Virus record (IMG/VR): IMGVR_UViG_3300033463_000070
Location: 20,700-84,699 of that record
Length of the DNA stretch: 64,000 nucleotides
From: a virus
Taxonomy: Duplodnaviria; Caudoviricetes
Direction: 5' to 3' (one strand)
Shown here: positions 1 to 64,000 of the stretch, piece after piece
Position numbering within the stretch: position 1 is the stretch's first letter
Layout: each line of letters begins with the position of its first letter
Position numbers and translations under genes: made by a program
The notes under the pieces: model-generated
What the model saw: only the letters and a program-made list of their open reading frames with translations
Told to the model about the DNA's origin: nothing
Database searches by the model: none

Positions 1-1023
1 AATAGTAACGGAAAAATATATTTACATAATGCTGGAGATGCAGATAAGAGAGAAGTAACAGCATATCATCAAGAAAATTTATATGGTGGTATACTTGCTC
101 CTCATTATTTTAATGATGGAATGCGTGTAGTATTACGATACGGAACACGATTGTTTACCTGTCAAGAATGTGGATATGAAGTAAATAGAGCTTTTGATAC
201 ATGTCCTATGTGCGGAAATAACGATATAACATATGAAAGGGGAAACTTTTATACCATATTACAAGAAACAGGAGCACAATCAGATTACTTTAATTTTACA
301 TTTGATGGATTTATTTTCAGTAGTAATCTTCATTTAATAGGATGGAATTATGGAGGAATTACGCATGGTAATCATATAATACTTAAAAATATTTCTTTTA
401 TACATGAAGAATATCTAGATAATCAAACTGTTCAACTTCTTGGAGATAATACAGCATTGATATCAGGAAGAGATGACATCGTCGATGAAGGTGAATATCA
501 ATACAGAGCTGTTTACGATGGAGATGAAAATTATAATGATTTACGACCATTTACATATGATATAAAAATAAGGGGAACATCACAAAATGGAACATTAACA
601 AGAATTGATAATAATACTTTTAAAATTCATCATAAAAACTACAATACTCAACATGTTATAGGATGGCTTTTAGCTAGAAATTTAAATGATGAAATTCGTA
701 TACCAATCATAACCAAAATTAATGGAACTTTTACAATTGAAGATATTGATAATTGGGATTCATATACTGAATTTGAATTACATAAAAATCCAAAAGATGA
801 AGATTTATTAGAAATAATGCAAGAATCTAATACAAATGATGTATACGAAAACTTAATATATTATTATGAAAATTTAACATTTAGAAGAGGTCTGTATCCT
901 CCTGATTATCATTATGAACCAGCTCAGTTTAATAAATCATTAGCTATTTCTTTGCATAATCAATGGCTTGAAAATGAAGAAAAAGTGTTATTTACTACCT
1001 ATAATTATATAACAATTAGGTGA
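1..1023 (+). CDS. Putative virion structural protein, 5'-partial, with a double zinc ribbon
   Basis: Frame 1 is open from base 1, so the ORF probably starts upstream of the window. Contains CQECG-x7-CPMCG. First gene of the + strand structural block. Confidence 0.55.
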   Translation, partial: NSNGKIYLHNAGDADKREVTAYHQENLYGGILAPHYFNDGMRVVLRYGTRLFTCQECGYEVNRAFDTCPMCGNNDITYERGNFYTILQETGAQSDYFNFTFDGFIFSSNLHLIGWNYGGITHGNHIILKNISFIHEEYLDNQTVQLLGDNTALISGRDDIVDEGEYQYRAVYDGDENYNDLRPFTYDIKIRGTSQNGTLTRIDNNTFKIHHKNYNTQHVIGWLLARNLNDEIRIPIITKINGTFTIEDIDNWDSYTEFELHKNPKDEDLLEIMQESNTNDVYENLIYYYENLTFRRGLYPPDYHYEPAQFNKSLAISLHNQWLENEEKVLFTTYNYITIR

Positions 1024-1029
1024 TATACA

Positions 1030-4000
1030 ATGGAACTTTCAGAAGTAAAACAACTAACCCATAAAATAATTAAAATTAATATTACAAACAAAAATTATCA
1101 TTCATCATATAGTTATATCACCAGACAAATAGTTTTATCAGATGTTTCTGATGAAGAAGTTGTACGATTTAGTCTAGAAGAAAATTCCAATTTCATCCAA
1201 CATCAATGTGATGATGAAAATAGAAACATTTTTTATGTAGTAATTCCAAACAAAGTTAATTCAACAATTTCATTATACGCTCATTACTTCCCTGCTGAAT
1301 TATATGAATACGAAGAAGATAAGAATATTTATTGGAGTTTTAATTTTCAAGATTTACTCACAGAAAATCCACTAAATGATAGTGGTCATAAATATCCAAT
1401 TATTGAAACAGATGAAAGCACAGGATATCGAAAAGAAGCAGGGTATAAAGATGGAAGTATACAATTAAAATCTATATTACCAGATAGTATAGATGGATAT
1501 AAAAATCCAAATTATAAAAATTTTACAAAAACCAACATTAATGATGATAAAGATATGACTCAACAAGGTTATACTCCTTTATCAAGTCGATATAGAAAAC
1601 CATATAAATACTTTAATGAAGCTCCAAGTCTAAATGGAGACCCATATTGGAGTGCAGAAGAAGCTCATGGAACAATATGTAAAGAAACACCATATTGGGA
1701 AATAAGAATTAATAGAGATGGTTTAAGTCGCTTAGTTGCAGATACAGTAGATGGAAAATATTATCCTATTTCTGTTCATCTTGGTTATGAATATTTACCA
1801 ACCAGTACACATTATCACCAACATTATTATGGTTTTGAGGGAGAATGTCCAGACCCAAATGATATCTATGTTTTTGAGGGAACAAATATAACAGATGTTA
1901 ATGATGGTTTTGGGTCAAAAAATAATTATCGTATTATTAAAAGAACAGAACCTTTTGATGACACTTATAGTATGTTTGTAGACCATGAATGTATATTACC
2001 AATTAATTTATTGGAATGTAAACCAGAAGGATATATTACTAAAAATAAATGTTATGATTATTATACCTATACAGCTATAGGTAATGATATTCCGGGACGA
2101 GCTGTTAATTTACAAGCTGGAGAACAATATAGTTTACGATATTTTATTTTTGTACCTAATAAAGTTGATGCTCTTGTTGATGAAATAATGACAGCTGATT
2201 GCTATCTTGCTATCAATGGACAACGAATTGAAGATGAATTTTTGGAATATGACAAGCAAGAAAGAAATCAATGGGTATATCATGAAGTACCATTTATCGC
2301 TCAAGGTGGTGGAGCAGATTGGCTAGAAGTTATCGGACCTCATAGTAATCCAGAAATAGAATTCTTTTTAACTAAAATTGAAATCGAAAAATTTGTTGAA
2401 TATAGACCAACTTTAACTTACAATGAACATGGATTAAAAGTAGAAGAAGCAACTTTTGATAATACGTGTACAAACGAAAGAAAAGAAGGCTCCAAAGGAG
2501 TATTAAGAATTCCAGAAGTCAGCGAAGAGAACAAAAAATGGGAAATAAGAACAGCTACTAATGTTTGGGAGCAAAAAACTCAATTACCAAATCCACAAGG
2601 AAAAGTATTCTTCATTTTAGGAGACGATGTTAGTCTTGATTATGACGAACTTACAAGTAATTTATATTATTCTCATTTAGATGATAATGATTATGGAATC
2701 AAATATTATCCATTTTATATTGATGAAGAACCACCAAAAATAAAAATACCAGATAGACTTGGTAATAATATCGATGATTTAATTATAGCAATAACAAAAC
2801 AATATGATTTTGAATCAGAAAATAATCCAGATTATGGAATGTTAGAAATAGATGAATATAATTATATAACAATTCCAGATAAATATCAAAAAACTGGAAC
2901 ATATACAGTTCATATTGAAAATTATATTACAGGAGAAGAATACGATTATAATTACAAAGTTAAACCAAAAAGAATCAGAGATGACTTAGAAGGTTTTGAA
3001 GAAGGAGATTTAGGACAAAGTGACGTAAGAGACGAAGATACAAATAATAAGTTATATAATTTATCATATGATATATCCACTGGAGATTTAAATTTTACTT
3101 ACCCAAGAACTGTGCAATTTTTTAAGGCAAGAAATAATCATTTTGAATTATCATTAATTGATAGTTATGATAATATCATTACTCGTGGCAGTACGAGAGT
3201 AGAATTTATTAAAGGACGAACTACTTTTGAAGAAGCATTAGTAGATGCGGGAAAAAGAGATGTTCAAAAAGATGGAAAAGTATATTATAGAAAAATTAAT
3301 TTATCAGATTTAGAATTAGATAAAGATGAAAATGGAAATGAAATAGCAACGATATTTCATTTAAGAATTTATTATACAGACCCATGTTACGATGAACCAA
3401 TTATTGATTTCAAAAAAGTATGGGTGGAACCATTAAATCTTGATTTAAGACCTAGTATTAATGGTAACTACAAAAATAGTAGATTCATATCATATACACA
3501 AGATGGTACACCTGTTTATGGAAAAGATTGCGAAGGATACAAACAGTCAGAATATTATGAAGATGATGACGCAAGCAAATCTGATAGTAATGAAGACGAA
3601 GAAGAACAAGTTCAACAACGTCAAACTGAATACCAAAACTTTGAAACACACGCTCCATTAGTTGATGATGATACACACAAAAGTTATTATGGTGGAGTGT
3701 GGGGTAATTATCCTATTTTAGATAAAACACATTTCAAAGGAACAAGAATTGTTCGAGGAGGATATTATATTTATGATGTTGAAGCTGAATTCCCATTAGA
3801 TATATGTGTAGATGTTGTTAACAAATTCAGTTCAGGTGAACTACAACCAATACCAATTGGACATTATTGTGAGTTATCAATTGATGACAAAGTTATTCAA
3901 ACAACATTAAGTGATGCAGAAGGAAAAGCGCATTTCTATATTGATTTGAATGATGCTCCTTTGCGAAAACACACAATTAAGATAGAATGTTTCGACAGAT

Positions 4001-5133
4001 ATTGGGAGCCAATTAAATATATTTACTTTGATTTAATTATCTGTGAAGATACAACTAAAATTAGACCAGCAGTGCCAATAGCATTTAAACACTTCCCATA
4101 CTGTCCGGGATATGTTAAAACCGATGATGAAACACAATGTGAATTTACTTACCTAACTGATGACAATCTTAATTTATATATCCCTCAAGATGATACTTTA
4201 TTGCTTGATTTCGATAATAGTAAAAATCATTTTAACTTCAAATTATCAGTATACAGACACAAACCACAATATAAAAATATAAGTAAATTTACCAATAGAA
4301 ACAGTACACTAATTTATTCAAAAAATATTTATAACGAACAAGATTTGCTTTTATTTATATCAGCTGGATTAAATTTTGATACAGATTGCAAATTAGAAAG
4401 AGATGGAATAGAAGCCCAACACCCAAGTACAACCTCACCATCAGAAACAACACAAATAGCGAACTTGCGAGATAATATTAAATTACATGGAAAAACTCCA
4501 TCTGTAAATATGCTTGCTTACTTTAACGCTAACGAACAAATTATAAGAACAAATCAAGCTACTACAACAATTTCACCAGAAATTATGTGTGATTTAATGT
4601 TATATGCTCCTATAGTAAATCTAAAAGAACTTAATAATACAACTATAGCAGACTTATTTAATTTCTATCGTAAAAATACATTAGATAATCCAGTAAGATA
4701 TTCTATCGTCACAAGTAGTCTTGACGGAGAAAATAGATATAGAACTCATAAAAGAACATTTACCGTACATTATATGAATAATGTTAGAGCAAATAATTAT
4801 AAAATGCAATGGGACGGAAAAAATAATAATGAACCACTCTACACCTTAAATGAAGAAGGAAAATGGATTTTCAAATCAATTGAAATTAAAAAAACAGCAG
4901 CATACAATCCAAATGATATTCGTTCTATAGATAATGATAATGAATATATAAAAGAAGGAAAAATAGAAGTATATCAAAATGGACAATTATATCATTATCC
5001 ACCTATTGTTTATGATAACGGAGATTATGTGTGTAAAGTTGAAAATATAATCAAAAAAGAAGCCAATGAAAAAATACAATTAAGATATGTATTTAAAGAT
5101 GGATACCATTTTATAACAGATAGCGAGGATTAA
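1030..5133 (+). CDS. Large virion/tail-associated protein (1367 aa), beta-rich, possible carbohydrate-binding and Ig-like modules
   Basis: GGTGA RBS 6-7 nt upstream. Long Y/D/N-rich ORF, 1 nt from the next gene. Function inferred from size and context only. Confidence 0.5.
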   Translation: MELSEVKQLTHKIIKINITNKNYHSSYSYITRQIVLSDVSDEEVVRFSLEENSNFIQHQCDDENRNIFYVVIPNKVNSTISLYAHYFPAELYEYEEDKNIYWSFNFQDLLTENPLNDSGHKYPIIETDESTGYRKEAGYKDGSIQLKSILPDSIDGYKNPNYKNFTKTNINDDKDMTQQGYTPLSSRYRKPYKYFNEAPSLNGDPYWSAEEAHGTICKETPYWEIRINRDGLSRLVADTVDGKYYPISVHLGYEYLPTSTHYHQHYYGFEGECPDPNDIYVFEGTNITDVNDGFGSKNNYRIIKRTEPFDDTYSMFVDHECILPINLLECKPEGYITKNKCYDYYTYTAIGNDIPGRAVNLQAGEQYSLRYFIFVPNKVDALVDEIMTADCYLAINGQRIEDEFLEYDKQERNQWVYHEVPFIAQGGGADWLEVIGPHSNPEIEFFLTKIEIEKFVEYRPTLTYNEHGLKVEEATFDNTCTNERKEGSKGVLRIPEVSEENKKWEIRTATNVWEQKTQLPNPQGKVFFILGDDVSLDYDELTSNLYYSHLDDNDYGIKYYPFYIDEEPPKIKIPDRLGNNIDDLIIAITKQYDFESENNPDYGMLEIDEYNYITIPDKYQKTGTYTVHIENYITGEEYDYNYKVKPKRIRDDLEGFEEGDLGQSDVRDEDTNNKLYNLSYDISTGDLNFTYPRTVQFFKARNNHFELSLIDSYDNIITRGSTRVEFIKGRTTFEEALVDAGKRDVQKDGKVYYRKINLSDLELDKDENGNEIATIFHLRIYYTDPCYDEPIIDFKKVWVEPLNLDLRPSINGNYKNSRFISYTQDGTPVYGKDCEGYKQSEYYEDDDASKSDSNEDEEEQVQQRQTEYQNFETHAPLVDDDTHKSYYGGVWGNYPILDKTHFKGTRIVRGGYYIYDVEAEFPLDICVDVVNKFSSGELQPIPIGHYCELSIDDKVIQTTLSDAEGKAHFYIDLNDAPLRKHTIKIECFDRYWEPIKYIYFDLIICEDTTKIRPAVPIAFKHFPYCPGYVKTDDETQCEFTYLTDDNLNLYIPQDDTLLLDFDNSKNHFNFKLSVYRHKPQYKNISKFTNRNSTLIYSKNIYNEQDLLLFISAGLNFDTDCKLERDGIEAQHPSTTSPSETTQIANLRDNIKLHGKTPSVNMLAYFNANEQIIRTNQATTTISPEIMCDLMLYAPIVNLKELNNTTIADLFNFYRKNTLDNPVRYSIVTSSLDGENRYRTHKRTFTVHYMNNVRANNYKMQWDGKNNNEPLYTLNEEGKWIFKSIEIKKTAAYNPNDIRSIDNDNEYIKEGKIEVYQNGQLYHYPPIVYDNGDYVCKVENIIKKEANEKIQLRYVFKDGYHFITDSED

Positions 5134-5134
5134 T

Positions 5135-8100
5135 ATGGCAACAAAAAAAGTAACTATATACCCATCAAAAATTACAACTCAAGCAACAAGGTCAACCGAG
5201 ACCAATACTCAAATATTAGAAAATAAAGAAAATTTAAAATCTAGTAACAAATCTTTAGCCTTTTGGGGAGTTAGACATCCAACTTGGAAACCTTCATACT
5301 TGCGTAGATATCCAGACAGTATCACTACTCCAAGTGGTTCATTTAATGACCCAGCTCCATTTACAGCATCAAAATTTAAAATATCTGGAGCAGATAAAAG
5401 AAGTAAAGTTAAAAACATATGGGTTGAATACAAATGGGAACAAATATCATATTCATCTACAACTGCTTATGGAAAATTTGATAAACCTATTATAAAAATT
5501 AAAAAAGGAGATAAGCAATTAGATAGTATATATGGAGCTATTCCAAGTAAAAATAGATATGATAATTGTAAAAGCGGTAGTTGCCAAAATGTAGATTCCG
5601 CCGAACTCGCTAAATTACATACTCACAAATTAACTGGAGTTTCTGAATTAACATTAGATGACCTTTTGAATAATGTTAAAATTATTTTTGACCCAAAAAA
5701 AAATACAGCAAGCAATCATTGCCGTATTGTAATACAATTTTTTAGAATTATTGTAGAATACACGCCATATGTATCTAAAGACAAAAAGAAAGACCCACCG
5801 CAAATTATTGATGAAGAACCAGAGCCACAAATTATTCATCCAAATTATGATATTTCAGTAAAATTAGATAAGAAAAAAGCATTAATTAATGAAGAATATT
5901 ATTGTACATTAAAAGTATGGAATACTGTTCCAAATGCAGAAATATTATCACCGTTACAAGTGCTGCTTGATATACCTGTAAACACAGAAATATCAGTTGT
6001 AGAAATGATTGGTGGGGGAGATATAACTGTTAATAATGGATGCCAATGGTATATCACTGATTTTGAAAATAATATGGCACAGGTAAAATTCATATGTAAA
6101 ACAAATTTACCCGTTCAACAAGGAACATATATAGGGTCATTCTTCTATCCAACTACATCACAACAAGGAAAGTCATCAGATTATATTAAAATTGTAAGTG
6201 ATGATGTTGAATTTAGTTTTTATAAATCAAATACTAAATCATCATTTGTGCAAGGTTCTACTGAAGATAATACGAGTTTCTTTTATGTTACTATGAACGC
6301 AAGCGAACTTCCTACTGGTGCAACAATTGAAATAGATACAGCTGGTTTTATAACGGAAGAAACATGGGGTAAATGGGTTAAAAATACAAATGATTATGAT
6401 TTAAATCTTGTACCAAATACAAATGGAATTTGGAAAATTACTAATATTAAAACTCAATATATTAAACTTCCATCTAATTTAATTGACTTAACCTCACAAG
6501 GAGCTGGACAATATACATTATTGGCTACATACAAAAAGAACGAAAAGATATTAACAAGAAAAATATATCTTACTGTTGCAGGTAGAAAATTACAAAAAGA
6601 ATACTTCAAATTAAGACTTGAAGATGGGTCTGATGTACAATATAATGATTTGAGTATAACAGAAGGGGATGACTTAAGTATTCCATTGGAATTTAGTATG
6701 GAAGATATGTATGAAACTTTCGAAAATAATTTGATTATCAACGGTGATACAAAACGATTTTCAACTAAAGAAGCAAGATATGCATCATTCGATTTATACA
6801 TAGAATCAGATGAAGACGAAACATACGAAAACGTTATTGCTTACTTAGATGCTTACGATGAAGAGTATGAATGCGAAGAAATAATTATAGGAGCAGATGC
6901 TAATATAGATTTACACACATCAAACACAGGAAGAACATTTTGTGTTATTCATGAATTAAAAACAAATACGCACAACAAATTAAAATTTATATTACAATCA
7001 GATGAACCAAGAGAAACAGTTATAAAATTAAAACCATTAAACTATGATGAATATGACACAGGGAAATGGAAACCAATGAATATTACATTCAAAGATATTC
7101 CAGACATACAAATAAAAATAAAAGGTCCATCTGAAATAATTTACCATAACAATAAAGAAGCAGAATTTAAATTACAATATATAATACAAAACAAATCAAA
7201 CATAAAAGGAGAAGATATCAAATTCCAATTAACAGAACATACTGCTTTTGAAAGAGATATCTATCCATATAAATTTTCAGCACAATATGGAGCATCATTT
7301 AACACTCCAATATTTAATGATAAAAAACGAACCATATATTTCCCTGAATTAAGTGCAAATGGTCCTGAACATATATTAGAAGTAAGTTATCGAGCAAGAA
7401 AGAAAGGAATTTTTGAATTTGCTATACAAACAGTTGATTATGGAAACACATTAAAAGACGACCAACATTATAATATATATCGACATAAAATGCTAGTTAA
7501 CGTTACAGCAGACTTAGATGTAAAAACATCTGTTAGCAATAAAACTCCATATTTAAATGAAATTATTGATTATACAATTAAAGTTACAAACAGGTCAAAA
7601 AGACAAGAAAATTTAACATTCCAAATAAGAGATATAGGTCATTATGAACGCAATTTACATCGAAAAAATGACTATAACATAATAGAATGGGAAGGTCCGG
7701 GACAATTTGAAACAAAAGAAGACACAGAACAAGAACAATGGGTTAATAATTATATCGGACTGTGGACATTAACCAATGTTCAACCTGATGAAACTAATAC
7801 ACTTGTATTATCATTACAACCAAAAGATACTGGAACACATGTAATTAACACAATAACAACAGATAAAAATGGTAATGTACAAAGTTTTGATGATTATGTT
7901 CAAGTTTATGAGCCAGATAAAAAAATAGATTTAAATGTTTATCAAGCTATAAATCAAACAGAACATGAAAATTGTTGTAATCCTGATATTTTAACTGAAA
8001 TATGTGATGATGATTTTATCACAATTGGTGATGAAATTTATTATGTTATTGAAGTAATTAATAAAGAAAGAAATGATATTCACCCAGCTGATAGAGTACA

Positions 8101-11100
8101 TGGGTACTTGAAAGAAGGAGCTGTTGTAAAAGTAAAAATAAGATTACCAAAAAGCTTTGAATACACTGGATGTGCCACACAAGATGGTGATGATGGTTTT
8201 GAAATAGATGAAACCGGATTAATTACTTTACATGTTGATGATATAACACAATGTGATTCTAGAAAATTCTGTTTCAAAGTTATACCACAAAAAAAAGGAA
8301 AATTTGTATCAAACTTTATATTATCAGCAAGAAATACCAAAACAATTAATAAAAAATTAAATTTAATGGTAGATTCTTATTTCGATGAAAGAAAAACTGA
8401 ACATGAAATAACTATTTATAATTTTGAAAAAACAAATAGATATTTTAGATACGAACTCGATGGTGACAATAATTTATTTAAATTCTACAATAAAGGAGAT
8501 AAGTCAAAACGTACTGTCGATGTTGAAAAACATAATGCATCTAAATTAGAAGTATACAGAGGAAGTACGCTTAAAGAATTAGTAGATAAAATAAAAGATG
8601 AATCCAAATATGTTGAGCCAGAACTAATTAGAGTAGGAAGCAATCATTTAGCTACAAAAGGATATGAATTATATCCTAATGGATTTATCAATAGATTTGG
8701 GTTATTAAATTCAGAAGTTTATCATTATACAGGACAACTTCCAACAATAGGTAATTTAGTTGATTATGCTCTACGATGGGACGTTGATAATTGGGACCAA
8801 AAAGTTTGGACTGGAAAAAATTATCAAAATGGAGTATTTAGTTTAACAGTTAATTATAGTAAAATTCCAACTAATTTTAATATTTTGGAATTAACCAAAC
8901 CATTAAATACTTTACAAGTTTTAGTGGATAGAGTAAAACCATTTGGAACAAAAGCAATTTGTTATTTCTCATTTGATGTTAAATTTGAAATTAAAATAGT
9001 TATGGACGAAATTAAATCAGAATTATTAAATGATTTAAGTTTTAATATCAAACTAGAAGATTTAGGATTAATATCATGGTATAATAGACATGATAATAGT
9101 GTTGCAATTTATTTTGATTTAACTAAATATTATATAGATATTGATGATGACATATTAATATCACTTAGCAGTCAAGATAAAACATTTTGGGATAATAAAC
9201 ATATCATAGGAGAAGTTGATGCAGAATATTGTGTAGATGTTTTTAACGAAAGCAGGTCAAGACAATATATCGAAGATGCTTATGATATCGTGGAAAATCT
9301 ACAGGATAAAAGTAATTATATTAAAAATGTAACAATTAGTAAACATAATGTAGACGAAATATCTCCAACTTCTTTATTAGTCACAGATAAAACTACTGTC
9401 AATAGAATTCATAATGAAGATGTTTTTAATTTTTATTTTGATTATGATATAAATTATGATGAAAAAATTGGTATATTTTTAGATACAGAAGAGGGAGAAT
9501 TGTATTGCCAACTAATAAAAAATAAATTAACACACAATCAATTCCAATTAATACATCCAGATGGTAATATTATTAATACCATTAATAAAAAAAATATTAC
9601 TAATTTCAAAATACAAGTTCAATGTTTTGAACTTAATAATAAGAATAAAATTATACACTTTTGGTGTGCAATAAATACACTTGACTATGAGTATTTGGGG
9701 TATTATATATGTAGTAATACATTTGCTCCATCAATATTTTTATTTAATAAAACATCAATTGGAAATACTAATAATCGTATATGTTCATATACATATACAT
9801 CACAAAAAGATGACCCAATTACATTTTCTATTGATGACAATGAACATTATACTTCTCCTAAATATAGTGAAATTTATCAAACTAATAGTAGATATCAATG
9901 GAATAATTTAAATAAAATAGGTAAACAACCAATAAGTTTGAAAACAACATTAGATAGTGAATGTGAAATAAAAACCATTAAGCCACCTAAATTAATGCTT
10001 AGATATGATAAATTTAATCTTGATAGGTCGGATGAAATTATAGATATTTTCTTCGACATTAAAAGTAACAAAGCAATTGAAAATCTTAATTTAGGAGTAT
10101 TTAGAGATGGAACTTATTATCTTCCTAAAAAAGGAGTTGTAAAAAAAATCTATATGCCACATCATATTGATAATGTTATTCAGGAGTATAATTCAACAGT
10201 TAGTATTCAGCAACCAAATATTACAATTTGTTCTGAATGTTTAAAAACAAGTTTAGGATATTATAATAAATGTCCTTATTGTTCATCAGAATCAGTTACA
10301 CATCAAAAAGAAAAACAAGATGTTACAATTTGTTATAATTGTGGATGGGTATCTGATGGATGGAGAACTAATTGTAAACATTGTTTATCTAAAGATATAA
10401 TCAGAACAACTGTAGATTATAATAAAACATATTGTTATAATTGTCGAAGTATGCATGATGATTATTACAGTGCATGTCCTTATTGTTTCTCCACTAATAT
10501 AATACATCTACAAAATGATTCTGATATGTATCGTATATACAATCAAGACATTACAAATATCAAACCTATAGTTATCCAAAGTGATATTGAAGGCAGCATT
10601 AATGTATGTAATATTACTATTCCATTGAATAAAAATAGTAAGAAATTAGATGAATTAAAAGATTTAACATTAGTGATGAATGTTACTAATAATAATAATG
10701 GAGAATATTATTATTGTGAAACATGTGAAACAACAGGACTAGGTAATCCTGAAAAATGTCCTAATTGTAATGAAAGTAGTCCAAAATATTATCATGCTAT
10801 TAATTTATACGATAATTATAATAATAAAAAATCTAATTTAACTATGTTTGTGTATTCAACTGTTAATGGTGAAACTAGTATTTGTGAAGTAACTCCGAAC
10901 GGAGGAAATGTTGATGGCACAGTTGATATTGAAATTCCTATTTTAGATTTAGCTAAACGTAATAATCGAGATAGTTTCAATTTAATTATTGATGCAGAAA
11001 ACACAATATATAAAGCAAGCAAGGAAACAATTTATAAAGCTCCAATATCAAATTATGGACAAGAATATCTCGATAAAGCGTTACAAAGTATTTTTATGGA

Positions 11101-12673
11101 TATGTCTATTAATAATTTTTATTTTAAATCAGAATTTATTGACGAAAACAAATGGGATATTCGAAATATCGAAGGACCAAACAGAAAAGGAATTCGATAT
11201 TTAACCGATAAAGATGAAACTAATTATTTATCATTCCATTTTGATATTGACCTTGACAGTGTGGATGGTATTCAATTCTATATGAATGGGTTAAATAAAT
11301 CATTATCATATGCTCGTATGAATATTAAAGTTATCAGTAATAATCAAACCGAAACTATTAAAACTTTTGCTAGAAGTAATCTATTTGAAATCAAGGAAGA
11401 AATTTATAAAAAACATATGAATACAAAAGATATTACTATTGAACTTAATTTCTATGATGTAGAACTAAATTCAGAAATAATAATAAATGAATGTTTCTTG
11501 ATTGTGCAAAAAGACAATAAAAAGATTCATGTACCACAATTAAATGAACAAACATTATATATTGATAATTATGCAAATAAACATTATAAAATTAGTAGTC
11601 AAAATATGTGGGGACTTAACGACAAATCTCCACAATATTTAAACGGAAAAATGTTAGAAACAGGATTGCTTGCTTGCTTTGAATTTGACAATATTAATGT
11701 AGGAGATATATTTAAAATATATGACATAAACATGCACATGGTCTACAAAAACAAAGAAGGTAATATTATAACTGGTATACTACCTATAACCGAAGATAAA
11801 ATGAATATTCAATTAGTAGACGCTGATGTGGTTAAAAATAATGCAGAGAATTGGGGGTCATTCAGAGGAAATAGTGATGGTTTAAATAATTTAGAATCTG
11901 AAATTATTAACACAACTGATGAAAAATTGTTAGATTCTATCCCTATCTTAAATTCAGTATATCAATCATTCAAACCAGCAACAGAAGACTTTTATAAAGT
12001 TATATTGCAATACGCTGGTAAAGCTGGATATCCAAATGATAATATCATAGTATCTATATATGATGATTTAAACAATTCACCTGATGTTTGTTTAGCATCA
12101 AAAAGAATTACACTACCAACTGTAATGAAAGATATTGATATTGATTTCCATATCACTGGGTTAAATACAGAAGAACAATATTGGATTATGATTGAAGATG
12201 ATAGTGCTGATGAAAATAATTATCATAAATTCAGACATAATAGTCATAAAGAATTAGGTATGTTATATATACAAAAAGATGGAGTATCAACATTATATGA
12301 CCATATAGCATTAAGTATGGCTATTGGTAATGGATATGATATGAGTGAGTTCTTCGAATATCCTCATACATGTGAATTAGATAATAATAATAAAACTTTC
12401 AAATTATATGATTCATTTTATCGATTCGATGTGCAAACAAGTAGCAATGTTTATTTAAATAATCTTTTGATTAAGAGTGGATATAAACATTTCTGCACAC
12501 AAGAAGATATTGAAACAAGAGATGAAGAAGAACCATATGAAGATGAAGTATGGGATGGTCCTACTCAAGAAAGTAGTAGTTCCGAAAGTTTAACTCCTTA
12601 TCCTGATTGTGATGAATTGGATTGTGAGAGTTTAATAGAACCAGAACCGATAGAAGAACCAGAAAGTAGGTAA
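5135..12673 (+). CDS. Giant adhesin/baseplate-like protein (2512 aa) with DUF11-like repeats and a zinc-ribbon cluster
   Basis: DUF11-like units (LDVKTSVSNKTPYLNEIIDYTIKVTN; ITIGDEIYYVIEVIN). Central LQVLVDRVKPFGTK resembles the baseplate-wedge L..L...KP motif. Four CxxC-x9-10-CxxC units and an acidic C-terminal tail. Confidence 0.55.
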   Translation: MATKKVTIYPSKITTQATRSTETNTQILENKENLKSSNKSLAFWGVRHPTWKPSYLRRYPDSITTPSGSFNDPAPFTASKFKISGADKRSKVKNIWVEYKWEQISYSSTTAYGKFDKPIIKIKKGDKQLDSIYGAIPSKNRYDNCKSGSCQNVDSAELAKLHTHKLTGVSELTLDDLLNNVKIIFDPKKNTASNHCRIVIQFFRIIVEYTPYVSKDKKKDPPQIIDEEPEPQIIHPNYDISVKLDKKKALINEEYYCTLKVWNTVPNAEILSPLQVLLDIPVNTEISVVEMIGGGDITVNNGCQWYITDFENNMAQVKFICKTNLPVQQGTYIGSFFYPTTSQQGKSSDYIKIVSDDVEFSFYKSNTKSSFVQGSTEDNTSFFYVTMNASELPTGATIEIDTAGFITEETWGKWVKNTNDYDLNLVPNTNGIWKITNIKTQYIKLPSNLIDLTSQGAGQYTLLATYKKNEKILTRKIYLTVAGRKLQKEYFKLRLEDGSDVQYNDLSITEGDDLSIPLEFSMEDMYETFENNLIINGDTKRFSTKEARYASFDLYIESDEDETYENVIAYLDAYDEEYECEEIIIGADANIDLHTSNTGRTFCVIHELKTNTHNKLKFILQSDEPRETVIKLKPLNYDEYDTGKWKPMNITFKDIPDIQIKIKGPSEIIYHNNKEAEFKLQYIIQNKSNIKGEDIKFQLTEHTAFERDIYPYKFSAQYGASFNTPIFNDKKRTIYFPELSANGPEHILEVSYRARKKGIFEFAIQTVDYGNTLKDDQHYNIYRHKMLVNVTADLDVKTSVSNKTPYLNEIIDYTIKVTNRSKRQENLTFQIRDIGHYERNLHRKNDYNIIEWEGPGQFETKEDTEQEQWVNNYIGLWTLTNVQPDETNTLVLSLQPKDTGTHVINTITTDKNGNVQSFDDYVQVYEPDKKIDLNVYQAINQTEHENCCNPDILTEICDDDFITIGDEIYYVIEVINKERNDIHPADRVHGYLKEGAVVKVKIRLPKSFEYTGCATQDGDDGFEIDETGLITLHVDDITQCDSRKFCFKVIPQKKGKFVSNFILSARNTKTINKKLNLMVDSYFDERKTEHEITIYNFEKTNRYFRYELDGDNNLFKFYNKGDKSKRTVDVEKHNASKLEVYRGSTLKELVDKIKDESKYVEPELIRVGSNHLATKGYELYPNGFINRFGLLNSEVYHYTGQLPTIGNLVDYALRWDVDNWDQKVWTGKNYQNGVFSLTVNYSKIPTNFNILELTKPLNTLQVLVDRVKPFGTKAICYFSFDVKFEIKIVMDEIKSELLNDLSFNIKLEDLGLISWYNRHDNSVAIYFDLTKYYIDIDDDILISLSSQDKTFWDNKHIIGEVDAEYCVDVFNESRSRQYIEDAYDIVENLQDKSNYIKNVTISKHNVDEISPTSLLVTDKTTVNRIHNEDVFNFYFDYDINYDEKIGIFLDTEEGELYCQLIKNKLTHNQFQLIHPDGNIINTINKKNITNFKIQVQCFELNNKNKIIHFWCAINTLDYEYLGYYICSNTFAPSIFLFNKTSIGNTNNRICSYTYTSQKDDPITFSIDDNEHYTSPKYSEIYQTNSRYQWNNLNKIGKQPISLKTTLDSECEIKTIKPPKLMLRYDKFNLDRSDEIIDIFFDIKSNKAIENLNLGVFRDGTYYLPKKGVVKKIYMPHHIDNVIQEYNSTVSIQQPNITICSECLKTSLGYYNKCPYCSSESVTHQKEKQDVTICYNCGWVSDGWRTNCKHCLSKDIIRTTVDYNKTYCYNCRSMHDDYYSACPYCFSTNIIHLQNDSDMYRIYNQDITNIKPIVIQSDIEGSINVCNITIPLNKNSKKLDELKDLTLVMNVTNNNNGEYYYCETCETTGLGNPEKCPNCNESSPKYYHAINLYDNYNNKKSNLTMFVYSTVNGETSICEVTPNGGNVDGTVDIEIPILDLAKRNNRDSFNLIIDAENTIYKASKETIYKAPISNYGQEYLDKALQSIFMDMSINNFYFKSEFIDENKWDIRNIEGPNRKGIRYLTDKDETNYLSFHFDIDLDSVDGIQFYMNGLNKSLSYARMNIKVISNNQTETIKTFARSNLFEIKEEIYKKHMNTKDITIELNFYDVELNSEIIINECFLIVQKDNKKIHVPQLNEQTLYIDNYANKHYKISSQNMWGLNDKSPQYLNGKMLETGLLACFEFDNINVGDIFKIYDINMHMVYKNKEGNIITGILPITEDKMNIQLVDADVVKNNAENWGSFRGNSDGLNNLESEIINTTDEKLLDSIPILNSVYQSFKPATEDFYKVILQYAGKAGYPNDNIIVSIYDDLNNSPDVCLASKRITLPTVMKDIDIDFHITGLNTEEQYWIMIEDDSADENNYHKFRHNSHKELGMLYIQKDGVSTLYDHIALSMAIGNGYDMSEFFEYPHTCELDNNNKTFKLYDSFYRFDVQTSSNVYLNNLLIKSGYKHFCTQEDIETRDEEEPYEDEVWDGPTQESSSSESLTPYPDCDELDCESLIEPEPIEEPESR

Positions 12674-12678
12674 TAAAT

Positions 12679-12840
12679 ATGAAAATAAATACTGAGGCAC
12701 AAATAAAACAACATATGATTGAAATTACAAAAAAAGATACTGGAGAAAAAAAGTATCTTTGTAAAATGAATGACGAATGGAAAGAAATTTCAAAAGAGGA
12801 TTATAATAAAATTTTAGGTGATAACAATGGCAAGCAATAA
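12679..12840 (+). CDS. Small hypothetical protein (53 aa, below the ORF-track cutoff)
   Basis: Read directly as MKINTEAQIKQHMIEITKKDTGEKKYLCKMNDEWKEISKEDYNKILGDNNGKQ. Fills the gap and overlaps the next start. Confidence 0.6.
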   Translation: MKINTEAQIKQHMIEITKKDTGEKKYLCKMNDEWKEISKEDYNKILGDNNGKQ

Positions 12841-13252
12841 AATAATTACAGCAGAAGGAAAAACAAAAATGTTAGAATATGTTTTTGCTGGAGACGAAGG
12901 TTTTAATTATCTTGCATTAGGAGTAGGAGGAAGTACTAATGATGCAAGTAATGCATCTAGTACTGGAGATAAAAATGATTTTAACGAATTAAGTGGAAAC
13001 AATTACGAAAGAGTTGCCTTAGTTAAAGAAGGTAATACCGCAGCAGATTCACAATCAATTACTTTATCAGCCACTTTTACAGATAGTAATTATAATCCAT
13101 CAAACGGTGGAAATGTAGGTGAAATTGCTATCGTAAATAATGCTACAGCAAATGAAGAATTAGACACATTTTTCGCTTTTGCAGATATACCTGATATATT
13201 AAAATCTGATAACATTAGTTTAAAATACACTATTGTAATTTCAATATTATAA
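12827..13252 (+). CDS. Baseplate/tail-collar-type protein
   Basis: IITAEGKTKMLEYVF...YLALGVGG...YERVAL...GEIAI...FAFADIP pattern is typical of phage tail-fibre collar/baseplate proteins. The GGTGA RBS favours ATG 12827 over the 12818 start. Confidence 0.55.
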   Translation: MASNKIITAEGKTKMLEYVFAGDEGFNYLALGVGGSTNDASNASSTGDKNDFNELSGNNYERVALVKEGNTAADSQSITLSATFTDSNYNPSNGGNVGEIAIVNNATANEELDTFFAFADIPDILKSDNISLKYTIVISIL

Positions 13253-13263
13253 GGTGAGAACAA

Positions 13264-16200
13264 ATGCCCTCATATTATAATAGAATAAAAGGGACATTAG
13301 AAGTAGCCAAATTAGCTAGAGCATCAGATATACATTTAATTCAGTCTGGAATTCAAAACGCTATTTCTAATGTTATTATAGATATGTTTGGGCCAAGTTT
13401 TGTATTAGGAGAATCAGAAAACGATTTAAAACTTGTTCCAACTGCTATACATGTAGACCAAATAAATACAAGTTGTGATGAAGACAACCAATGGATTTCT
13501 TTTTACGATAGATATTTCAGACAATCTTTATTTATTGAAAAATCATCTATAGAATCAATCACATTAAATATGATAAATGATTCTAAAATAGAGACTACTA
13601 TTTATGCTGAAATAAGAGATATTAATTATAATTTACTAAAAGAAACAAACGCAAAACTTCATTGTACTGAATCTGATGGATACGAAGAAGTTACATTTCA
13701 TTTTGATTTACATCATTTAGGTGTGGGTAGATACTACTTTGTATTAAAACCTGTAGATATATCTGCCGCTGATTTGGCATTAAACGGTGATGAGGGCACA
13801 ATAGAAGTTATAGAACCAGAAATGTTTTGTGTAAGATATGATAGAGAAGGTAGCTACGAACAAGGACTCGAAGCATCATACAACGGAGTAGATTATTTAG
13901 ATGCTTGCTTACTTGAAGACCAACTCGAATACGAAGACGGAGAAACCTACACAACAACAAACAATAATTTCGACTTATATTTTGAACACACATTCAGCTC
14001 AGGAAACACATATCTAATTAATCCCGGAGCAGCTGTAGTACATGGACAAAAAGTATACGCACGAGATACACATGTCACAATTGCTGGACCATCTCCATTA
14101 GGGGATAGAACTGACTTAGTTGTTTTAACACAAGAAGGATATCTTAACGTTATAAAAGGCAGTGTTTATAATGGAGCAATCAAAAGACCAAGTAGTGATA
14201 GTGGATTAAAAATAGCATACATCACAAGTTACAAAACAGAAAATGCTGATTGGATATGTCCAAGTTGCCAAGTAAGTAATGATGGAAATTCAAGTGAATG
14301 TTATAATTGTGGTTCAACAATAAACACAAAAGTACCATTAATAGAACAAGCTGACGATAATGGTATGACTCGGCAAAGAGACGTTCTTGAACGATTACGT
14401 CGATTAGAAAAAATGATGACATATGAGCAAGAATATAATCGTCCAACAAGAGTTAAATACATTTGTACAAATGACCCAGTTGTTTTCCAAAGCAATGATG
14501 AATACGATAATACTTATATAGATGCTGATGCCCCATATGGAATGACAACTATTTATAAAGGAGGTCAGAGAGTAGATGTACCTGCCTCATCAGTAAGCAG
14601 TGAAGAATATATGTGGGCACTCAGAGAAGACCCATACGACCATCAAACATTTGCAGCCGTAACTGAAACTGAACGTGGTAAAATATATATATGGGACTTA
14701 GTTAATTATGATACCAAACCAAAAACAGTAGGATATGGAAATTATATTACAGTACGTGTTGAAGGAAGTAATGGACATGGAAAAGCAGGTATTCCAGTTA
14801 CAGTAAAAATTTCAGGAAAAGGCAATACCTTTGAACAAACAATCAACACAAATAAAAATGGAAATATTCGTATTAACCCTTATAAATCATTAAATTGGGC
14901 GGCCGGAACATATAAAATGCAAGCAACTCATAATGGAAAAACCGTATCAGCTACATATACTATTGTTAAAAAAACAAGCAAAAACGGAGATTATGTAGGT
15001 ATGGATTTAAATGTTGTTGATATGGATAGATATGATAAAAATTTATTAACATTAGAAGGAGCATCTGTAGATAAAACTGGACAACAATTAATATCTGCAA
15101 CTATATATTTAGGAACAGTTGCAGGAGGTGTAGGAACATTAATGGACTTTACACCTGTCGATAGGACGAAAGAACATACGGATTATACAAAAAAAGATTT
15201 TAAAAATTTAATTAAAGGATTTAAAACATATAAAATCAAAAGACACGCAGGAAATGTAGATATTATTGTAGGGTCACACACTCCAGAACCAGTTCACACA
15301 CGAGTCGTAGGAGAAAAAGTAATTACCGGAAATGATGCATTTCATTTTGAAAATGCAACTATCGATTTACAAAAAGGTAGTTTCCAAATAGCACAAGTCA
15401 ATGATAAAGATGACGAATATACAACAAATGAATTAATATCAGAAGCTAATCCAAACGAAAAAGCGGAAGCTGTATACACTATATACAATAACATTAAAGA
15501 AATGAATAGTGAATATCCTGTTTTAGATTTCCATTATCAAGGAGGGTATATACATAGTTTAACTCCTTATATTAAAAAATTTAAAAATATAGAATCATTT
15601 AAAATAATTCTTTTTGAAAATAATTTGACATTTAACCAAACAGAAAATCATAGATTACTATATCAAAAGAAAATTGAAGATGATGAAAATTTCCCAAATG
15701 TATATGTCAGTCCAGAAGTAGAAATTTCAAGTGCAGCAAAAACAGATAAATCAGGGAATAAAATATTAAATAATTATCATAAATTTATTGTAGACCAACA
15801 CATTCCACAAGGAAATTATTCATTATTCTTTTATGCCAAAATAGCTGAAGGATACACTGAGGGTGCTATATTTGTCGACGAATATCCAGCTATGAGTGAA
15901 TCTGATAAATATGGAACTGCTACTAAAGTACAAGGAACATGTAATCCAGCCATAATAAGCTTAGAAACTAACAGTGCATCTGGTAATACATGGGATTTAC
16001 TTCGTGAAGAAAAAAGTAATCAATACAAAGCTACAGGTATAGTTATTTCCAAACCAATATCTGTAGATAGTAATTATGAAATAAGGTCTGTCAAATTAGA
16101 TTATAATAATAAGATACCTGATGGATGTGATATGACAATTCAAGTATCTAATGATGGAGGAAGAAATTGGGTTACAGCTAAACATAATATAGTAACATTC

Positions 16201-18573
16201 AGTGGATTAGGTAGTATTTTTGAATGGAAAGTAGTTATGAGAGGTAACGGGACAGGAACTCCAATGCTTGAATTTGATTATGATAGAGGTTATGCTCTTA
16301 AAGTCACATTAAATACAATTACAAGTGATTATGTATCATATGAAGATTATGGTAGGTGTTTACCTACTCCGGTTATGGATTTCACAGCTATGACATATAA
16401 GGTATTTGGAGATTCTACTATAACTCAAAAAGACTTCAGTGAATGGGAATGGGCTCGTTTGTTTATGGAAGATGAAGATAGATTAAATAATATTACTATA
16501 CTTATATCAAATGGTAATACTGACGATAACCCTATTTATACTAGTACAAGAATGGATGATTGGAATAGAAATTTATTCTTCCATCAAGCAATTTGTGATT
16601 TAACATTAGATGATTTTGAACATACTTCAATAGATTATAGCAATTATGACCCAACTATAGAGCATGATGAATATAATTTTAGATTTAAATATGATACGGA
16701 ATACGGAGAAACAGTCGGCTCAGGGGTAGCTATAGGTGACTGGAGAAACGCAAAAGCATTTGCTAATTATCCAATAATTGATATGGGTAATTTTGAAAGT
16801 GTTGATAAAAGTAATATCTCATATGTATACAGAGGAAATGCAGGAAATGTATGGACTCAATATTCAGGTACAAAAGCAATTGCGGAACCATATTGGGGAA
16901 CAAGATATTTAGGACCTCAAGATTCAGCAAATAATTCAACCGCAAAATATTACAATTCAGAAGACGATAATACTTATGACAGAAGAGCAATTATAGCAGG
17001 AATGCTGTTTGAAGATGGACTCACTATTGATGATAAATATCTTGATTTAACTCTTGATATTTTTGTATCCATGGGAAGCACAGAAGGAAGACCAATCGAT
17101 GAAAACAACGATGCTATAAAATACGATGAAAAAGGAAAACCTATACACAAAACAGATGACAATGGTGTTGCGTTATACAGTGATGTTGCAAAAATACATC
17201 CATTATATGAAGAAGAAACCGGTGTAGCATACTTCCCGGGTGGAACATTTGAAATAGTTGTATCACTTAACCCATATGGACTTATGGATAATGATGCAAG
17301 TTATGGACAAAGATATACAATCACTAATAGATTATATAATAATACATATAATAAAATATCTATTCCAGACATCTTTGATGATTTTGTTGGAAGTGACATT
17401 TATTGTATAGGAATAAGAGCTATAGATAATAATAGTAGTGCCATCGATGGTCAAAGCGTAGGTGGACTAAAACAAGGTGATGTTATCGGAATAGGAGATT
17501 TAAAATTCGGTAGTCATGATAGATTATTATATTGGCCATCTACTAGACGATATGCATGGAAAAAAGGTGCTATGGTAGATGAAGGAAGAATGACAAAACA
17601 ACATTCATATGCCTCAGTACAAGAATATCTAAATGGAATAGGCACAGTAATTTTCCCATTAACAAGAGATTATCCAAGAGATAAAAATGGTAGACATTAT
17701 CCTAACCCAAATTTTGAAACTCGTGATATTGAAGAAGCTGTAACAAAACCTTCAGCACGATATAAAGATAGTTATGGTGGAACACAATTTGTGGATGGAG
17801 AATACAGTGGGCTTGGAACTCCATTAAGATACAGACAAACAGATAATGGAGTCAAAAAAGGTGAATACACTCCTTGTGGAGAATCAAGTAATGCAAATGA
17901 TATACATATCGCTGGAGACAAAATATTAGATGGAAATAATCACAGTACTGATTTGCAATTCCCACAAATGATATTTACATTCCTTAAGGAACCCGTAGTT
18001 GATGAACCGTCATTTTATATAGATGTCGATTTTAATTTAGACGCTTATAAATGGGTAAGAATTGAACATTGGATAGAATCTGAACTAATAAACCAAGAAC
18101 CATCAGATAACGAAAAAAATAGATATAATGATGGATTCACCTATTATACTCAAATGCCTGATGGAAAATGGACCAAAACACAAGGACAATTACACGCCGG
18201 AGATATAGTTGTTGAATTTTATGACACAAGAGACCACACAGATAATGGAGTAAAACCGGTTGAAATATTTAATTTACCTGCATGGGGAAGAATACAAACA
18301 AGGTCTAAAGCAACAAATAAAGAAGTTAATGCATGGTTTAAAGTACGTAATGGTGGAAGAATTAAACGTATAGTTATTAAGCGTAAAAACCCAACAGGAG
18401 ATACCAATATATCTTATCCTTTAAGATTACATCTTTACGATATTGGTATGCACAGAGAACAAACTGTACCAGCATTAGGTTCACAATTACAAATGAGAGT
18501 TTATCCAAAAGCAGAAGCAACAGGGGACAACACAAATATCAGAAAATTTGGAGTTGTTTATAGAATAGCATAG
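13264..18573 (+). CDS. Large tail fibre / receptor-binding protein (1769 aa)
   Basis: GGTGA RBS. N-terminal ARASDIHLIQ and DRTDLVVL motifs resemble tail-fibre attachment regions. Contains QVSNDGGRNW, one zinc ribbon (CPSC-x9-CYNC) and an Ig-like segment. Confidence 0.55.
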   Translation: MPSYYNRIKGTLEVAKLARASDIHLIQSGIQNAISNVIIDMFGPSFVLGESENDLKLVPTAIHVDQINTSCDEDNQWISFYDRYFRQSLFIEKSSIESITLNMINDSKIETTIYAEIRDINYNLLKETNAKLHCTESDGYEEVTFHFDLHHLGVGRYYFVLKPVDISAADLALNGDEGTIEVIEPEMFCVRYDREGSYEQGLEASYNGVDYLDACLLEDQLEYEDGETYTTTNNNFDLYFEHTFSSGNTYLINPGAAVVHGQKVYARDTHVTIAGPSPLGDRTDLVVLTQEGYLNVIKGSVYNGAIKRPSSDSGLKIAYITSYKTENADWICPSCQVSNDGNSSECYNCGSTINTKVPLIEQADDNGMTRQRDVLERLRRLEKMMTYEQEYNRPTRVKYICTNDPVVFQSNDEYDNTYIDADAPYGMTTIYKGGQRVDVPASSVSSEEYMWALREDPYDHQTFAAVTETERGKIYIWDLVNYDTKPKTVGYGNYITVRVEGSNGHGKAGIPVTVKISGKGNTFEQTINTNKNGNIRINPYKSLNWAAGTYKMQATHNGKTVSATYTIVKKTSKNGDYVGMDLNVVDMDRYDKNLLTLEGASVDKTGQQLISATIYLGTVAGGVGTLMDFTPVDRTKEHTDYTKKDFKNLIKGFKTYKIKRHAGNVDIIVGSHTPEPVHTRVVGEKVITGNDAFHFENATIDLQKGSFQIAQVNDKDDEYTTNELISEANPNEKAEAVYTIYNNIKEMNSEYPVLDFHYQGGYIHSLTPYIKKFKNIESFKIILFENNLTFNQTENHRLLYQKKIEDDENFPNVYVSPEVEISSAAKTDKSGNKILNNYHKFIVDQHIPQGNYSLFFYAKIAEGYTEGAIFVDEYPAMSESDKYGTATKVQGTCNPAIISLETNSASGNTWDLLREEKSNQYKATGIVISKPISVDSNYEIRSVKLDYNNKIPDGCDMTIQVSNDGGRNWVTAKHNIVTFSGLGSIFEWKVVMRGNGTGTPMLEFDYDRGYALKVTLNTITSDYVSYEDYGRCLPTPVMDFTAMTYKVFGDSTITQKDFSEWEWARLFMEDEDRLNNITILISNGNTDDNPIYTSTRMDDWNRNLFFHQAICDLTLDDFEHTSIDYSNYDPTIEHDEYNFRFKYDTEYGETVGSGVAIGDWRNAKAFANYPIIDMGNFESVDKSNISYVYRGNAGNVWTQYSGTKAIAEPYWGTRYLGPQDSANNSTAKYYNSEDDNTYDRRAIIAGMLFEDGLTIDDKYLDLTLDIFVSMGSTEGRPIDENNDAIKYDEKGKPIHKTDDNGVALYSDVAKIHPLYEEETGVAYFPGGTFEIVVSLNPYGLMDNDASYGQRYTITNRLYNNTYNKISIPDIFDDFVGSDIYCIGIRAIDNNSSAIDGQSVGGLKQGDVIGIGDLKFGSHDRLLYWPSTRRYAWKKGAMVDEGRMTKQHSYASVQEYLNGIGTVIFPLTRDYPRDKNGRHYPNPNFETRDIEEAVTKPSARYKDSYGGTQFVDGEYSGLGTPLRYRQTDNGVKKGEYTPCGESSNANDIHIAGDKILDGNNHSTDLQFPQMIFTFLKEPVVDEPSFYIDVDFNLDAYKWVRIEHWIESELINQEPSDNEKNRYNDGFTYYTQMPDGKWTKTQGQLHAGDIVVEFYDTRDHTDNGVKPVEIFNLPAWGRIQTRSKATNKEVNAWFKVRNGGRIKRIVIKRKNPTGDTNISYPLRLHLYDIGMHREQTVPALGSQLQMRVYPKAEATGDNTNIRKFGVVYRIA

Positions 18574-18581
18574 GTGATATC

Positions 18582-18902
18582 ATGGCAGATTATTTTGAAA
18601 CTCAAACAGCAGCCGAAGTCAATGAAATTGATTTTAAAAGAATCACTCAAGACAATATCAGATTACAAAACCAAATACAAGAACAAGTAATCAATGATAT
18701 AAGTAATAAAATAGATAACATCGGAGAGTCCATTGAGGCTCCCGAAATTGACCTTACAGAAGTCACTGATATGCTTGCCGATATTGATACAAATATTATC
18801 AGTGCTCAAAATCAAGATATTATTGACATCGTCCAACAACAACAATCCCAAATTAATTCTATGGAAGAGAAATTGGATATGATATTGAAAAAATTAGAGT
18901 GA
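18582..18902 (+). CDS. Coiled-coil hypothetical protein (106 aa)
   Basis: GGTGA RBS, heptad-like Q/I/D pattern. Confidence 0.5.
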   Translation: MADYFETQTAAEVNEIDFKRITQDNIRLQNQIQEQVINDISNKIDNIGESIEAPEIDLTEVTDMLADIDTNIISAQNQDIIDIVQQQQSQINSMEEKLDMILKKLE

Positions 18903-18906
18903 AACT

Positions 18907-19491
18907 ATGGAAAAAATAATACGTGAAGAAATACACGATATTGCTGACAAAATATATGAGTTACAACAAAAATCAGAAAAACTTACTAATGGTCAGCGAT
19001 ATGCAGCTATCAATGAGATAGAAAAAAATATTACTCCACTCCGTATTGACCTTCGTAAATTAGAGCGTGAGTTATACGACCAAAATAATAATAAACGAGA
19101 AATCATTAAACAAATTGATACAATAGGGAAACAAATAACAGAGCTTGAAGAAATAAAAAGTGATTTAACTGCTCGTATTAATACAGAAAGTGAACATACT
19201 AGACAGGAACTTAATGATAAAATTATTAACTATATGAAAGAAGAGCTCACTCCTCTAAAAAACGCAACATTAGACAATCAAAAAGAAATCGCCGAAATAA
19301 AAAAAAGCATTTATGAATTAAAACTTGATATAACAGAACGAGAAAAAAATAGGGACGTTGAAGAAGCGAAAAAATTCGACCGCTTCAAATGGATAATTAC
19401 TGGAGTAGTTGCTGCCTTAGCAGCAATCTCCTCATTATCATTATGGCTTGAACCAAGTATTAGAATATTGGTTCGAATATTGACTAGTTAA
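18907..19491 (+). CDS. Coiled-coil protein with a C-terminal transmembrane helix (holin/XhlA-like candidate)
   Basis: Long heptad region followed by WIITGVVAALAAISSLSLWL. Last gene of the structural block. Confidence 0.4.
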   Translation: MEKIIREEIHDIADKIYELQQKSEKLTNGQRYAAINEIEKNITPLRIDLRKLERELYDQNNNKREIIKQIDTIGKQITELEEIKSDLTARINTESEHTRQELNDKIINYMKEELTPLKNATLDNQKEIAEIKKSIYELKLDITEREKNRDVEEAKKFDRFKWIITGVVAALAAISSLSLWLEPSIRILVRILTS

Positions 19492-19688
19492 TATTTGAGT
19501 GCTAACTCAATATCTTCTTCTTTGACGGTTTTTCTGCCTGCGTGTTTTGCGAAACCGTTTGCTCTTAATGCTACATCTGCAGCCCAGTCTTCAGCACTTG
19601 CTACTAATCTTGTAACTGCTTTATCACTACTTCTTATTGCTCCTACTGATTTTATAATTTTTTTTCCGCTTGCTTTTGGTATAACCAT
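19488..19688 (-). CDS. Archaeal histone (HMfA/HMfB family)
   Basis: MVIPKASGKKIIKSVGAIRSSDKA...HAGRKTVKEEDIELALKY aligns by eye with HMfA/B (conserved R19 and HAGRKT.K.EDIELA). GGAGG RBS. Confidence 0.92.
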   Translation of the reverse strand: MVIPKASGKKIIKSVGAIRSSDKAVTRLVASAEDWAADVALRANGFAKHAGRKTVKEEDIELALKY

Positions 19689-19719
19689 ATTTTAAGCCTC
19701 CATTTTATTTTTTTTGTTT

Positions 19720-19735
19720 ACAAGTTTAAACTTGT
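19720..19735. promoter_or_regulatory. Perfect 16-bp palindrome ACAAGTTTAAACTTGT upstream of the histone gene
   Basis: Seen directly. Centred on TTTAAA, about 32-47 nt upstream of the histone start. Confidence 0.5.
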
Positions 19736-19754
19736 TACTTATATGTTAGTCTAA

Positions 19755-20150
19755 TCAACTATTTAAATCTTTCGCTTTTATCCACATCTTATTTTCCCTA
19801 CACAACTTCACAAATAATTTATATTCTTCATAAGTCAGATTGTATTTCTTTAAGAAAGGAGGCAGGTCAATAAGCAATGACCTAATCATTCCGGGAAAAT
19901 CATACATAGTTATAGATAAATTTCTAAGTTTTTCTTTATCTACACCTTTGATGGGGAGTTTATGTTTCTTTAATTCATCAATAATTACTTGTTCATAATA
20001 TTCGTTCCCATCAAGTTCATATAAATAAAGTTTTTGTTTTTTCTTCTTACATTCTTTGCAATAATAAGATAATCCATCTGGATTGTTTTTGTTTTTACTA
20101 AAGCAACTCTCATCGAGTACTCTTTTACAACTATTACACTGTTTCATCAA
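19755..20150 (-). CDS. Zinc-finger protein (HNH-associated type N-terminal finger)
   Basis: KQCNSCKRVL...FSKNKNNPDGLSYYCKEC is a common phage zinc-finger module. No HNH catalytic domain follows. Confidence 0.55.
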   Translation of the reverse strand: MMKQCNSCKRVLDESCFSKNKNNPDGLSYYCKECKKKKQKLYLYELDGNEYYEQVIIDELKKHKLPIKGVDKEKLRNLSITMYDFPGMIRSLLIDLPPFLKKYNLTYEEYKLFVKLCRENKMWIKAKDLNS

Positions 20151-20170
20151 TTACCACAAAAATAAATTAA

Positions 20171-20491
20171 TTATGGGAATTTATATACATCGACTTCTAC
20201 ATTTTTGTATCCGTCTTTTTTTAAATCAGCTTTTATTTCATCAATTAATTGCTGGATTTTTTGTTGCTCCGAACTCATTTTTGATTTTTTTATTGTTTTC
20301 TTTTTTTCTTGTTCTTCTGCATCTTTAATTAATTTATTCAAAGCTTCTTCCTTTTTACTTTTATGCTGCAATATCCTTTTGATATAAGCAATTTCATTCT
20401 CAATATGAGATAACCTTTCAATTAAATAATCTTCAGGTTTATCATCACTATACCAATCAATACATTTTCCATCTGTGCAATTGCAATTCAT
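20171..20491 (-). CDS. Hypothetical coiled-coil protein
   Basis: ORF track, operon context. Confidence 0.5.
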   Translation of the reverse strand: MNCNCTDGKCIDWYSDDKPEDYLIERLSHIENEIAYIKRILQHKSKKEEALNKLIKDAEEQEKKKTIKKSKMSSEQQKIQQLIDEIKADLKKDGYKNVEVDVYKFP

Positions 20492-20493
20492 AT

Positions 20494-20724
20494 TTATTCA
20501 CCAAAATTTTTAAATAATTTTTCATGTTGATTAATGTAATCAACACAATATCTTATATCTTTTATCTTTTCATCATTATCTTCTTCGTTATTTAATACAC
20601 CTTGAGCGAAACTAAAAAAGATAGATGTCGCAAGCTTTTGTGAATCAAGTAATTTCAAATTATCTTCCTTAACTAATTCTTTTGTTACTTCTATAAGTAT
20701 TGATTCTATTGTTTGTTCATCCAT
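20494..20724 (-). CDS. Hypothetical protein
   Basis: ORF track, GAGG RBS. Confidence 0.5.
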   Translation of the reverse strand: MDEQTIESILIEVTKELVKEDNLKLLDSQKLATSIFFSFAQGVLNNEEDNDEKIKDIRYCVDYINQHEKLFKNFGE

Positions 20725-20779
20725 ATTTTATCCTCACGTGTATATATTTTTTATTTACAAAAATTTTTTTAAAAAAAAA

Positions 20780-21319
20780 TTAATAATTTTTTACTCTAAC
20801 TTGAAAATAAGATTGTGGATGGTCACAAACGGGACATACTTTAGGAGCTTCTTCTCCTTCATATATGTGTCCACAATTTAAGCATTGCCATTTTACTTCC
20901 TCATCACGTGCAAAAACTACATCATATTTTATATTATTTAATAATGTTTGATATCTTTTTTCATGTGCTTTTTCGATTTTAGCTACTTCTGCAAACAAGA
21001 AAGCAATATGTTCAAACCCTTCTTCTTCTGCTTCTTTTGCAAAATTTTTATACATTTCAACCCATTCATAATGTTCTCCAGCGATACCATCTTTTAAATT
21101 TTCAACTGTGTCTGGCATACCATCATGTAGGAGTTTAAACCAAATTTTTGCATGTTCTTTTTCATTATTAGCTGTTTCTGTAAAGAAATTAGCTATTTGT
21201 ACATATCCATCTTTTTTGGCTTGGCTAGCATAATAATCATATTTAGTTCTTGCCTGCGTCTCACCAGCAAATGCAGTTAATAAATTTGCTTCAGTTTTTG
21301 TTCCTTTTAAATCTTTCAT
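20780..21319 (-). CDS. rbr: Rubrerythrin
   Basis: Diiron helices ([29 protein letters not shown]) plus a C-terminal rubredoxin-like site WQCLNCG...CPVC. Confidence 0.93.
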
Positions 21320-21348
21320 ATTGAATACCTCGATTTTTTTTTAAAAAA

Positions 21349-21382
21349 AAATCCCAATCTATGATTAAATAGATTGGGATTT
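21349..21382 (-). terminator. Perfect 14-bp stem hairpin followed on the minus strand by a U-tract
   Basis: AAATCCCAATCTAT-gattaa-ATAGATTGGGATTT, then a run of T on the minus strand, just upstream of the rbr RBS. Confidence 0.6.
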
Positions 21383-21444
21383 AGAGGTGAGTTATATGGT
21401 TTATAAAATATTTGAAAACCTAATAGTATATATGACAGTCATCA

Positions 21445-21459
21445 TATATAAAGTTTTCG
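21445..21459 (-). promoter_or_regulatory. Archaeal BRE-TATA promoter
   Basis: Minus strand CGAAAAC-TTTATATA. Confidence 0.65.
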
Positions 21460-21462
21460 GTT

Positions 21463-21690
21463 TTAATTTTTTACTTTATAAAGTGATGCTCCATAAACAC
21501 CACCACTCATAAATAAAAACCACAACATAAATGCCCACCATTTACCTCCAACTATACCAAGTATCTCTGCAAAAGTCATTCCTGTTATCACTGTACATAT
21601 AAATGGTAGTAAAATTAAAAAAATACCAACTAAAAATAATGTTAATATTCCACCTGCTTTTAATATTGTTAAAAAATCGTTATCTATCAT
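21463..21690 (-). CDS. Small membrane protein (2 TM)
   Basis: Two hydrophobic stretches, GGAGG RBS. Confidence 0.6.
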   Translation of the reverse strand: MIDNDFLTILKAGGILTLFLVGIFLILLPFICTVITGMTFAEILGIVGGKWWAFMLWFLFMSGGVYGASLYKVKN

Positions 21691-21701
21691 AATTAAACCT
21701 C

Positions 21702-21998
21702 CTATCCAAACATTGCTGTTTCTTCTTCTTCTATTTCTCCCAACTTATTTAAATCTTCCATATCCATTGGAGTAATATCAATTATATATTTTTTATTAAT
21801 AAATGCAACACGCTCGGCATTCTCTTCGTCTGGAAGCAAGTAAGTAATAACAAGTATATCATCTGTTTCATTTTGAATGAAACTCCATTGATATACTCCG
21901 TCAGCTAACGCTACGGCTAAACATATACTTGATACTTCAAGTTGAGGTATACCGAGTGTTTTTGCTATCATTTGTGTATAATTTGCCATAATAATCAA
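21702..21998 (-). CDS. Hypothetical protein coupled to nrdD
   Basis: 4-nt overlap with the nrdD stop. Acidic. Confidence 0.55.
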   Translation of the reverse strand: MIIMANYTQMIAKTLGIPQLEVSSICLAVALADGVYQWSFIQNETDDILVITYLLPDEENAERVAFINKKYIIDITPMDMEDLNKLGEIEEEETAMFG

Positions 21999-23998
21999 TT
22001 AAAAGAATGTCTATATCTATCTTTAAATTCCTGCTTTTTACCAGCGTTATAACCTAAAATAGGGATGTAATAGCCCGTAATTCTGTCGTACTGTCTTATA
22101 TTTTGAGAACCACATATATAACACTCGCTCATGGCGTCATTTAGTGTAAAATTACAATCCTCGCAATAAGAAAAAATTCTAGAGAAAGCCCAGAATAAAG
22201 TATTTGTTTGGGAAATTTTTTGATTAAGTCTCCAAATTGCTTCGGGGTCAGGATAACTTTCAGACATCCAAATATGTAATATATTACCAGCACCAGTGTA
22301 CTTATGATACTTATCGGCATTTTTAATATGTTCTACGATATTAGCATCAGATAATACTGGAATGTGAGTACTGTTAGTAAGATATAAATTGCCATTTTTA
22401 CCTTGCACTACTGTGTTAGGATATTTTTCTTTATTTATCATGGCAAAACGATGAGCTGTGCTTTCAGCTGGTGAACCAATTACTGACCATCTCCAGCCGT
22501 CTTTTTTATTATATTCTACCTTTTTATTATTCAAAAATTGAACAATAGGTTCGCCAGAATCATATCCCAATATCTTACATGCCTCATACAAACCACAAAA
22601 TCCTAAAGTATATGTACATCTATCTAAATCATACAAAGGTTTTCCAGTTTCTTTGTCTTTCCATAGCAAGAAGTCACTCATGTGATAACTAAATAATATT
22701 TTTTCTGCTTCTTTGCGTCTAAATTTCAATGTTTCATACACAATATCGCAATACTCTTCTAATACATCAAAATATGCTCGTCCTTCATCAATAGCTTTAT
22801 GAGCAATCAAAGGCAAATTTAATGTACTATACATAAAATTACCAGTATTAAGACAATCCTTAGCATAATCACCACTATAATTCATAGGTAATCGTGTCCT
22901 ACACCCCATTACTGTTGCCTCTTCATCCATACAATTCACAAAATAAATTGTAGGATTAACAGCACTTAATTCATGAAGCAATTTACAATTACCTTCATAT
23001 TTATCGAGGTCTCCCTTACGAATATTAAAAAGTGTATTAGGAAATCGATGATATGCACCTTGTCCATCCTTTTCTTGTAAAACTTCACATACTGCTCTAA
23101 ATATAAGGTCGGCTTCTTCTTGATAATCTCCATAAACTCCATTAGATACTCCTTGCGGTCCTATTGCTGGTTCATTCTTCAGTACATCTGGTATATTTAA
23201 ATCCATACCTATAGAACTAAAAAGAATTTGTCCGCCACGACATACGAGCCCCATATTACAATTAAATATAAAAGATTGTATTGATTGCTTAATATCTTTG
23301 TATACCATTCCCTTTGCATAAGGAGCTAAAAATACATTAAAATTAGCAAGACCCTGTCCTCCACTAAATACTACTGCTCCTGCCATCATTGCATGTTGTA
23401 AATGATTAAGTAATACCTCAAGAGTTTTGGCAGGTTTAGCTACACTGCCCATTTTACCTTGACCATCAATTTTTAATCCATTCTTTGCAAAAAATCTTAT
23501 ATCATAATTCATACAATTAGGACGAGTATTAAAAAACTCAAGGTCATGATGATGTACATACCCATCAATATGAGCTTGAGCACAATCATTTGGCATAGTA
23601 AGCAAAGCATATTCTTTTGCTATAGCATCATAAGCATATTTAGCTATCATCTCTGGTGAATATCCAATATTAGCATTATCTTTACAGCCATTTTTAAGTA
23701 AATCCTCAAACTCTGCCACAGACATTCCTAATTTACGAGATTGTTCTTCTGCTTCAAATTCTCTTTCTCGTAATAACCAAGAAGATACTTCGGCACGAAT
23801 AGCAGCAGTTGATATTTCTTCCATACCATCTTTTCTTAATTTATATATTTTATTTGCTATTCTTCTTTGAATTTTGTCTGCAAGTTCTTCATTAATTTTT
23901 GTTTCTTTTTGTATTGTCTGGGAAATTATTCTAGGTTTGAATGGTTCGGTTTTTCCATCTGAATGAATAACAATTATCTTTTCTGGCACATATATCAC
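21995..23998 (-). CDS. nrdD: Class III (anaerobic) ribonucleotide reductase with N-terminal ATP cone
   Basis: ATP-cone-like N-terminus, HHHDL, GGQG, MGCRT, PAES.A.RFA, YLTNSTH, C-terminal CxxC...CxxC and glycyl-radical motif RITGY. The true start is probably GTG 23989 (AGGTGA RBS). Confidence 0.95.
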   Translation of the reverse strand: MIYVPEKIIVIHSDGKTEPFKPRIISQTIQKETKINEELADKIQRRIANKIYKLRKDGMEEISTAAIRAEVSSWLLREREFEAEEQSRKLGMSVAEFEDLLKNGCKDNANIGYSPEMIAKYAYDAIAKEYALLTMPNDCAQAHIDGYVHHHDLEFFNTRPNCMNYDIRFFAKNGLKIDGQGKMGSVAKPAKTLEVLLNHLQHAMMAGAVVFSGGQGLANFNVFLAPYAKGMVYKDIKQSIQSFIFNCNMGLVCRGGQILFSSIGMDLNIPDVLKNEPAIGPQGVSNGVYGDYQEEADLIFRAVCEVLQEKDGQGAYHRFPNTLFNIRKGDLDKYEGNCKLLHELSAVNPTIYFVNCMDEEATVMGCRTRLPMNYSGDYAKDCLNTGNFMYSTLNLPLIAHKAIDEGRAYFDVLEEYCDIVYETLKFRRKEAEKILFSYHMSDFLLWKDKETGKPLYDLDRCTYTLGFCGLYEACKILGYDSGEPIVQFLNNKKVEYNKKDGWRWSVIGSPAESTAHRFAMINKEKYPNTVVQGKNGNLYLTNSTHIPVLSDANIVEHIKNADKYHKYTGAGNILHIWMSESYPDPEAIWRLNQKISQTNTLFWAFSRIFSYCEDCNFTLNDAMSECYICGSQNIRQYDRITGYYIPILGYNAGKKQEFKDRYRHSFN

Positions 23999-24042
23999 CT
24001 ATTTTTTTATACCTATATGTATAATTTCTATTATATATAAAT

Positions 24043-24717
24043 TTATTGATTATTTTTTGTACATAATTCAGTAAACATTTTGTCTAATTCATTCATATCT
24101 TTTTCAGAAATTTTTGAAAATCTTAAAGTTGATAATTTTGATTCAATGTTATCTAAATAAACTTTTAATTTTATCATATAATTTTTATCATCTTCATTTA
24201 AAATAAATGGTTCATCAATTATTTTACACATTGTATCAAATACTTCAATCTCCTGAAGTAAAGATTTAATATTTGCAATACTAACATTATCATTATGTAC
24301 TTGTGATATTTTTCTTTTTATCATTGCAATAAATGATATCATTGGTGGGTGTTCTTGTGCGAAAAACAATATATCATTAAAATCTTTATCCATTATAACT
24401 GCATCTGTCAAAAATTTATAATATGATGGTGACCCAAAATAATATGCAAAACCTAATAAAGCTCCTAATTCAATAAACATAAATTCATGTCCATCTATGT
24501 TTTTTGATATGTCTGAGTCAGGTCTTGTTAAAAAAGTTAAGTAATTATGCAAGGAATGAATAAATATCCCGCATACATTACCATCTTTTTCGTAGATACT
24601 AAGTATTCTAATATTGTTTTGTTCTTCAAGTGTTTGTTTTGCTATTTGTAATATTTCATCATCAATTGGTCTATTCGGATTCTTGATAATCTCCGTCATA
24701 CTCATTAACAGCACCAT
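24043..24717 (-). CDS. Possible degenerate RlaP/PF10127-like nucleotidyltransferase-fold protein
   Basis: IRILSIYE...GIFIH...YL..L...ELGALL...P..Y resembles the PF10127 scaffold, but the GS...DSDxD catalytic loop is absent. By-eye alignment only. Confidence 0.3.
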   Translation of the reverse strand: MVLLMSMTEIIKNPNRPIDDEILQIAKQTLEEQNNIRILSIYEKDGNVCGIFIHSLHNYLTFLTRPDSDISKNIDGHEFMFIELGALLGFAYYFGSPSYYKFLTDAVIMDKDFNDILFFAQEHPPMISFIAMIKRKISQVHNDNVSIANIKSLLQEIEVFDTMCKIIDEPFILNEDDKNYMIKLKVYLDNIESKLSTLRFSKISEKDMNELDKMFTELCTKNNQ

Positions 24718-25177
24718 CCACTCTAATGTCTACTAACTGTGCGAATCGTTCTCCTTTTGTTATTACAAAATCTACTGGAAGATAGTTCATAATTAAGAAA
24801 GAAAGCGAACCGAAATAGCCATTATCACCAACTGCAGTCATTACATGCGTTCCGCAACGCAATAAAGTTGAACGAGGTCTATAAAATTGTAAAGAATCTT
24901 TGTCTATTTTTATTTTATTTTGTACAGTAGCAATGTAGGGAACATTAGGTCGCAGACTGTAAACATTTTTTATCTGCCCATTAACCGATAATGCGTTCAT
25001 TACTAATTCACTTCTATCTGGAATAACTTTTAATCCATCTATAATTCCATAAAATTTATTATTTCCTACATCAAATTCTTCTATTTTTCCTAAACGCAAA
25101 TCAAGTCCACCGGGCTGAAAACACTCGTCATCAAATTCTAGATATCTTTTTCTTAATATTTTTTCGCCATTAATCAT
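24671..25177 (-). CDS. dut: Trimeric dUTPase (archaeal-type; dCTP deaminase superfamily)
   Basis: QPGGLDLR, PRSTLLR, VGDNGYFG, GERFAQLV. Lacks the dCTP-deaminase catalytic Glu after the DxGY/F.G motif. Confidence 0.75.
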   Translation of the reverse strand: MINGEKILRKRYLEFDDECFQPGGLDLRLGKIEEFDVGNNKFYGIIDGLKVIPDRSELVMNALSVNGQIKNVYSLRPNVPYIATVQNKIKIDKDSLQFYRPRSTLLRCGTHVMTAVGDNGYFGSLSFLIMNYLPVDFVITKGERFAQLVDIRVDGAVNEYDGDYQESE

Positions 25178-25833
25178 TCTTCTTCCTCCGCTACTTTTTT
25201 AAATTCTTTATAAATTTCTTTCGCAAATACAACAGCTGTTCTTTTTAAAGCTAATAAATGCAAATGCTTTCTATTACTTTTTGGATGTTTGTATTGATAT
25301 TTACTTTTATAATCTTCATATAATTGACTGTAACGATAATCATCACGTATCAATTTAACAGTACAACGCATAATAGTTTTATTTAATCCTTCACAAAAAT
25401 CAATAGGGTCTGTTTTTTTATTGGCTACTTTCTTTCCATTAATATTTCTTTTAACTTTATAATATTTATTACTACTATTTCTTATAACAGGAGCAAGACC
25501 CGCATATGATATGAAATGCTTACGATTTTTAAATCTTTTAATATCTCCTATTTCGACTATTAATTCTGCCGCATCGTATAAATTTATTGATGGAATTTCT
25601 TTCAAAAATCCCATATATTCATTTGAAAAGTATAATATATTTTGTATTTCATCTCGTAATTTTTGCAATGGTTCATCAAATGGTTTAATACTTATATCTT
25701 CAAGTCTTTTTGACCTTGATTCATTTATATTTCCAAGCATTTTTAATCGATGTTTATTACTTCTGGATGCTTGAAAAACAGTTTTATTTGTATTAAATAA
25801 TATAGTTAAAACTTTTCTTTCGTTTGTATCCAT
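25174..25833 (-). CDS. IS110/IS116/IS902-family C-terminal (Tnp/Nop-like) domain protein lacking the RuvC domain
   Basis: LKEIPSINLYDAAELIVEIGDIKRF...SYAGLAPVIRNSS matches Transposase_20. Only about 65 helical residues precede it, with no DEDD domain. Has its own GAGGT RBS. Confidence 0.78.
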   Translation of the reverse strand: MDTNERKVLTILFNTNKTVFQASRSNKHRLKMLGNINESRSKRLEDISIKPFDEPLQKLRDEIQNILYFSNEYMGFLKEIPSINLYDAAELIVEIGDIKRFKNRKHFISYAGLAPVIRNSSNKYYKVKRNINGKKVANKKTDPIDFCEGLNKTIMRCTVKLIRDDYRYSQLYEDYKSKYQYKHPKSNRKHLHLLALKRTAVVFAKEIYKEFKKVAEEEE

Positions 25834-25835
25834 AA

Positions 25836-26450
25836 CTATAACCTCAATATATTTTTCTTTGCTTTCTTGCTTAATCGAGGAACTTCATCAAGTTCTTCTT
25901 CAGTTGCATTTAACACAGCACTTGGTGTTCCAAAATGTTTAAGCAATTTTTTAGCTGTTTGTTTTCCCACTCCATCTATACCAATTAATACATTTTCAAA
26001 TGCATTAGATGTTTTGGGTCTAACATTAGGAACTTCAATAGGTTTATCTGCTTTTTCTACTGCATTAATAATAGCAAGAATACATTCAACAAAATGAACA
26101 AAATTTTCAACCCAAAATACTGGAACATGATATCGAATTGTTAATGATGCGATATTTGCATATCGTTGAGTTAATGTTTGTTTGGAATATTTAGAATTTA
26201 ATTTACCATCATTATAACATATTATATATGAATACGGATATTTTTGTTTCATTTTAATTGCTTCTTCTTGTATTCTACGATTGGTGCACGAAGATATAAA
26301 ATCTTGTCTCGTTTTTACTTCAATAGCAATTTTATTATTAATAATAATATCTCCAGTTTCTAATCGCTCAACAGTTACATCAAAATATTGTTCTAACCGT
26401 TTAATTCGACGTGGGTCTTCTCTATCATCAACAGTGATTTTTATCATCAT
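25836..26450 (-). CDS. ERCC4/XPF-type nuclease with C-terminal (HhH)2
   Basis: VDDRE, LETGD, IEVKT..DF..S (ERKxxxD-like), then LIGIDGVGKQTAKKLLKHFG...LDEVPRL. Resembles the archaeal Hef C-terminal domain. Confidence 0.88.
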   Translation of the reverse strand: MMIKITVDDREDPRRIKRLEQYFDVTVERLETGDIIINNKIAIEVKTRQDFISSCTNRRIQEEAIKMKQKYPYSYIICYNDGKLNSKYSKQTLTQRYANIASLTIRYHVPVFWVENFVHFVECILAIINAVEKADKPIEVPNVRPKTSNAFENVLIGIDGVGKQTAKKLLKHFGTPSAVLNATEEELDEVPRLSKKAKKNILRL

Positions 26451-26459
26451 ATTTTCCTC

Positions 26460-27407
26460 CTATATATATAAATTTTGACCTTTACATTCGTTTGAACAAC
26501 ATATACCATTTGCTTTTTGAGTAGGACAGGAAGAAAATAATATATCATCTCTTGAAAAAAGATACTCTAATTGTCCTTCTTCTTCTATACAATGATAGAA
26601 TTTGTTTGATGATAATGATTGTTCTAATATATGTTCTACTTCTTCCTCAGAATAACCATCATCACGTAAATAACATATTAATTCACGACGTTCATGGTAT
26701 CCTAAATCAGGAGTAGATAATAAACATTTTACACAAGGAGGAAATTCGGTACTAAAATCAATTTTTCCTATCGTTTCTGCTTTTAATGGTGATATGATTT
26801 GCTTTGTTTCGTCAAAAGGTTGTAGTGATAATCTTGTTTTTCCATGTATATAGTCACAATTATTGTTATTCTTTTTTGCCAATTTACATATATCATTATA
26901 TGATAGTTCAAATAACTGTTCATATGTAATTGGAATACAATACAAACCAGTTTTTAAATTCTTAGTACCTATTATCCTTGATACCCTTCGTAGGTCACCT
27001 ATAACAGCTGGGTCTGACGTAGATTGTGTTCTCTGATGTAAATCTTTGACAAATTTTTTAATTGCTAATTTAGGTTGCTGCAAACTTTCCTCCGGTTTAG
27101 TCATTATAAAAATATGAAAGCCTCGACCACTAAACCGAATAAAGAACAAATAATCCTTGTTATTTAAGTACTCTGCCACCCTGCGTACATCTTCATAGAA
27201 CTTCAAATCTTTATCGTAATCAAAATCCAAAAATACTCTATCTACATAAGCATTTTGAGCATTAGGAATATCTTTATAATCATACACAGATACATACATA
27301 TTTTTTTTACCATTATATATCTGAATAAATTTATTAATCTCTTCTTTGTCTTGAACTGTTATTCTTATTTTTGGGATAAATAATTCTTTAACTAACATCT
27401 TCATCAA
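26460..27407 (-). CDS. Archaeo-eukaryotic primase, PriS catalytic domain fused to a PriL-like Fe-S domain
   Basis: FLDFD (motif I), SGRGFH (motif II), D..RVSR..GT.N (motif III). C-terminal FPPC...HERR...SC....GIC...EC. Confidence 0.85.
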   Translation of the reverse strand: MMKMLVKELFIPKIRITVQDKEEINKFIQIYNGKKNMYVSVYDYKDIPNAQNAYVDRVFLDFDYDKDLKFYEDVRRVAEYLNNKDYLFFIRFSGRGFHIFIMTKPEESLQQPKLAIKKFVKDLHQRTQSTSDPAVIGDLRRVSRIIGTKNLKTGLYCIPITYEQLFELSYNDICKLAKKNNNNCDYIHGKTRLSLQPFDETKQIISPLKAETIGKIDFSTEFPPCVKCLLSTPDLGYHERRELICYLRDDGYSEEEVEHILEQSLSSNKFYHCIEEEGQLEYLFSRDDILFSSCPTQKANGICCSNECKGQNLYI

Positions 27408-27795
27408 TCTCCAACAAATCTATATTATGTTGGAATTCAGCATCTAACACCATTTCAGCTAATTTAACTGCAAATTGACAACCCGGGTCCATTGATAAAC
27501 CCGAATCTGTATCAATTTCGTAATACGGCCATTCTAAACATGCATCAAATCGTGTAGCATATTCATCACATGTTTTTCCGTTAAAATATTTACAATTTAT
27601 TGTTTTACAACATTCTCCACATTGCTTACAAAACTCTGGATAGTCTTGTACCATTTCAAAAGTAAAATAATTTTCTGAAGCACGCATTAATACTGTATCA
27701 ATTATATCAGCAATTAAATCATCTTCCAATTGAGGATATTTCATTGTGTATTTGTCTATCATTTTTTTTATAAATTTTAAATGATTAATTGGCAT
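27388..27795 (-). CDS. YkgJ-like CxxCxxCC cysteine-cluster protein
   Basis: CKQCGECC...CKYF...CDEYATRFDACLEWPY. Confidence 0.75.
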   Translation of the reverse strand: MPINHLKFIKKMIDKYTMKYPQLEDDLIADIIDTVLMRASENYFTFEMVQDYPEFCKQCGECCKTINCKYFNGKTCDEYATRFDACLEWPYYEIDTDSGLSMDPGCQFAVKLAEMVLDAEFQHNIDLLEIDEDVS

Positions 27796-28538
27796 TAGAT
27801 ACCCCCCATATCCTTACACATTTCTTGATACCCGCAGTAACTGCAAAGATACTGATGTTCAGGATATAAATTATTTTCTTCAACTTCTTTTCTTATAAAA
27901 TCAAGCAAATTAATAGCCGCCTGTTCATCTTTTTTTGTAACAAAAGAACCTTTTTCTTGTTCTTCACAAAAATTAGTAAACTTCATTCCACCATCTTTAG
28001 TAAAAACTATGCCTGCTGATATAACATTTTTATCTGGATATTTGTAATTAATAAGCATTTTGTAATAAGTCAACTCAAGAAGATATTTTTTAATTGGATT
28101 TGTTTTACTTGTTTTGTAATCAATGATAATTAAGTCACCATCTTCATTTTCTAATACTAAATCAGCTAACCCACTAAAATTATGTTCTGTATCATGAATA
28201 TATTCTTCACTACTAAACACATGATAAATCTCATTTTTATCAAGAAAAGCTTCTTCAAAAAAATGTGCAAGATGATATAAATGTGTTTTTAAATCAAATT
28301 CTGTATCCATTGATGTATATATATTTAATAATTGTTGGTAAAAATCATCATCCATATTAAATTCTTGAACAAACCTTTCAGCAATTTCATGAACTTCTGT
28401 CCCACGTCGCATATACTCATTCGGTTCTTGCTTTATTTTATCGATATAACTTAACATAAATTCACGTCTGCATTTAAGAAAGGAATTAACTGCGGATTTT
28501 GAAAGCTTCATTTTATTCATCTCCTTTCCAGTGAGCAT
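27795..28538 (-). CDS. Cas4/RecB-like PD-(D/E)XK nuclease (solo, no CRISPR)
   Basis: LSKS.V.SF.KC, GT.VH, GLADLV, IIDYKT and C-terminal CSYCGYQEMC (4-Cys staple). Confidence 0.85.
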   Translation of the reverse strand: MLTGKEMNKMKLSKSAVNSFLKCRREFMLSYIDKIKQEPNEYMRRGTEVHEIAERFVQEFNMDDDFYQQLLNIYTSMDTEFDLKTHLYHLAHFFEEAFLDKNEIYHVFSSEEYIHDTEHNFSGLADLVLENEDGDLIIIDYKTSKTNPIKKYLLELTYYKMLINYKYPDKNVISAGIVFTKDGGMKFTNFCEEQEKGSFVTKKDEQAAINLLDFIRKEVEENNLYPEHQYLCSYCGYQEMCKDMGGI

Positions 28539-29124
28539 CTAGTCCAACATAATGAAATCTTCCCGGTTTGATTCCTAATTTGTCTGCTACATATAATTGT
28601 ACTGTCATAAGAGCATACATATTTGATGGAAATGCATATCTTATATCATTTGACCTAAATATAACTGTCATTTCTAGTTGTCTTTGATATATAGAACATT
28701 TTATCATAATTAAGCAAGGAATATCTTCAAGATATGTATCTGTCTGTGGGTCATATGTTATTGCGATAGCTCTACGAGTATTTTCATCTTCTTTAAGTCT
28801 ATCAATCATAACTTGATATTGGTCTACATCAAAATATTCTATTAGTCTATTCCCATATGTATATACAAAATCATGTATATTTCCATCTAATAATTGGTCA
28901 GCATATTTTTGTAAACCCTCATTATTAAAAAAGGTATTTTTTGGTACTTTGACCGCTTTTGCATATCCAAAATCATTAATATGGTCTTCAAAATGTAATG
29001 CTACAAAAGGAATTTGATAAACAATATCTCCTCTTTGGTCAATTACTTTCTTACCTTGTGTCGTTATTATGTAATATAAATAATTAAATGCATCATCTAT
29101 ATTATCATAAACTTTATTACTCAA
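28513..29124 (-). CDS. thyA: Thymidylate synthase, archaeal (methanogen-like) type
   Basis: YTYGNRL, RRAIA, DIPCL (catalytic Cys), FRSND, PSNMYAL, DAH. Confidence 0.88.
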   Translation of the reverse strand: MSNKVYDNIDDAFNYLYYIITTQGKKVIDQRGDIVYQIPFVALHFEDHINDFGYAKAVKVPKNTFFNNEGLQKYADQLLDGNIHDFVYTYGNRLIEYFDVDQYQVMIDRLKEDENTRRAIAITYDPQTDTYLEDIPCLIMIKCSIYQRQLEMTVIFRSNDIRYAFPSNMYALMTVQLYVADKLGIKPGRFHYVGLDAHWKGDE

Positions 29125-29591
29125 TTTATTGCCTCCTCTATTAATTTATGGATTATATTGATAGTGAACCATTCTTCAAAATAACACCCTCCAATATAAT
29201 ATCCGTCATAATATAATCTAAATGGTCTATTTCTATTTTGATTTTTGTGACTTATATAATGTGTCTTTTTACTATCCCAAAATTTATATTTTCCATTATT
29301 TTTTCTTTTAGGATATTGTCCAATTCCCCCTTTAGTGAAATTAAACTTAGGATTATAATACTTTATAAATAATCGTTCATAAGCATCTAATTCGTCCTTA
29401 GAACATTCCACTTCAATTTGAATAGAATATCGTAAAGGGTCTGATTGTAATACCCTATTAATTGGTTGAGTATTTTTAGAGCTTTTAATTAAATGTTGTC
29501 TATGTCTTTTATATATATCTTTGCTTTGTCCTATGTATACAACTTTAAAGTCATTTTTTATATCTCTGTAACTATAAATTCCGCATGGCAC
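29121..29591 (-). CDS. Free-standing GIY-YIG homing endonuclease
   Basis: GIYSY...VYIGQSKDIYKRH.QH...E..FI. Overlaps the thyA start by 4 nt. Confidence 0.85.
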   Translation of the reverse strand: MPCGIYSYRDIKNDFKVVYIGQSKDIYKRHRQHLIKSSKNTQPINRVLQSDPLRYSIQIEVECSKDELDAYERLFIKYYNPKFNFTKGGIGQYPKRKNNGKYKFWDSKKTHYISHKNQNRNRPFRLYYDGYYIGGCYFEEWFTINIIHKLIEEAIN

Positions 29592-29622
29592 TATATCAAT
29601 CTTTAAATGTCATTATGGGATA

Positions 29623-32115
29623 TTAAATATATGTTTGTTTAACTGCATTTATAAATGTATCGCTATTTTTACTTGGTTTATATTCTATAAACATTCCTGC
29701 CACAATTCCCTCTGGCAAAATATTATAACCACTTTTACAAGTGATTTTACTACAAGGACCCTCTGGCTCCATTAACGATAATCTTAAACATTTATTTCCT
29801 TTCTTACTTATAAAGTAAGTTGCTTGCTTTACTAATGCTTTACGAGTATATTTCTTACTTGCTAGCATACTTGTTATTAATTGATATGATGTTCCATTAA
29901 TGTAAGCTTCTTCTGCCATAAATGGGTCATGAACACTATAATCAATCAAGAAATGCATATATAATTTGCCATCATAACAATGACATTTTGTAATAATAAC
30001 ATGTCCTGTCTCGAAATAATCACCATACTTTGCTACAATAGCTTCAGAACATGATATACTTTGATTAACATCTTTATTCTGTAAATGAAGAATACTATAT
30101 CCTTGTTGATTATCTACGTCAATTATCACACCTTTAACATACATTTCTTCATTATCTTCATCAGTTGCATTAAGTAAAGGAGTTAACATATTATCATAAG
30201 GTGTTTTTACACTATCAATATATTCTTCTCTAATAGAAAATGATATTGCAGAGAATTCTTTGTCTAATATTTCTTTTTTGGTGTATATTCGTTCTTCGTA
30301 ACCTTTTTCTCCTTTCTTTAAGAAATTAAGCAACTCGCCACGCTTATCTATGATGTCCTGCATATCTGTAAGACCAAAATCAAATGCACCTGCACCAATT
30401 AAATTTTCTTTACATCGTTTATTACACTCTCTTGGTGCCATTCTCTGACAAAAGTTATCGAATGATTCAAAATCACCATTAGCTCTTTCTTTTAAGATAG
30501 CTGTGGATACTTTATCAGATATTGTATTAATAATATTAAGACCGATATAAATTTTATTATCTACAATAGTTGTTTCGGCTTCACTTAAATTAATATCTGG
30601 TGAACATAATTCTGCATCACTATCTTTTATCATATTTAGTATCTCTATCCTTTTTTCTTCTTCGCTATTCTTTACATTTTGAAGCATAGCAACAGCAAAC
30701 TCTAAAGGATAGTAAGTTTTTAACCAAGCAGATTGATAAGCAAGAACTGCATATCCACATGCATGTGCCCTGTTAAATGAATAATCAGATGATTTTTCAA
30801 TATTATCCCATAATTTCTTAGCAACTTCTTCATCTACATTATTATCTATACAACCATTAATAAATTTAGGTTTAAATATATCAAATGCTTCTTTTTTCTT
30901 TTTAGAAATTGCTTTACGAAGATTATCTGTTTCAACATCACTCATACCTGCAAGGTCACGAGCAACTGCCATAGCATCTTCTTGGAAAATCATAAGTCCT
31001 TGAGTACTACCTAATGTATCTTTTAATCTTTCATCAAGATATTCAGGCTCTTTACGACCAAATTTATAATCAGCATATAATTTATCCATTCCTGAATTCC
31101 TAGCTCCCGGTCTTATTAATGATACTAGAGCCATTAACTCATTAAAATTCTCAGGCTGTACCATTTTGACTCCAGCTCTTCCCGCAGCTTTTTCTAATTG
31201 AAATAGCCCCATGGGATTTTTACAAATAGATTCGTAAACTTTAGGGTCGTCAAATTCATATGGTAAATTTACATCATCTTTAATAAGATTTAAACAATCA
31301 CGTTGAACATCAAGAACTTTAATACCTAATGTATCGTTTTTTAAAAATCCAAGTGCATTACATTCGCTTCCATTGTTGGATATAATTGGTTTACCACTTA
31401 CACTTATAACAGAACAATATTTATCCATTATATCATCTAAGATAATCATAGCACCAGCATGAACACCATAGTTTTTAGTTAAACCTGCTAATGGGTCAAT
31501 ATAATCTCTTACTTGCGGGTTTTTATCTAAAAATTCCATTATTTTTTTATTATTGTGATAATCATCTTCTTTATTAGATAAAAATGAAGTAACTTTATTA
31601 ACTTGTGCGAAGTCTAAACCTAATCGTGCAGATAAATCTTTAATTAATACTTTTGGTGTAAAATTAACTTTATTTAAAACCTGACCACATCTATCTTCAC
31701 CAAAATGTTCTCTAATCAAATTCAATACATCGTCTCTACCATCAGAACTAACATCTGTATCTATATCTGGTAAACTTCTCTGTATCCTTGTTTTATTAAG
31801 AAATCTAGCAAAAGATAAATTATATGGTTTTGGGTCTATCTTTGTGATATTAAGAAAGTAACAAACTACGGAAGCAAGACAACTACCTCTTGCTGGGCCT
31901 CTGAATATATCTGCTTCATCTATTAATGCACATATATATGCTGTATTCAAAAAGAAATCTTCTAAATCAGCTCCAAGAATAACATCAAGTTCTTCTTCAA
32001 GTCTATCATGATACCAAGAATCATCATAGCAACCTTTAACCTTCATACCTTTGATACACATATCTTTAATATATTTTTTATTATCAATAGATTTAGGTTT
32101 AAAATCTCTAATCAT
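29623..32115 (-). CDS. dnaE: Family-C DNA polymerase (DnaE/Pol III alpha), polymerase part lacking the PHP domain
   Basis: GPARGS, LPDIDTD, GVHAGA, KNDTLG, GLFQLE, LIRPG, IFQED, YSFNRAHA, YPLEF and a C-terminal OB-like region. GAGGTGAG RBS. Confidence 0.93.
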   Translation of the reverse strand: MIRDFKPKSIDNKKYIKDMCIKGMKVKGCYDDSWYHDRLEEELDVILGADLEDFFLNTAYICALIDEADIFRGPARGSCLASVVCYFLNITKIDPKPYNLSFARFLNKTRIQRSLPDIDTDVSSDGRDDVLNLIREHFGEDRCGQVLNKVNFTPKVLIKDLSARLGLDFAQVNKVTSFLSNKEDDYHNNKKIMEFLDKNPQVRDYIDPLAGLTKNYGVHAGAMIILDDIMDKYCSVISVSGKPIISNNGSECNALGFLKNDTLGIKVLDVQRDCLNLIKDDVNLPYEFDDPKVYESICKNPMGLFQLEKAAGRAGVKMVQPENFNELMALVSLIRPGARNSGMDKLYADYKFGRKEPEYLDERLKDTLGSTQGLMIFQEDAMAVARDLAGMSDVETDNLRKAISKKKKEAFDIFKPKFINGCIDNNVDEEVAKKLWDNIEKSSDYSFNRAHACGYAVLAYQSAWLKTYYPLEFAVAMLQNVKNSEEEKRIEILNMIKDSDAELCSPDINLSEAETTIVDNKIYIGLNIINTISDKVSTAILKERANGDFESFDNFCQRMAPRECNKRCKENLIGAGAFDFGLTDMQDIIDKRGELLNFLKKGEKGYEERIYTKKEILDKEFSAISFSIREEYIDSVKTPYDNMLTPLLNATDEDNEEMYVKGVIIDVDNQQGYSILHLQNKDVNQSISCSEAIVAKYGDYFETGHVIITKCHCYDGKLYMHFLIDYSVHDPFMAEEAYINGTSYQLITSMLASKKYTRKALVKQATYFISKKGNKCLRLSLMEPEGPCSKITCKSGYNILPEGIVAGMFIEYKPSKNSDTFINAVKQTYI

Positions 32116-32124
32116 TCACTCACC

Positions 32125-33063
32125 TCATACTACTTTCTTAAGAAAAATTTTTTCAAAATCCAAATGCTTATCAAATTTAGGAATCACCCTATCATATTCT
32201 GGCATTTCAAAATAACATTTTTCAGCTATTTTATGAGTATTATCAATACACAATTGTATTATATCATCATCTACTCCTGACATTCTTCCAAATTTATAAC
32301 ACAACTCTGTATTACCTAACACATTACTTTCAAGTGTATCTGATATTTCTGATTCAGCTTTTTTCCAATTAATGCTTTGTAATTTTTTTCTTAATATCCT
32401 ACCCGCATCAGTAAGAACATGACTATCAAAAGTATTAATTAACCATTTGCAATCAGTATCTTCATATAATTTTATAAGTTTTTCATTTAATATGTTCTGA
32501 GGATATAATCCTTTGTCATTTTGCCAAGTTGGATGATATTGAAGCTCTATTGCAACATTATCTTTGCCAAATTTATCAAGCAATTTATTAAGAAAGGAAT
32601 AAGCTATGTCATCTTGTCCTTTTTCGAAGTTTTGACATATATATGATAATGCACAAGCAGTTGATACAAAAATTCCTTCTGTATTTTCAAATAAAATATC
32701 ATGAGGAAGTAAAGGTTTATAATAAAAATGGTCAGTAACAGATAATCTTTGCATTTTACGAATATTAGTTGCTCCTACATCATTCATAGCCAAACAAACT
32801 AAATGATAACGATTTCTGTCTTGTGGCTTTTCTAAAGTAGGTTTGCAATAAAATTCGTTTCCAAAAATTGGTTTAACATTTGATTGCTTACATTCCTGCT
32901 GTAGAGCATACCAATTAGCTACTGTACCATGGTCAGTAATTGCAATATACTCTTGACCATAATCTTCTACTTGTTTAACTAAATCCGGAATTTTGATGAC
33001 AGAATCACCAATACTAGCATCAGTATGTAAATGAAGATTTACGAAATTTTTTGTATTTGTCAT
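32125..33063 (-). CDS. dnaE: Stand-alone PHP domain of DnaE (N-terminal part of the split polymerase)
   Basis: HLHTDAS, ITDHG, GNEFY, HLVCLA, ELQYH, FDSH, NT..IAEKC. AAGGAG RBS favours ATG 33063 over 33090. Confidence 0.92.
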   Translation of the reverse strand: MTNTKNFVNLHLHTDASIGDSVIKIPDLVKQVEDYGQEYIAITDHGTVANWYALQQECKQSNVKPIFGNEFYCKPTLEKPQDRNRYHLVCLAMNDVGATNIRKMQRLSVTDHFYYKPLLPHDILFENTEGIFVSTACALSYICQNFEKGQDDIAYSFLNKLLDKFGKDNVAIELQYHPTWQNDKGLYPQNILNEKLIKLYEDTDCKWLINTFDSHVLTDAGRILRKKLQSINWKKAESEISDTLESNVLGNTELCYKFGRMSGVDDDIIQLCIDNTHKIAEKCYFEMPEYDRVIPKFDKHLDFEKIFLKKVV

Positions 33064-34102
33064 ATAAAAATTCTCCTTTTTCAATTTCATTAATCATTTT
33101 ATTATATTTTTGCTTATCTTGAATATCCCAATTATATCCGTCTTTTGTTACTATATCTTTTAATTTAAATAAATCTGTATTTTGTTTTCTGTATATTACC
33201 TGTCCATTTTTCTCAATTATATATTTAAAAGTATATCCTTGTTTAGCATTTGTTTTACAAGTGCTTAAATGTAATACTCCTGTAGGATTAGTTTTTTGTA
33301 TTTTTCCGTATGCCATTAAATTATCTCCCCTTTTTATAAGTTTATCTGTATTTTCATTGTAAAATAATTTTGCCCATGGTAATTTTTTTGCCTCTACTTT
33401 TTTCTTTAATTCGTAAAAATTTTTTGATGTTAAAGAATAATTATCATATTTGTACATCCATATATTTGTTGTGTTATTATAACTGACCCCAAAATATCCT
33501 GATGTATTTTGAGCGATTTTAAAAAAATCTTTTTCTGAAAAAATATTAAAATCAACATAAGTTTCTTTTTTAATTTTTTCTACTTCATCATTATGAAATA
33601 TTTTCTTCCATAATAATCCCTGTGATTTAACTTTATATTCAAGTATATTTATATTTTTAGATGATATTTTACATCTTCGTTTATTTTTGTAATAAGAATA
33701 AATCCAACGAAAATTTTGAGTACCATGACAATCTACTTGTTTATATACTCTATAATACCCTGTCTTATTACCTCTATTTTTAGACATTTTTTCACGTGTT
33801 TTTTGTGACAAATGAAAAACATCTCCACCAGATGATAAATTATAATGTTTATCATCTTTATATGTATTATAATATTGTATCCAATATTTTTCTCGTTCAT
33901 TTAATATATCTCTATTACATTTTTCAACAATAATTAAATTAAAATTATTTTTTTTATATTTATTAATTGCTCTATCAATATAAGAATTTTCAATACAATC
34001 TGACTTACAATGTTCATTAAATCTCTGTTCTATATTAATTGATTGCCCAATATACATCTGTCCTGTTTTTTTGTTTTTTATCATATAGATGCCACAAGTC
34101 AT
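33020..34102 (-). CDS. GIY-YIG homing endonuclease with repeated C-terminal DNA-binding modules
   Basis: GIYMI...MYIGQS..I..RF..H...LNERE.YWI...YNL. Repeats NKTGYYRV / NTSGYFGV / NPTGVLHL. GAGGT RBS favours ATG 34102. Confidence 0.88.
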   Translation of the reverse strand: MTCGIYMIKNKKTGQMYIGQSINIEQRFNEHCKSDCIENSYIDRAINKYKKNNFNLIIVEKCNRDILNEREKYWIQYYNTYKDDKHYNLSSGGDVFHLSQKTREKMSKNRGNKTGYYRVYKQVDCHGTQNFRWIYSYYKNKRRCKISSKNINILEYKVKSQGLLWKKIFHNDEVEKIKKETYVDFNIFSEKDFFKIAQNTSGYFGVSYNNTTNIWMYKYDNYSLTSKNFYELKKKVEAKKLPWAKLFYNENTDKLIKRGDNLMAYGKIQKTNPTGVLHLSTCKTNAKQGYTFKYIIEKNGQVIYRKQNTDLFKLKDIVTKDGYNWDIQDKQKYNKMINEIEKGEFLYDKYKKFRKSSFTY

Positions 34103-34103
34103 A

Positions 34104-34307
34104 TTAAAACCTCTTGAGGTCATCTATACTAAGACTTAATAAAAAATCAGGTTCGGGGATTTCAATTTTAATAACATTATTACGAATGTTACGATGATGA
34201 ACTACCCCATAATTTCCTTTTGTCTTTGTTACTACTTTATCTTTTGTTTTTTTGTATAAATTTAATATATTTAATCCATCATGATATAATATGTCATAAT
34301 CATTCAT
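34104..34307 (-). CDS. Hypothetical protein
   Basis: ORF track, coupled overlap. Confidence 0.5.
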   Translation of the reverse strand: MNDYDILYHDGLNILNLYKKTKDKVVTKTKGNYGVVHHRNIRNNVIKIEIPEPDFLLSLSIDDLKRF

Positions 34308-35191
34308 TTTTTATTCCCTTGTTTATTGTTATTTTTGGGAAATATTAAATCAAATAACTCATCATATTGAGTTTCAAGAGTATCTTCAACATTGTTTACT
34401 CTCATAAATATATGTCTTTTGTTTACTAAAAATATATCGCCCCTATCTTTTTGTATAGTTGCAACATAATTATCAATTGAACCTTCTGTTTCACGTGTTA
34501 ATATTATTCTCATTGAACATTCATCAATTAATCTTTGTTTTACTGAAGCAAATTTATCGTCATCTGCTAATTCAGGTATGAAATCAGAGTGTGATATAAA
34601 TACCACTGGTACATCTAAATCCATATATGCTGATGAAAATTCTCTAAAGAATTTATTTCTTAATTTCCATATTGCTAATTGTGCTCCACTATCTGCGTCC
34701 AAATTTCTTTCTAAACGCATTTTAGCTTCTGCGAATTCAAGCAAGAAAGAAACTCCATCAACTATAACACCTTTAATGTTTATGCCGTTTTCTATTGCCA
34801 TACGTACTGTTCCGGCTGCTGATGTTACATTATTAACAGTGGCTTCTTCATCTTTAACTGATGCTCCTTTATTGTTAGTTTTGAATTCATTAGGATTATA
34901 TACTTTAATTTGTCCTTTTTGATAATATTCTTCATAAAAAATTTGAATAATTTCTTTTCCAGAATTATCCACATCTATATAAAAAATTACCTCATCATCT
35001 TTTAAATCACGAGTTAATAAAGATAGTGAAAGTGAAGTTTTAGCTGTACCATTCTCTCCAGATAATAATATTTTTTTATTAACTTTTGCATCTTCTTTTT
35101 TCTTATCTGACTCAAAAATTTCTTTAAAAATAGTTTCAGACAAAGTTTCCTTACTTTTATTAGTTTTTAATGCTTTATTTCCGATTGCCAT
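34304..35191 (-). CDS. AAA/RecA-like ATPase (AAA_24/Sak4-like recombinase candidate)
   Basis: Walker A GENGTAKTS, YIDVD, Walker B VIVDG, VVFISH. Confidence 0.65.
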   Translation of the reverse strand: MAIGNKALKTNKSKETLSETIFKEIFESDKKKEDAKVNKKILLSGENGTAKTSLSLSLLTRDLKDDEVIFYIDVDNSGKEIIQIFYEEYYQKGQIKVYNPNEFKTNNKGASVKDEEATVNNVTSAAGTVRMAIENGINIKGVIVDGVSFLLEFAEAKMRLERNLDADSGAQLAIWKLRNKFFREFSSAYMDLDVPVVFISHSDFIPELADDDKFASVKQRLIDECSMRIILTRETEGSIDNYVATIQKDRGDIFLVNKRHIFMRVNNVEDTLETQYDELFDLIFPKNNNKQGNKK

Positions 35192-35539
35192 TGTGTCACC
35201 TCTTTAGTTAATTCTAAAAATCGTTTTTCTTTTTTTTCGATTACTGATTTTAATTTAGCTAAAACAAATAAATCAGTAATATTATTATAATCTTCATACA
35301 ACATATTTAATTCCTTATTAAGACTCTCTCCTTGTCGATGAAGCTCCTGTGAGTATAGATTTTCTTCCAACATAATCATCCACCACATTATTCAATTCAT
35401 TTAATATAATTGCTTTTGATATAGGATGTTTTACTAATATAAAATCTTTTTCAAGATTTTGAATTCGAGTACGTACTTCACGAGTACGTATCTCAAATAA
35501 TTTATCAGAATTTTCAAAATCTTTTGGTTGATAAGGCAT
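35167..35539 (-). CDS. Two small helical hypothetical proteins (35167-35388, 35318-35539)
   Basis: ORF track, overlapping operon arrangement. Confidence 0.45.
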
Positions 35540-36516
35540 TATAGTTCTACCTCTTCTGATATAGGTAAAAAACCACCTACATGATAATTAATTTCACCAT
35601 CTTTTTTCTTATATGCATTAACAAAAAGATATCCATATGCACCATCGTAAATATTCAATCCTGCAAGTTCAGTCGGAGTAAACCAAACATCAGCATCGTC
35701 TTCTCCAATTTCAAAATTGACTACAACATTTTTGGTAGGGTCATCATTAGTTCTAATATCAATACATTCTCCTTCAATTACACCAAAAACATTTCTATCA
35801 AAATTTTTAGATTCTAAATATTGCAACAAATCAGCAGAAGATTCAAAAATGATATCTCCGAAAAATTGTCTAACATAATTTAAATAGACATCAATAGTAT
35901 CATCATCAAATGCATCAGTATCATCTGTTACAATCGCATTATTAAAGTATTGTATTTTACTACCTTTTATAATTTTACTTGCATTTCCCTCTTTTAAAGT
36001 AAATTTAGCTTCTTTACAAATAGGTACTACTTTTTTCATAGCATAACTGCCAATACTAATTTCACGAGGAACTACTTTATCACCATCTTGAAAAATTCCA
36101 ATAGCATTAGCAGTAGCATAATTTTTATCAATTACTTTGCCTTTATTAAATCCTTCAGTGTGAAGATATTCTCCTTCTCCTTTTGCCATACCTTTTTTAA
36201 TTGCTGCTTCTAAACCATGTTCTTTAACAAAATTATTAACTTGATTCCATGCATAGTTATTATAACTGTTAGTTCTGAATCTCATGAGTAAAAAACCATC
36301 CATTCTGTATCCAGATTGAACCAATCTTTTTAAACTTCCTCTAGTTTTTCTTAAACTTCTTAAAGTTTTTGTAGCATCATCCATATCAGATGGCATTTTC
36401 TCATAAATTTCATTAAAAATGCTATCCATTTCTTCTTGGCTAATACCATGTTCTTCAGCAAATTTTGTGTTTTTTTCTTGTTCACGTTCTATCTTATTCA
36501 TTATAATTTCCTCCAA
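35539..36516 (-). CDS. Putative ssDNA-binding (OB-fold/RPA-like) protein
   Basis: First gene after a strong promoter, upstream of the ATPase. Helical N-terminus with beta-rich aromatic C-terminal part. Fold not confirmed. Confidence 0.35.
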   Translation of the reverse strand: MEEIIMNKIEREQEKNTKFAEEHGISQEEMDSIFNEIYEKMPSDMDDATKTLRSLRKTRGSLKRLVQSGYRMDGFLLMRFRTNSYNNYAWNQVNNFVKEHGLEAAIKKGMAKGEGEYLHTEGFNKGKVIDKNYATANAIGIFQDGDKVVPREISIGSYAMKKVVPICKEAKFTLKEGNASKIIKGSKIQYFNNAIVTDDTDAFDDDTIDVYLNYVRQFFGDIIFESSADLLQYLESKNFDRNVFGVIEGECIDIRTNDDPTKNVVVNFEIGEDDADVWFTPTELAGLNIYDGAYGYLFVNAYKKKDGEINYHVGGFLPISEEVEL

Positions 36517-36550
36517 GTTTTTTTAGATATGTTATTATATTAATAATACA

Positions 36551-36575
36551 CTATATAAATGTTTCGTTTATATAG
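36551..36575. promoter_or_regulatory. Back-to-back divergent TATA boxes
   Basis: CTATATAAA-tgtttcg-TTTATATAG between the divergent starts at 36516 (-) and 36598 (+). Minus strand reads CGAAACA-TTTATATA. Confidence 0.75.
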
Positions 36576-36597
36576 GTTAGAAAAAATATGAAAAAAT

Positions 36598-37173
36598 ATG
36601 AATATGCAAGAAAAATTTTATGCAGATAATTATTGCATATTAGGTGGTTTCTCCAAAAATCGATGGGGATACACCACAAAAGAAGAAAAAGAATTAAAAA
36701 ATAAATTAAAAGAAAAGGGAGAGTATATGTTACCGATTCGGAAAGTAGCGAAAAATCAAATGCCTACTAAAACTGATAATAATATGTTAAGTGCTGTCAG
36801 TTATGCCGTGTCAAGTCTTGATTTAGAAGACCAAGAACGTATCATTGAACTGAGTAAAACTATCCCTGAACCTGAGGATTTAATAGACCAAACTATTGCG
36901 ATTCAACAATATCGTATTAAAATGGGTTTAGAAAATGAATATCAACAAGGTAGATTATTACAATCTACTCAAGAAGCTATTAATAGTATAGTTAATATGA
37001 TTAATGCTAAACAAAATATTTCTGAAGGACAAAATATCAATGTTAATGTCAATAATACTATCACTTCTTTGTTGGATGAACTTGATGATGAAGATGATAC
37101 AGTAATTGATATGGATAAAGTTAGCGCACAACAGAAAGAAAGAATGAAAGAAATAAATAATTTGAGGTCTTAA
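36598..37173 (+). CDS. Hypothetical protein, possible terminase small subunit
   Basis: Helical core with a C-terminal NINVNVNNTITSLLDEL segment like many TerS proteins. Opposite strand to its neighbours. Weak call. Confidence 0.3.
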   Translation: MNMQEKFYADNYCILGGFSKNRWGYTTKEEKELKNKLKEKGEYMLPIRKVAKNQMPTKTDNNMLSAVSYAVSSLDLEDQERIIELSKTIPEPEDLIDQTIAIQQYRIKMGLENEYQQGRLLQSTQEAINSIVNMINAKQNISEGQNINVNVNNTITSLLDELDDEDDTVIDMDKVSAQQKERMKEINNLRS

Positions 37174-37174
37174 A

Positions 37175-37429
37175 ATGGAAGAAATGAAACAAGATGTAAC
37201 TAAAGATGATTTTATAAATGAAATGGAAACATTTGAAAACAAAACTGCACGTGAAATTTTAGAATTAATGGAAAAAGAAGAATATATGTTACCAGTTGCA
37301 GTTTTAGGATTAATTAGTGTTGTCCGTGCATTGATAGAAAACTTTGGTAATGATGCACTAAGAGATGAAGCAACACACTTTTTAAATTTAAACACAAAAG
37401 ATTTAGACGAAATAAAATCTGAATCATAA
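37175..37429 (+). CDS. Hypothetical protein
   Basis: ORF track, 1 nt after the previous stop. Confidence 0.55.
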   Translation: MEEMKQDVTKDDFINEMETFENKTAREILELMEKEEYMLPVAVLGLISVVRALIENFGNDALRDEATHFLNLNTKDLDEIKSES

Positions 37430-37442
37430 TATCATCTCCTTT

Positions 37443-37490
37443 AAAAAAAATAGCCCACTCCTGAGTATTCAGGGTGGGCTATCTTTTTAA
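37443..37490. terminator. Bidirectional terminator hairpin
   Basis: A-run, ATAGCCCAC..CTGAGTATTCAG.GTGGGCTAT, then T-run, between convergent genes. Confidence 0.75.
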
Positions 37491-37502
37491 ACTAAGGAGA
37501 AT

Positions 37503-37778
37503 CTATAAAACTGATTTTATAACTTGTTGATATGTTTTGTATTGATTTTGTCCTATTAATTGATGATTAAATATTTTATATTTTCTTATTATAAAATTTT
37601 TATCTGTTTTTACAATAATATATGCAATATTATTATCTTTATAAAATATTAATTCTTCTTCATTAATTTTTAAATCAGAAAAATCTGAACCTTTGAGCTC
37701 TCTATTAAATACAATCATAATACCATTTTTATTTTTATTTATAAGCCCCGATTGCGTAATCCCAAAATATAAAATCAT
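37503..37778 (-). CDS. Hypothetical protein
   Basis: ORF track. Confidence 0.4.
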   Translation of the reverse strand: MILYFGITQSGLINKNKNGIMIVFNRELKGSDFSDLKINEEELIFYKDNNIAYIIVKTDKNFIIRKYKIFNHQLIGQNQYKTYQQVIKSVL

Positions 37779-37851
37779 AATAACTTATTATTATATCCAA
37801 ATGGATAACGAGGCTTATTATATTATGATTAACAATCTTTAAGAGGAAGAT

Positions 37852-38229
37852 TTATTGCTCATCTTCCTCGATTTCAGCTGTTTCAATTGGAGCATCAATT
37901 TGCTCTTCCTTTTCGTGTTCAACAACAATTTCTTCTACTTGTTTGTTTCCTGTTATGTATCTTGTTCCTGCTGTGATTACTCCATCGGTTATTTGAGGAG
38001 CTGTATAAGCAGTTACGAAAGCAACATAAGGATTTGCGAACAATTCTGGTTGAGCATATCCAAGCCCAATTGCTGCTGCTATACCTATTATAATGGTAGT
38101 GATAGAACCTAAATTGAACGAAACCTCCCTTCCATTACGATAGAAAGTAGGTAATACAAAACTGCCCTTCATTATAATAAGTCTAAAAACTATTGCGACA
38201 ATTATGACACAATATATTGTTATATCCAT
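37852..38229 (-). CDS. Multi-pass membrane protein with acidic tail (holin-like candidate)
   Basis: 2-3 hydrophobic helices. GGAGG RBS favours ATG 38229. TTTATATA promoter at about 38261-38268. Confidence 0.45.
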   Translation of the reverse strand: MDITIYCVIIVAIVFRLIIMKGSFVLPTFYRNGREVSFNLGSITTIIIGIAAAIGLGYAQPELFANPYVAFVTAYTAPQITDGVITAGTRYITGNKQVEEIVVEHEKEEQIDAPIETAEIEEDEQ

Positions 38230-38279
38230 TGAGTTTCCTCCAAATGTATTTACGTATTTATATATAAATGTTATCATAT

Positions 38280-40448
38280 TTAAATATTTCGGTTTCTTAG
38301 TTCATTACAATCAAATTGTACTGTAATAATAGTACCCTCAACATCAAGTGATATGAATAACATTCCATCTTTGAATTCAATGTCGGCAACTTCAACACTA
38401 ATTTCATCAGATGACATTCCTTTGGTTAATTGAGGAGGAAATTGTTTAATTAAATCAGGAATAATAATAGATATTATTTCATCATTTAATAATTCAAATT
38501 CCACCCCACTTTTCATTTTAATTACTGGTAATATATCATTTTCTTTATAGTCATCTTTCAAAATGATATAAAAATCATCATTTATAATCTTACTCTCCAA
38601 CTTGTTGCACCTCAATTACATGCGTAAAGTTATCTTCATCCTCTACAGCATTTTCTTTTAAAATCAGACGATATTTTTTACCTATTTCTATTTTATCGTA
38701 CATTTCTTTTGCTCGTCCGTCTTTATGGTCTAGTATATAATATGTTTTATTTGTATCGAGAGTTATCAGATAATAATCTGATGCATCTCCATTACCAAAA
38801 AACTTATCAGATACCACACCGGTTTCTGTAGTTATATGTTTACTCGTCACTTCGGTATCTAAAAAAGTAATTCCGAAATAAAGCGAGCAAAAAATAACTA
38901 AAAAAATAATCCAAAAAGCAATACAAAACCTATTATCGTATGCAATTTGTTTAATTTTTTCTTTAAAACTCATCTGTCTCACGCTCTATTTTCGCTTGTT
39001 CACAAGAGTAACATCCATCTACTTCTTGAAAATCAAACTCAATAGAGAATTTTAAATCTTGTAAAAATTTATCATCTAAGAGCTTTATTTCATCATAAAT
39101 CTTTTTGATAAATTGATTTTCAATTTTTTCCTCTTTAACAACCTGAGAAAAAACTAAATGATATACTATTTCTATATCATCATTAGGGTAATATTGGTAT
39201 GTAACATTTTTAATTGAATTTTTAAAATCTTTTTGAATATTAAAAATTATTTCTGTTATTGAAGTATATTTTTCTGATAATACATTATAATTATCTCTTT
39301 GTTGAATCAATGCTTCAAATAAATCTTGAGTGTGAAACAGCCACAGTATTTTTGCTCCATTCCAGTATTTAAATCTAAATTTATCGTCTCTTATATCAAT
39401 AGTTAAAGATGGTAAATCATTTTTTTCATCAATATTTTCGGCTCTAATTTGGTCACTGTACATTACTGTTAAATTAACAAGAAAATTATTTGTATTTAAA
39501 TAATTCATAATCTCTGTTATTTTATCTATACGCTCTTGACAACATAAAAACATACAGATACGTAATTCAATTAAAGTCATATTGGAATTATATTCCTTAA
39601 TAAAATATTCTCCCATCATTCTTCCTCTTTTAGATACTCTTGTGCCATTTTAAGGTTGGGATATAATACTTTAATCATATAATCATTAAAATCTTTCATA
39701 TAATGTTCCATAAAGTCTTCCCTTAAACATACGCTTCTATATAACATTTACTACCCTCACTGATTATTAATTTTTCTAATATATTTATACTAATATTTTG
39801 TAAAAAAATGATACATGAAAATTATCATCTAAACCTTCAATATATTCATTAATAAAATCTTTATTATCTATATTTTTTTTAATTACACTAGGATGTCTAT
39901 CAAAATTTATAATACTATCATAATGCTGATATTGATATTCATTATCTTGTGCTATTTTTTTTAATTTTAAAAAATCTTTTTCATCTAAAATAATATTTTT
40001 TTTATTAAAAATAATATCATGTCTTTCTAAATTTTTTTTTTCATTAGTAAAAACATGATGTTGTAATATCCTACGTAATTTATATTTCATTTTAACTCCC
40101 TATTAGATTTTTGCATACAACTTTTAAATCTATTACAATCTGGAGCTGAACACTCTTGGATTGTAATGTCTTTTTCTTTTTTTAAACAATAACATATATC
40201 GTTTTTTAATTTTTCTATTGTATTCATTGTATTTCTCCATATTTTGTTATTTTTACTATACTATGATACGGATATTCAATTGATTTTCCAACGTCCATAA
40301 AACTTATAACATATTCTCCACAATAAATAGAATCTTTATCAAAATCTTCTCCTGCTCCTACACCAAATTGAACACCATCTTGAAATTCAAATGTAATAAT
40401 AAGATAACCTTGGATACAATTTTCAATATATTCTCTCCATGATATCAT
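38280..40448 (-). CDS. Run of small hypothetical genes (38280-38615, 38590-38982 with N-terminal TM, 38963-39619, a 43-aa ORF near 39616-39747, 39785-40090, a 43-aa ORF near 40093-40224, 40224-40448)
   Basis: ORF track plus direct reading of the gaps. Overlapping stop/start pairs and SD motifs. Confidence 0.5.
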
Positions 40449-40954
40449 TATTCCACCTCATCAAAATATTCAATTAATTGTTTTGCTAATACCATATAAT
40501 TTATTTTATTAACATCAAATAAATATATTTTATCATAAGGATTTTTAGGAAAATTTATTTTTCTATTAATTCTATCATCATCAAAATCATTTTTATCAAT
40601 TTCTCTTTGTAAATAAATTGTGATGATATTTTCATTTAAAAAATTTTTGTAAATCATTTCATATCCATCTTTATCGATGGTATAAATATTTATTTTATCA
40701 TCAACAAATTGGTCGGCAGTTGCGCAATAAAAAAATCCGGCAATTTCAGTTTTGGCAACTACACCAGCACTTTTTATAGTGTCCTGCATTTTTTCTTTTG
40801 ATAAAAATGTATGACCATATTCGTTTTCTTCACGCATTGGTCTATCTGTGTAGGACAATATTGGATGAAATTGAAATGGAAAACTATCACATAATTGTTT
40901 CATTAATGTAGTCTTGCCAACACCTGAATCTCCAAACAACAGTAATATTTTCAT
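40448..40954 (-). CDS. Guanylate-kinase-like NMP kinase
   Basis: GDSGVGKTT P-loop, SYTDRPMRENE..GH.F, FYC. Confidence 0.8.
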   Translation of the reverse strand: MKILLLFGDSGVGKTTLMKQLCDSFPFQFHPILSYTDRPMREENEYGHTFLSKEKMQDTIKSAGVVAKTEIAGFFYCATADQFVDDKINIYTIDKDGYEMIYKNFLNENIITIYLQREIDKNDFDDDRINRKINFPKNPYDKIYLFDVNKINYMVLAKQLIEYFDEVE

Positions 40955-42274
40955 TTAATCACCATTATGTTTTTTGTTAATTGCATCCATATGTACAAAT
41001 ACATCTTTTGCCACTTTTTTCTTTTCTGGATGTTTGCGTGCAAATATCGACATTAATTCAGATGTTTCTCTTCCCGGATTTTCTAAAACAATAGTTTCAC
41101 AAATTTTTTGCATAGATTCAGGAATTGTCACAGCGTTCCATTTTTCAAAAAATAATTTTTCAATTTTTTTCTTTGTTTGTGGATGATTTATTTGTTCTTC
41201 TGTGCAATGTTCTCTAAGATTTTCTATTACATAATTATAATAATGTTTATCATCTTTTTCATATAATTCTTTAATTTGTGACCCATATTCATCAAAATAC
41301 TTATAAATTTCTTTTCTAATATATTTTGAGCTAACTTGGTCACTTTGTCGATGCTTTTCTTCAATATCTTTTGGTTTTATTTTAGTATAAAAATCATGAC
41401 ATTCATCATTTTGACCAAAAGCAACAACTCCTTCAATAAATAATCTCTTATGCTTTTTATAATAATCATCATTTATCATTTGTAATAAGACTTTAATTGT
41501 ATTAAAACAATTATCTATATTTTCAAAAGACTTAGGAAATTTTGCAGTAAATCTATTATAAAAATATTTTTGATAATATTTTTGTAACAACCAGTTATCC
41601 GGATTTATCAATAGCATAAATTTATCATCATTCTTGATGATTTTAAATAAATTTTTGGGTCTTTCTATACCATAACTATATCTATCTAATCTACGAGAAC
41701 CAATCCACCCTCTGCCATAATCATTATCATAATAAATACCTAATAATACCATTTTTAGATATGTATCATAATAATAAATTTCATGTTGATTACGAATACC
41801 GTATAGTTCAACAGCAACAGATGTATTTTCTCCATTACCTTCGAAAATATCTTCAATTGGTTCTAAATCAAGAATTTTCATCATTGATAAAAAGACTTTG
41901 TCTGCTATTGGCATATTTCTTGTTTTTGGGACTATTTCAATAATCCCACCATAATGATTTTGCAATCCATAAAAGACAATATTTGTACCATCTATTTTTT
42001 CATATAAATAGATGCATTCTTGATATTCATCTATTTCATAAGTATAATATTTATTATTAGGTTCAGGATAATGAATTTTAGGGAATCCTTGAACAAATTG
42101 ACCAGTTTTTTTGCCATTAACTTCTGTTATATACAAGGAACCAAGAAAGTAATTATGTTTTTTACAGATATATCCTTTAATATGGTTTTTTTGAGGAGTG
42201 TCTGTTTCAAATGCCATCAAATGTTTTGGATTCATTCCATTAAAATATCGTTCGCAAATTCCCTTTTTATTCAT
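40955..42274 (-). CDS. ATP-dependent RNA ligase (Rnl2/Rnl3-like)
   Basis: QGFPKI, motif I YEKIDGTN, KTR, VELYG, EGVV, KIK. Confidence 0.75.
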   Translation of the reverse strand: MNKKGICERYFNGMNPKHLMAFETDTPQKNHIKGYICKKHNYFLGSLYITEVNGKKTGQFVQGFPKIHYPEPNNKYYTYEIDEYQECIYLYEKIDGTNIVFYGLQNHYGGIIEIVPKTRNMPIADKVFLSMMKILDLEPIEDIFEGNGENTSVAVELYGIRNQHEIYYYDTYLKMVLLGIYYDNDYGRGWIGSRRLDRYSYGIERPKNLFKIIKNDDKFMLLINPDNWLLQKYYQKYFYNRFTAKFPKSFENIDNCFNTIKVLLQMINDDYYKKHKRLFIEGVVAFGQNDECHDFYTKIKPKDIEEKHRQSDQVSSKYIRKEIYKYFDEYGSQIKELYEKDDKHYYNYVIENLREHCTEEQINHPQTKKKIEKLFFEKWNAVTIPESMQKICETIVLENPGRETSELMSIFARKHPEKKKVAKDVFVHMDAINKKHNGD

Positions 42275-43637
42275 TTATTCACCATCATTTTCCATCTTTT
42301 TAGCAAATTCTTCATATTCTTTTTTTAAATCTCCAACTCTCATATTGTCAACGTCTTTTTTGTCTAAAATCTGATGATAATATCTTAAAGTAAGAAGATT
42401 ACCCACAACAGTAGCAATCATATCCTCATACTCTTCATCAGTGGAATGTAAAAACTTATCTATATTATCCTTATATTCTTTTTCCCCTACCTCAATCATA
42501 GTCATTAATTCAGGAACTAACATATTTTCTACTTCTTCGATGATTTCTCTTTCATCATCATTCAACTCGTCCATATTTAACATAAAGACCCTCTATTTAA
42601 TTATAATTTCACCATCATTTAATGATTTACAAATTCCTTCAATTTTAGCTTGAATTTCTTGCCTATTTTCTTCATCAAACTTCATTTCAACAATATCATT
42701 ATGTCGTTTTTTATCAACAATTATTAATCTTTGTCCTCTAATGGTAATTTCGTATCTACAATTATCAGCCAAAAAATCATTCATTGCTTTATCAATATTT
42801 AATATTAATTTCTCTTCATATGCCATATTATCACCTAATCTTGAATTTCATCGGTCGGATTTTCAACTACTGGTTGTTCTGTTATTTGTTCTTCCTCTGT
42901 GATAACTGGTACTAATTGTATAATAACAGCAGACAGATTTTCAGCATTTACTACTTGGGTAGCATTTTCATATCCTTCTTTTGATACAAGAACTTCATAA
43001 TAATCTTGTTGTTGTAAGCCCGAAAGCATACATTCTCCAGTATTACCGGTAATTCCAGTTACATCTCCTATAGTTACTGTAGCTCCCTCAATAGTAAAAG
43101 GCTCTCCTTCTATTAAACATACTACATTCACCCAAGCAGTTATTGATTCCACTTCATCTTCCACTGGAACTTTTACAATCTCTACATATTTAGATATATC
43201 CTGTTTTCTAAGCCATTGTAAAAATTCAGGAATAGTATAATCATAAATAGTAGGCTTTTTTTCAAACAATCCTTTTCTCATATGTCGTTTCATCATTAAT
43301 ATTCCTCCGTTATTGGTAATCTTAATTTTATCATCATTCTTTTGTGTAGGTATGAAACTCCTATTTTAAATTTTAAAATTTTTAATCCACCAAATCCTAT
43401 AAATAATTCTCTTATATCTAATTCATCAACTGGTCTTTGATAACAGACAGTAATTAAGAAATCTTGAACACTACAATGTTCTATTTTATAATCCCGTCCT
43501 AAAATTAGTCCTTGTTCTGATAGAGTGTTTTCAATTCTGTCAAACGCTTCCTTAGTATTAATAAAATCACCTCTATTTTTAGTGATACAATATCTATCCA
43601 TAGAAGTATATAAACCTTTCTGTAGGACAGTAAGCAA
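42275..43637 (-). CDS. Four small genes (42275-42583, 42593-42826, 42835-43296 with a PEGA/carboxypeptidase-regulatory-like domain, 43296-43637)
   Basis: ORF track. IEGATVTIG...TGNTGEC...YEVLVSKEGYE is typical of the Cna-B/PEGA-like fold. Confidence 0.5.
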
Positions 43638-43671
43638 AATAAAAAAAAGTAAAAGAATAAGTAGGAATTAA

Positions 43672-44244
43672 TTAGTTCATGTTTTTATCTGATTCATTTA
43701 TTTCTTTTGCTAATTTATCCATTTTTTCTTTCGAAATATTAACTGCTATTCTTTTTCCATTGTATTTAACACCATATTTTTGTTTTTTTGACGGGGTAAA
43801 ACCTGCTTTTACTACTCTTGCATAATTTTTCCAATTATGATTTCCTTTTTCTGTTTTTATTATAGACATTTTACTTCTATATTTATTTTTCTGCTCATCT
43901 GACTGTAAACTAAAAGTATCTCCACCCTGCCCACCAAAAGTTTTATTATAACCATAATTTCGATTAAAAGTTTCTAATAAATTAATAAAATAAATTTCAT
44001 ATTTATTAGCCAAATTATCTGTATAATTATCTAATATATATAATGAATGAAAAATAAAAAAATCTTCACCATAATTATTCCATGCATTTTGAAGATGTTT
44101 ATTTTTATGTTTATTTGTAACTAAAGCCCAATGATGTTCATTAAATCTTTTTTGCATGTTTTTAGTTTTACCAATGTATTTTTTATTATTACACAAATTT
44201 GTAATACAATATATTCCAGATAATTTTTTAAATCTCTCAAACAT
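43672..44244 (-). CDS. GIY-YIG homing endonuclease
   Basis: GIYCI...KYIGKT.N...RF..H...L..NKH.N.HLQNAWN.YG...E...I...GYN.T.GG. Confidence 0.9.
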   Translation of the reverse strand: MFERFKKLSGIYCITNLCNNKKYIGKTKNMQKRFNEHHWALVTNKHKNKHLQNAWNNYGEDFFIFHSLYILDNYTDNLANKYEIYFINLLETFNRNYGYNKTFGGQGGDTFSLQSDEQKNKYRSKMSIIKTEKGNHNWKNYARVVKAGFTPSKKQKYGVKYNGKRIAVNISKEKMDKLAKEINESDKNMN

Positions 44245-44284
44245 AATAACTTAATCCTAAAAAAAATAATTTAATTAACAAGAA

Positions 44285-44620
44285 TCACTCTCTTGTTAAT
44301 ATACTTGTGTAATGTCTTTTTCCTCCGGATTTATCATGTCCACATACACAAAAATCCGAACTACATCGTTTGCAAGTCAACTCCCGTTCTGGAACCCCTT
44401 TTGGGTTCTTTGATAAACAATTATAATGTTTACAATTTGGGCAGTAATTAACATAAGTTCGAGTTCTCCAAGTATAAGACTGTTTGCAACAAGACTTACA
44501 ACTTGGTTTTCCTGTTAAGGTGATTTTGGGTTTTGTTTTCTTTTTTTTAGTTACTTGTTTTTTAGTAACTTGTTTTTTAACTTGCTTTTTACTAACTTTT
44601 TTTGCTGCATCTTCTTGCAT
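44285..44620 (-). CDS. Cys-rich protein with a Lys-rich linker; probably has an upstream N-terminal membrane anchor
   Basis: KPSCKSCC...YVNYCPNC...NPKGVPERELTC..C..DFC.CG. The reading frame stays open upstream through a hydrophobic stretch to about 44689. Confidence 0.6.
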   Translation of the reverse strand: MQEDAAKKVSKKQVKKQVTKKQVTKKKKTKPKITLTGKPSCKSCCKQSYTWRTRTYVNYCPNCKHYNCLSKNPKGVPERELTCKRCSSDFCVCGHDKSGGKRHYTSILTRE

Positions 44621-44730
44621 TGCAACAAATATCCCTGTTAATAATAATACCGTAAGTATTATTACTAAAAATTTTTTTTCCTTAGCGATAACACACTCCT
44701 ATATTTCATCTTTATTTATGTTTGTATAAA

Positions 44731-44745
44731 CTATATAAATGTTTC
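44731..44745 (-). promoter_or_regulatory. BRE-TATA promoter, identical 15-mer to 36551-36565
   Basis: CTATATAAATGTTTC occurs at both sites (minus strand GAAACATTTATATAG). Confidence 0.7.
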
Positions 44746-47700
44746 TAATTTTCTTTTTGCCGATTCTGGCCACCATTCGGTTACAGCTACAAAAATAAAG
44801 TCTTCTCCGTCCTTTAGCTCTGTCCAACATTCATAGGCAATGTCATGTGTTTCGTCGTATAAACAGGGAGTCGCCCAATCGCTAGCGAAACATCTACTCC
44901 ATGGAGCATTAGCGGGCTCTCCGCTTTCTAATATTTTAGCAGCGCTGAATGTGTAATCCTCAGCTAAAGCACCAACCGCATCTCGTAATTCTAATTGTTG
45001 AATAATAGAAACTGCTTTATCCCAATCAAATTTACGTATCTTACCCAATTTCATCGGCTTTTCATCAGGAGCATGACTTTTTATTTGTATCTCTTTCATT
45101 AAACCTCACCTCATACTATTTTTATCGAAATAAGAATATCTAAACACACTATTACAGTGGTTAATATCAATAATACTATCATCATCCAGTATAATCGTTC
45201 GAATTTATCCATTATTATCACAATCGCATCTCATTTTTAAAAATATGACCATAAATGCAATCATTATTATAGTCATTGAGCCATATTTGATTAAATTTAA
45301 AAGCAATGCATAATACAATATATCCATCATCATCACCACAATATTATCATCTTTTAGTTGCGTACCAGCATGCATATAAAAAAATAATTCCAAATAAAAT
45401 CTCTAAACCTACTTCATTCATTTATCTCCCCGTCTAATCTCATTATTTCTATTTCTATCTGTTCCAATACTTCCATTTCGCCAAGTAAAGGTCCAGTGGG
45501 ACCACCAAGTCTAACAGTATTATGATACATTTCATTATTTTCATCTATCTTGTTTTGTACAAAAACCTTAATTGCTTGCCATTTTTCTTCCGCATTCATT
45601 TTAATCATCCAATCCTAATGCCCAAATCCCAAAATCATTAAATAATTCATCAACTTTTTCAGAAGTATATCCTTCTTTTTTAATTAAGAATTTTTTAAAC
45701 TTCTCAAGCTGACCATCTTCCTCTCGATATTTGCGATATTTCTCGTTTTGTCGATGTTGGGCTTTGTACAATTCATCCTCAAGTCTTTTTTTAATATAAA
45801 ACCATCTTTCAAGTTCCTCATAATCATCCTCTCGTACTATTTGTTGTTCTAATAAATATTCAATTTCCTCGATATCAGATGGATACATATCCATCTCAAC
45901 TACATCTTCACTCATCCTTATCTTCCTCGTTCTCTTTGCGCTTTTTTTGGATATATTGATATATTTTACAATTCTTCTTTATAAATTTTTTGACTTTATT
46001 CATTTTGGTTTTCCTCCCATAAATTTTCTAATTCATGTATAGGTAAAGGTTCTGAAACATCAAGTTCTGCATCAAGCATTTGTTTAACAAAATCGTCACG
46101 ATATATTCGTGAGGAGTGTATCAACAAAGTGTCTTCTGCTTCATCGAATAATGATAATGGTACATTACACCAGAACCAAATATCTAACATTTTTCTTTCG
46201 GCTTTTGTTAAACCAATTTCATTATTACAAGCCTCGACATATTTTTTAGCATGCTCAACTGTTCTAAATTGTAACGTGTTCCCTTCGGTTAAACTATCTT
46301 TAATAACATTATATCCCTCTTCTTTACTACATCCTTCCATTAAATCGCAAATATCGCAAGTTCCATAACTTCCTCTCCATAAAAATATGAAACCTTTATA
46401 TTCGAAGATAATATAAAAATTTCCTTGATATTCGTCTGGGTCTTGATATTTAGCTAGCACAAGAACTTCTGGTTTTGTATAATATTCAAAAGCTACATCC
46501 ATATCACTTCCATTCCAACAAGGACCACGTTCTTCGGGTAATTCTTTTTCAGGCATATATAATATTTCGTCTATGAGATTAATTCGCCATGGAGCTTTTA
46601 AAGGAAGCAAGTAATCAATTAAGTGATTTCGTATGGTGGTTTCAATGGGTCTTTCTGCATCGTTCTGAATAGGTCTGCTGGTAGTGTGTATGTTATCGAC
46701 CCGTTCTTCTCGTTTATCTCCACTTGCTTTTTTTCGACCAACCCCTCTTCATCAGTGTATTTAAATGCTTCAGGATTTTTTAAAAATTCAGCAAATAATT
46801 CAGAAGAACCTTCAGCTAAATTATTAATTTCTTTGAATAATTCTTTTATATCATCAACATTATCCCAAATATATGATTTGTCTTTTTCGATATCATATAC
46901 AGCAAGAACAGTATGTTCTATGCCACCAGTTTTTTTAGTTATAACTCTAAATCTATTTTTCATTTTTTGCCTCCTTAAGCTCTTTATCGAGCTTATTTAA
47001 AACATTAACGCAATCTTCGGACATTCCAAAATTAATTTTTGTACGAATATCTGCAATTGCATATGTATCGTTATTCTCATCCACTAAAGGAATAAATCGT
47101 GGAACATCTGAATTATCAAATTCCGGCTCCATTGGTTCACCTTCATGTGATATAAAATCACCATAAAGTGATACAAATTTTCTTCTAATTTTTAACAAAT
47201 CATCTCTGATTTGCCTAAAATCATCAACATAATTTTGTTTTGGGTAATAAGAAAAGTAAGCAAATAACTGACTAAAATTGTCTTCAAAAAGTGTCATTTG
47301 CGCAAGTTCGGAACTAATTTCATCCAAAATTTTATCAACTTCGCTTATCATTTCATAGCCTCCTCTATTGCTTCATATATATGTAACAATGCTTTTGAAT
47401 ACTCAAAATCAAGCTGACCATACCCAAATTTATCCTTTATTAATTTTAACAACATAATTAAATCACTATTTCGACATATAACTGTCGTATGGGTTTCATC
47501 ATTCACAAATTTATCTCCTACTTTTCTGTATTTTTTTATTACTTTAGGTTGATGATTCTTATATTTATCCCAAGTGATAGAATTTAAATAATTAGTATCT
47601 ATCACCTTTTTTTTAGTAACTTTTCTTTTGTCTTTGTATTTTTCTGTATCTACCATAGAATTACAGTAGTTTATATAATCCTCACTCATATTTGAGCCTC

Positions 47701-50700
47701 ACTCTTTCGTTTCTTTTTTCTATTATTTGTTTCTCAATGCAATCATATAATTCTTCAGGATATACAAAATATAAATCATCACCATCTATGATATGAAAAT
47801 TATATCTAAAAACATCTTCAAGATTTTCAAATCCCGCTAAATGAATTAAGTCATATGCATGATATAAATTTAATTCATTTTTGCAAAAATTGTATATATC
47901 CAAATCTATATTATCTATAGATTGATAGAAACCCGGAATTTGATATATATCATTGAAAAGTTTTTTTAAATCAAAATCCACAAGTACCATATTATCACCA
48001 TAATAATTATAATTGGCAAGTAAGATAGCAAGAAAAAAATTATTGCTTGCTGTCTTGTTGTGAGTCGTTCGATTTCATGCAGTACATTTTGTAACATTCA
48101 TCTACCCATTTTCTAGTTTCTTTATCGCAACCTTCCTTGAGATAATCATAGAACATTTGATTATCAAAAGTTCTTTTTATATCATCAGCGACTTCAGCTG
48201 CATTTTTATCATACTGGTCTAGCATAACATTAATAAGAGTTACCATTTCAGCTATATCAGCATAATCATCTAATGTTTCTGTATACTCTTCTAATGCATT
48301 TATAATGTTCATAAAAAAGTATTCACTTAATTCAAAATGTATCTTGTTGCTCATGTAATTCCTCCAATTTTTTTAGGGAATCTTTATCCCAAACATCTTC
48401 ATCATAGTCTTTAATAGTGACTATTTCATGATTGTAAAATACATATTTTTTTGGTCTTAAGACTCCAAATTCTGTTAATAATTTAATTGGACCGCTCCAT
48501 TCCATATTAAATGGTCCTAATTCTTCTTTTGTTTCTTTATTAATTAAATAATAATTGTAAACTAACCTATTTTTATCAGCTTTGCTAAATATAGGTGTTC
48601 CTGTATTTATATGCCACATTAATAACCAAGTCATTTTATCAACCCTTTTCTTCTATATTCCGTTAATTTATCCAAATGTATAGTAAATAATTTTTGATAT
48701 TCTGTATAGTAATCATCGCTAGCAACATCCCAATATGGATAAAAACTAAAAGGCATATTGTGAGCCACCATTCTCATACACAACTCATTCCATTCTAATT
48801 TTGTTTGTAAATTCATAGCACGTCCACGATAATCACATGCTTCATTAATTAAATCAATCCAAAGTGATACTGGATATCCTTTGTTTTGAAATGCTATTAA
48901 CACTGCTTTAAATTCTAATGAATCTTCTTTTTGTGCTGCACCTGCACGCAAGCAATTAAAAAAGCAAATATCAATTTCTGCTTCTGTCACTTCCGGGTAT
49001 TTGGGTGGCGCTATAGATATTGTTTCAACCATCAAGCATCACTCCATCAAAAAATCCTACATGTTCATATAAACGTTTTTCTACCATTTTACACCATTTA
49101 AAATTATATTCAAACCACTTTTTATCATCATCACAACACATTTTAAATTCATAAATTAAATTTTCATCCCAATGAGATAAAATATGATAATAAATAAAAA
49201 ATTGTTTCATATCAAACCCTCAATTTGGATTTTAATTTTTCATATATTGTTCTATCATCCTTTATTTCTATTTTACCTTGAAGATATTCTTCAATTATTT
49301 GTTTACCTGCTTTCGCAAACGCATGATTAAAAGCTTTATCATGTTTAATAGAAATTTCTAATACATTATGATGTTCTTTTAAATCTCGTACTGCATTATA
49401 ATTTCCAAGGTCATCCACAACAAATCTATCTATTTTACAATTCATTTCTCAACCTCCATATTTGCAATATTTGCAATTTTTTATTGATAATATAAATATT
49501 TTATTGATAATATAATTATTCCCAATTTTCCAATGGACATTGTTTCGCTAATTTTTTGAGTCTTTTTCTTTGATATTCAAGATTATTAAGATTGTTATCA
49601 TAATATCCACTATTAACCTGATATCTTGTTAATTCGCATTCAACTGCACCTAAATAATAATTAAAGAAGTGTGGGCAGTCTTCACAACTTCTTATTTTCA
49701 TTTTTTTGGAACTATTTTAGTATGTTCGCAAGCAAAATCTTCATATTTATTTAATAATTCAATTAATTCTCCACCAACAATATACTTATTCAAAGAACGA
49801 GAATAAACTCCTCGTTCAGTCATTACATATTCTTTATACATAACTATTTTTCTCCTTAAAATTTTCACATCTTATCATAGGTTTAAATACATTATCATGT
49901 TCACATATAAAAGACACCACAGGAATATAATGTTCATCGATTTTATCTATTCCTGCTTCAATTTTAAAATGCTCACAAAAAGGACAACCTCTATAATTTT
50001 CATACATTTTAATCTTCCCATAGGGGCTTTACAGTACTCCAATTCACATGAGGAAGTGGTACAATATCATATTCAACATCATCACAAAAATGACAATAAC
50101 TCTCTGTACAATATTCACATCGCCAACTAACACGATGATAACCTCTGACTTTTAATTCAGCATCTGTCATATCCTCTAAATTTTTTCTCTTACCAACACT
50201 TTCATCTGATAAATCTGTTGTTTCATAATCTATCATATCTTCTGATTTTGTATTTTCTTTATCAATGCATTTGCCTGATAATAAATCTGTTATTACACTC
50301 ATTTTATCACCCAATATCCTCCTTGTATTCTATATTGCATTAATTGCATCCACGCTTTACCACATCTCATAAGAGCTGGGTCAAATTCGCTCCATGTGCT
50401 CACTATTGCTCGAGCTATAATTTCTAATCGTAACTCATTCCAATCTGCACACAATGGATATGTTTTGTGTTGCCCCAAATACATTATTACCATCCTTTCT
50501 TTTCGTAATAATCAGGGTCATCATGTTTCTCAAAAGCAACTAATTTTTTAAAAGCAGCGAAGCAATTATGATAATATTTGTCATAGATAAACATTCTGCA
50601 CGTTTGACAGCGTTCATCTTGACTTACTTCATTTATCATTGCTCCTAAATCATAAAATCGCTCTAATCCTTCAAAAAATAACAAATGAGATGTTATTTGT

Positions 50701-53700
50701 TTATCTAATGTTTTAAAATATTTTTCTTTGGTATCAAGCAACTCATTATGATAGAAATTAAGCAACTCAACAATTTCGTTGGCTGTGAGATTAGTTTCCT
50801 TATCTTTTGAAAATACTAATGGTCGATGATATCTGTCCGGTTGTGTCCAATAAAACTTATCATCCATTTTTTTCTTCCTCCTCTAATATTTGCATAAGTC
50901 CATTTGTAAAATTTTCAAGCATAGTTAACATATGCTCATATAACCATATATTTTCATTTTTATCAAAAGCAGAAAAGCAATTAAGTATTTTTTGACATTC
51001 TGGAGCTATTTCATTCCAAATAAGGTCATCTTCAACTACAATAAGATGATTCAAACCAACTAATGGGTCATAGTGTCCATATTGCCCCTCAACTACTATT
51101 TTCTTATCTTCATCAACCATTAAATCCCTCCAATAATTTTGATAACATTGATATCAATGGAAATATGTTCCTTATCGGTATTACCATATTAAAAATATTT
51201 AATAACATTTTTAATAAAACATTATATATATTTTTAATGTTATCATTTAAATATTTTTCCTTATCAAAATGTATTTCAAATGTAACAATTTCAGAGCGTC
51301 TTACAATATTTCTTTCTTTCGTCCAAGATAAATCAATATATTCAGAGTTTAAATCTATATGTGGATATTCATTTGCGGCTTGCTTTCTTGCGCAGTCGAA
51401 TCCTTCGTTTATTATTTGATTACTACAGTCTTTCCAAGATATCATGTCCAAATCACGCCAAAATAAATCCGGTACTTCTGTAACTGCGGAAGCAAGCAAC
51501 ATTAGAAATCAACCTCTATACAACGGATATCATGTTCAATTGGTCGTATACATAAATCCATAATACAAACATATCTTTCTATCTCTGGATGTGGATATAA
51601 TCTTGTAAATTTTGGAGAAAATCGTACATCAAGAATTTCTCCACGTATTCTACTAAAATCTGGATATTGCCATTCTATTTCTGCTAAATCAGAAAATTGT
51701 TCTGGGAGAACCTCTTTAAGATTTATATCCCAAGGCAATTCTATAGTGCATCCAAATTCTTTACTCACAAAACCCCTCTCTTAATTTGACAAGATGTAAT
51801 TGTTGTTCTATATCATTTATAGCTTCCAGTTTTGTTTTTGCTTGTTGACTTTCATAAAAGTCTTTTTTAAAGCAAGCAAGCTCGTAAACATGTTTCATTG
51901 TGATGATAGATTCTCTGAGCATATCCAATTCGTCTTCTGCCCATGTAATTTCTCCCCAAAGACCATAGTTTTCTTGTTCAAGATATCCTATGAACTTTTC
52001 CTGTTTATTTAGGACGTCAATTATCTGTTCAGAGCTCATTGGCACTAATCCGGTTTCATGATGAGGATTGCCACTTTCTAAAGCAATATATTCTTGATAT
52101 GTATCATAAACACGAATACCATACTTATCTAAATCAAGTTTAAATCTTCCTTTAACATTTGGATATTTTTTATCAATATCTCGATAACTCATGTAAAACA
52201 TCTCCAATTTTTTCTATACTTTTAAGTTTATCTCGATATTCTAACACAAGATTATTATCTATTTTCCATAGCTTTTTTAATCTTGATATTTCAGATTCAT
52301 AAGAATTCAATAAAGCACATAATTCTTTCGCAGATGTTTCATCGGATACAGTCACAACTCCACTTCCACTTGAATCACATATCCAAAATCCTCCTTCATC
52401 GGCACCCATACTAGAAACATAATAATATTCACTTCTTTGTCTTAAAAATTCATTTGGCTCTAAATAAATTTTACCTATTCCATCTGTTGTATAATATTTC
52501 GCATCCATTTAATTCCTCCTCCCAGCTGGATTTGGTTTATATACATCACGAATTTTTTTTCCATCTGCACCAACTACACAATCACAATTATCAGGCAGAG
52601 GACATACTGCAAATAAATCACGCCATCTTTCTGCTAATAATCTTGTTTTTTTGCATTGATATAATGTTGTTTTAAACATAAAAGGACAATCTTCACAATT
52701 TTCTACTACTGCTATTTTTCTCATACTATATGCCACCTGACCTATGCTTGATGGTTCAATAATCATCTCTTCCGTTTCTATATGTTTCATGAAAATACCA
52801 CGTTGGTCTTACTACTGGCTCATAATCAGCGCAAAAATTTGGATGCGATGAATCATTTGCCAATGTATCTTTAATGTAACATTCTGCGAATTTTTTACAG
52901 TCTACACAATATTGTTTTCGTTGGTAAAAAACACAATAATAAACAAACCTCGCTTCTTTCTTTTTGAGCGAGCAATATCCATTAAATAAATCACTATGAT
53001 ATTTACAACTGCGACAAGACATTATATCACCATTCTACTGTATAAATATAATGTGTATTATAAAAATCTGTATCACTTTTATCTTGTTTTATTTGTTCCA
53101 ATTGAATTTGTAATTCACTAATAATTGAATAATATTCATCACTAAACATTATAACATTTGAACACTCGAGTTTTTCTCTATTTTCTGGTGAAATCAATAT
53201 TGGAGGAAAGTAAGCAAGCATTTTTACTCTTTGGTCTTCTATATCCACTGTTTCATTAATATCTTTAAGTCGTGATATGATATCTGCAATATGTGCTCCA
53301 CTAATTGTTTTTGTATAAGTTTGTGCTTTACATGATAAATCTAAAATATCACCTAAATGATTTATCAACAGCATTGCGGTATATTGCTGTGTGCCAAATC
53401 GTACTTCATCTTTAACTTCTTGTTCTCCATTTTCTTTTTGTGTTGTAACTTGTTCTATTATTTCAAAAATCAACATTTTTTTGCTCCATAATATTTTGTT
53501 AATTCTCCGACTAAATTAAACTTCTTTTCTAATTCCTGCATTTGTTCAAGCATTTCAATTTTGCTCGCAAGCAAGGAAGCATTTTCATCATCAAGTTCTT
53601 TGTTGACTTGTTTTAATTCAGCTATTCTTGCATAAGTTTTATCCAGCTCATCCAATGCTTCTTCGAATTTACGTTTATAATATTTTTTATCTTTTTCATA

Positions 53701-56700
53701 ATACCCTTCGTTATACCACCAATCAAGGTCTGCAACGTGTCTACATTTAATATCTTCTAAAATAATATTAGGAACATCGCAAAAATTGCATTTACATGTA
53801 TCTGTAATGACATCTTTGCAGGACATTAATTTCTCGCAACTATCAATACAATCTTGAATATAGCCATGTTTCATATAAAGAGGACAATCTTTGTCACATA
53901 TGTGTTCTGTCGTTTGATTAATATCTTTGTTTTGAAAATGTAATATATATTTCTTCAAAAGTTCTACTTCATCGCATTTTTCCTTGTATGCTTGAATAAT
54001 TAAACTATTTAACGCATCACCCATTTTCTAACTCCTCTATTTTATTCTCGTAATACTCCTGCATTTGCCCAACAAACTTGATAATATTTCTTAATTTCTC
54101 ATCATATTGATATCCAAATTCCATTTCCTTGTGCGAAAAAGCGCTATCCAAAATAAGCTTGTAAGCATGCACGCAATTTTTACCATAAACGTCTTTTCCT
54201 TTGATTGGTTTCATATCGATTTTAAATGCCATGTTATCACCCTATATTTCTTTTTTTATAATTCCATCGACATTACATTGTAATGCGATTTCATAATATT
54301 TTGAAAAATCATCATTTAATCCATCAATTATAATTGCTGTTTTCATTAATCTATCTCTCATCGAATGAATTTGGTCTTGCATTTCATTCATTTTTCCAAC
54401 TAATATCTTTAAATCCACATCATCTTCCGGATTGTATGCATTTTTTGATACAAAATCCTTAACAACGTCACGACCTAAATCCTTATTGTATATGATAGCA
54501 AATCTATCAGGACATTCTAATATTTTCATCCTCTCCTTTTTTAACATATTTCATTCTATGTTTTAAAAATTCAATATCTTTTTCAACATATTTAGCCTGC
54601 TTTAAATCACCTATTTTTTCATATGTTTTTAATAAGTTTTTCCTTGCCTCAATTGTTTTTTCACCTGCTGATATAGCTCTACTTCTAAAGCAACATCTAC
54701 CAAATTGATATCTATTATCATCCGCTCTCCAACAGTTTTCTTTACAATTTTTAAGTTTTGATTTATCAAATTGCGGAGACCGGTCACAATTGTAACAAAT
54801 ATCAGGCTTAATTAATTCTAAATCACTATTTTCAAGCAAGTAATTAAGAAAGACTTTGTCACGTTCGTCTAATGTTTCGTCGAAGATGTCTGATAATTCA
54901 ACATTCTCTAAACATCGTGGGGTTACTGATGTTTTATATATATGTTGATACATAGCTTCGTATGCTCCATCCACAAGTTTGTCGAATTCTTCTTTTGTGT
55001 ATTGAGTTTGTGATGCAAATGTCATTTCCTCGAATGAATCCCAGTCTTGATATCCTATTTGATAATAATACATTTAATCATCCCATTCAAATCCTGTTGT
55101 AAGATGTTTGTTTGGTGTTATTGGTTTTCCTCTGTATAATAACTCAAAACACACACCTTTTGGTTGTCTACCTATATATGATGATACTTTTTCATCAATC
55201 CAAAGAAGCCTCGTATCATCAGTGACATCTTTATCTCCCATGCGTAATAATTCTTCTTCACCGTATTTTATTGACCAATCACATAATATAACATGACTAT
55301 ATTGGTCTAATATACCATTAACTCTGTTATGAAGATTTCTATCTGCATTATCATCACATAATCGATAAAAATTATCATCTATTTTTTCCAACGATATCAT
55401 CTGAATCCTCCATATGTAATTTTACAGCCACAAGTATTAAAGCAGCCAAGAAAGTAACTGCTAAATAAAATAATATCAAATTGGTTAATAATGAAATTAT
55501 TAACCAGAATAAAACGTCCATTTTTAGCCTCTTATGTATCCTAATATCTCGATTTCTATAACTTTATCATCATATTTTTCAAGGAAGTTTTTTAATGCGT
55601 ATTCCCAGTTGTCAGATGCTTCTGCTAGATATCCACGAGCATATCCGAGTTCTTCTTCATCAAGGAAATCTTTGGCTCTGTCGTATACAATAACTTCCCA
55701 GTCTATAACACTGAAAGCAGGAAAGCAAGTCATTATGAAATTAATTTTTTCGGGGGTGTTTTTATCGCAGTCTATGTCATTTATCCTGATAAATTTGCCT
55801 CTGTCGTGTACTTCTACTACCATTTATTCATCCTCCTCAAACAATTTGTATTCTATTGCTACTATTTTATCGATATCGATATATTCAAATGTGCATCTTA
55901 TTCTGATACGAACAAACATTGATGTCCAATGTATTGAATCAAACAATTTTTTATCACGTTTGTATCCATAATCATCGCAAGAATTCTTATATCGTGAGTA
56001 TTCAAATCTATTGAATAATTTGTTATCCATCGTTGTCAAGAAACAAAGATATTTAACATCATCCATATTTAAGTTTGTTAATATTGCTTCTACTGCTTCA
56101 TGTTTCAAAATATCACCTCTACTATAAAATATAGAATTATTGGTATATAAAGTTATCTCATTAATTTATATTCCAATATAATTGAACCATTGATGTGATA
56201 TATCACCTTCGCATCAGCTTCAAAAAATTCGTTAATTCTACGTATACTATCTCTGCATTTATCACCATCTACATATGGTACAAGCTCGATAGTGAGCAAG
56301 TCATCAAGATAGTCATAATTAAAGTAAGTAAAACCTACATTTTTATCTAAACAATTTTCTCGGATGCGTTTACATATTGCTTTTTCTAATTTGTATCGTT
56401 TTGTTTCTGTATCTATAAAATCTGTTATCATATTATTCCTCCATGTGTCCTTTAAATAATTTACAAACTTTCGTCCCATCTTCAACAAATATTTTCCTTG
56501 CACATTGCATATTTATATCATTAAACTCGATACATAACTTACAGTTTTTATCATCATCATGATATAACTCTGGCAATGTACCATATTCGTAATCTCTGCA
56601 ACCTCCAAGGTCTCCATTACGCATAAGAAAGCCAACATCCTCATCTGTTAATGCACACCAAGGACAAGTGGCTTCATAATTTTTTCGGGCACATAAACGT

Positions 56701-56852
56701 CTATAATAGTATTTGCAACCATTTGAACAATAATGATATGGATTTACTAAATCATCTTCATCTACCCAAAAATATCCTCCTGTATAATCTTTCTTAAGCT
56801 CATTACCATTAATAATATCCATTTGATAGAATGGTCTTGGAAGTTTTTCCAT
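44731..56852 (-). CDS. Dense array of about 35 small hypothetical (early-type) genes, many with Cys-rich or R[FY]..D..LN modules
   Basis: ORF track plus direct reading of gaps (e.g. 49698-49841, 49834-50007). Near-continuous stop/start overlaps and GGAGG/GGTGA SDs. Confidence 0.55.
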
Positions 56853-56853
56853 T

Positions 56854-57282
56854 TTATTTCCTCATATAATTTTTTAGTGTTCTTTTTGCAAGCCTATCTG
56901 CTCGCTTATTGTTTCTTCTATTTATTTGTTTGATTTGTACATTGTGGACGGAATTATATGTCCGATATACTTCATCAAGCAAATGTCTATTTTTTAATTG
57001 CTTTTTACCTTGCTTTTTAACTCTCTTATAGAAATCAGGCATTGATTTGTTCAGATTTACTACAGCACAATTGTCGCTATGGATAACAATTCTGCTTGTA
57101 TCAAATCTTGAAAGCAATAAAGCTTGATAGATAGCAAATAATTCGCAATATTCGCTATCTAAATCTAGTTTTTCGAGAGTTCCACTGTATTCATTTTCTT
57201 CATCTACTACTGCCCATGAACCTTTGTGTTTTTGATGGCAACATGAACCATCTACGTAGATGTGTCGCTCCATATCAATCAC
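56854..57282 (-). CDS. rnhA: Ribonuclease HI-like protein
   Basis: YVDGS, CELFAI..AL, IHSDN, N..ADRLAK (four acidic catalytic positions). Confidence 0.8.
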   Translation of the reverse strand: MIDMERHIYVDGSCCHQKHKGSWAVVDEENEYSGTLEKLDLDSEYCELFAIYQALLLSRFDTSRIVIHSDNCAVVNLNKSMPDFYKRVKKQGKKQLKNRHLLDEVYRTYNSVHNVQIKQINRRNNKRADRLAKRTLKNYMRK

Positions 57283-60200
57283 CTTCTTTCATTTCTTTTA
57301 TCAGTTTTACTTTAGTATCATTAAATGTTATTTCTTTGACTAATTTGTTGAAATCTTTTTGTTGTTCTTCTGTCATATCATGATAATGTTTTTCTCCGAA
57401 TTCTTCTAACATTTCATCCATTTCGTTGTATTCGTGTATCATTGTAAAGAATCCGAGTTTCCAATGTTGTATGTCATCATCTAAGGAATTAAGAAAGTCA
57501 GCAAGATACCACATGTCATCGTCGTAGTATCTTCTGTCTGTTTTGGTGTCATCAATTACTGCATGTGGTGGGTCTTCTTTTGCTTTGAATCTATCACTCA
57601 TAAATCACCAACTCCTATTTTTACTATCCAATCATATTTACATTGAAAATTATCACAACAGTAAGTGTTTGAAGTTGTGCTTTCATCTATATCACAATTT
57701 CCAAGAACCATATCTTGCCAAAGAAGTTTGGTATGAACGTCATTTGAAGTATAATGTTTACAATTTTCACAACATTTACCTTCCAATTTTTTATCTTTTT
57801 TAGTAATATATGCTTTACACATAGTACCCCAGTCTTTTTTTACATGACCAATAATGTCACAAAACATGAAATCTTCTTTATTAGATTCTTTTGCAAATTT
57901 ACAAGTACCACAACATTGTTTAGTCATTATTTACCATCTCCTCTAATTTAGGCAAAGGACATTGCTTAAATAAATTTTCAATAGTAGCAAATTCATTTGT
58001 TTTCCTACACCCTGCGATTTTTAACAAATCATCATAAATACTAAAAATACATTCATGACAACTATCTACTGTTAATAATCTAGTTATTAAAACACCTCCT
58101 CAATATCTCTAAATTTATAACTACACATCAATCGAAATGGTAATCCATTTAAAGTGTCTTCAATATCAATATCTGGATACATATATCTATCTATAAAATT
58201 TTCTGCTTCTTCGATTGTGACATCACCTTTTTCTGTCATTTCACGTATCATATCAGCTTTTAATTTACCAAAGACTTCATTTAATTGATAAAATAAATCT
58301 TCATAAACTCTATTAACAAAATTGATATCTTTTGAACAAAAATCTGGAGATTCAAGTTTTTTTGCAACTATTTTCATATTATCCTATCCAAATATTAATT
58401 CTACCTGTGAATTTTCGGCACAATACTGTACGATATCTCTAAATTCGTACATTTTTTTGATAAACCAATCTGTTTTGTCACCATTTGCGACTGATTTTAT
58501 TAATTCTTCGTCTATAAGCAAGCAAGGAAGCAATTTTTGACATTCTTGTGATGTGAGTTTGCCATCGCAATCGGAATGTTCAAGTATTATTGCTAAATCA
58601 CCTACATTGTCAAGAGGTATTGGATTCATTAGTACATATTCACGATATAATGATTTATCGTAATGTGCTGCGAATAATCCTCTAATATGAGCGAAAGTAA
58701 TATAGCCTGAATAATAATTCATTTTTTCATCATCTGAAAATATATCTAAACCCATTTTATCCCACCATTAAATCTCTTCTTGTATTATCGTAATCTATTT
58801 CAACATTTGCCAATGTTCTGATGTGTTCATCCATCATTTTGTAAGTTGTGTCCAAATCATACTCTTCAATGATGTAGCCATATCCTTTTTTCTTTTCTAT
58901 TTTATCAAATTGTTTTTTTATTTTAGAGTAATCTTGTGATATCATCAAAATATAATTATCATCATAAAATCGATACGCACTGAGGATATAAAGTTTGTTA
59001 CCCATATTATCCATAAACACCATTATTCAACCTCCATTTCTATTACACAATCTTCATCACGTAATGGACATTCATCACACTCCCATTCTGCACAATATGT
59101 ACTGATGAAATATTTTAATTTCAAAACTTCTTTCTTTAGTTTTTTCATTTTATAATGTTGATTTGCGACTCTGTCCTCAAGATACATATTATCCTGCACT
59201 AAATCTTCGTTGTGACATTTTAAATCCACTATCTCTTCATATTGCTCATTTAATATTTCACAAACTTTTTTAAGATATTTAGTATTCTCTGTTACCATTA
59301 ACCATTCATGATTTTCATCTTCTATGATATATTGCGTAGGATTCACTTGAAAGATTTTATATCGTTTAGTCACCAAACCACTTCCTCATCTTTTTAATTC
59401 CTCTTCTGTGAATTGTTCTTCAACATAATTAATTTCTTTCCAGATGATGTTATATTTACGAAGTAATGAATGTAATTCAATATCAAATTTCATAAATTGC
59501 ATATTATCTCCTTTAAACTTTCCTAATATTTTAAAATCTTCAGTCATCTAATTCCACCTTCCTTTCAATACACCTATTACCTTATACACTCCACTGAATT
59601 TTGTTTTCTTTTTCCAATCAGAACATACTTCTATATAATCAGTAGCTGATTTTTGAATAATATTATGAAGAACACAATGTTCAACAGAATGATAAAAATC
59701 GCCCTGTAATTTAAAGTACTCACAGGAATAGCAAGTTTTTCCTTTTTCAATCATTCTAAATTCCTCCATAAACAAGAAAGAACTCCCCATACTCCAATAT
59801 TAATCATAATTAATAACAGCACGATATATTCAATCATTCTTTTAACTCCTTTAAAAGATAATCTATAACATTCATTATATTACAATCTCTATTGCATTCT
59901 CTTATATTAGAATATGGGTTAATAAAACCAACATAATCTAATTTTTCAGTATCAACAATATCAAATAAATTATAACTCACATCTTTCCTTTTAAAGGGAA
60001 TAAATCTCGGACAATCCTCATCAAAATCTCCTTTTTTAAATGGTTTTCCAGTCATTCCACATCACCTTAAAACATCATCATTATATTTTCCTAATGCTTT
60101 TAATTTCTGCTTTAACTCAAAATTTTCTTTTTCATACTTGTGAATATAGTCTGACAATTCGTTTGGGTCATTACACAATTCTGCAACTTCTTTTTCAATT

Positions 60201-61375
60201 TCAGAAATATCCACCATTCCTCTCCAAGCCAATTGTTGTAATTTTAAGGTTAATACACGATTTTCAATTCGTAAATGTCTATTAACCGCTTTTAATTCAA
60301 TAGAATGCTCAACATCTTTCCTTGTAACCATCGATGTATAATACAATCGATTTAAGAGACATGGCACTTCCTCTAATGAATAATGTCTTTCAGTATATTC
60401 GTCTCTGATTGTTTCACCTGCTTTCGTATATCTTTCAGTCATCAGTTACTACCTCCTTTTCTATTTTTTGTTTTTGCATTTACATCATATATTGTAACTA
60501 ATGTCATCAATTACCACTTCTTTTAGATTCATAGTCATCACAATCACCCCAATGTGCAAATACGGCTACCTTTTTTTTACAACAATGATATTGTGTAGAA
60601 TATCCAGTACCCCCTATTTTATATCCATTTTTACAAGCATCACATAAACTAGTCATTTGTTACCACCTCATTTTCGGCTGCGAACACATGTTTTCAAGTT
60701 CTTTTACTGTTTTATAATCATGTTTGATTTTCCAAAAAGTAATTTTTTTATATTTCTGGCTTATCTTCATTCAGTATTTCCTCCATATCATCATATATTT
60801 TTTCTATTTCTCGGCATATTAGTATACCTTTAATACATAGTATTATCATTATGATACATAAACCTATCGATATGATTTCGAGAGTATAGAAGGTCGCATC
60901 ATGACCTACAAATGCTCCTGTTGGTCTAAATATTGGTGGTACTATAACCATTGGTTTTGCCTCCTGTAAAGAAATCCTGCAAGCAAGAAAGCAAGCAAGA
61001 TTGAAAGGACTGTGAGAGTTGGGGATAGGTTTGGTTTTGTTGTTTGGATTGGGGTGTGGAATAGGTAGTATGGGTGGGTTGTTATCGTCATTTTTACCAC
61101 GTCCTTTTAAATTTATCACAACTGTGTTCATTTAAGCAACAATGCAAGCAATCATTTTTGCAAGTATATTGGATGTAGGACATCATTTGTTTATGTTTCT
61201 TGTCTAATTCATTGAGAGTTTGTATTACACCACCGATTGGATGCATTTTTTTGCCGTTATCAAATACTCGTATAGAATCTTTTGCTACTTGTTCATATGT
61301 AAATCGTTCTTTGTGCAAACACATTTTTATCACCGTAAGAAAGAAAGAAATTAATTTTTCTCTCTTTCGCTCCAT
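57275..61375 (-). CDS. Further small hypothetical genes, including 58384-58755 with the HSDCDG motif and an unlisted 49-aa Cys-rich ORF at 60507-60656
   Basis: ORF track plus direct reading. Overlapping stop/start pairs. Confidence 0.55.
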
Positions 61376-63360
61376 ATTTTTTCACCATATAAGTTTTCAA
61401 AATATTCAATTGCTTCTTTACTTTTTGGTACTAATCCATTCATATGATTTTTACCATCAGGTAATCTACTGTATACAATATAACTTGATTGATTGATGTC
61501 AAAAGCATTTTTAACTGCAATAGAAAAAGTTTGTGAATTATCTTTTCTAATTGTGGCTTCTAACATTTTTTCAGATATTTTATCGTAAACAAATTCTTGT
61601 ACATCTTCAAGAATTAAATTATCATCTCCCATATCAATATATCTGCCGTGGTATGATACATCAAAATGTTGTTTTAAGAAATATTCTTCTGGGAATGTAC
61701 ACATATGAATTTTATGCATTTTTTCTTCATTTGTTTTTGGCGAAAATGATTTTGATTTTTTATTTAACTCTAATTCAATATATTTTTTAGTTGCTTGTTG
61801 AACTAACCATCGTTTGCAATCATCAGTAAATAATTCTGATTCTTTATGTCCACAGTCAATAAAAGATTTTATTGGAATAATTGGAATGATTCTTCTTGAT
61901 ACTCCTTCTCCTGCTATTGCATCATATATTTTTTTAGGGAATTTATTACCTACAAACCAGCATCTTGGTACAATTTCAGCAGGAATATTTATTGTGTCTT
62001 TATTTTTCTTTTCTACTGGTAAATTTGCACCAGTTGATATTGTTTTTAAGTGTTCTGGAAAACTATCTGTTGCATTTTGTATCTCATCCATAATGATACA
62101 ATCTGCTTCTGCAAATGGTGATAATCCAAATTTAGCGTCATCTAATTTTTTTACTCCTTGTGTTTGAGTGTTATAGAAAATACTTGTTATTGCGTTAATA
62201 AATGTTGTTTTTCCTATCCCACCTATACTAATTAAAAAGATACTTTCTTGTCTTTGAGTGTATCCTTTATCATATAAGCAACATCCTATGTAAGCAAGCA
62301 AGTCATTTTTATCTTCTTCGGTGAAACATTGGTTGAATATATCTTCTAATGCTCCTCCATCTATTTCTTCATCAAGATAGAGTTCTGTTAATATTGTTCT
62401 TAGTGGTAGCAATGGAATTTTTGGTTCTAATTTAAGTGTTTGTTCTTTTGTGATATCAAAAAAGCAATTATTAAAGCCAACAAGTTCGGGGTTTTTATAT
62501 CTAATTACATTTGTCCATTTAGGGACTTTTTCAAATATATCATCAATATTGAGAGTATATCCACCTTTTATTCCTTTTGGACTATTGAATGTGATTCCTT
62601 CATGAATATATTTTAAAATATGCATATTATTTTCTTTTGTAAATGGGATAAATTTACCATCTCCATCGCTATAAAAATATTCTCCAGTACCACCTTCAAT
62701 ACATAAGCCAATTTGTTTACTTAATTCATCTGCAAGTTTAGATAAAATTTCTTCATTTTTTAATGTATAAGTGAATATATTAGCTTTTAACTGTCCAACT
62801 GGTCTAATATTTACAGTTGTTTTATATATATTAAAAAATTCTGTAATAATTTCTGAAAATAAATTATTTTCATCTTTTGCTAAACCAGTTTCTGATACAA
62901 GATTTTCTTTATTTTTTATGATAATCTTCATCCATTTTTCGATGATAGCATTTTCTTTAGCTAATTTATCAATTTCTACCTCACAAGAGTTGATATCAAT
63001 TTGTTGAAATCTTTTTTTTTGTTCTCTTGTCATTTTAAATTCTTCACCTAAACTTTCTAAAGTTTCTTTTTTATTTACCATCTCATTATAAAAATCAATA
63101 TCATTTTGTAATTCATTTGTTTTGTTTTTAATTATTTTCATTCTATTTTTAAATTTGTTTTTTATCACATACTTGATATAAGCAGTGTTTTTATATTTTT
63201 TGGATAATTCATAAAAACGAGAGAAAACGATATGATTTTTATCAGGACAATCAATTTCTCTTGCTTTTGCTAATTCATTAAATTCTTGTTTTTTTAGTTC
63301 TTCGATATTTATCAAAATTTTGACCTCCTTAATATATTTTGATGATAATATATTTGACAT
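61351..63360 (-). CDS. SF3 (D5-like) replicative helicase without a primase domain
   Basis: GFNNCFFD (D5_N-like), Walker A IGGIGKTT, Walker B IIMDE, K.ISTG..L.VEKK, motif C FVGN.FP, RRI. Coiled-coil N-terminus. Confidence 0.8.
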   Translation of the reverse strand: MSNILSSKYIKEVKILINIEELKKQEFNELAKAREIDCPDKNHIVFSRFYELSKKYKNTAYIKYVIKNKFKNRMKIIKNKTNELQNDIDFYNEMVNKKETLESLGEEFKMTREQKKRFQQIDINSCEVEIDKLAKENAIIEKWMKIIIKNKENLVSETGLAKDENNLFSEIITEFFNIYKTTVNIRPVGQLKANIFTYTLKNEEILSKLADELSKQIGLCIEGGTGEYFYSDGDGKFIPFTKENNMHILKYIHEGITFNSPKGIKGGYTLNIDDIFEKVPKWTNVIRYKNPELVGFNNCFFDITKEQTLKLEPKIPLLPLRTILTELYLDEEIDGGALEDIFNQCFTEEDKNDLLAYIGCCLYDKGYTQRQESIFLISIGGIGKTTFINAITSIFYNTQTQGVKKLDDAKFGLSPFAEADCIIMDEIQNATDSFPEHLKTISTGANLPVEKKNKDTINIPAEIVPRCWFVGNKFPKKIYDAIAGEGVSRRIIPIIPIKSFIDCGHKESELFTDDCKRWLVQQATKKYIELELNKKSKSFSPKTNEEKMHKIHMCTFPEEYFLKQHFDVSYHGRYIDMGDDNLILEDVQEFVYDKISEKMLEATIRKDNSQTFSIAVKNAFDINQSSYIVYSRLPDGKNHMNGLVPKSKEAIEYFENLYGEKIWSEREKN

Positions 63361-64000
63361 TCTAATATATAAAAATTTACTTTTTGAAAAAAATTTTTTT
63401 AAAAAAAATTTTGTATTTTTATTTTTGTGATATAAAATGATAAAAAGTGTTACTATGTGGGACAGTATAGGATGGGACTTTTTTCTTTTACCTCCCCCTA
63501 AAAACTTTTAAAAAAATATATTTATATATAGGTGTAAGTAAAGTGAAAAGTACCTAAAATGTCAAAAATATGTTACACATGGTATGATAATAATTGATTT
63601 TTGTATTACTATATTGAAAAAAAGAAAAAAAGAAAGGTTGAAATTTTGTTATTCCAATTTATCAAATTCATAATTAAGAAAGCGAGTAACTTTTTTTTAT
63701 GGAATTGTGTTGTGCTTTCTTGTTTATTTGTTTTATTTTTTGTGGTATTTAAGTTTTTTGGGTGGTATAACATTGTTATGAAAAGTAGGGATACTCTGTG
63801 ATTTTGCGGAATGACATTTTTTTTTGTATGTAAGTAAGAAAGAAATAAAAAAAGTTCCCCTTGTTGTGGGGGGGGTATGGAGATGATATTATGATTTTGA
63901 AGGGAGCATTTGCTCCCTTTCTTGACTTTGTTTGAGTTTATAATGAGTTTTTTGGAGAGGGAAAAGGTTGTGAAAATGTTAAAAATATGGAAACCCTCTC
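63361..64000. other. Long non-coding region, candidate replication origin/control region or genome end
   Basis: Largest gene-free stretch, next to the helicase start. Contains A/T tracts, TTTATATA at 63521, G/C runs and the inverted repeat AAGGGAGCA-tt-TGCTCCCTT at 63900-63919. Confidence 0.35.

Follow-up and report, generated by a model that had tools for sequence, protein, structure and literature searches.

A TasA-like Nop-domain protein and its coupled XPF/Hef-type nuclease gene in the replication operon of methanogen viruses

What is a protein of 219 residues, whose top Pfam and PHROG names are those of a transposase, doing in the replication operon of a tailed virus, directly behind the gene of an ERCC4 nuclease? 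The question arises from a virus genome that is 58% complete. The window (the whole stretch of DNA analysed, 64,000 nt, to which all coordinates refer) contains the following features at this locus.

26460..27407, minus strand: primase of the archaeo-eukaryotic type, preceding the pair in the operon (PHROG primase, E 1e-13; weak Pfam primase matches)
25836..26450, minus strand: short ERCC4-(HhH)2 nuclease of the XPF/Hef C-terminal type, 204 aa (PF02732, HHH_5)
25841..25845, minus strand: GAGGT, visible in the sequence itself as a Shine-Dalgarno-like element of the Tas-like gene
25174..25833, minus strand: Tas-like (TasA-like) protein of 219 aa with a solo Nop domain (PF02371, AF2 model, TasR match)
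24671..25177, minus strand: dCTP deaminase/dUTPase-like gene (PF22769, E 1e-16; PF00692, E 1e-7)

Two coupled genes in the replication operon

The core replication operon has the order DnaE, PD-(D/E)XK nuclease, primase, ERCC4, Tas-like, dUTPase-like and NrdD. The Tas-like gene begins after a gap of 2 nt from the ERCC4 stop and ends in a 4-nt ATGA overlap with the dUTPase-like gene, while its GAGGT site lies 8 nt before the ATG, inside the final codons of ERCC4. These junctions and the separate ribosome-binding site are all seen in the sequence as the original prediction gave them, and with such neighbours at 2 and 4 nt the gene indeed has no IS ends or non-coding flank. That the Tas-like gene and a short XPF/Hef-type ERCC4-(HhH)2 nuclease gene form a translationally coupled pair is well supported.

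The 204-residue partner matches ERCC4 (PF02732, E 7e-15) and HHH_5 (E 2e-10), is aligned over its full length with the Aeropyrum XPF (PDB codes 2BGW/2BHN, E 5e-10) and covers positions 571–772 of the 781-position NCBIfam Hef nuclease model (E 1e-27). Like the short XPF of Aeropyrum pernix (2BGW) and the nuclease domain of Hef, it consists of ERCC4 and (HhH)2 end to end and contains the acidic and lysine residues of the GDXnERKX3D signature. Indeed, DxRE, GD and E-x-K-x3-D are kept in all ten aligned orthologues, although the arginine of ERK is replaced by V, T or L. The acidic and lysine residues make nuclease activity likely, and the replaced arginine leaves it short of proven. The protein differs from both relatives in being viral and in this arginine, and from Hef in that ERCC4 is coupled to a Nop-domain gene, not to a helicase domain. 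Nucleases of the XPF family cut at single-strand/double-strand junctions, and the cellular short XPF depends on PCNA.

Relationship to Tas, IS110 and Nop5 proteins

The sole domain match of the 219-residue protein is PF02371 (Transposase_20, E 3e-12, residues 77–135), and in the ESM Atlas only PF02371 clusters were matched. The DEDD RuvC-like domain (PF01548) is absent, in agreement with the original prediction; the protein opens directly with the coiled coil, and full-length IS110 proteins align to it starting near IS110 residue 120–150. The AF2 model (pLDDT 89.3, pTM 0.82) consists of an N-terminal coiled-coil hairpin (helices 3–32, 38–48 and 50–68), an HhH-like core with the motifs GDIxRF...YAGLAP, and a C-terminal helical bundle. 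A beta insertion (~residues 115–145) is poorly predicted, and the loop positioned like the Y/H processing loop comprises only ~5 residues.

Both sequence and fold place this protein nearest to TasR. When the family profile (A2) was compared with the PDB, TasR (9MTY) was matched with an E-value of 3.7e-19 across the entire Nop domain, C-terminal helices included, as opposed to 0.095 for IS621 and 0.13 for ISCro4 on the IS110 side. Alignment of the AF2 model to TasR by VIA-align gave a Z of 19.9 with an rmsd of 2.5 over 190 residues (residues 3–219), while TasH gave 16.5 and IS110 (ISCro4) 15.7. The box C/D snoRNP protein Nop5, whose N-terminal domain binds fibrillarin and whose Nop domain binds L7Ae with a K-turn RNA, was further away (Z 8.7 for 1NT2 and 7.5 for 3ICX), matching in the coiled-coil and Nop part only. 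The Tas-like protein has no residues in front of its coiled coil from which a domain for fibrillarin binding might be made. Foldseek agrees with VIA-align (9MTY, E 1.6e-7). The comparison with IS110, Tas and Nop5 that had been proposed thus upholds the fold class and the missing nuclease domain, with Tas as the best match and the other two further off. The 'domesticated IS110' origin is wrong, since the Tas Nop domain is closer by family profile.

The profile and fold matches to TasR argue for a TasA-like member of the Tas proteins, devoid of a nuclease, and its gene is under purifying selection. Membership in the Tas (TIGR-associated) Nop-domain lineage is well supported by profile and model comparison, as a prediction. 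The protein resembles TasA in being a viral solo Nop domain with a coiled-coil dimerization hairpin and no nuclease domain, and the Nop domain of TaTasR is its best match in sequence as well as in fold. However, it scores 42 bits against the NCBIfam TIGR_Tas_endo model, below the cut-off of 100.

The reading as a decaying or domesticated IS110 fragment with no function of its own draws on the transposase names in Pfam and PHROG, on 48.8 bits against NCBIfam IS110 (below the cut-off of 140) and on weak matches to full-length IS110 proteins with E ~1e-6. The coiled coil and Tnp/Nop fold are indeed shared with IS110/IS621 recombinases. In contrast to them, the Tas-like protein has no DEDD RuvC domain, conserved serine, bridge-RNA flank or mobility, and TasR is closer than IS110 in both sequence and fold.

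The serine deserves separate mention, as the original prediction held that the IS110 catalytic serine is kept. The GLAP-x4-S motif is present in the window protein, yet the column is not conserved: when 32 full-length relatives are aligned, R100, F101, Y110, G112, L113 and K140 are among the invariant residues, whereas serine is confined to the window protein and the relative nearest to it. The others mostly have K, G or N there, other residues occur too, and in some distant family members the loop is deleted. Judged from this alignment, the serine is specific to the lineage of the window protein and not a family trait.

Conservation of the pair in related viruses

A scan of viral contigs with the single protein returned nothing, and the relatives were reached with an alignment query. 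More than 100 full-length homologues of 218–237 residues share 43–93% identity, and the gene stands at the same place in every related virus examined; a chance open frame would show neither. The order primase, ERCC4, Tas-like, NrdD is kept from the ~150-kb gut/rumen viruses to the Methanobacterium virus PhiF1, and the primase is syntenic across all relatives. The three viral contigs searched contain one copy of the gene each, and the family is uniform in length and has no frameshifts. Its dN/dS by NG86 is 0.12–0.33 for the 12 least-diverged pairs, for which dS is saturated. These values and the fixed position are not those of neutral fragments and confirm a retained viral gene, as had been proposed. 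Together with the single copy and fixed synteny, they speak against a decaying IS110 fragment, which we consider very improbable.

ERCC4 is directly upstream of the Tas-like gene at every locus of the gut/rumen clade, including six IMG/VR contigs, and likewise in a clade at 40% identity and on a 147-kb MAG contig. The distance between the two genes is -1 to +4 nt, and in most relatives the stop and start overlap by 1 nt. In the gut/rumen clade insertions are found on either side of the pair, and none between ERCC4 and Tas-like. In PhiF1 and a Methanobacteriaceae MAG, ERCC4 is also upstream, with a short ORF or a 217-nt gap intervening. The family thus adjoins ERCC4 at every locus with upstream context, and no other arrangement was met. 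The tight coupling noted in the window is therefore conserved, and by genome comparison it appears to be both tight and ancient. The gene order, nuclease followed by Nop, is the domain order of TasR and TasH; searches for longer homologues starting from both genes revealed no ERCC4-Nop fusion protein, an absence that counts for little.

This adjacency bears on the possibility that the Tas-like protein is an RNA-guided repressor that binds DNA by means of a guide and stops transcription or replication, perhaps to time viral gene expression or to silence a host gene, with ERCC4 merely a neighbour in the operon. The protein has no nuclease domain, and TasA and catalytically dead TasR were shown to be RNA-guided transcriptional repressors (Xu et al. 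2026, bioRxiv 10.64898/2026.09.09.750476). However, at every gut/rumen locus ERCC4 remains adjacent, with overlapping stop and start, while other neighbours vary by insertion; the family occurs only beside ERCC4 wherever upstream context exists, and no guide was found. A repressor is consequently considered unlikely.

In PhiF1 (MK994522.1), a cultured virus with Methanothermobacter as host, the pair corresponds to ORF54 and ORF53, and the operon is the same as in the window: DnaE, PD-(D/E)XK, the primase-like ORF55, the ERCC4-type nuclease ORF54, ORF53 and NrdD. Here, the 217-nt stretch, apparently with a small unannotated ORF, parts ORF54 from ORF53. ORF53 shows 25% identity with the window protein over 122 residues (pairwise E 4e-6); it is annotated as a 'transposase 20 superfamily-like protein' and has never been read as Tas-like in the record.

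It is well supported that these viruses are tailed viruses of Methanobacteriales, and the window belongs to a virus of gut methanogens. A bacterial (Bacilli/Clostridia) host, suggested by MAG labels, was rejected, since ERCC4 and the operon, as well as the annotated viruses closest to this one, all point to Methanobacteriales. The distant family members P0115–P0132 were not found in IMG/VR, and a metagenome scan for such members yielded no more than a contig of 1.1 kb that lacks upstream context. Searching 301 Methanobacteriaceae genomes with profile A2 yielded only the one MAG contig, beside weak matches in long open frames resembling IS110 transposases.

Search for a guide RNA and possible mode of action of the pair

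If the protein is Tas-like, a guide might be expected in an array. The array sought has alternating 8–12-nt repeats, ~9-nt spacers and ~36-nt units; a synthetic control array was detected at three or more units, at three barely over the threshold. The periodicity scan, which the original prediction had proposed for the whole genome, covered the 58%-complete window genome, two complete relatives (G002 and G003; IMGVR_UViG_3300028833_000074 and IMGVR_UViG_3300028886_000003) and PhiF1, and found no dual-repeat TIGR array in any of them. In the window, TRF agrees that there is no tandem array, as first noted, and Rfam at gathering thresholds gave no RNA family. A regular expression for TasR-type UG...CCA tigRNA units produced nothing array-like, only isolated matches with non-matching repeats, judged against a crude shuffle as the null.

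All periodic matches are either coding repeats in open frames or identical iterons. A 45-nt period after NrdD in the relatives L003 and L005, and other periodic regions in G002 and G003, were rejected as arrays: they are coding repeats, as they lie in open frames and have periods divisible by 3. Non-coding periodic regions of PhiF1 (periods 37, 32 and 34) were also rejected, having no variable spacers; they are near-identical GTATTACTGAGG-type direct repeats, annotated as repeat_region, and look like iterons or operators.

The RNA sources named in the original prediction did not hold up, as 21335-21425 and 37430-37500 fold as terminator-like hairpins followed by U runs and 63361-63500 is unstructured. 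Stem-loop tigRNA units, in which box C/D elements flank dual spacers inside a stem, can be scattered or lie within genes. Within the tas gene, RNAalifold on the part that codes for the insertion (~residues 94–160) gave three pairs at -1.1 kcal/mol and no conserved structure.

All characterized members of the fold class (Nop5, Prp31, IS110 and TasR/H/A) bind specific RNA (PMC12045711), and RNA guidance of the Tas-like protein is plausible but unproven. The best explanation, taken jointly, is a TasA-like protein that is guided by RNA and has its DNA cut in trans by ERCC4; we hold it tentatively, at somewhat less than an even chance. The coiled coil would be the dimerization interface, and the protein would bind a small RNA encoded in trans and not in an array. 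The RNA would open a DNA site by pairing with both strands, as in TasR and TasA. The published structure of TasR shows an unwound target of 18 bp whose displaced strands are left single-stranded (PMC12045711). A dimer of ERCC4 would then cut at the single-strand/double-strand junctions, supplying in trans the cut that is made by the fused N-terminal RuvC in TasR or HNH in TasH. Because the pair is core and fixed in position, a fixed site or structure of viral replication or genome processing would be a likelier target than mobile elements in an adaptive system. The place of the pair as a core replication-operon feature of methanogen viruses likewise suggests a housekeeping role rather than defence.

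A core gene at a fixed position is equally compatible with a housekeeping factor of DNA processing and with a guided protein. Alternatively, the Tas-like protein may be an accessory subunit of ERCC4 that binds nucleic acids by structure, its programmable guide having been lost or never present. Binding would rely on the HhH-like core and the coiled coil, which in TasR rests on the minor groove of the A-form RNA/DNA, and possible roles include the handling of primer RNA/DNA hybrids, flaps, forks and junctions, recombination-dependent replication and the debranching of concatemers. In line with such a subunit, the pair directly follows the primase among DnaE, PD-(D/E)XK, dUTPase-like and NrdD in all relatives, no array or guide was found, and neither the Tas-like nor the ERCC4 protein is matched by PADLOC. 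Moreover, the gene is core across a divergence as deep as that to PhiF1 ORF53, unlike the typical accessory modules of defence or competition. On the other hand, every characterized protein of this fold has its specific RNA, and conservation here extends over the entire Nop domain, with the C-terminal helices that align to TasR. In addition, the smaller methanogen viruses Drs3, vir080 and vir249 have ERCC4 with no Tas-like neighbour, so that the nuclease presumably works alone there and related viruses manage without the Tas-like protein. On balance an accessory subunit is rather unlikely; if guide-independent, the protein would be the first of its fold class shown to work with no specific RNA.

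For the guided pair, published Tas systems offer several points of comparison. TIGR-Tas effectors are known either with a fused RuvC or HNH or as nuclease-less proteins (TasA, a repressor), and TasA has no clear protein association except for occasional ParB-like genes (Faure et al. 2025, PMC12045711). The gene described here differs from these in its place within the core replication operon, always with an ERCC4 nuclease, and in that no array of either type was detected in the window genome, the two complete relatives or PhiF1. According to Xu et al. (2026, bioRxiv 10.64898/2026.09.09.750476), stem-loop-type Tas proteins have a short loop at the Y/H position, as does our model, and their RNA is processed by other factors. 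The same preprint describes a clade of compact, array-less TasR proteins from dense viral genomes, the guide source of which is posed there as an open question. Both that clade and the present family are Tas proteins of densely packed viral genomes that leave no space between genes for an array; the clade has RuvC and no coiled coil, while the present family shows the reverse and has a separate ERCC4 gene upstream. The pair bears on the guide source of array-less Tas proteins in such genomes, or on the need for a guide, a question raised in the preprint.

No paper joining TIGR-Tas (or tigRNA) with ERCC4 (or XPF) was found in the literature searched, where the conserved pairing predicted here from gene sequences appears unreported. 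If a separate XPF/Hef nuclease is always coupled to a TasA-like protein, this would be a third arming of the Nop scaffold, and an RNA-guided family would be linked to the archaeal/eukaryotic XPF-Mus81 nuclease family.

One RNA element of the window came out of the search as a candidate partner of the Tas-like protein.

37741-37833, minus strand: conserved pseudoknotted RNA of ~92 nt, with conserved structure, 12 kb from the pair

It has an outer stem and an inner hairpin as well as two pseudo-symmetric internal-loop strands, which hardly vary in sequence and one of which is engaged in the pseudoknot. A model of this RNA (R1) found no counterpart in PhiF1 or 121 Methanobacteriaceae genomes, an absence that is weak because the scoring covered just part of the candidates. 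More speculatively, and with a small chance of being correct, the Tas-like protein, ERCC4 and a single hard-wired viral small RNA, with this element as the leading candidate, could form a three-part RNA-guided nuclease that acts at a fixed site of the virus's own DNA, for example in origin nicking, recombination-dependent replication or processing of genome ends. If real, such a nuclease would mean that the virus applies the TIGR-Tas principle to a non-adaptive housekeeping task, with the cut made in trans by a nuclease of the XPF family. Since PhiF1, a virus in culture, encodes the pair as well, the question is accessible at the bench.

A paired ERCC4 nuclease and Tas-like protein in the replication operon

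The viral genome is represented by a single contig of 84.7 kb (58% complete by CheckV, GC ~28%), of which the window spans positions 20700-84699. Genes on the minus strand run from ~19.7 kb to 36.5 kb of the window and include a replication operon, listed here in the direction of transcription.

Minus strand: GIY-YIG endonuclease, DnaE PHP subunit, DnaE polymerase core
Minus strand: second GIY-YIG, thymidylate-synthase-like ORF, PD-(D/E)XK nuclease, 135-aa ORF
26460-27407, minus: archaeo-eukaryotic-type primase, directly before the ERCC4-(HhH)2 gene
25836-26450, minus: ERCC4-(HhH)2 nuclease, 204 aa
25174-25833, minus: PF02371 Tas-like protein, 219 aa
24671-25177, minus: dCTP-deaminase/dUTPase-like gene, after the Tas-like gene, followed by a 224-aa ORF
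Operon end, minus: anaerobic ribonucleotide reductase NrdD, then rubrerythrin

The two GIY-YIG ORFs (29121-29591 and 33020-34123, minus) lie one immediately before the DnaE PHP gene and the other between the DnaE polymerase core and the thymidylate-synthase-like ORF, which matches the C-terminal part of its Pfam model only; their positions differ among relatives, in keeping with homing endonucleases. On the plus strand, three giant ORFs (1030-18573; 1367, 2512 and 1769 aa), for which the only matches are weak ones to Ig-like or DUF11, presumably encode tail-fibre or adhesin proteins.

The pairing of a TasA-like protein with an XPF/Hef-type nuclease is well supported as part of the core replication operon in a lineage of Methanobacteriales viruses. 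In the synteny check that had been proposed, the same gene order recurs in six IMG/VR contigs (50-66% identity) and in a clade at 40% identity. Two MAG contigs share it as well: one of 147 kb with the label Clostridia, and one from Methanobacteriaceae in which the Tas-like protein has a Cys-rich insertion. Matches to the ERCC4 protein in the annotated phage collection come from Methanobacteriales viruses only (PhiF1, Drs3, vir080 and vir249). The operon of PhiF1, a cultured Methanothermobacter virus (MK994522.1), is the same as that of the window; its ORF54 is annotated as a putative ERCC4-type nuclease and the next gene, ORF53, a “transposase 20 superfamily-like protein”, is a distant homolog of the Tas-like protein. 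Among 301 Methanobacteriaceae genomes the Tas-like family was found on one MAG contig only.

The junctions are as originally described, with 2 nt between the ERCC4 stop codon and the ATG of the Tas-like gene and an ATGA overlap with the next gene, and the ribosome-binding site attributed to the Tas-like gene is present as GAGGT 8 nt before its ATG. In most relatives the ERCC4 stop codon overlaps this ATG by one base. Extra ORFs in the gut/rumen clade interrupt the primase/ERCC4 junction or follow the Tas-like gene, but never split the pair. These inserted ORFs, on the coding strand, are variable (~60-355 aa) and are found in the primase/ERCC4 gap of related viral loci L003-L006 and after the Tas-like gene in L002, L003 and L009. 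The two genes are not adjacent in PhiF1 and the Methanobacteriaceae MAG, where a short ORF or a gap of 217 nt intervenes; Drs3, vir080 and vir249 carry ERCC4 with no Tas-like gene beside it. A TasA-type repressor unrelated to ERCC4 is, on balance, an improbable reading of the gene. The unannotated ORF between the pair (L010:3628-3843 in PhiF1 and L075:4752-5000 in the other most distant relative) is absent from the gut/rumen clade, and the intervening stretch of PhiF1 reads like a small helix-turn-helix protein.

The ERCC4 protein is best matched by the C-terminal nuclease part of Hef and aligns end-to-end with Aeropyrum XPF. DxRE, GD and E-x-K-x3-D are kept in 10/10 aligned orthologs, with V, T or L in place of the canonical ERK arginine. 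In the 12 least-diverged locus pairs of each gene, dN/dS (Nei-Gojobori) is 0.21–0.44 for ERCC4 and 0.12–0.33 for the Tas-like gene, well below neutral, with dS saturated at ~1 or higher for both. This low ratio, together with uniform length and fixed synteny, excludes a decaying fragment, as had been expected.

Relationship of the 219-aa protein to Tas proteins

The protein has over 100 full-length homologs of 218-237 aa in a word-indexed search, on contigs of up to ~150 kb and one of 308 kb. An exhaustive search gave 139 cluster representatives, the best of which are solo proteins of the same length or fragmentary; full-length IS110 transposases are weaker matches (E ~1e-6), aligned from their own residue 120-150 on. 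The retention of the IS110 catalytic serine, part of the original prediction, does not hold: among 32 full-length relatives only the window protein and the relative nearest to it have a serine in the column, which elsewhere is mostly K, G or N. The invariant residues lie in the C-terminal helices and the GDIxRF...YAGL core. More distant members have lost the serine loop altogether or carry a Cys-rich insertion in its place.

The AlphaFold2 model built from the alignment is confident (pLDDT 89.3, pTM 0.82), with a hairpin of helices at the N terminus, an HhH-like core, a beta insertion of low confidence and a bundle of helices at the C terminus. Comparison with 48,161 chains by VIA-align places it closest to TasR, the RuvC-fused TIGR-associated Nop-domain protein (PDB code 9MTY, the TaTasR structure of PMC12045711; Z 19.9, rmsd 2.5 over 190 residues, model residues 3-219), followed by the HNH-fused TasH (Z 16.5), the IS110 enzyme ISCro4 (Z 15.7) and Nop5 (Z 8.7); all remaining chains align to the helical hairpin only, and Foldseek gives the same ranking. 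Against the PDB, TasR is the sole match of the close-family profile (E 4e-4), and the broader profile matches its entire Nop domain (E 3.7e-19), as against ~0.1 for IS621 and ISCro4. Scores for the NCBIfam IS110 and TIGR_Tas_endo equivalogs are both far under their cut-offs. Taken together, these results indicate that the protein, which has no nuclease domain and is TasA-like in architecture, represents a separate branch of the Tas lineage; a truncated IS110 or IS110 remnant is rejected, TasR being closer by both profile and fold.

Possible action of the pair

In the TasR structure 18 bp of target are unwound, with a 9-nt spacer paired to each strand and the displaced strands left single-stranded (PMC12045711). 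The nuclease-then-Nop order of the domains in TasR and TasH is also that of the ERCC4 and Tas-like genes. XPF-family nucleases cut single-strand/double-strand junctions of this kind. These three points tentatively favor a two-protein nuclease that depends on RNA and has a fixed viral target, with the mechanism that we infer being that the Tas-like protein would unwind the DNA target via RNA and ERCC4 would cut the resulting junctions.

TasA itself has been published, as have Tas proteins that lack arrays in dense viral genomes. The 2025 description of TasA states that it has no clear partner proteins, the exception being an occasional ParB-like gene (PMC12045711), and the literature searched held no paper joining TIGR-Tas or tigRNA with ERCC4 or XPF. 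The pair is of real interest for the field of RNA-guided systems and is amenable to test in a cultured virus.

Search for a guide RNA and a conserved pseudoknotted RNA

Published TIGR arrays are of two forms, dual-repeat with units of ~36 nt, or stem-loop units located upstream, downstream or inside tas; an array was detected at only 6,685 of 20,096 published tas loci, and bioRxiv 10.64898/2026.09.09.750476 explicitly describes one viral Tas clade as array-less. Periods of 24-100 with at least 3 units were scanned in this genome, PhiF1 and two complete relatives of 152 and 145 kb; a synthetic array of at least 3 units was detected, at 3 units close to threshold. The absence of a TIGR-like array noted earlier for the window extends to the whole contig and both complete relatives, where all periodic hits lie in open frames with a period divisible by 3. 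None was found in PhiF1 either, its non-coding hits being identical iteron-like repeats without spacers. A TasR-style motif search for tigRNA units, an RNAalifold scan for conserved structure in the tas insertion region and a search for ERCC4-Nop fusion proteins were negative. A guide-independent accessory subunit for processing replication intermediates ranks second and is rather unlikely.

The PhiF1 clusters (MK994522.1 3621-3748, 4842-4926 and 5470-5543; L088) consist of near-identical GTATTACTGAGG-type direct repeats at 16-21-nt spacing, the first two adjoined by a shared AAAGTTGCCCCCGGTGATAATTTTTATT box, and look like iterons or operators, not TIGR arrays. Two relatives carry long coding arrays of a 45-nt (15-aa) repeat, with K, E, Q and Y abundant, in the ORFs that immediately follow NrdD (L003:12659-15106 and L005:11969-12482); the window has none. 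Near the right end of the complete 145-kb relative (IMGVR_UViG_3300028886_000003), 139852-142328, 142482-143067 and 143329-144795 are unusually long stretches without ORFs of at least 50 aa, and no tRNAs were found in them.

Of the regions put forward as guide candidates, 37430-37500 and 21335-21425 form strong hairpins trailed by U runs and resemble terminators (z -8.6 and -7.0, respectively, vs shuffles), and the third, 63361-63500, is unstructured. Within 21320-21462, the upstream portion includes a palindrome with TTTATATAT in it, a possible promoter or operator ahead of the rubrerythrin gene.

For the RNA-dependent nuclease, a candidate partner, and a candidate only, emerged from comparison of the intergenic DNA of three genomes as an RNA element of ~92 nt conserved far beyond the surrounding proteins, linked to the Tas-like protein only by co-occurrence within one viral clade. 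Its copies, in the window and in related viral contigs, are:

37741-37833, minus: window copy
L043:3460-3561
L040:1941-2038
L055:5740-5837
L060:1484-1583
L061:1495-1598
L069/L070:1501-1600

The element lies 10-12 kb from the Tas-like gene in all complete or near-complete relatives checked, and amid tRNA genes in two complete ones. It matches no Rfam family and was not found among the fraction of candidates scored in PhiF1 and 121 Methanobacteriaceae genomes. On the minus strand, the only one on which its wobble pairs are possible, it folds into a 10-bp outer stem, an internal loop and a compensated inner hairpin free in sequence; the 5' loop strand is nearly invariant, both pseudo-symmetric strands begin with UAAUAA, and the 3' tail pairs with the 5' loop strand to form a pseudoknot. 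In six sequences 97.3% of cells pair, as against 31–45% in slid controls, with 11 pairs changed on both sides, a comparison biased in favor of the structure, which was derived from the same six sequences. The observed values were reached by 0/500 shuffles on four of five measures and by 7/500 on the fifth, and further compensatory changes are seen in each of the three helices in the 40%-identity clade. With a stem, two loop strands and a hairpin, the element resembles in layout a stem-loop tigRNA with an extended loop; against such a reading, conservation extends to the “spacer” positions, one of which the pseudoknot occupies.

Follow-up and report, generated by a model that had tools for sequence, protein, structure and literature searches.

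A two-gene family C DNA polymerase in a tailed virus with a probable methanogen host, a layout already known from Methanobacterium virus PhiF1

According to textbooks and recent surveys, archaeal viruses use family B DNA polymerases (PMC11348598), and family C is treated there as the bacterial replicase. A cultured isolate, Methanobacterium virus PhiF1 (GenBank MK994522; 74 kb), which infects the thermophile Methanothermobacter thermautotrophicus, carries two adjacent genes, ORF58 and ORF57, both annotated 'putative DNA polymerase III DnaE superfamily protein'. The first bears the PHP domain and lies directly upstream of the second, which encodes the polymerase core. In bacteria, replicative Pol III alpha (DnaE1; for example that of Thermus aquaticus, PDB 2hpi and 3e0d, or of Mycobacterium tuberculosis, 5lew and 7pu7) forms one chain of 1150-1220 aa, which comprises an active PHP proofreader, a motif that binds the beta clamp and a C-terminus that binds tau; it works with DnaN and a clamp loader. 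Separate adjacent PHP and core genes are also found in actinobacteriophages such as Rhodococcus phage Grayson, a large tailed virus (gp102, PHP, 303 aa; gp103, 942 aa), where their neighbours, unlike those in the virus analysed here, encode a DnaG-type primase, RecA and MazG.

The window analysed here is a stretch of 64,000 nucleotides from a tailed virus (IMG/VR record IMGVR_UViG_3300033463_000070, positions 20,700 to 84,699), the whole record, G000, being 58% complete. A family C DnaE had been predicted at 29623-33063 from the letters of the window, and this identification is confirmed by Pfam profile matches and by aligned catalytic motifs (Table 1). The single 3.4-kb dnaE gene that had been assumed gives way, however, to two genes, PHP and core, separated by 9 nt in which two TGA stops and a Shine-Dalgarno sequence lie. 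The enzyme is therefore a family C polymerase made from two genes, a layout already known from PhiF1 and from many related metagenomic viruses.

Table 1. Replication-related and neighbouring features of the window, with the profile, alignment or model evidence for each
Feature	Coordinates	Strand	Evidence or remark
Archaeal HMfB-type histone	19488..19688	-	PF00808 38.9 bits; NF043032 65.6 bits
Anaerobic ribonucleotide reductase NrdD with ATP cone	21995..23998	-	PF13597 2e-124
dUTPase / dCTP-deaminase-like enzyme	24671..25177	-	PF22769 1e-16; NF002598 (PRK02253) 5e-25
IS110-family C-terminal (Transposase_20) domain protein	25174..25833	-	PF02371 3e-12
ERCC4 and HhH2 nuclease, archaeal Hef/XPF type	25836..26450	-	PF02732 6.8e-15; HHH_5
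Primase-associated protein, weakly PriL-like	26460..27407	-	phrog_16345 'primase' 1e-13
Cysteine-rich 135-aa protein, eight invariant Cys	27388..27795	-	8-virus alignment, 54-71% identity
PD-(D/E)XK (Cas4/Dna2-like) nuclease	27795..28538	-	PF12705 5.6e-20
Methanogen-type thymidylate synthase ThyA	28513..29124	-	TIGR03283 thy_syn_methano 173.3 bits
Free-standing GIY-YIG endonuclease, between DnaE core and thyA	29121..29591	-	Pfam GIY-YIG 2.4e-08
DnaE polymerase core, 830 aa	29623..32115	-	DNA_pol3_alpha (PF07733) 1.6e-48; DNA_pol3_finger (PF17657) 1.7e-36; HHH_6 (PF14579) 7e-20; NF004226 (Pol III alpha) 3e-137
Inter-gene junction: TGA, GGTGAG, TGA, ATG	32116..32124	-	Read from sequence
PHP subunit of split DnaE, putative proofreading exonuclease	32125..33063	-	PHP (PF02811) 4.3e-31; phrog_405 'DNA polymerase' 4e-66 (profile positions 40-342)
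GIY-YIG homing-endonuclease-like gene	33020..34123	-	Pfam GIY-YIG 2.3e-11; directly upstream of and overlapping PHP
RecA/KaiC-like ATPase, recombinase or loader candidate	34304..35191	-	PF06745, PF13479, both below cut-offs
Tandem OB-fold protein	35539..36516	-	AlphaFold2 pLDDT 88, pTM 0.77
RNase H	56854..57282	-	PF00075 3.5e-13
D5/P4-type primase-helicase, SF3 helicase domain	61351..63360	-	PF19263 DUF5906 2e-10; TIGR01613 4e-11; PHROG 'DNA primase'

The core unites palm, thumb, fingers (residues 287-426), HhH (502-579) and a C-terminal domain, a putative OB region, in one protein, with fingers and HhH in the canonical order, its match to NF004226 covering profile positions 291-1119 of 1146; a weak OB match is found in P0254, a relative that also has a fused C-terminal domain. 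The motifs LPDIDTDVSS and FLKNDTLG are both present in its translation, as had been noted, and PDIDTD and KNDTLG align with PDIDTD and KMDFLG of Thermus aquaticus Pol III alpha, the catalytic Asp triad, so that all three catalytic aspartates are intact. In the PHP protein (about 312 aa), the metal-ligand motifs HxH, DHG, GxE, HL and C align with those of the same enzyme, the last D-x-H pair being read from the sequence of the window protein and not from this alignment. The pair thus resembles bacterial DnaE1 in the order of its domains, in its catalytic aspartates and in the metal ligands of PHP (the core gives pairwise E-values of 1e-72 to 1e-79), but it is split in two genes and no clamp-binding motif was recognised in it. 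It is real, intact and under strong purifying selection: measured against L060, a relative whose core is 97% identical, dN/dS is 0.053 (core) and 0.13 (PHP gene).

The closest cultured counterpart is PhiF1, whose DnaE belongs to the same clade. Nine genes form a module common to both viruses, in nearly the same order and at 25-40% identity (tblastn). They include those for the ATPase (31% identical to ORF60), methanogen-type ThyA (34%, ORF59), the PD-(D/E)XK nuclease (31%, ORF56, at the same module position), the PriL-like protein (38%, ORF55; PF04104 0.0019, below cut-off), the ERCC4 nuclease (ORF54), the Transposase_20-like protein (ORF53) and NrdD (40%, ORF51). The Transposase_20 gene occupies the same place in the relatives G001, G003, L002 and L060. 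As had been proposed, a bacterial-type family C polymerase is indeed found in a virus for which the remaining genes, and the relatives, indicate an archaeal host, here one of the Methanobacteriales; such a chimeric replisome is not, however, a new combination, since the annotation of PhiF1 has the two-gene DnaE too, and its genome carries the same module. The two viruses differ in several respects. Core and PHP are each only 30% identical to their PhiF1 counterparts; ORF58 has an N-terminal uracil-DNA glycosylase (UDG) domain, also present in P0255 and P0293, whereas the PHP protein of the window gave no Pfam match to UDG; ORF57 has a palm insertion of about 350 aa; and thyA lies upstream of PHP in PhiF1 but downstream of the core in the window. 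Furthermore, the family of the window virus has genomes of about 140-150 kb with 28-30% GC and comes from gut or rumen samples. Among the module proteins without family assignment, the cysteine-rich 135-aa protein, which has no Pfam or PHROG match, is one of the best conserved.

The reading that we favour, at a probability of roughly 80%, is that of a tailed virus of about 150 kb with a pseudomurein-walled methanogen host, whose replicase is the two-gene family C polymerase. The 830-aa core would polymerise, the PHP subunit would probably proofread, and we infer that both products come together again, by non-covalent contacts, as an enzyme like Pol III alpha that copies the viral genome. Its partners could be the D5/P4-type primase-helicase, the PriL-like accessory protein, the single-stranded-DNA-binding protein and the RecA/KaiC-like ATPase, together with RNase H and the PD-(D/E)XK and Hef/XPF-type nucleases, while NrdD, methanogen-type ThyA and the dUTPase would supply nucleotides. 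Several of these partners had been predicted. The RNase H is found in the window, as is an SF3/D5-type primase-helicase, but an AEP primase domain in the latter was not confirmed, and the resemblance of its N-terminus to D5_N, PriCT-2 or Prim-Pol is a lead only. The putative OB-fold SSB corresponds to a modelled tandem OB fold, for which Foldseek retrieved Teb1 AB, RPA70 DBD-A/B, Pyrococcus RPA and Thermus/Deinococcus SSB with probabilities of 0.95-1.0 and low TM-scores. Its longer homologues end in acidic tails, and a role as single-stranded-DNA-binding protein is probable.

The DnaE pair could instead be active in repair or translesion synthesis (as DnaE2/ImuC) or as an accessory enzyme, with the host PolB or PolD replicating the virus. 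Such a role would fit the lack of any clamp or clamp-binding motif among the features recognised, and the NCBIfam error-prone polymerase model NF004225 also matches the enzyme. It nevertheless appears unlikely: the best match is to the replicative model NF004226 (459 bits, NF004225 reaching 298), the ligand motifs of the proofreading PHP are intact, purifying selection is strong, and a complete replication module surrounds the genes. Moreover, DnaE is the sole polymerase in complete relatives. Indeed, neither G000 nor any of three relatives of 96-100% completeness gave a Pfam match to PolA, PolB, DnaN beta clamp, PCNA or gp45. A second polymerase in the missing part of G000 is set aside only by analogy with these relatives, and DnaE would be the only recognisable DNA polymerase of this virus.

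How a replicative DnaE would hold on to DNA in such a virus is a related question. To our knowledge, no beta clamp is to be expected in an archaeal host. No clamp loader was found for the enzyme, and no beta-clamp-binding motif (QL[SD]LF-like) follows the HhH of the window core, the linker after AGAFD reading FGLTDMQDIIDKRGELLNF. A group of metagenomic viruses (139-158 kb; for example IMG/VR G001 and G003, and the cores P0002-P0120) has cores 63-75% identical to that of the window. They resemble the window virus in their collinear replication and tail modules and in their histone, and they also carry proteins with pseudomurein-binding repeats (PMBR). However, their DnaE is encoded by three genes: the residues equivalent to 585-830, fused in the window core, have a third gene to themselves, as in G001 and G003, and the 599-aa core ends at the clamp-motif position in a conserved ...Q[SA]R[LF][IVC] tail that the window core lacks. 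It can tentatively be proposed that the polymerase of the whole clade of Methanobacteriales viruses (the family of the window virus, a second family of 105-128 kb, and PhiF1) was captured once from bacterial sources and, as archaeal cells have no beta clamp, is either clamp-independent or re-tooled for archaeal PCNA. The tail of the three-gene relatives may then be a trace of PCNA re-tooling, and the fused core of the window a variant that has dispensed with it.

In DnaE trees, one branch separates the family of the window, the second metagenomic family and PhiF1 from the DnaEs of bacteria and phages (SH-aLRT 98 with LG+G4, 92 with the C20 mixture model; support is moderate, the trees being quick searches with SH-aLRT support only). 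The polymerase clade is common to these viruses and the cultured PhiF1, which would imply that viruses of these archaea acquired a bacterial-type DnaE in one event, long ago. The transfer from a phage to an archaeal virus that had been put forward was not shown, as no bacterial or phage lineage joins the clade as its sister with support. Its join with Rhodococcus phage Grayson has a support of 31, and the trees do not allow a donor to be named.

The gene content of the window and of its relatives points to gut or rumen methane-producing archaea as the most likely hosts, probably pseudomurein-walled Methanobacteriales of the genus Methanobrevibacter or Methanosphaera, and an archaeal host appears well supported. 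The archaeal character that had been attributed to three neighbouring genes is upheld by profiles. The histone also matches HPhA (5e-11) and HMfB (2e-10), and it is conserved in G001 (51%), G003 (43%) and L060. The ERCC4 protein matches the Hef nuclease model NF010337 (96 bits) and Aeropyrum XPF (2bgw, 5e-10). The ThyA score is just under the TIGR03283 cut-off of 174.55 bits, against at most 39 bits for bacterial ThyA models, and its nearest named cellular homologue is that of Methanobrevibacter oralis (37%). The dUTPase is likewise of an archaeal (PRK02253) type. PMBR exceed the Pfam cut-off (36.7-50.7 bits) in three complete relatives of 139-152 kb (G001, G002 and G003), G000 itself having a weak sub-threshold match (E 0.032) on a Peptidase_C39 protein; a search run with no positive control gave no match to Peptidase_C71. 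Bacterial tRNA-Tyr is of class II, and G003, with about 41% mean protein identity to this virus, carries a class-I tRNA-Tyr of 74 nt. As for expression signals, the BRE/TATA-like motif AAANNTTTAWATA is enriched, with 8 occurrences (7 on the gene strand) against 2.3 expected, whereas the GGTGA ribosome-binding site that had been taken as archaeal is an ordinary Shine-Dalgarno sequence, which does not separate bacteria from archaea.

Some features would fit a phage whose host is a low-GC bacterium (Bacilli or Mollicutes-like) and which has an ordinary phage DnaE and some acquired archaeal-looking genes. DnaE is an enzyme of bacteria and their phages, and in Grayson too it is split into PHP and core; a protein of one relative (P0107) carries the NCBI MAG label 'Bacilli bacterium'; the closest named homologues of the viral bile-salt hydrolase are from Lactobacillales (41-43%); and the GC content of 28-29% is that of many Bacilli. 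This origin is nonetheless very improbable. The MAG label reflects binning only, and no DnaN, DnaB/DnaG-type or other bacterial hallmark gene occurs among the ORFs scanned. The histone, the methanogen-type ThyA, the Hef nuclease, the PMBR and class-I tRNA-Tyr of relatives and the module shared with PhiF1 all argue for the methanogen host.

The junction between the two genes deserves attention, as in the window both ORFs share a frame and are separated only by TGA-GGT-GAG-TGA, which could evoke a single protein made by TGA readthrough or recoding, or stops due to sequencing errors. The Shine-Dalgarno sequence GAGGTGAG, however, overlaps the PHP stop codon and is followed by the ATG of the core. 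The whole record has 91 ORFs with a length of 100 aa or more, and 30 of them end in TGA. In L060, the stops are TAA and, since the spacer is 11 nt, PHP and core lie in different frames. The two are also separate genes in L002, L052, L053 and L061, and separately called core genes exist in more than 100 relatives, every one examined having a separate PHP gene. The split is thus genuine, and a one-protein product is extremely improbable. The longest PHP ORF extends to 33090, but comparison with L060 indicates that the ATG at 33063 (Met10 of this ORF), where the polymerase had been predicted to end on the map, is the likely true start. L060 also differs at both flanks, where the GIY-YIG gene upstream of PHP has a version of 174 aa and that between core and thyA is missing, these genes being 26 nt apart.

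An assembly chimera, which the mixed gene ancestry and nothing else would suggest and which the original prediction had itself envisaged, has a negligible probability, as the order SSB, ATPase, PHP, core to ERCC4, NrdD to histone recurs in assemblies made independently of other samples (L060, G001, G003, L002), G000 being collinear with L060 between the SSB and histone genes and with G001 over tail and replication modules, and as the window has a uniform base composition throughout. These comparisons contradict a chimeric assembly.

Since the layout is already seen in PhiF1 and in many sister contigs, the value of the window in its own right is limited. Globally, the methanogen viruses of gut and rumen that rely on a DnaE-type enzyme, a large and abundant group, would constitute a natural experiment, which poses the question of how a bacterial replicase works in an archaeal cell devoid of beta clamp, clamp loader and tau scaffold. 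Furthermore, this DnaE may serve as a marker gene for such viruses in metagenomes, where mis-binning as bacteria can occur, as the 'Bacilli bacterium' label illustrates. More largely, the biology of viruses that infect methanogens is relevant to the methane emitted by ruminants.

The family C polymerase DnaE of the window, which the original prediction described as one gene at 29623-33063, is encoded by two adjacent genes, one for a PHP-domain subunit and one for the polymerase part, or core, separated by a stop codon, a GAGGTGAG Shine-Dalgarno sequence and a new start codon (junction GTA GTA TGA GGT GAG TGA ATG). Judged from L060, a related 108-kb Logan contig, the PHP gene probably starts at the ATG at 33063, the very coordinate at which the single gene had been thought to end. 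The presence of DnaE and of the catalytic motifs quoted for it is confirmed by domain matches and by alignment with Thermus aquaticus (Taq) Pol III alpha: the core motifs align with the catalytic aspartates of the Taq enzyme (PDIDTD, KMDFLG), the PHP motifs (HxH, DHG, GxE, HL and C) have aligned counterparts in it, and NF004226, a model of replicative Pol III alpha, aligns with the core from profile position 291 to position 1119 (of 1146).

Features of the replication module and its surroundings (window positions, or positions in L003, the part of the record upstream of the window, and in L060)
Feature	Position	Strand	Size (aa)	Remarks
Peptidase_C39-like protease	L003:4474-5151			upstream of window
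Choloylglycine (bile-salt) hydrolase	L003:9626-10465			inside tail-fibre region upstream of window
Tail/adhesin gene(s)	L003:13162-14349			
Tail/adhesin genes	13264-18573	+		
HMfB-type histone	19488-19688	-	66	NF043032, 65.6 bits
Rubrerythrin	20780-21319	-		full-length; adjoins NrdD; NF045767, 256 bits
orf224	24043-24717	-	224	conserved; between dUTPase and NrdD genes
Transposase_20 protein	25174-25833	-		IS110-family C-terminal domain
Cysteine-rich protein	27388-27795	-	135	adjoins PriL-like gene
GIY-YIG homing endonuclease	29121-29591	-		downstream of DnaE genes
DnaE core	29623-32115	-	830	DNA_pol3_alpha, DNA_pol3_finger, HHH_6
PHP subunit	32125-33090	-	321	size from first ATG; PF02811, 4.3e-31; upstream of core gene
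GIY-YIG homing endonuclease	33020-34123	-	367	upstream of DnaE genes
GIY-YIG homing endonuclease of L060	L060:4440-4964		174	upstream of DnaE genes
Tandem-OB protein (orf325)	35539-36516	-	325	no Pfam/PHROG match; model pLDDT 88
RNase H	56854-57282			
D5/P4-type primase-helicase	61351-63360		669	
PriL-like protein			315	

The split does not result from a recoded TGA read through to join the two parts. Indeed, TGA is an ordinary stop here, since 30 of the record's 91 ORFs of 100 aa or more terminate in it, and in L060, whose core is 97% identical to that of the window, both stops are TAA, the spacer is 11 nt and the PHP and core genes lie in different frames, which excludes both read-through and sequencing error. 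Compared with L060, the core has a dN/dS of 0.053 (dS 0.30) and PHP one of 0.13 (dS 0.63). A chimeric assembly, which had been named as a possible refutation, is ruled out by collinearity with two independent relatives, L060 and the virus record G001. The 84.7-kb IMG/VR record, of which the window covers bases 20700-84699, has a CheckV completeness of 58% and the window a GC content of about 28% along its whole length. Three related IMG/VR records that are 96-100% complete (G001, 139 kb; G002, 152 kb; G003, 145 kb with terminal repeats) have tail and replication modules collinear with those of this record, and 42 of 114 ORFs have a homologue in G001, with a mean identity of 43%.

More broadly, the core is separate in more than 100 protein clusters (64-80% identity, on contigs as long as 158 kb), and a PHP gene lies directly upstream of it at all loci inspected among the relatives. 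In most of these, the equivalent of window core residues 585-830 is a third gene, the window having the fused, two-gene form. The structure of the DnaE gene is fluid within the archaeal-virus clade, which includes an unsplit PHP-core protein (P0254), UDG, PHP and core in a single protein (P0255, P0293), UDG-PHP plus core (Methanobacterium virus PhiF1), PHP plus core (window), PHP plus core plus C-terminal domain (most relatives) and, in some members, intein-bearing cores. GIY-YIG homing-endonuclease genes lie on both sides of the DnaE genes of the window; the upstream one is shorter in L060, and the downstream one is absent from that contig although the cores are nearly identical. An insert of about 350 aa was also observed in the NrdD gene of G001, as were inteins in the DnaE cores of relatives. 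The replication genes are a hot spot for selfish elements, and the gene splits may have arisen in this way.

An exhaustive HMMER search with the window core first recovered its own family, then cores of about 800 aa (32-38% identity, with alignments also reaching the C-terminal domain) and then DnaEs of bacterial length (about 1150 aa, 33-35% identity), which form a plateau and of which the named ones come from Thermoanaerobaculia and Sulfurihydrogenibium. The two intermediate clusters inspected come from tailed-virus contigs of 105-124 kb, which carry a separate PHP gene upstream of the core and, downstream of it, genes for ERCC4 and dUTPase. The trees place the window family, the intermediate clusters and PhiF1 ORF57 together on the same side of a branch (SH-aLRT 98 with LG+G4 and 60 rows, 92 with the C20 mixture model and 32 rows), the simplest reading of which is one old acquisition of DnaE by the clade, with no donor nameable. 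The named bacteriophage enzymes (Moorella, Bacillus, Staphylococcus, Streptomyces) cluster with cellular ones, and the DnaE of Rhodococcus phage Grayson, which is also split, attaches to the archaeal-virus group without support (31). The proposed transfer from a phage to an archaeal virus remains a guess.

The DnaE genes are located centrally in the replication module. Neither PolA nor PolB, nor a beta, PCNA or T4-type clamp, was detectable in the record or in its three complete relatives, which makes DnaE the only recognisable polymerase. The PHP protein would dock on the core like the PHP domain of bacterial Pol III alpha and supply proofreading. Other likely components would be the primase-helicase, the PriL-like protein, RNase H, which was found as predicted, a RecA/KaiC-like ATPase, two nucleases (one of the PD-(D/E)XK type, one of the ERCC4 type) and the tandem-OB protein. 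A D5/P4-type primase-helicase is indeed present, but an AEP domain in it had no sequence match in PDB, nor had the PriL fold looked for in the 315-aa PriL-like protein; for both, the Atlas gave only weak leads. The anticipated OB-fold SSB is probably orf325, the model of which resembles RPA70 DBD-A/B, Teb1, Pyrococcus RPA and the two-OB SSBs of Thermus and Deinococcus. SSBs end in acidic tails, and the longer orf325 homologues of related viruses have acidic C-termini (DLGGDEE, DYGEENV).

Pfam searches for DnaN, PCNA and gp45 in the four records were all negative, and two proteins considered as clamps were rejected from their models: orf325 is tandem-OB and SSB-like, and orf224 combines a small sheet and a helical bundle weakly resembling the Pol-beta nucleotidyltransferase superfamily (Foldseek E about 5e-3). 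In three-gene relatives (P0002-P0120, L019-L023), the C-terminus of the 599-aa core is a conserved ...Q[SA]R[LF][IVC]-COOH, or in a few lineages a PIP-like QxTLxxF, at the position of the internal beta-clamp motif of bacterial DnaE, whereas the fused core of the window lacks this tail segment altogether.

Three further proteins deserve mention. The cysteine-rich protein of 135 aa, in which eight cysteines are invariant (C-x2-C-x2-CC plus four more), is among the best-conserved module proteins without family assignment (54-71% identity) and may bind an Fe-S cluster or zinc. All relatives, and PhiF1 too (ORF53), have the Transposase_20 protein beside their ERCC4 nuclease; the protein is devoid of a recognisable catalytic N-terminal domain and resembles a domesticated part of the module more than a transposon. 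The viral rubrerythrin may have a protective role, either for the oxygen-sensitive reductase or for the infected host.

The archaeal signals of the original prediction (histone, ERCC4, ThyA and BRE-TATA) were borne out by model scores and motif enrichment. The histone matches HPhA (5e-11) and HMfB (2e-10) in PDB; ThyA reaches 173 bits with TIGR03283, the methanogen-type model, versus at most 39 bits with bacterial models, and its nearest named cellular homologue is that of Methanobrevibacter oralis (37%); both the Hef nuclease model and crenarchaeal XPF were matched by the ERCC4-HhH protein, and the dUTPase matches PRK02253. The BRE/TATA-like pattern AAANNTTTAWATA occurs 8 times (2.3 expected), 7 of them on the gene strand, and several sites directly precede genes, among them the histone, rubrerythrin, SSB and primase-helicase genes. 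Furthermore, G001, G002 and G003 each encode a protein with pseudomurein-binding repeats (PMBR) above the Pfam cut-off, pseudomurein being the wall polymer of Methanobacteriales, and G003 has a tRNA-Tyr of 74 nt whose variable loop measures 5 nt. This is the class-I form, which is typical of archaea and eukaryotes, bacteria having a tRNA-Tyr of class II.

The evidence against an archaeal host is thin: one MAG label for a relative reads 'Bacilli bacterium', PMBR gave a sub-threshold match in the window's own incomplete record, and the viral bile-salt hydrolases (253-302 aa) have as nearest named homologues Lactobacillales enzymes (324 aa, 41-43% identity), for which reason this gene is uninformative and was dropped as a host marker. 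The search for Peptidase_C71 (PeiW/PeiP) gave no match and is likewise uninformative because no control genome matched either; a scan of genome contigs with ThyA matched a distant Bacteroidales only. Overall, the probability of an archaeal host belonging to the Methanobacteriales is put at about 0.9.

Some surface-related genes were also observed. In the Peptidase_C39-like cysteine protease, the N-terminal part contains a weak PMBR-like stretch (E 0.032); with this architecture, the protease recalls pseudomurein endoisopeptidases and may be a lysin or entry enzyme. The tail/adhesin genes encode Chlam_PMP repeats, beta-helix and Big_1 domains, and large surface proteins of Methanobrevibacter oralis (loci L009-L018) have some of the same domain types (Big_1, faint Chlam_PMP).

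PhiF1, the best isolate match for the window core, provides the strongest host link, being a cultured virus that infects Methanothermobacter thermautotrophicus. In near-identical order, it carries like the window an ATPase, a methanogen-type ThyA, a PHP gene (ORF58) and a DnaE core (ORF57) and, further along, a PD-(D/E)XK nuclease, a counterpart of the PriL-like protein, ERCC4, a Transposase_20-like protein and NrdD; nine window proteins have PhiF1 counterparts (25-40% identity). ORF58 and ORF57 are the closest known case, and GenBank already annotates both as DnaE-superfamily proteins. According to a 2024 survey (PMC11348598), the enzymes that archaeal viruses encode are of family B, and our literature search found no paper on DnaE or another family C polymerase in such viruses, a prior description in the main methanogen-virus compendium (Medvedeva et al. 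2023) being possible. The window is the two-gene, fused-C-terminus form of a barely described but already known layout.
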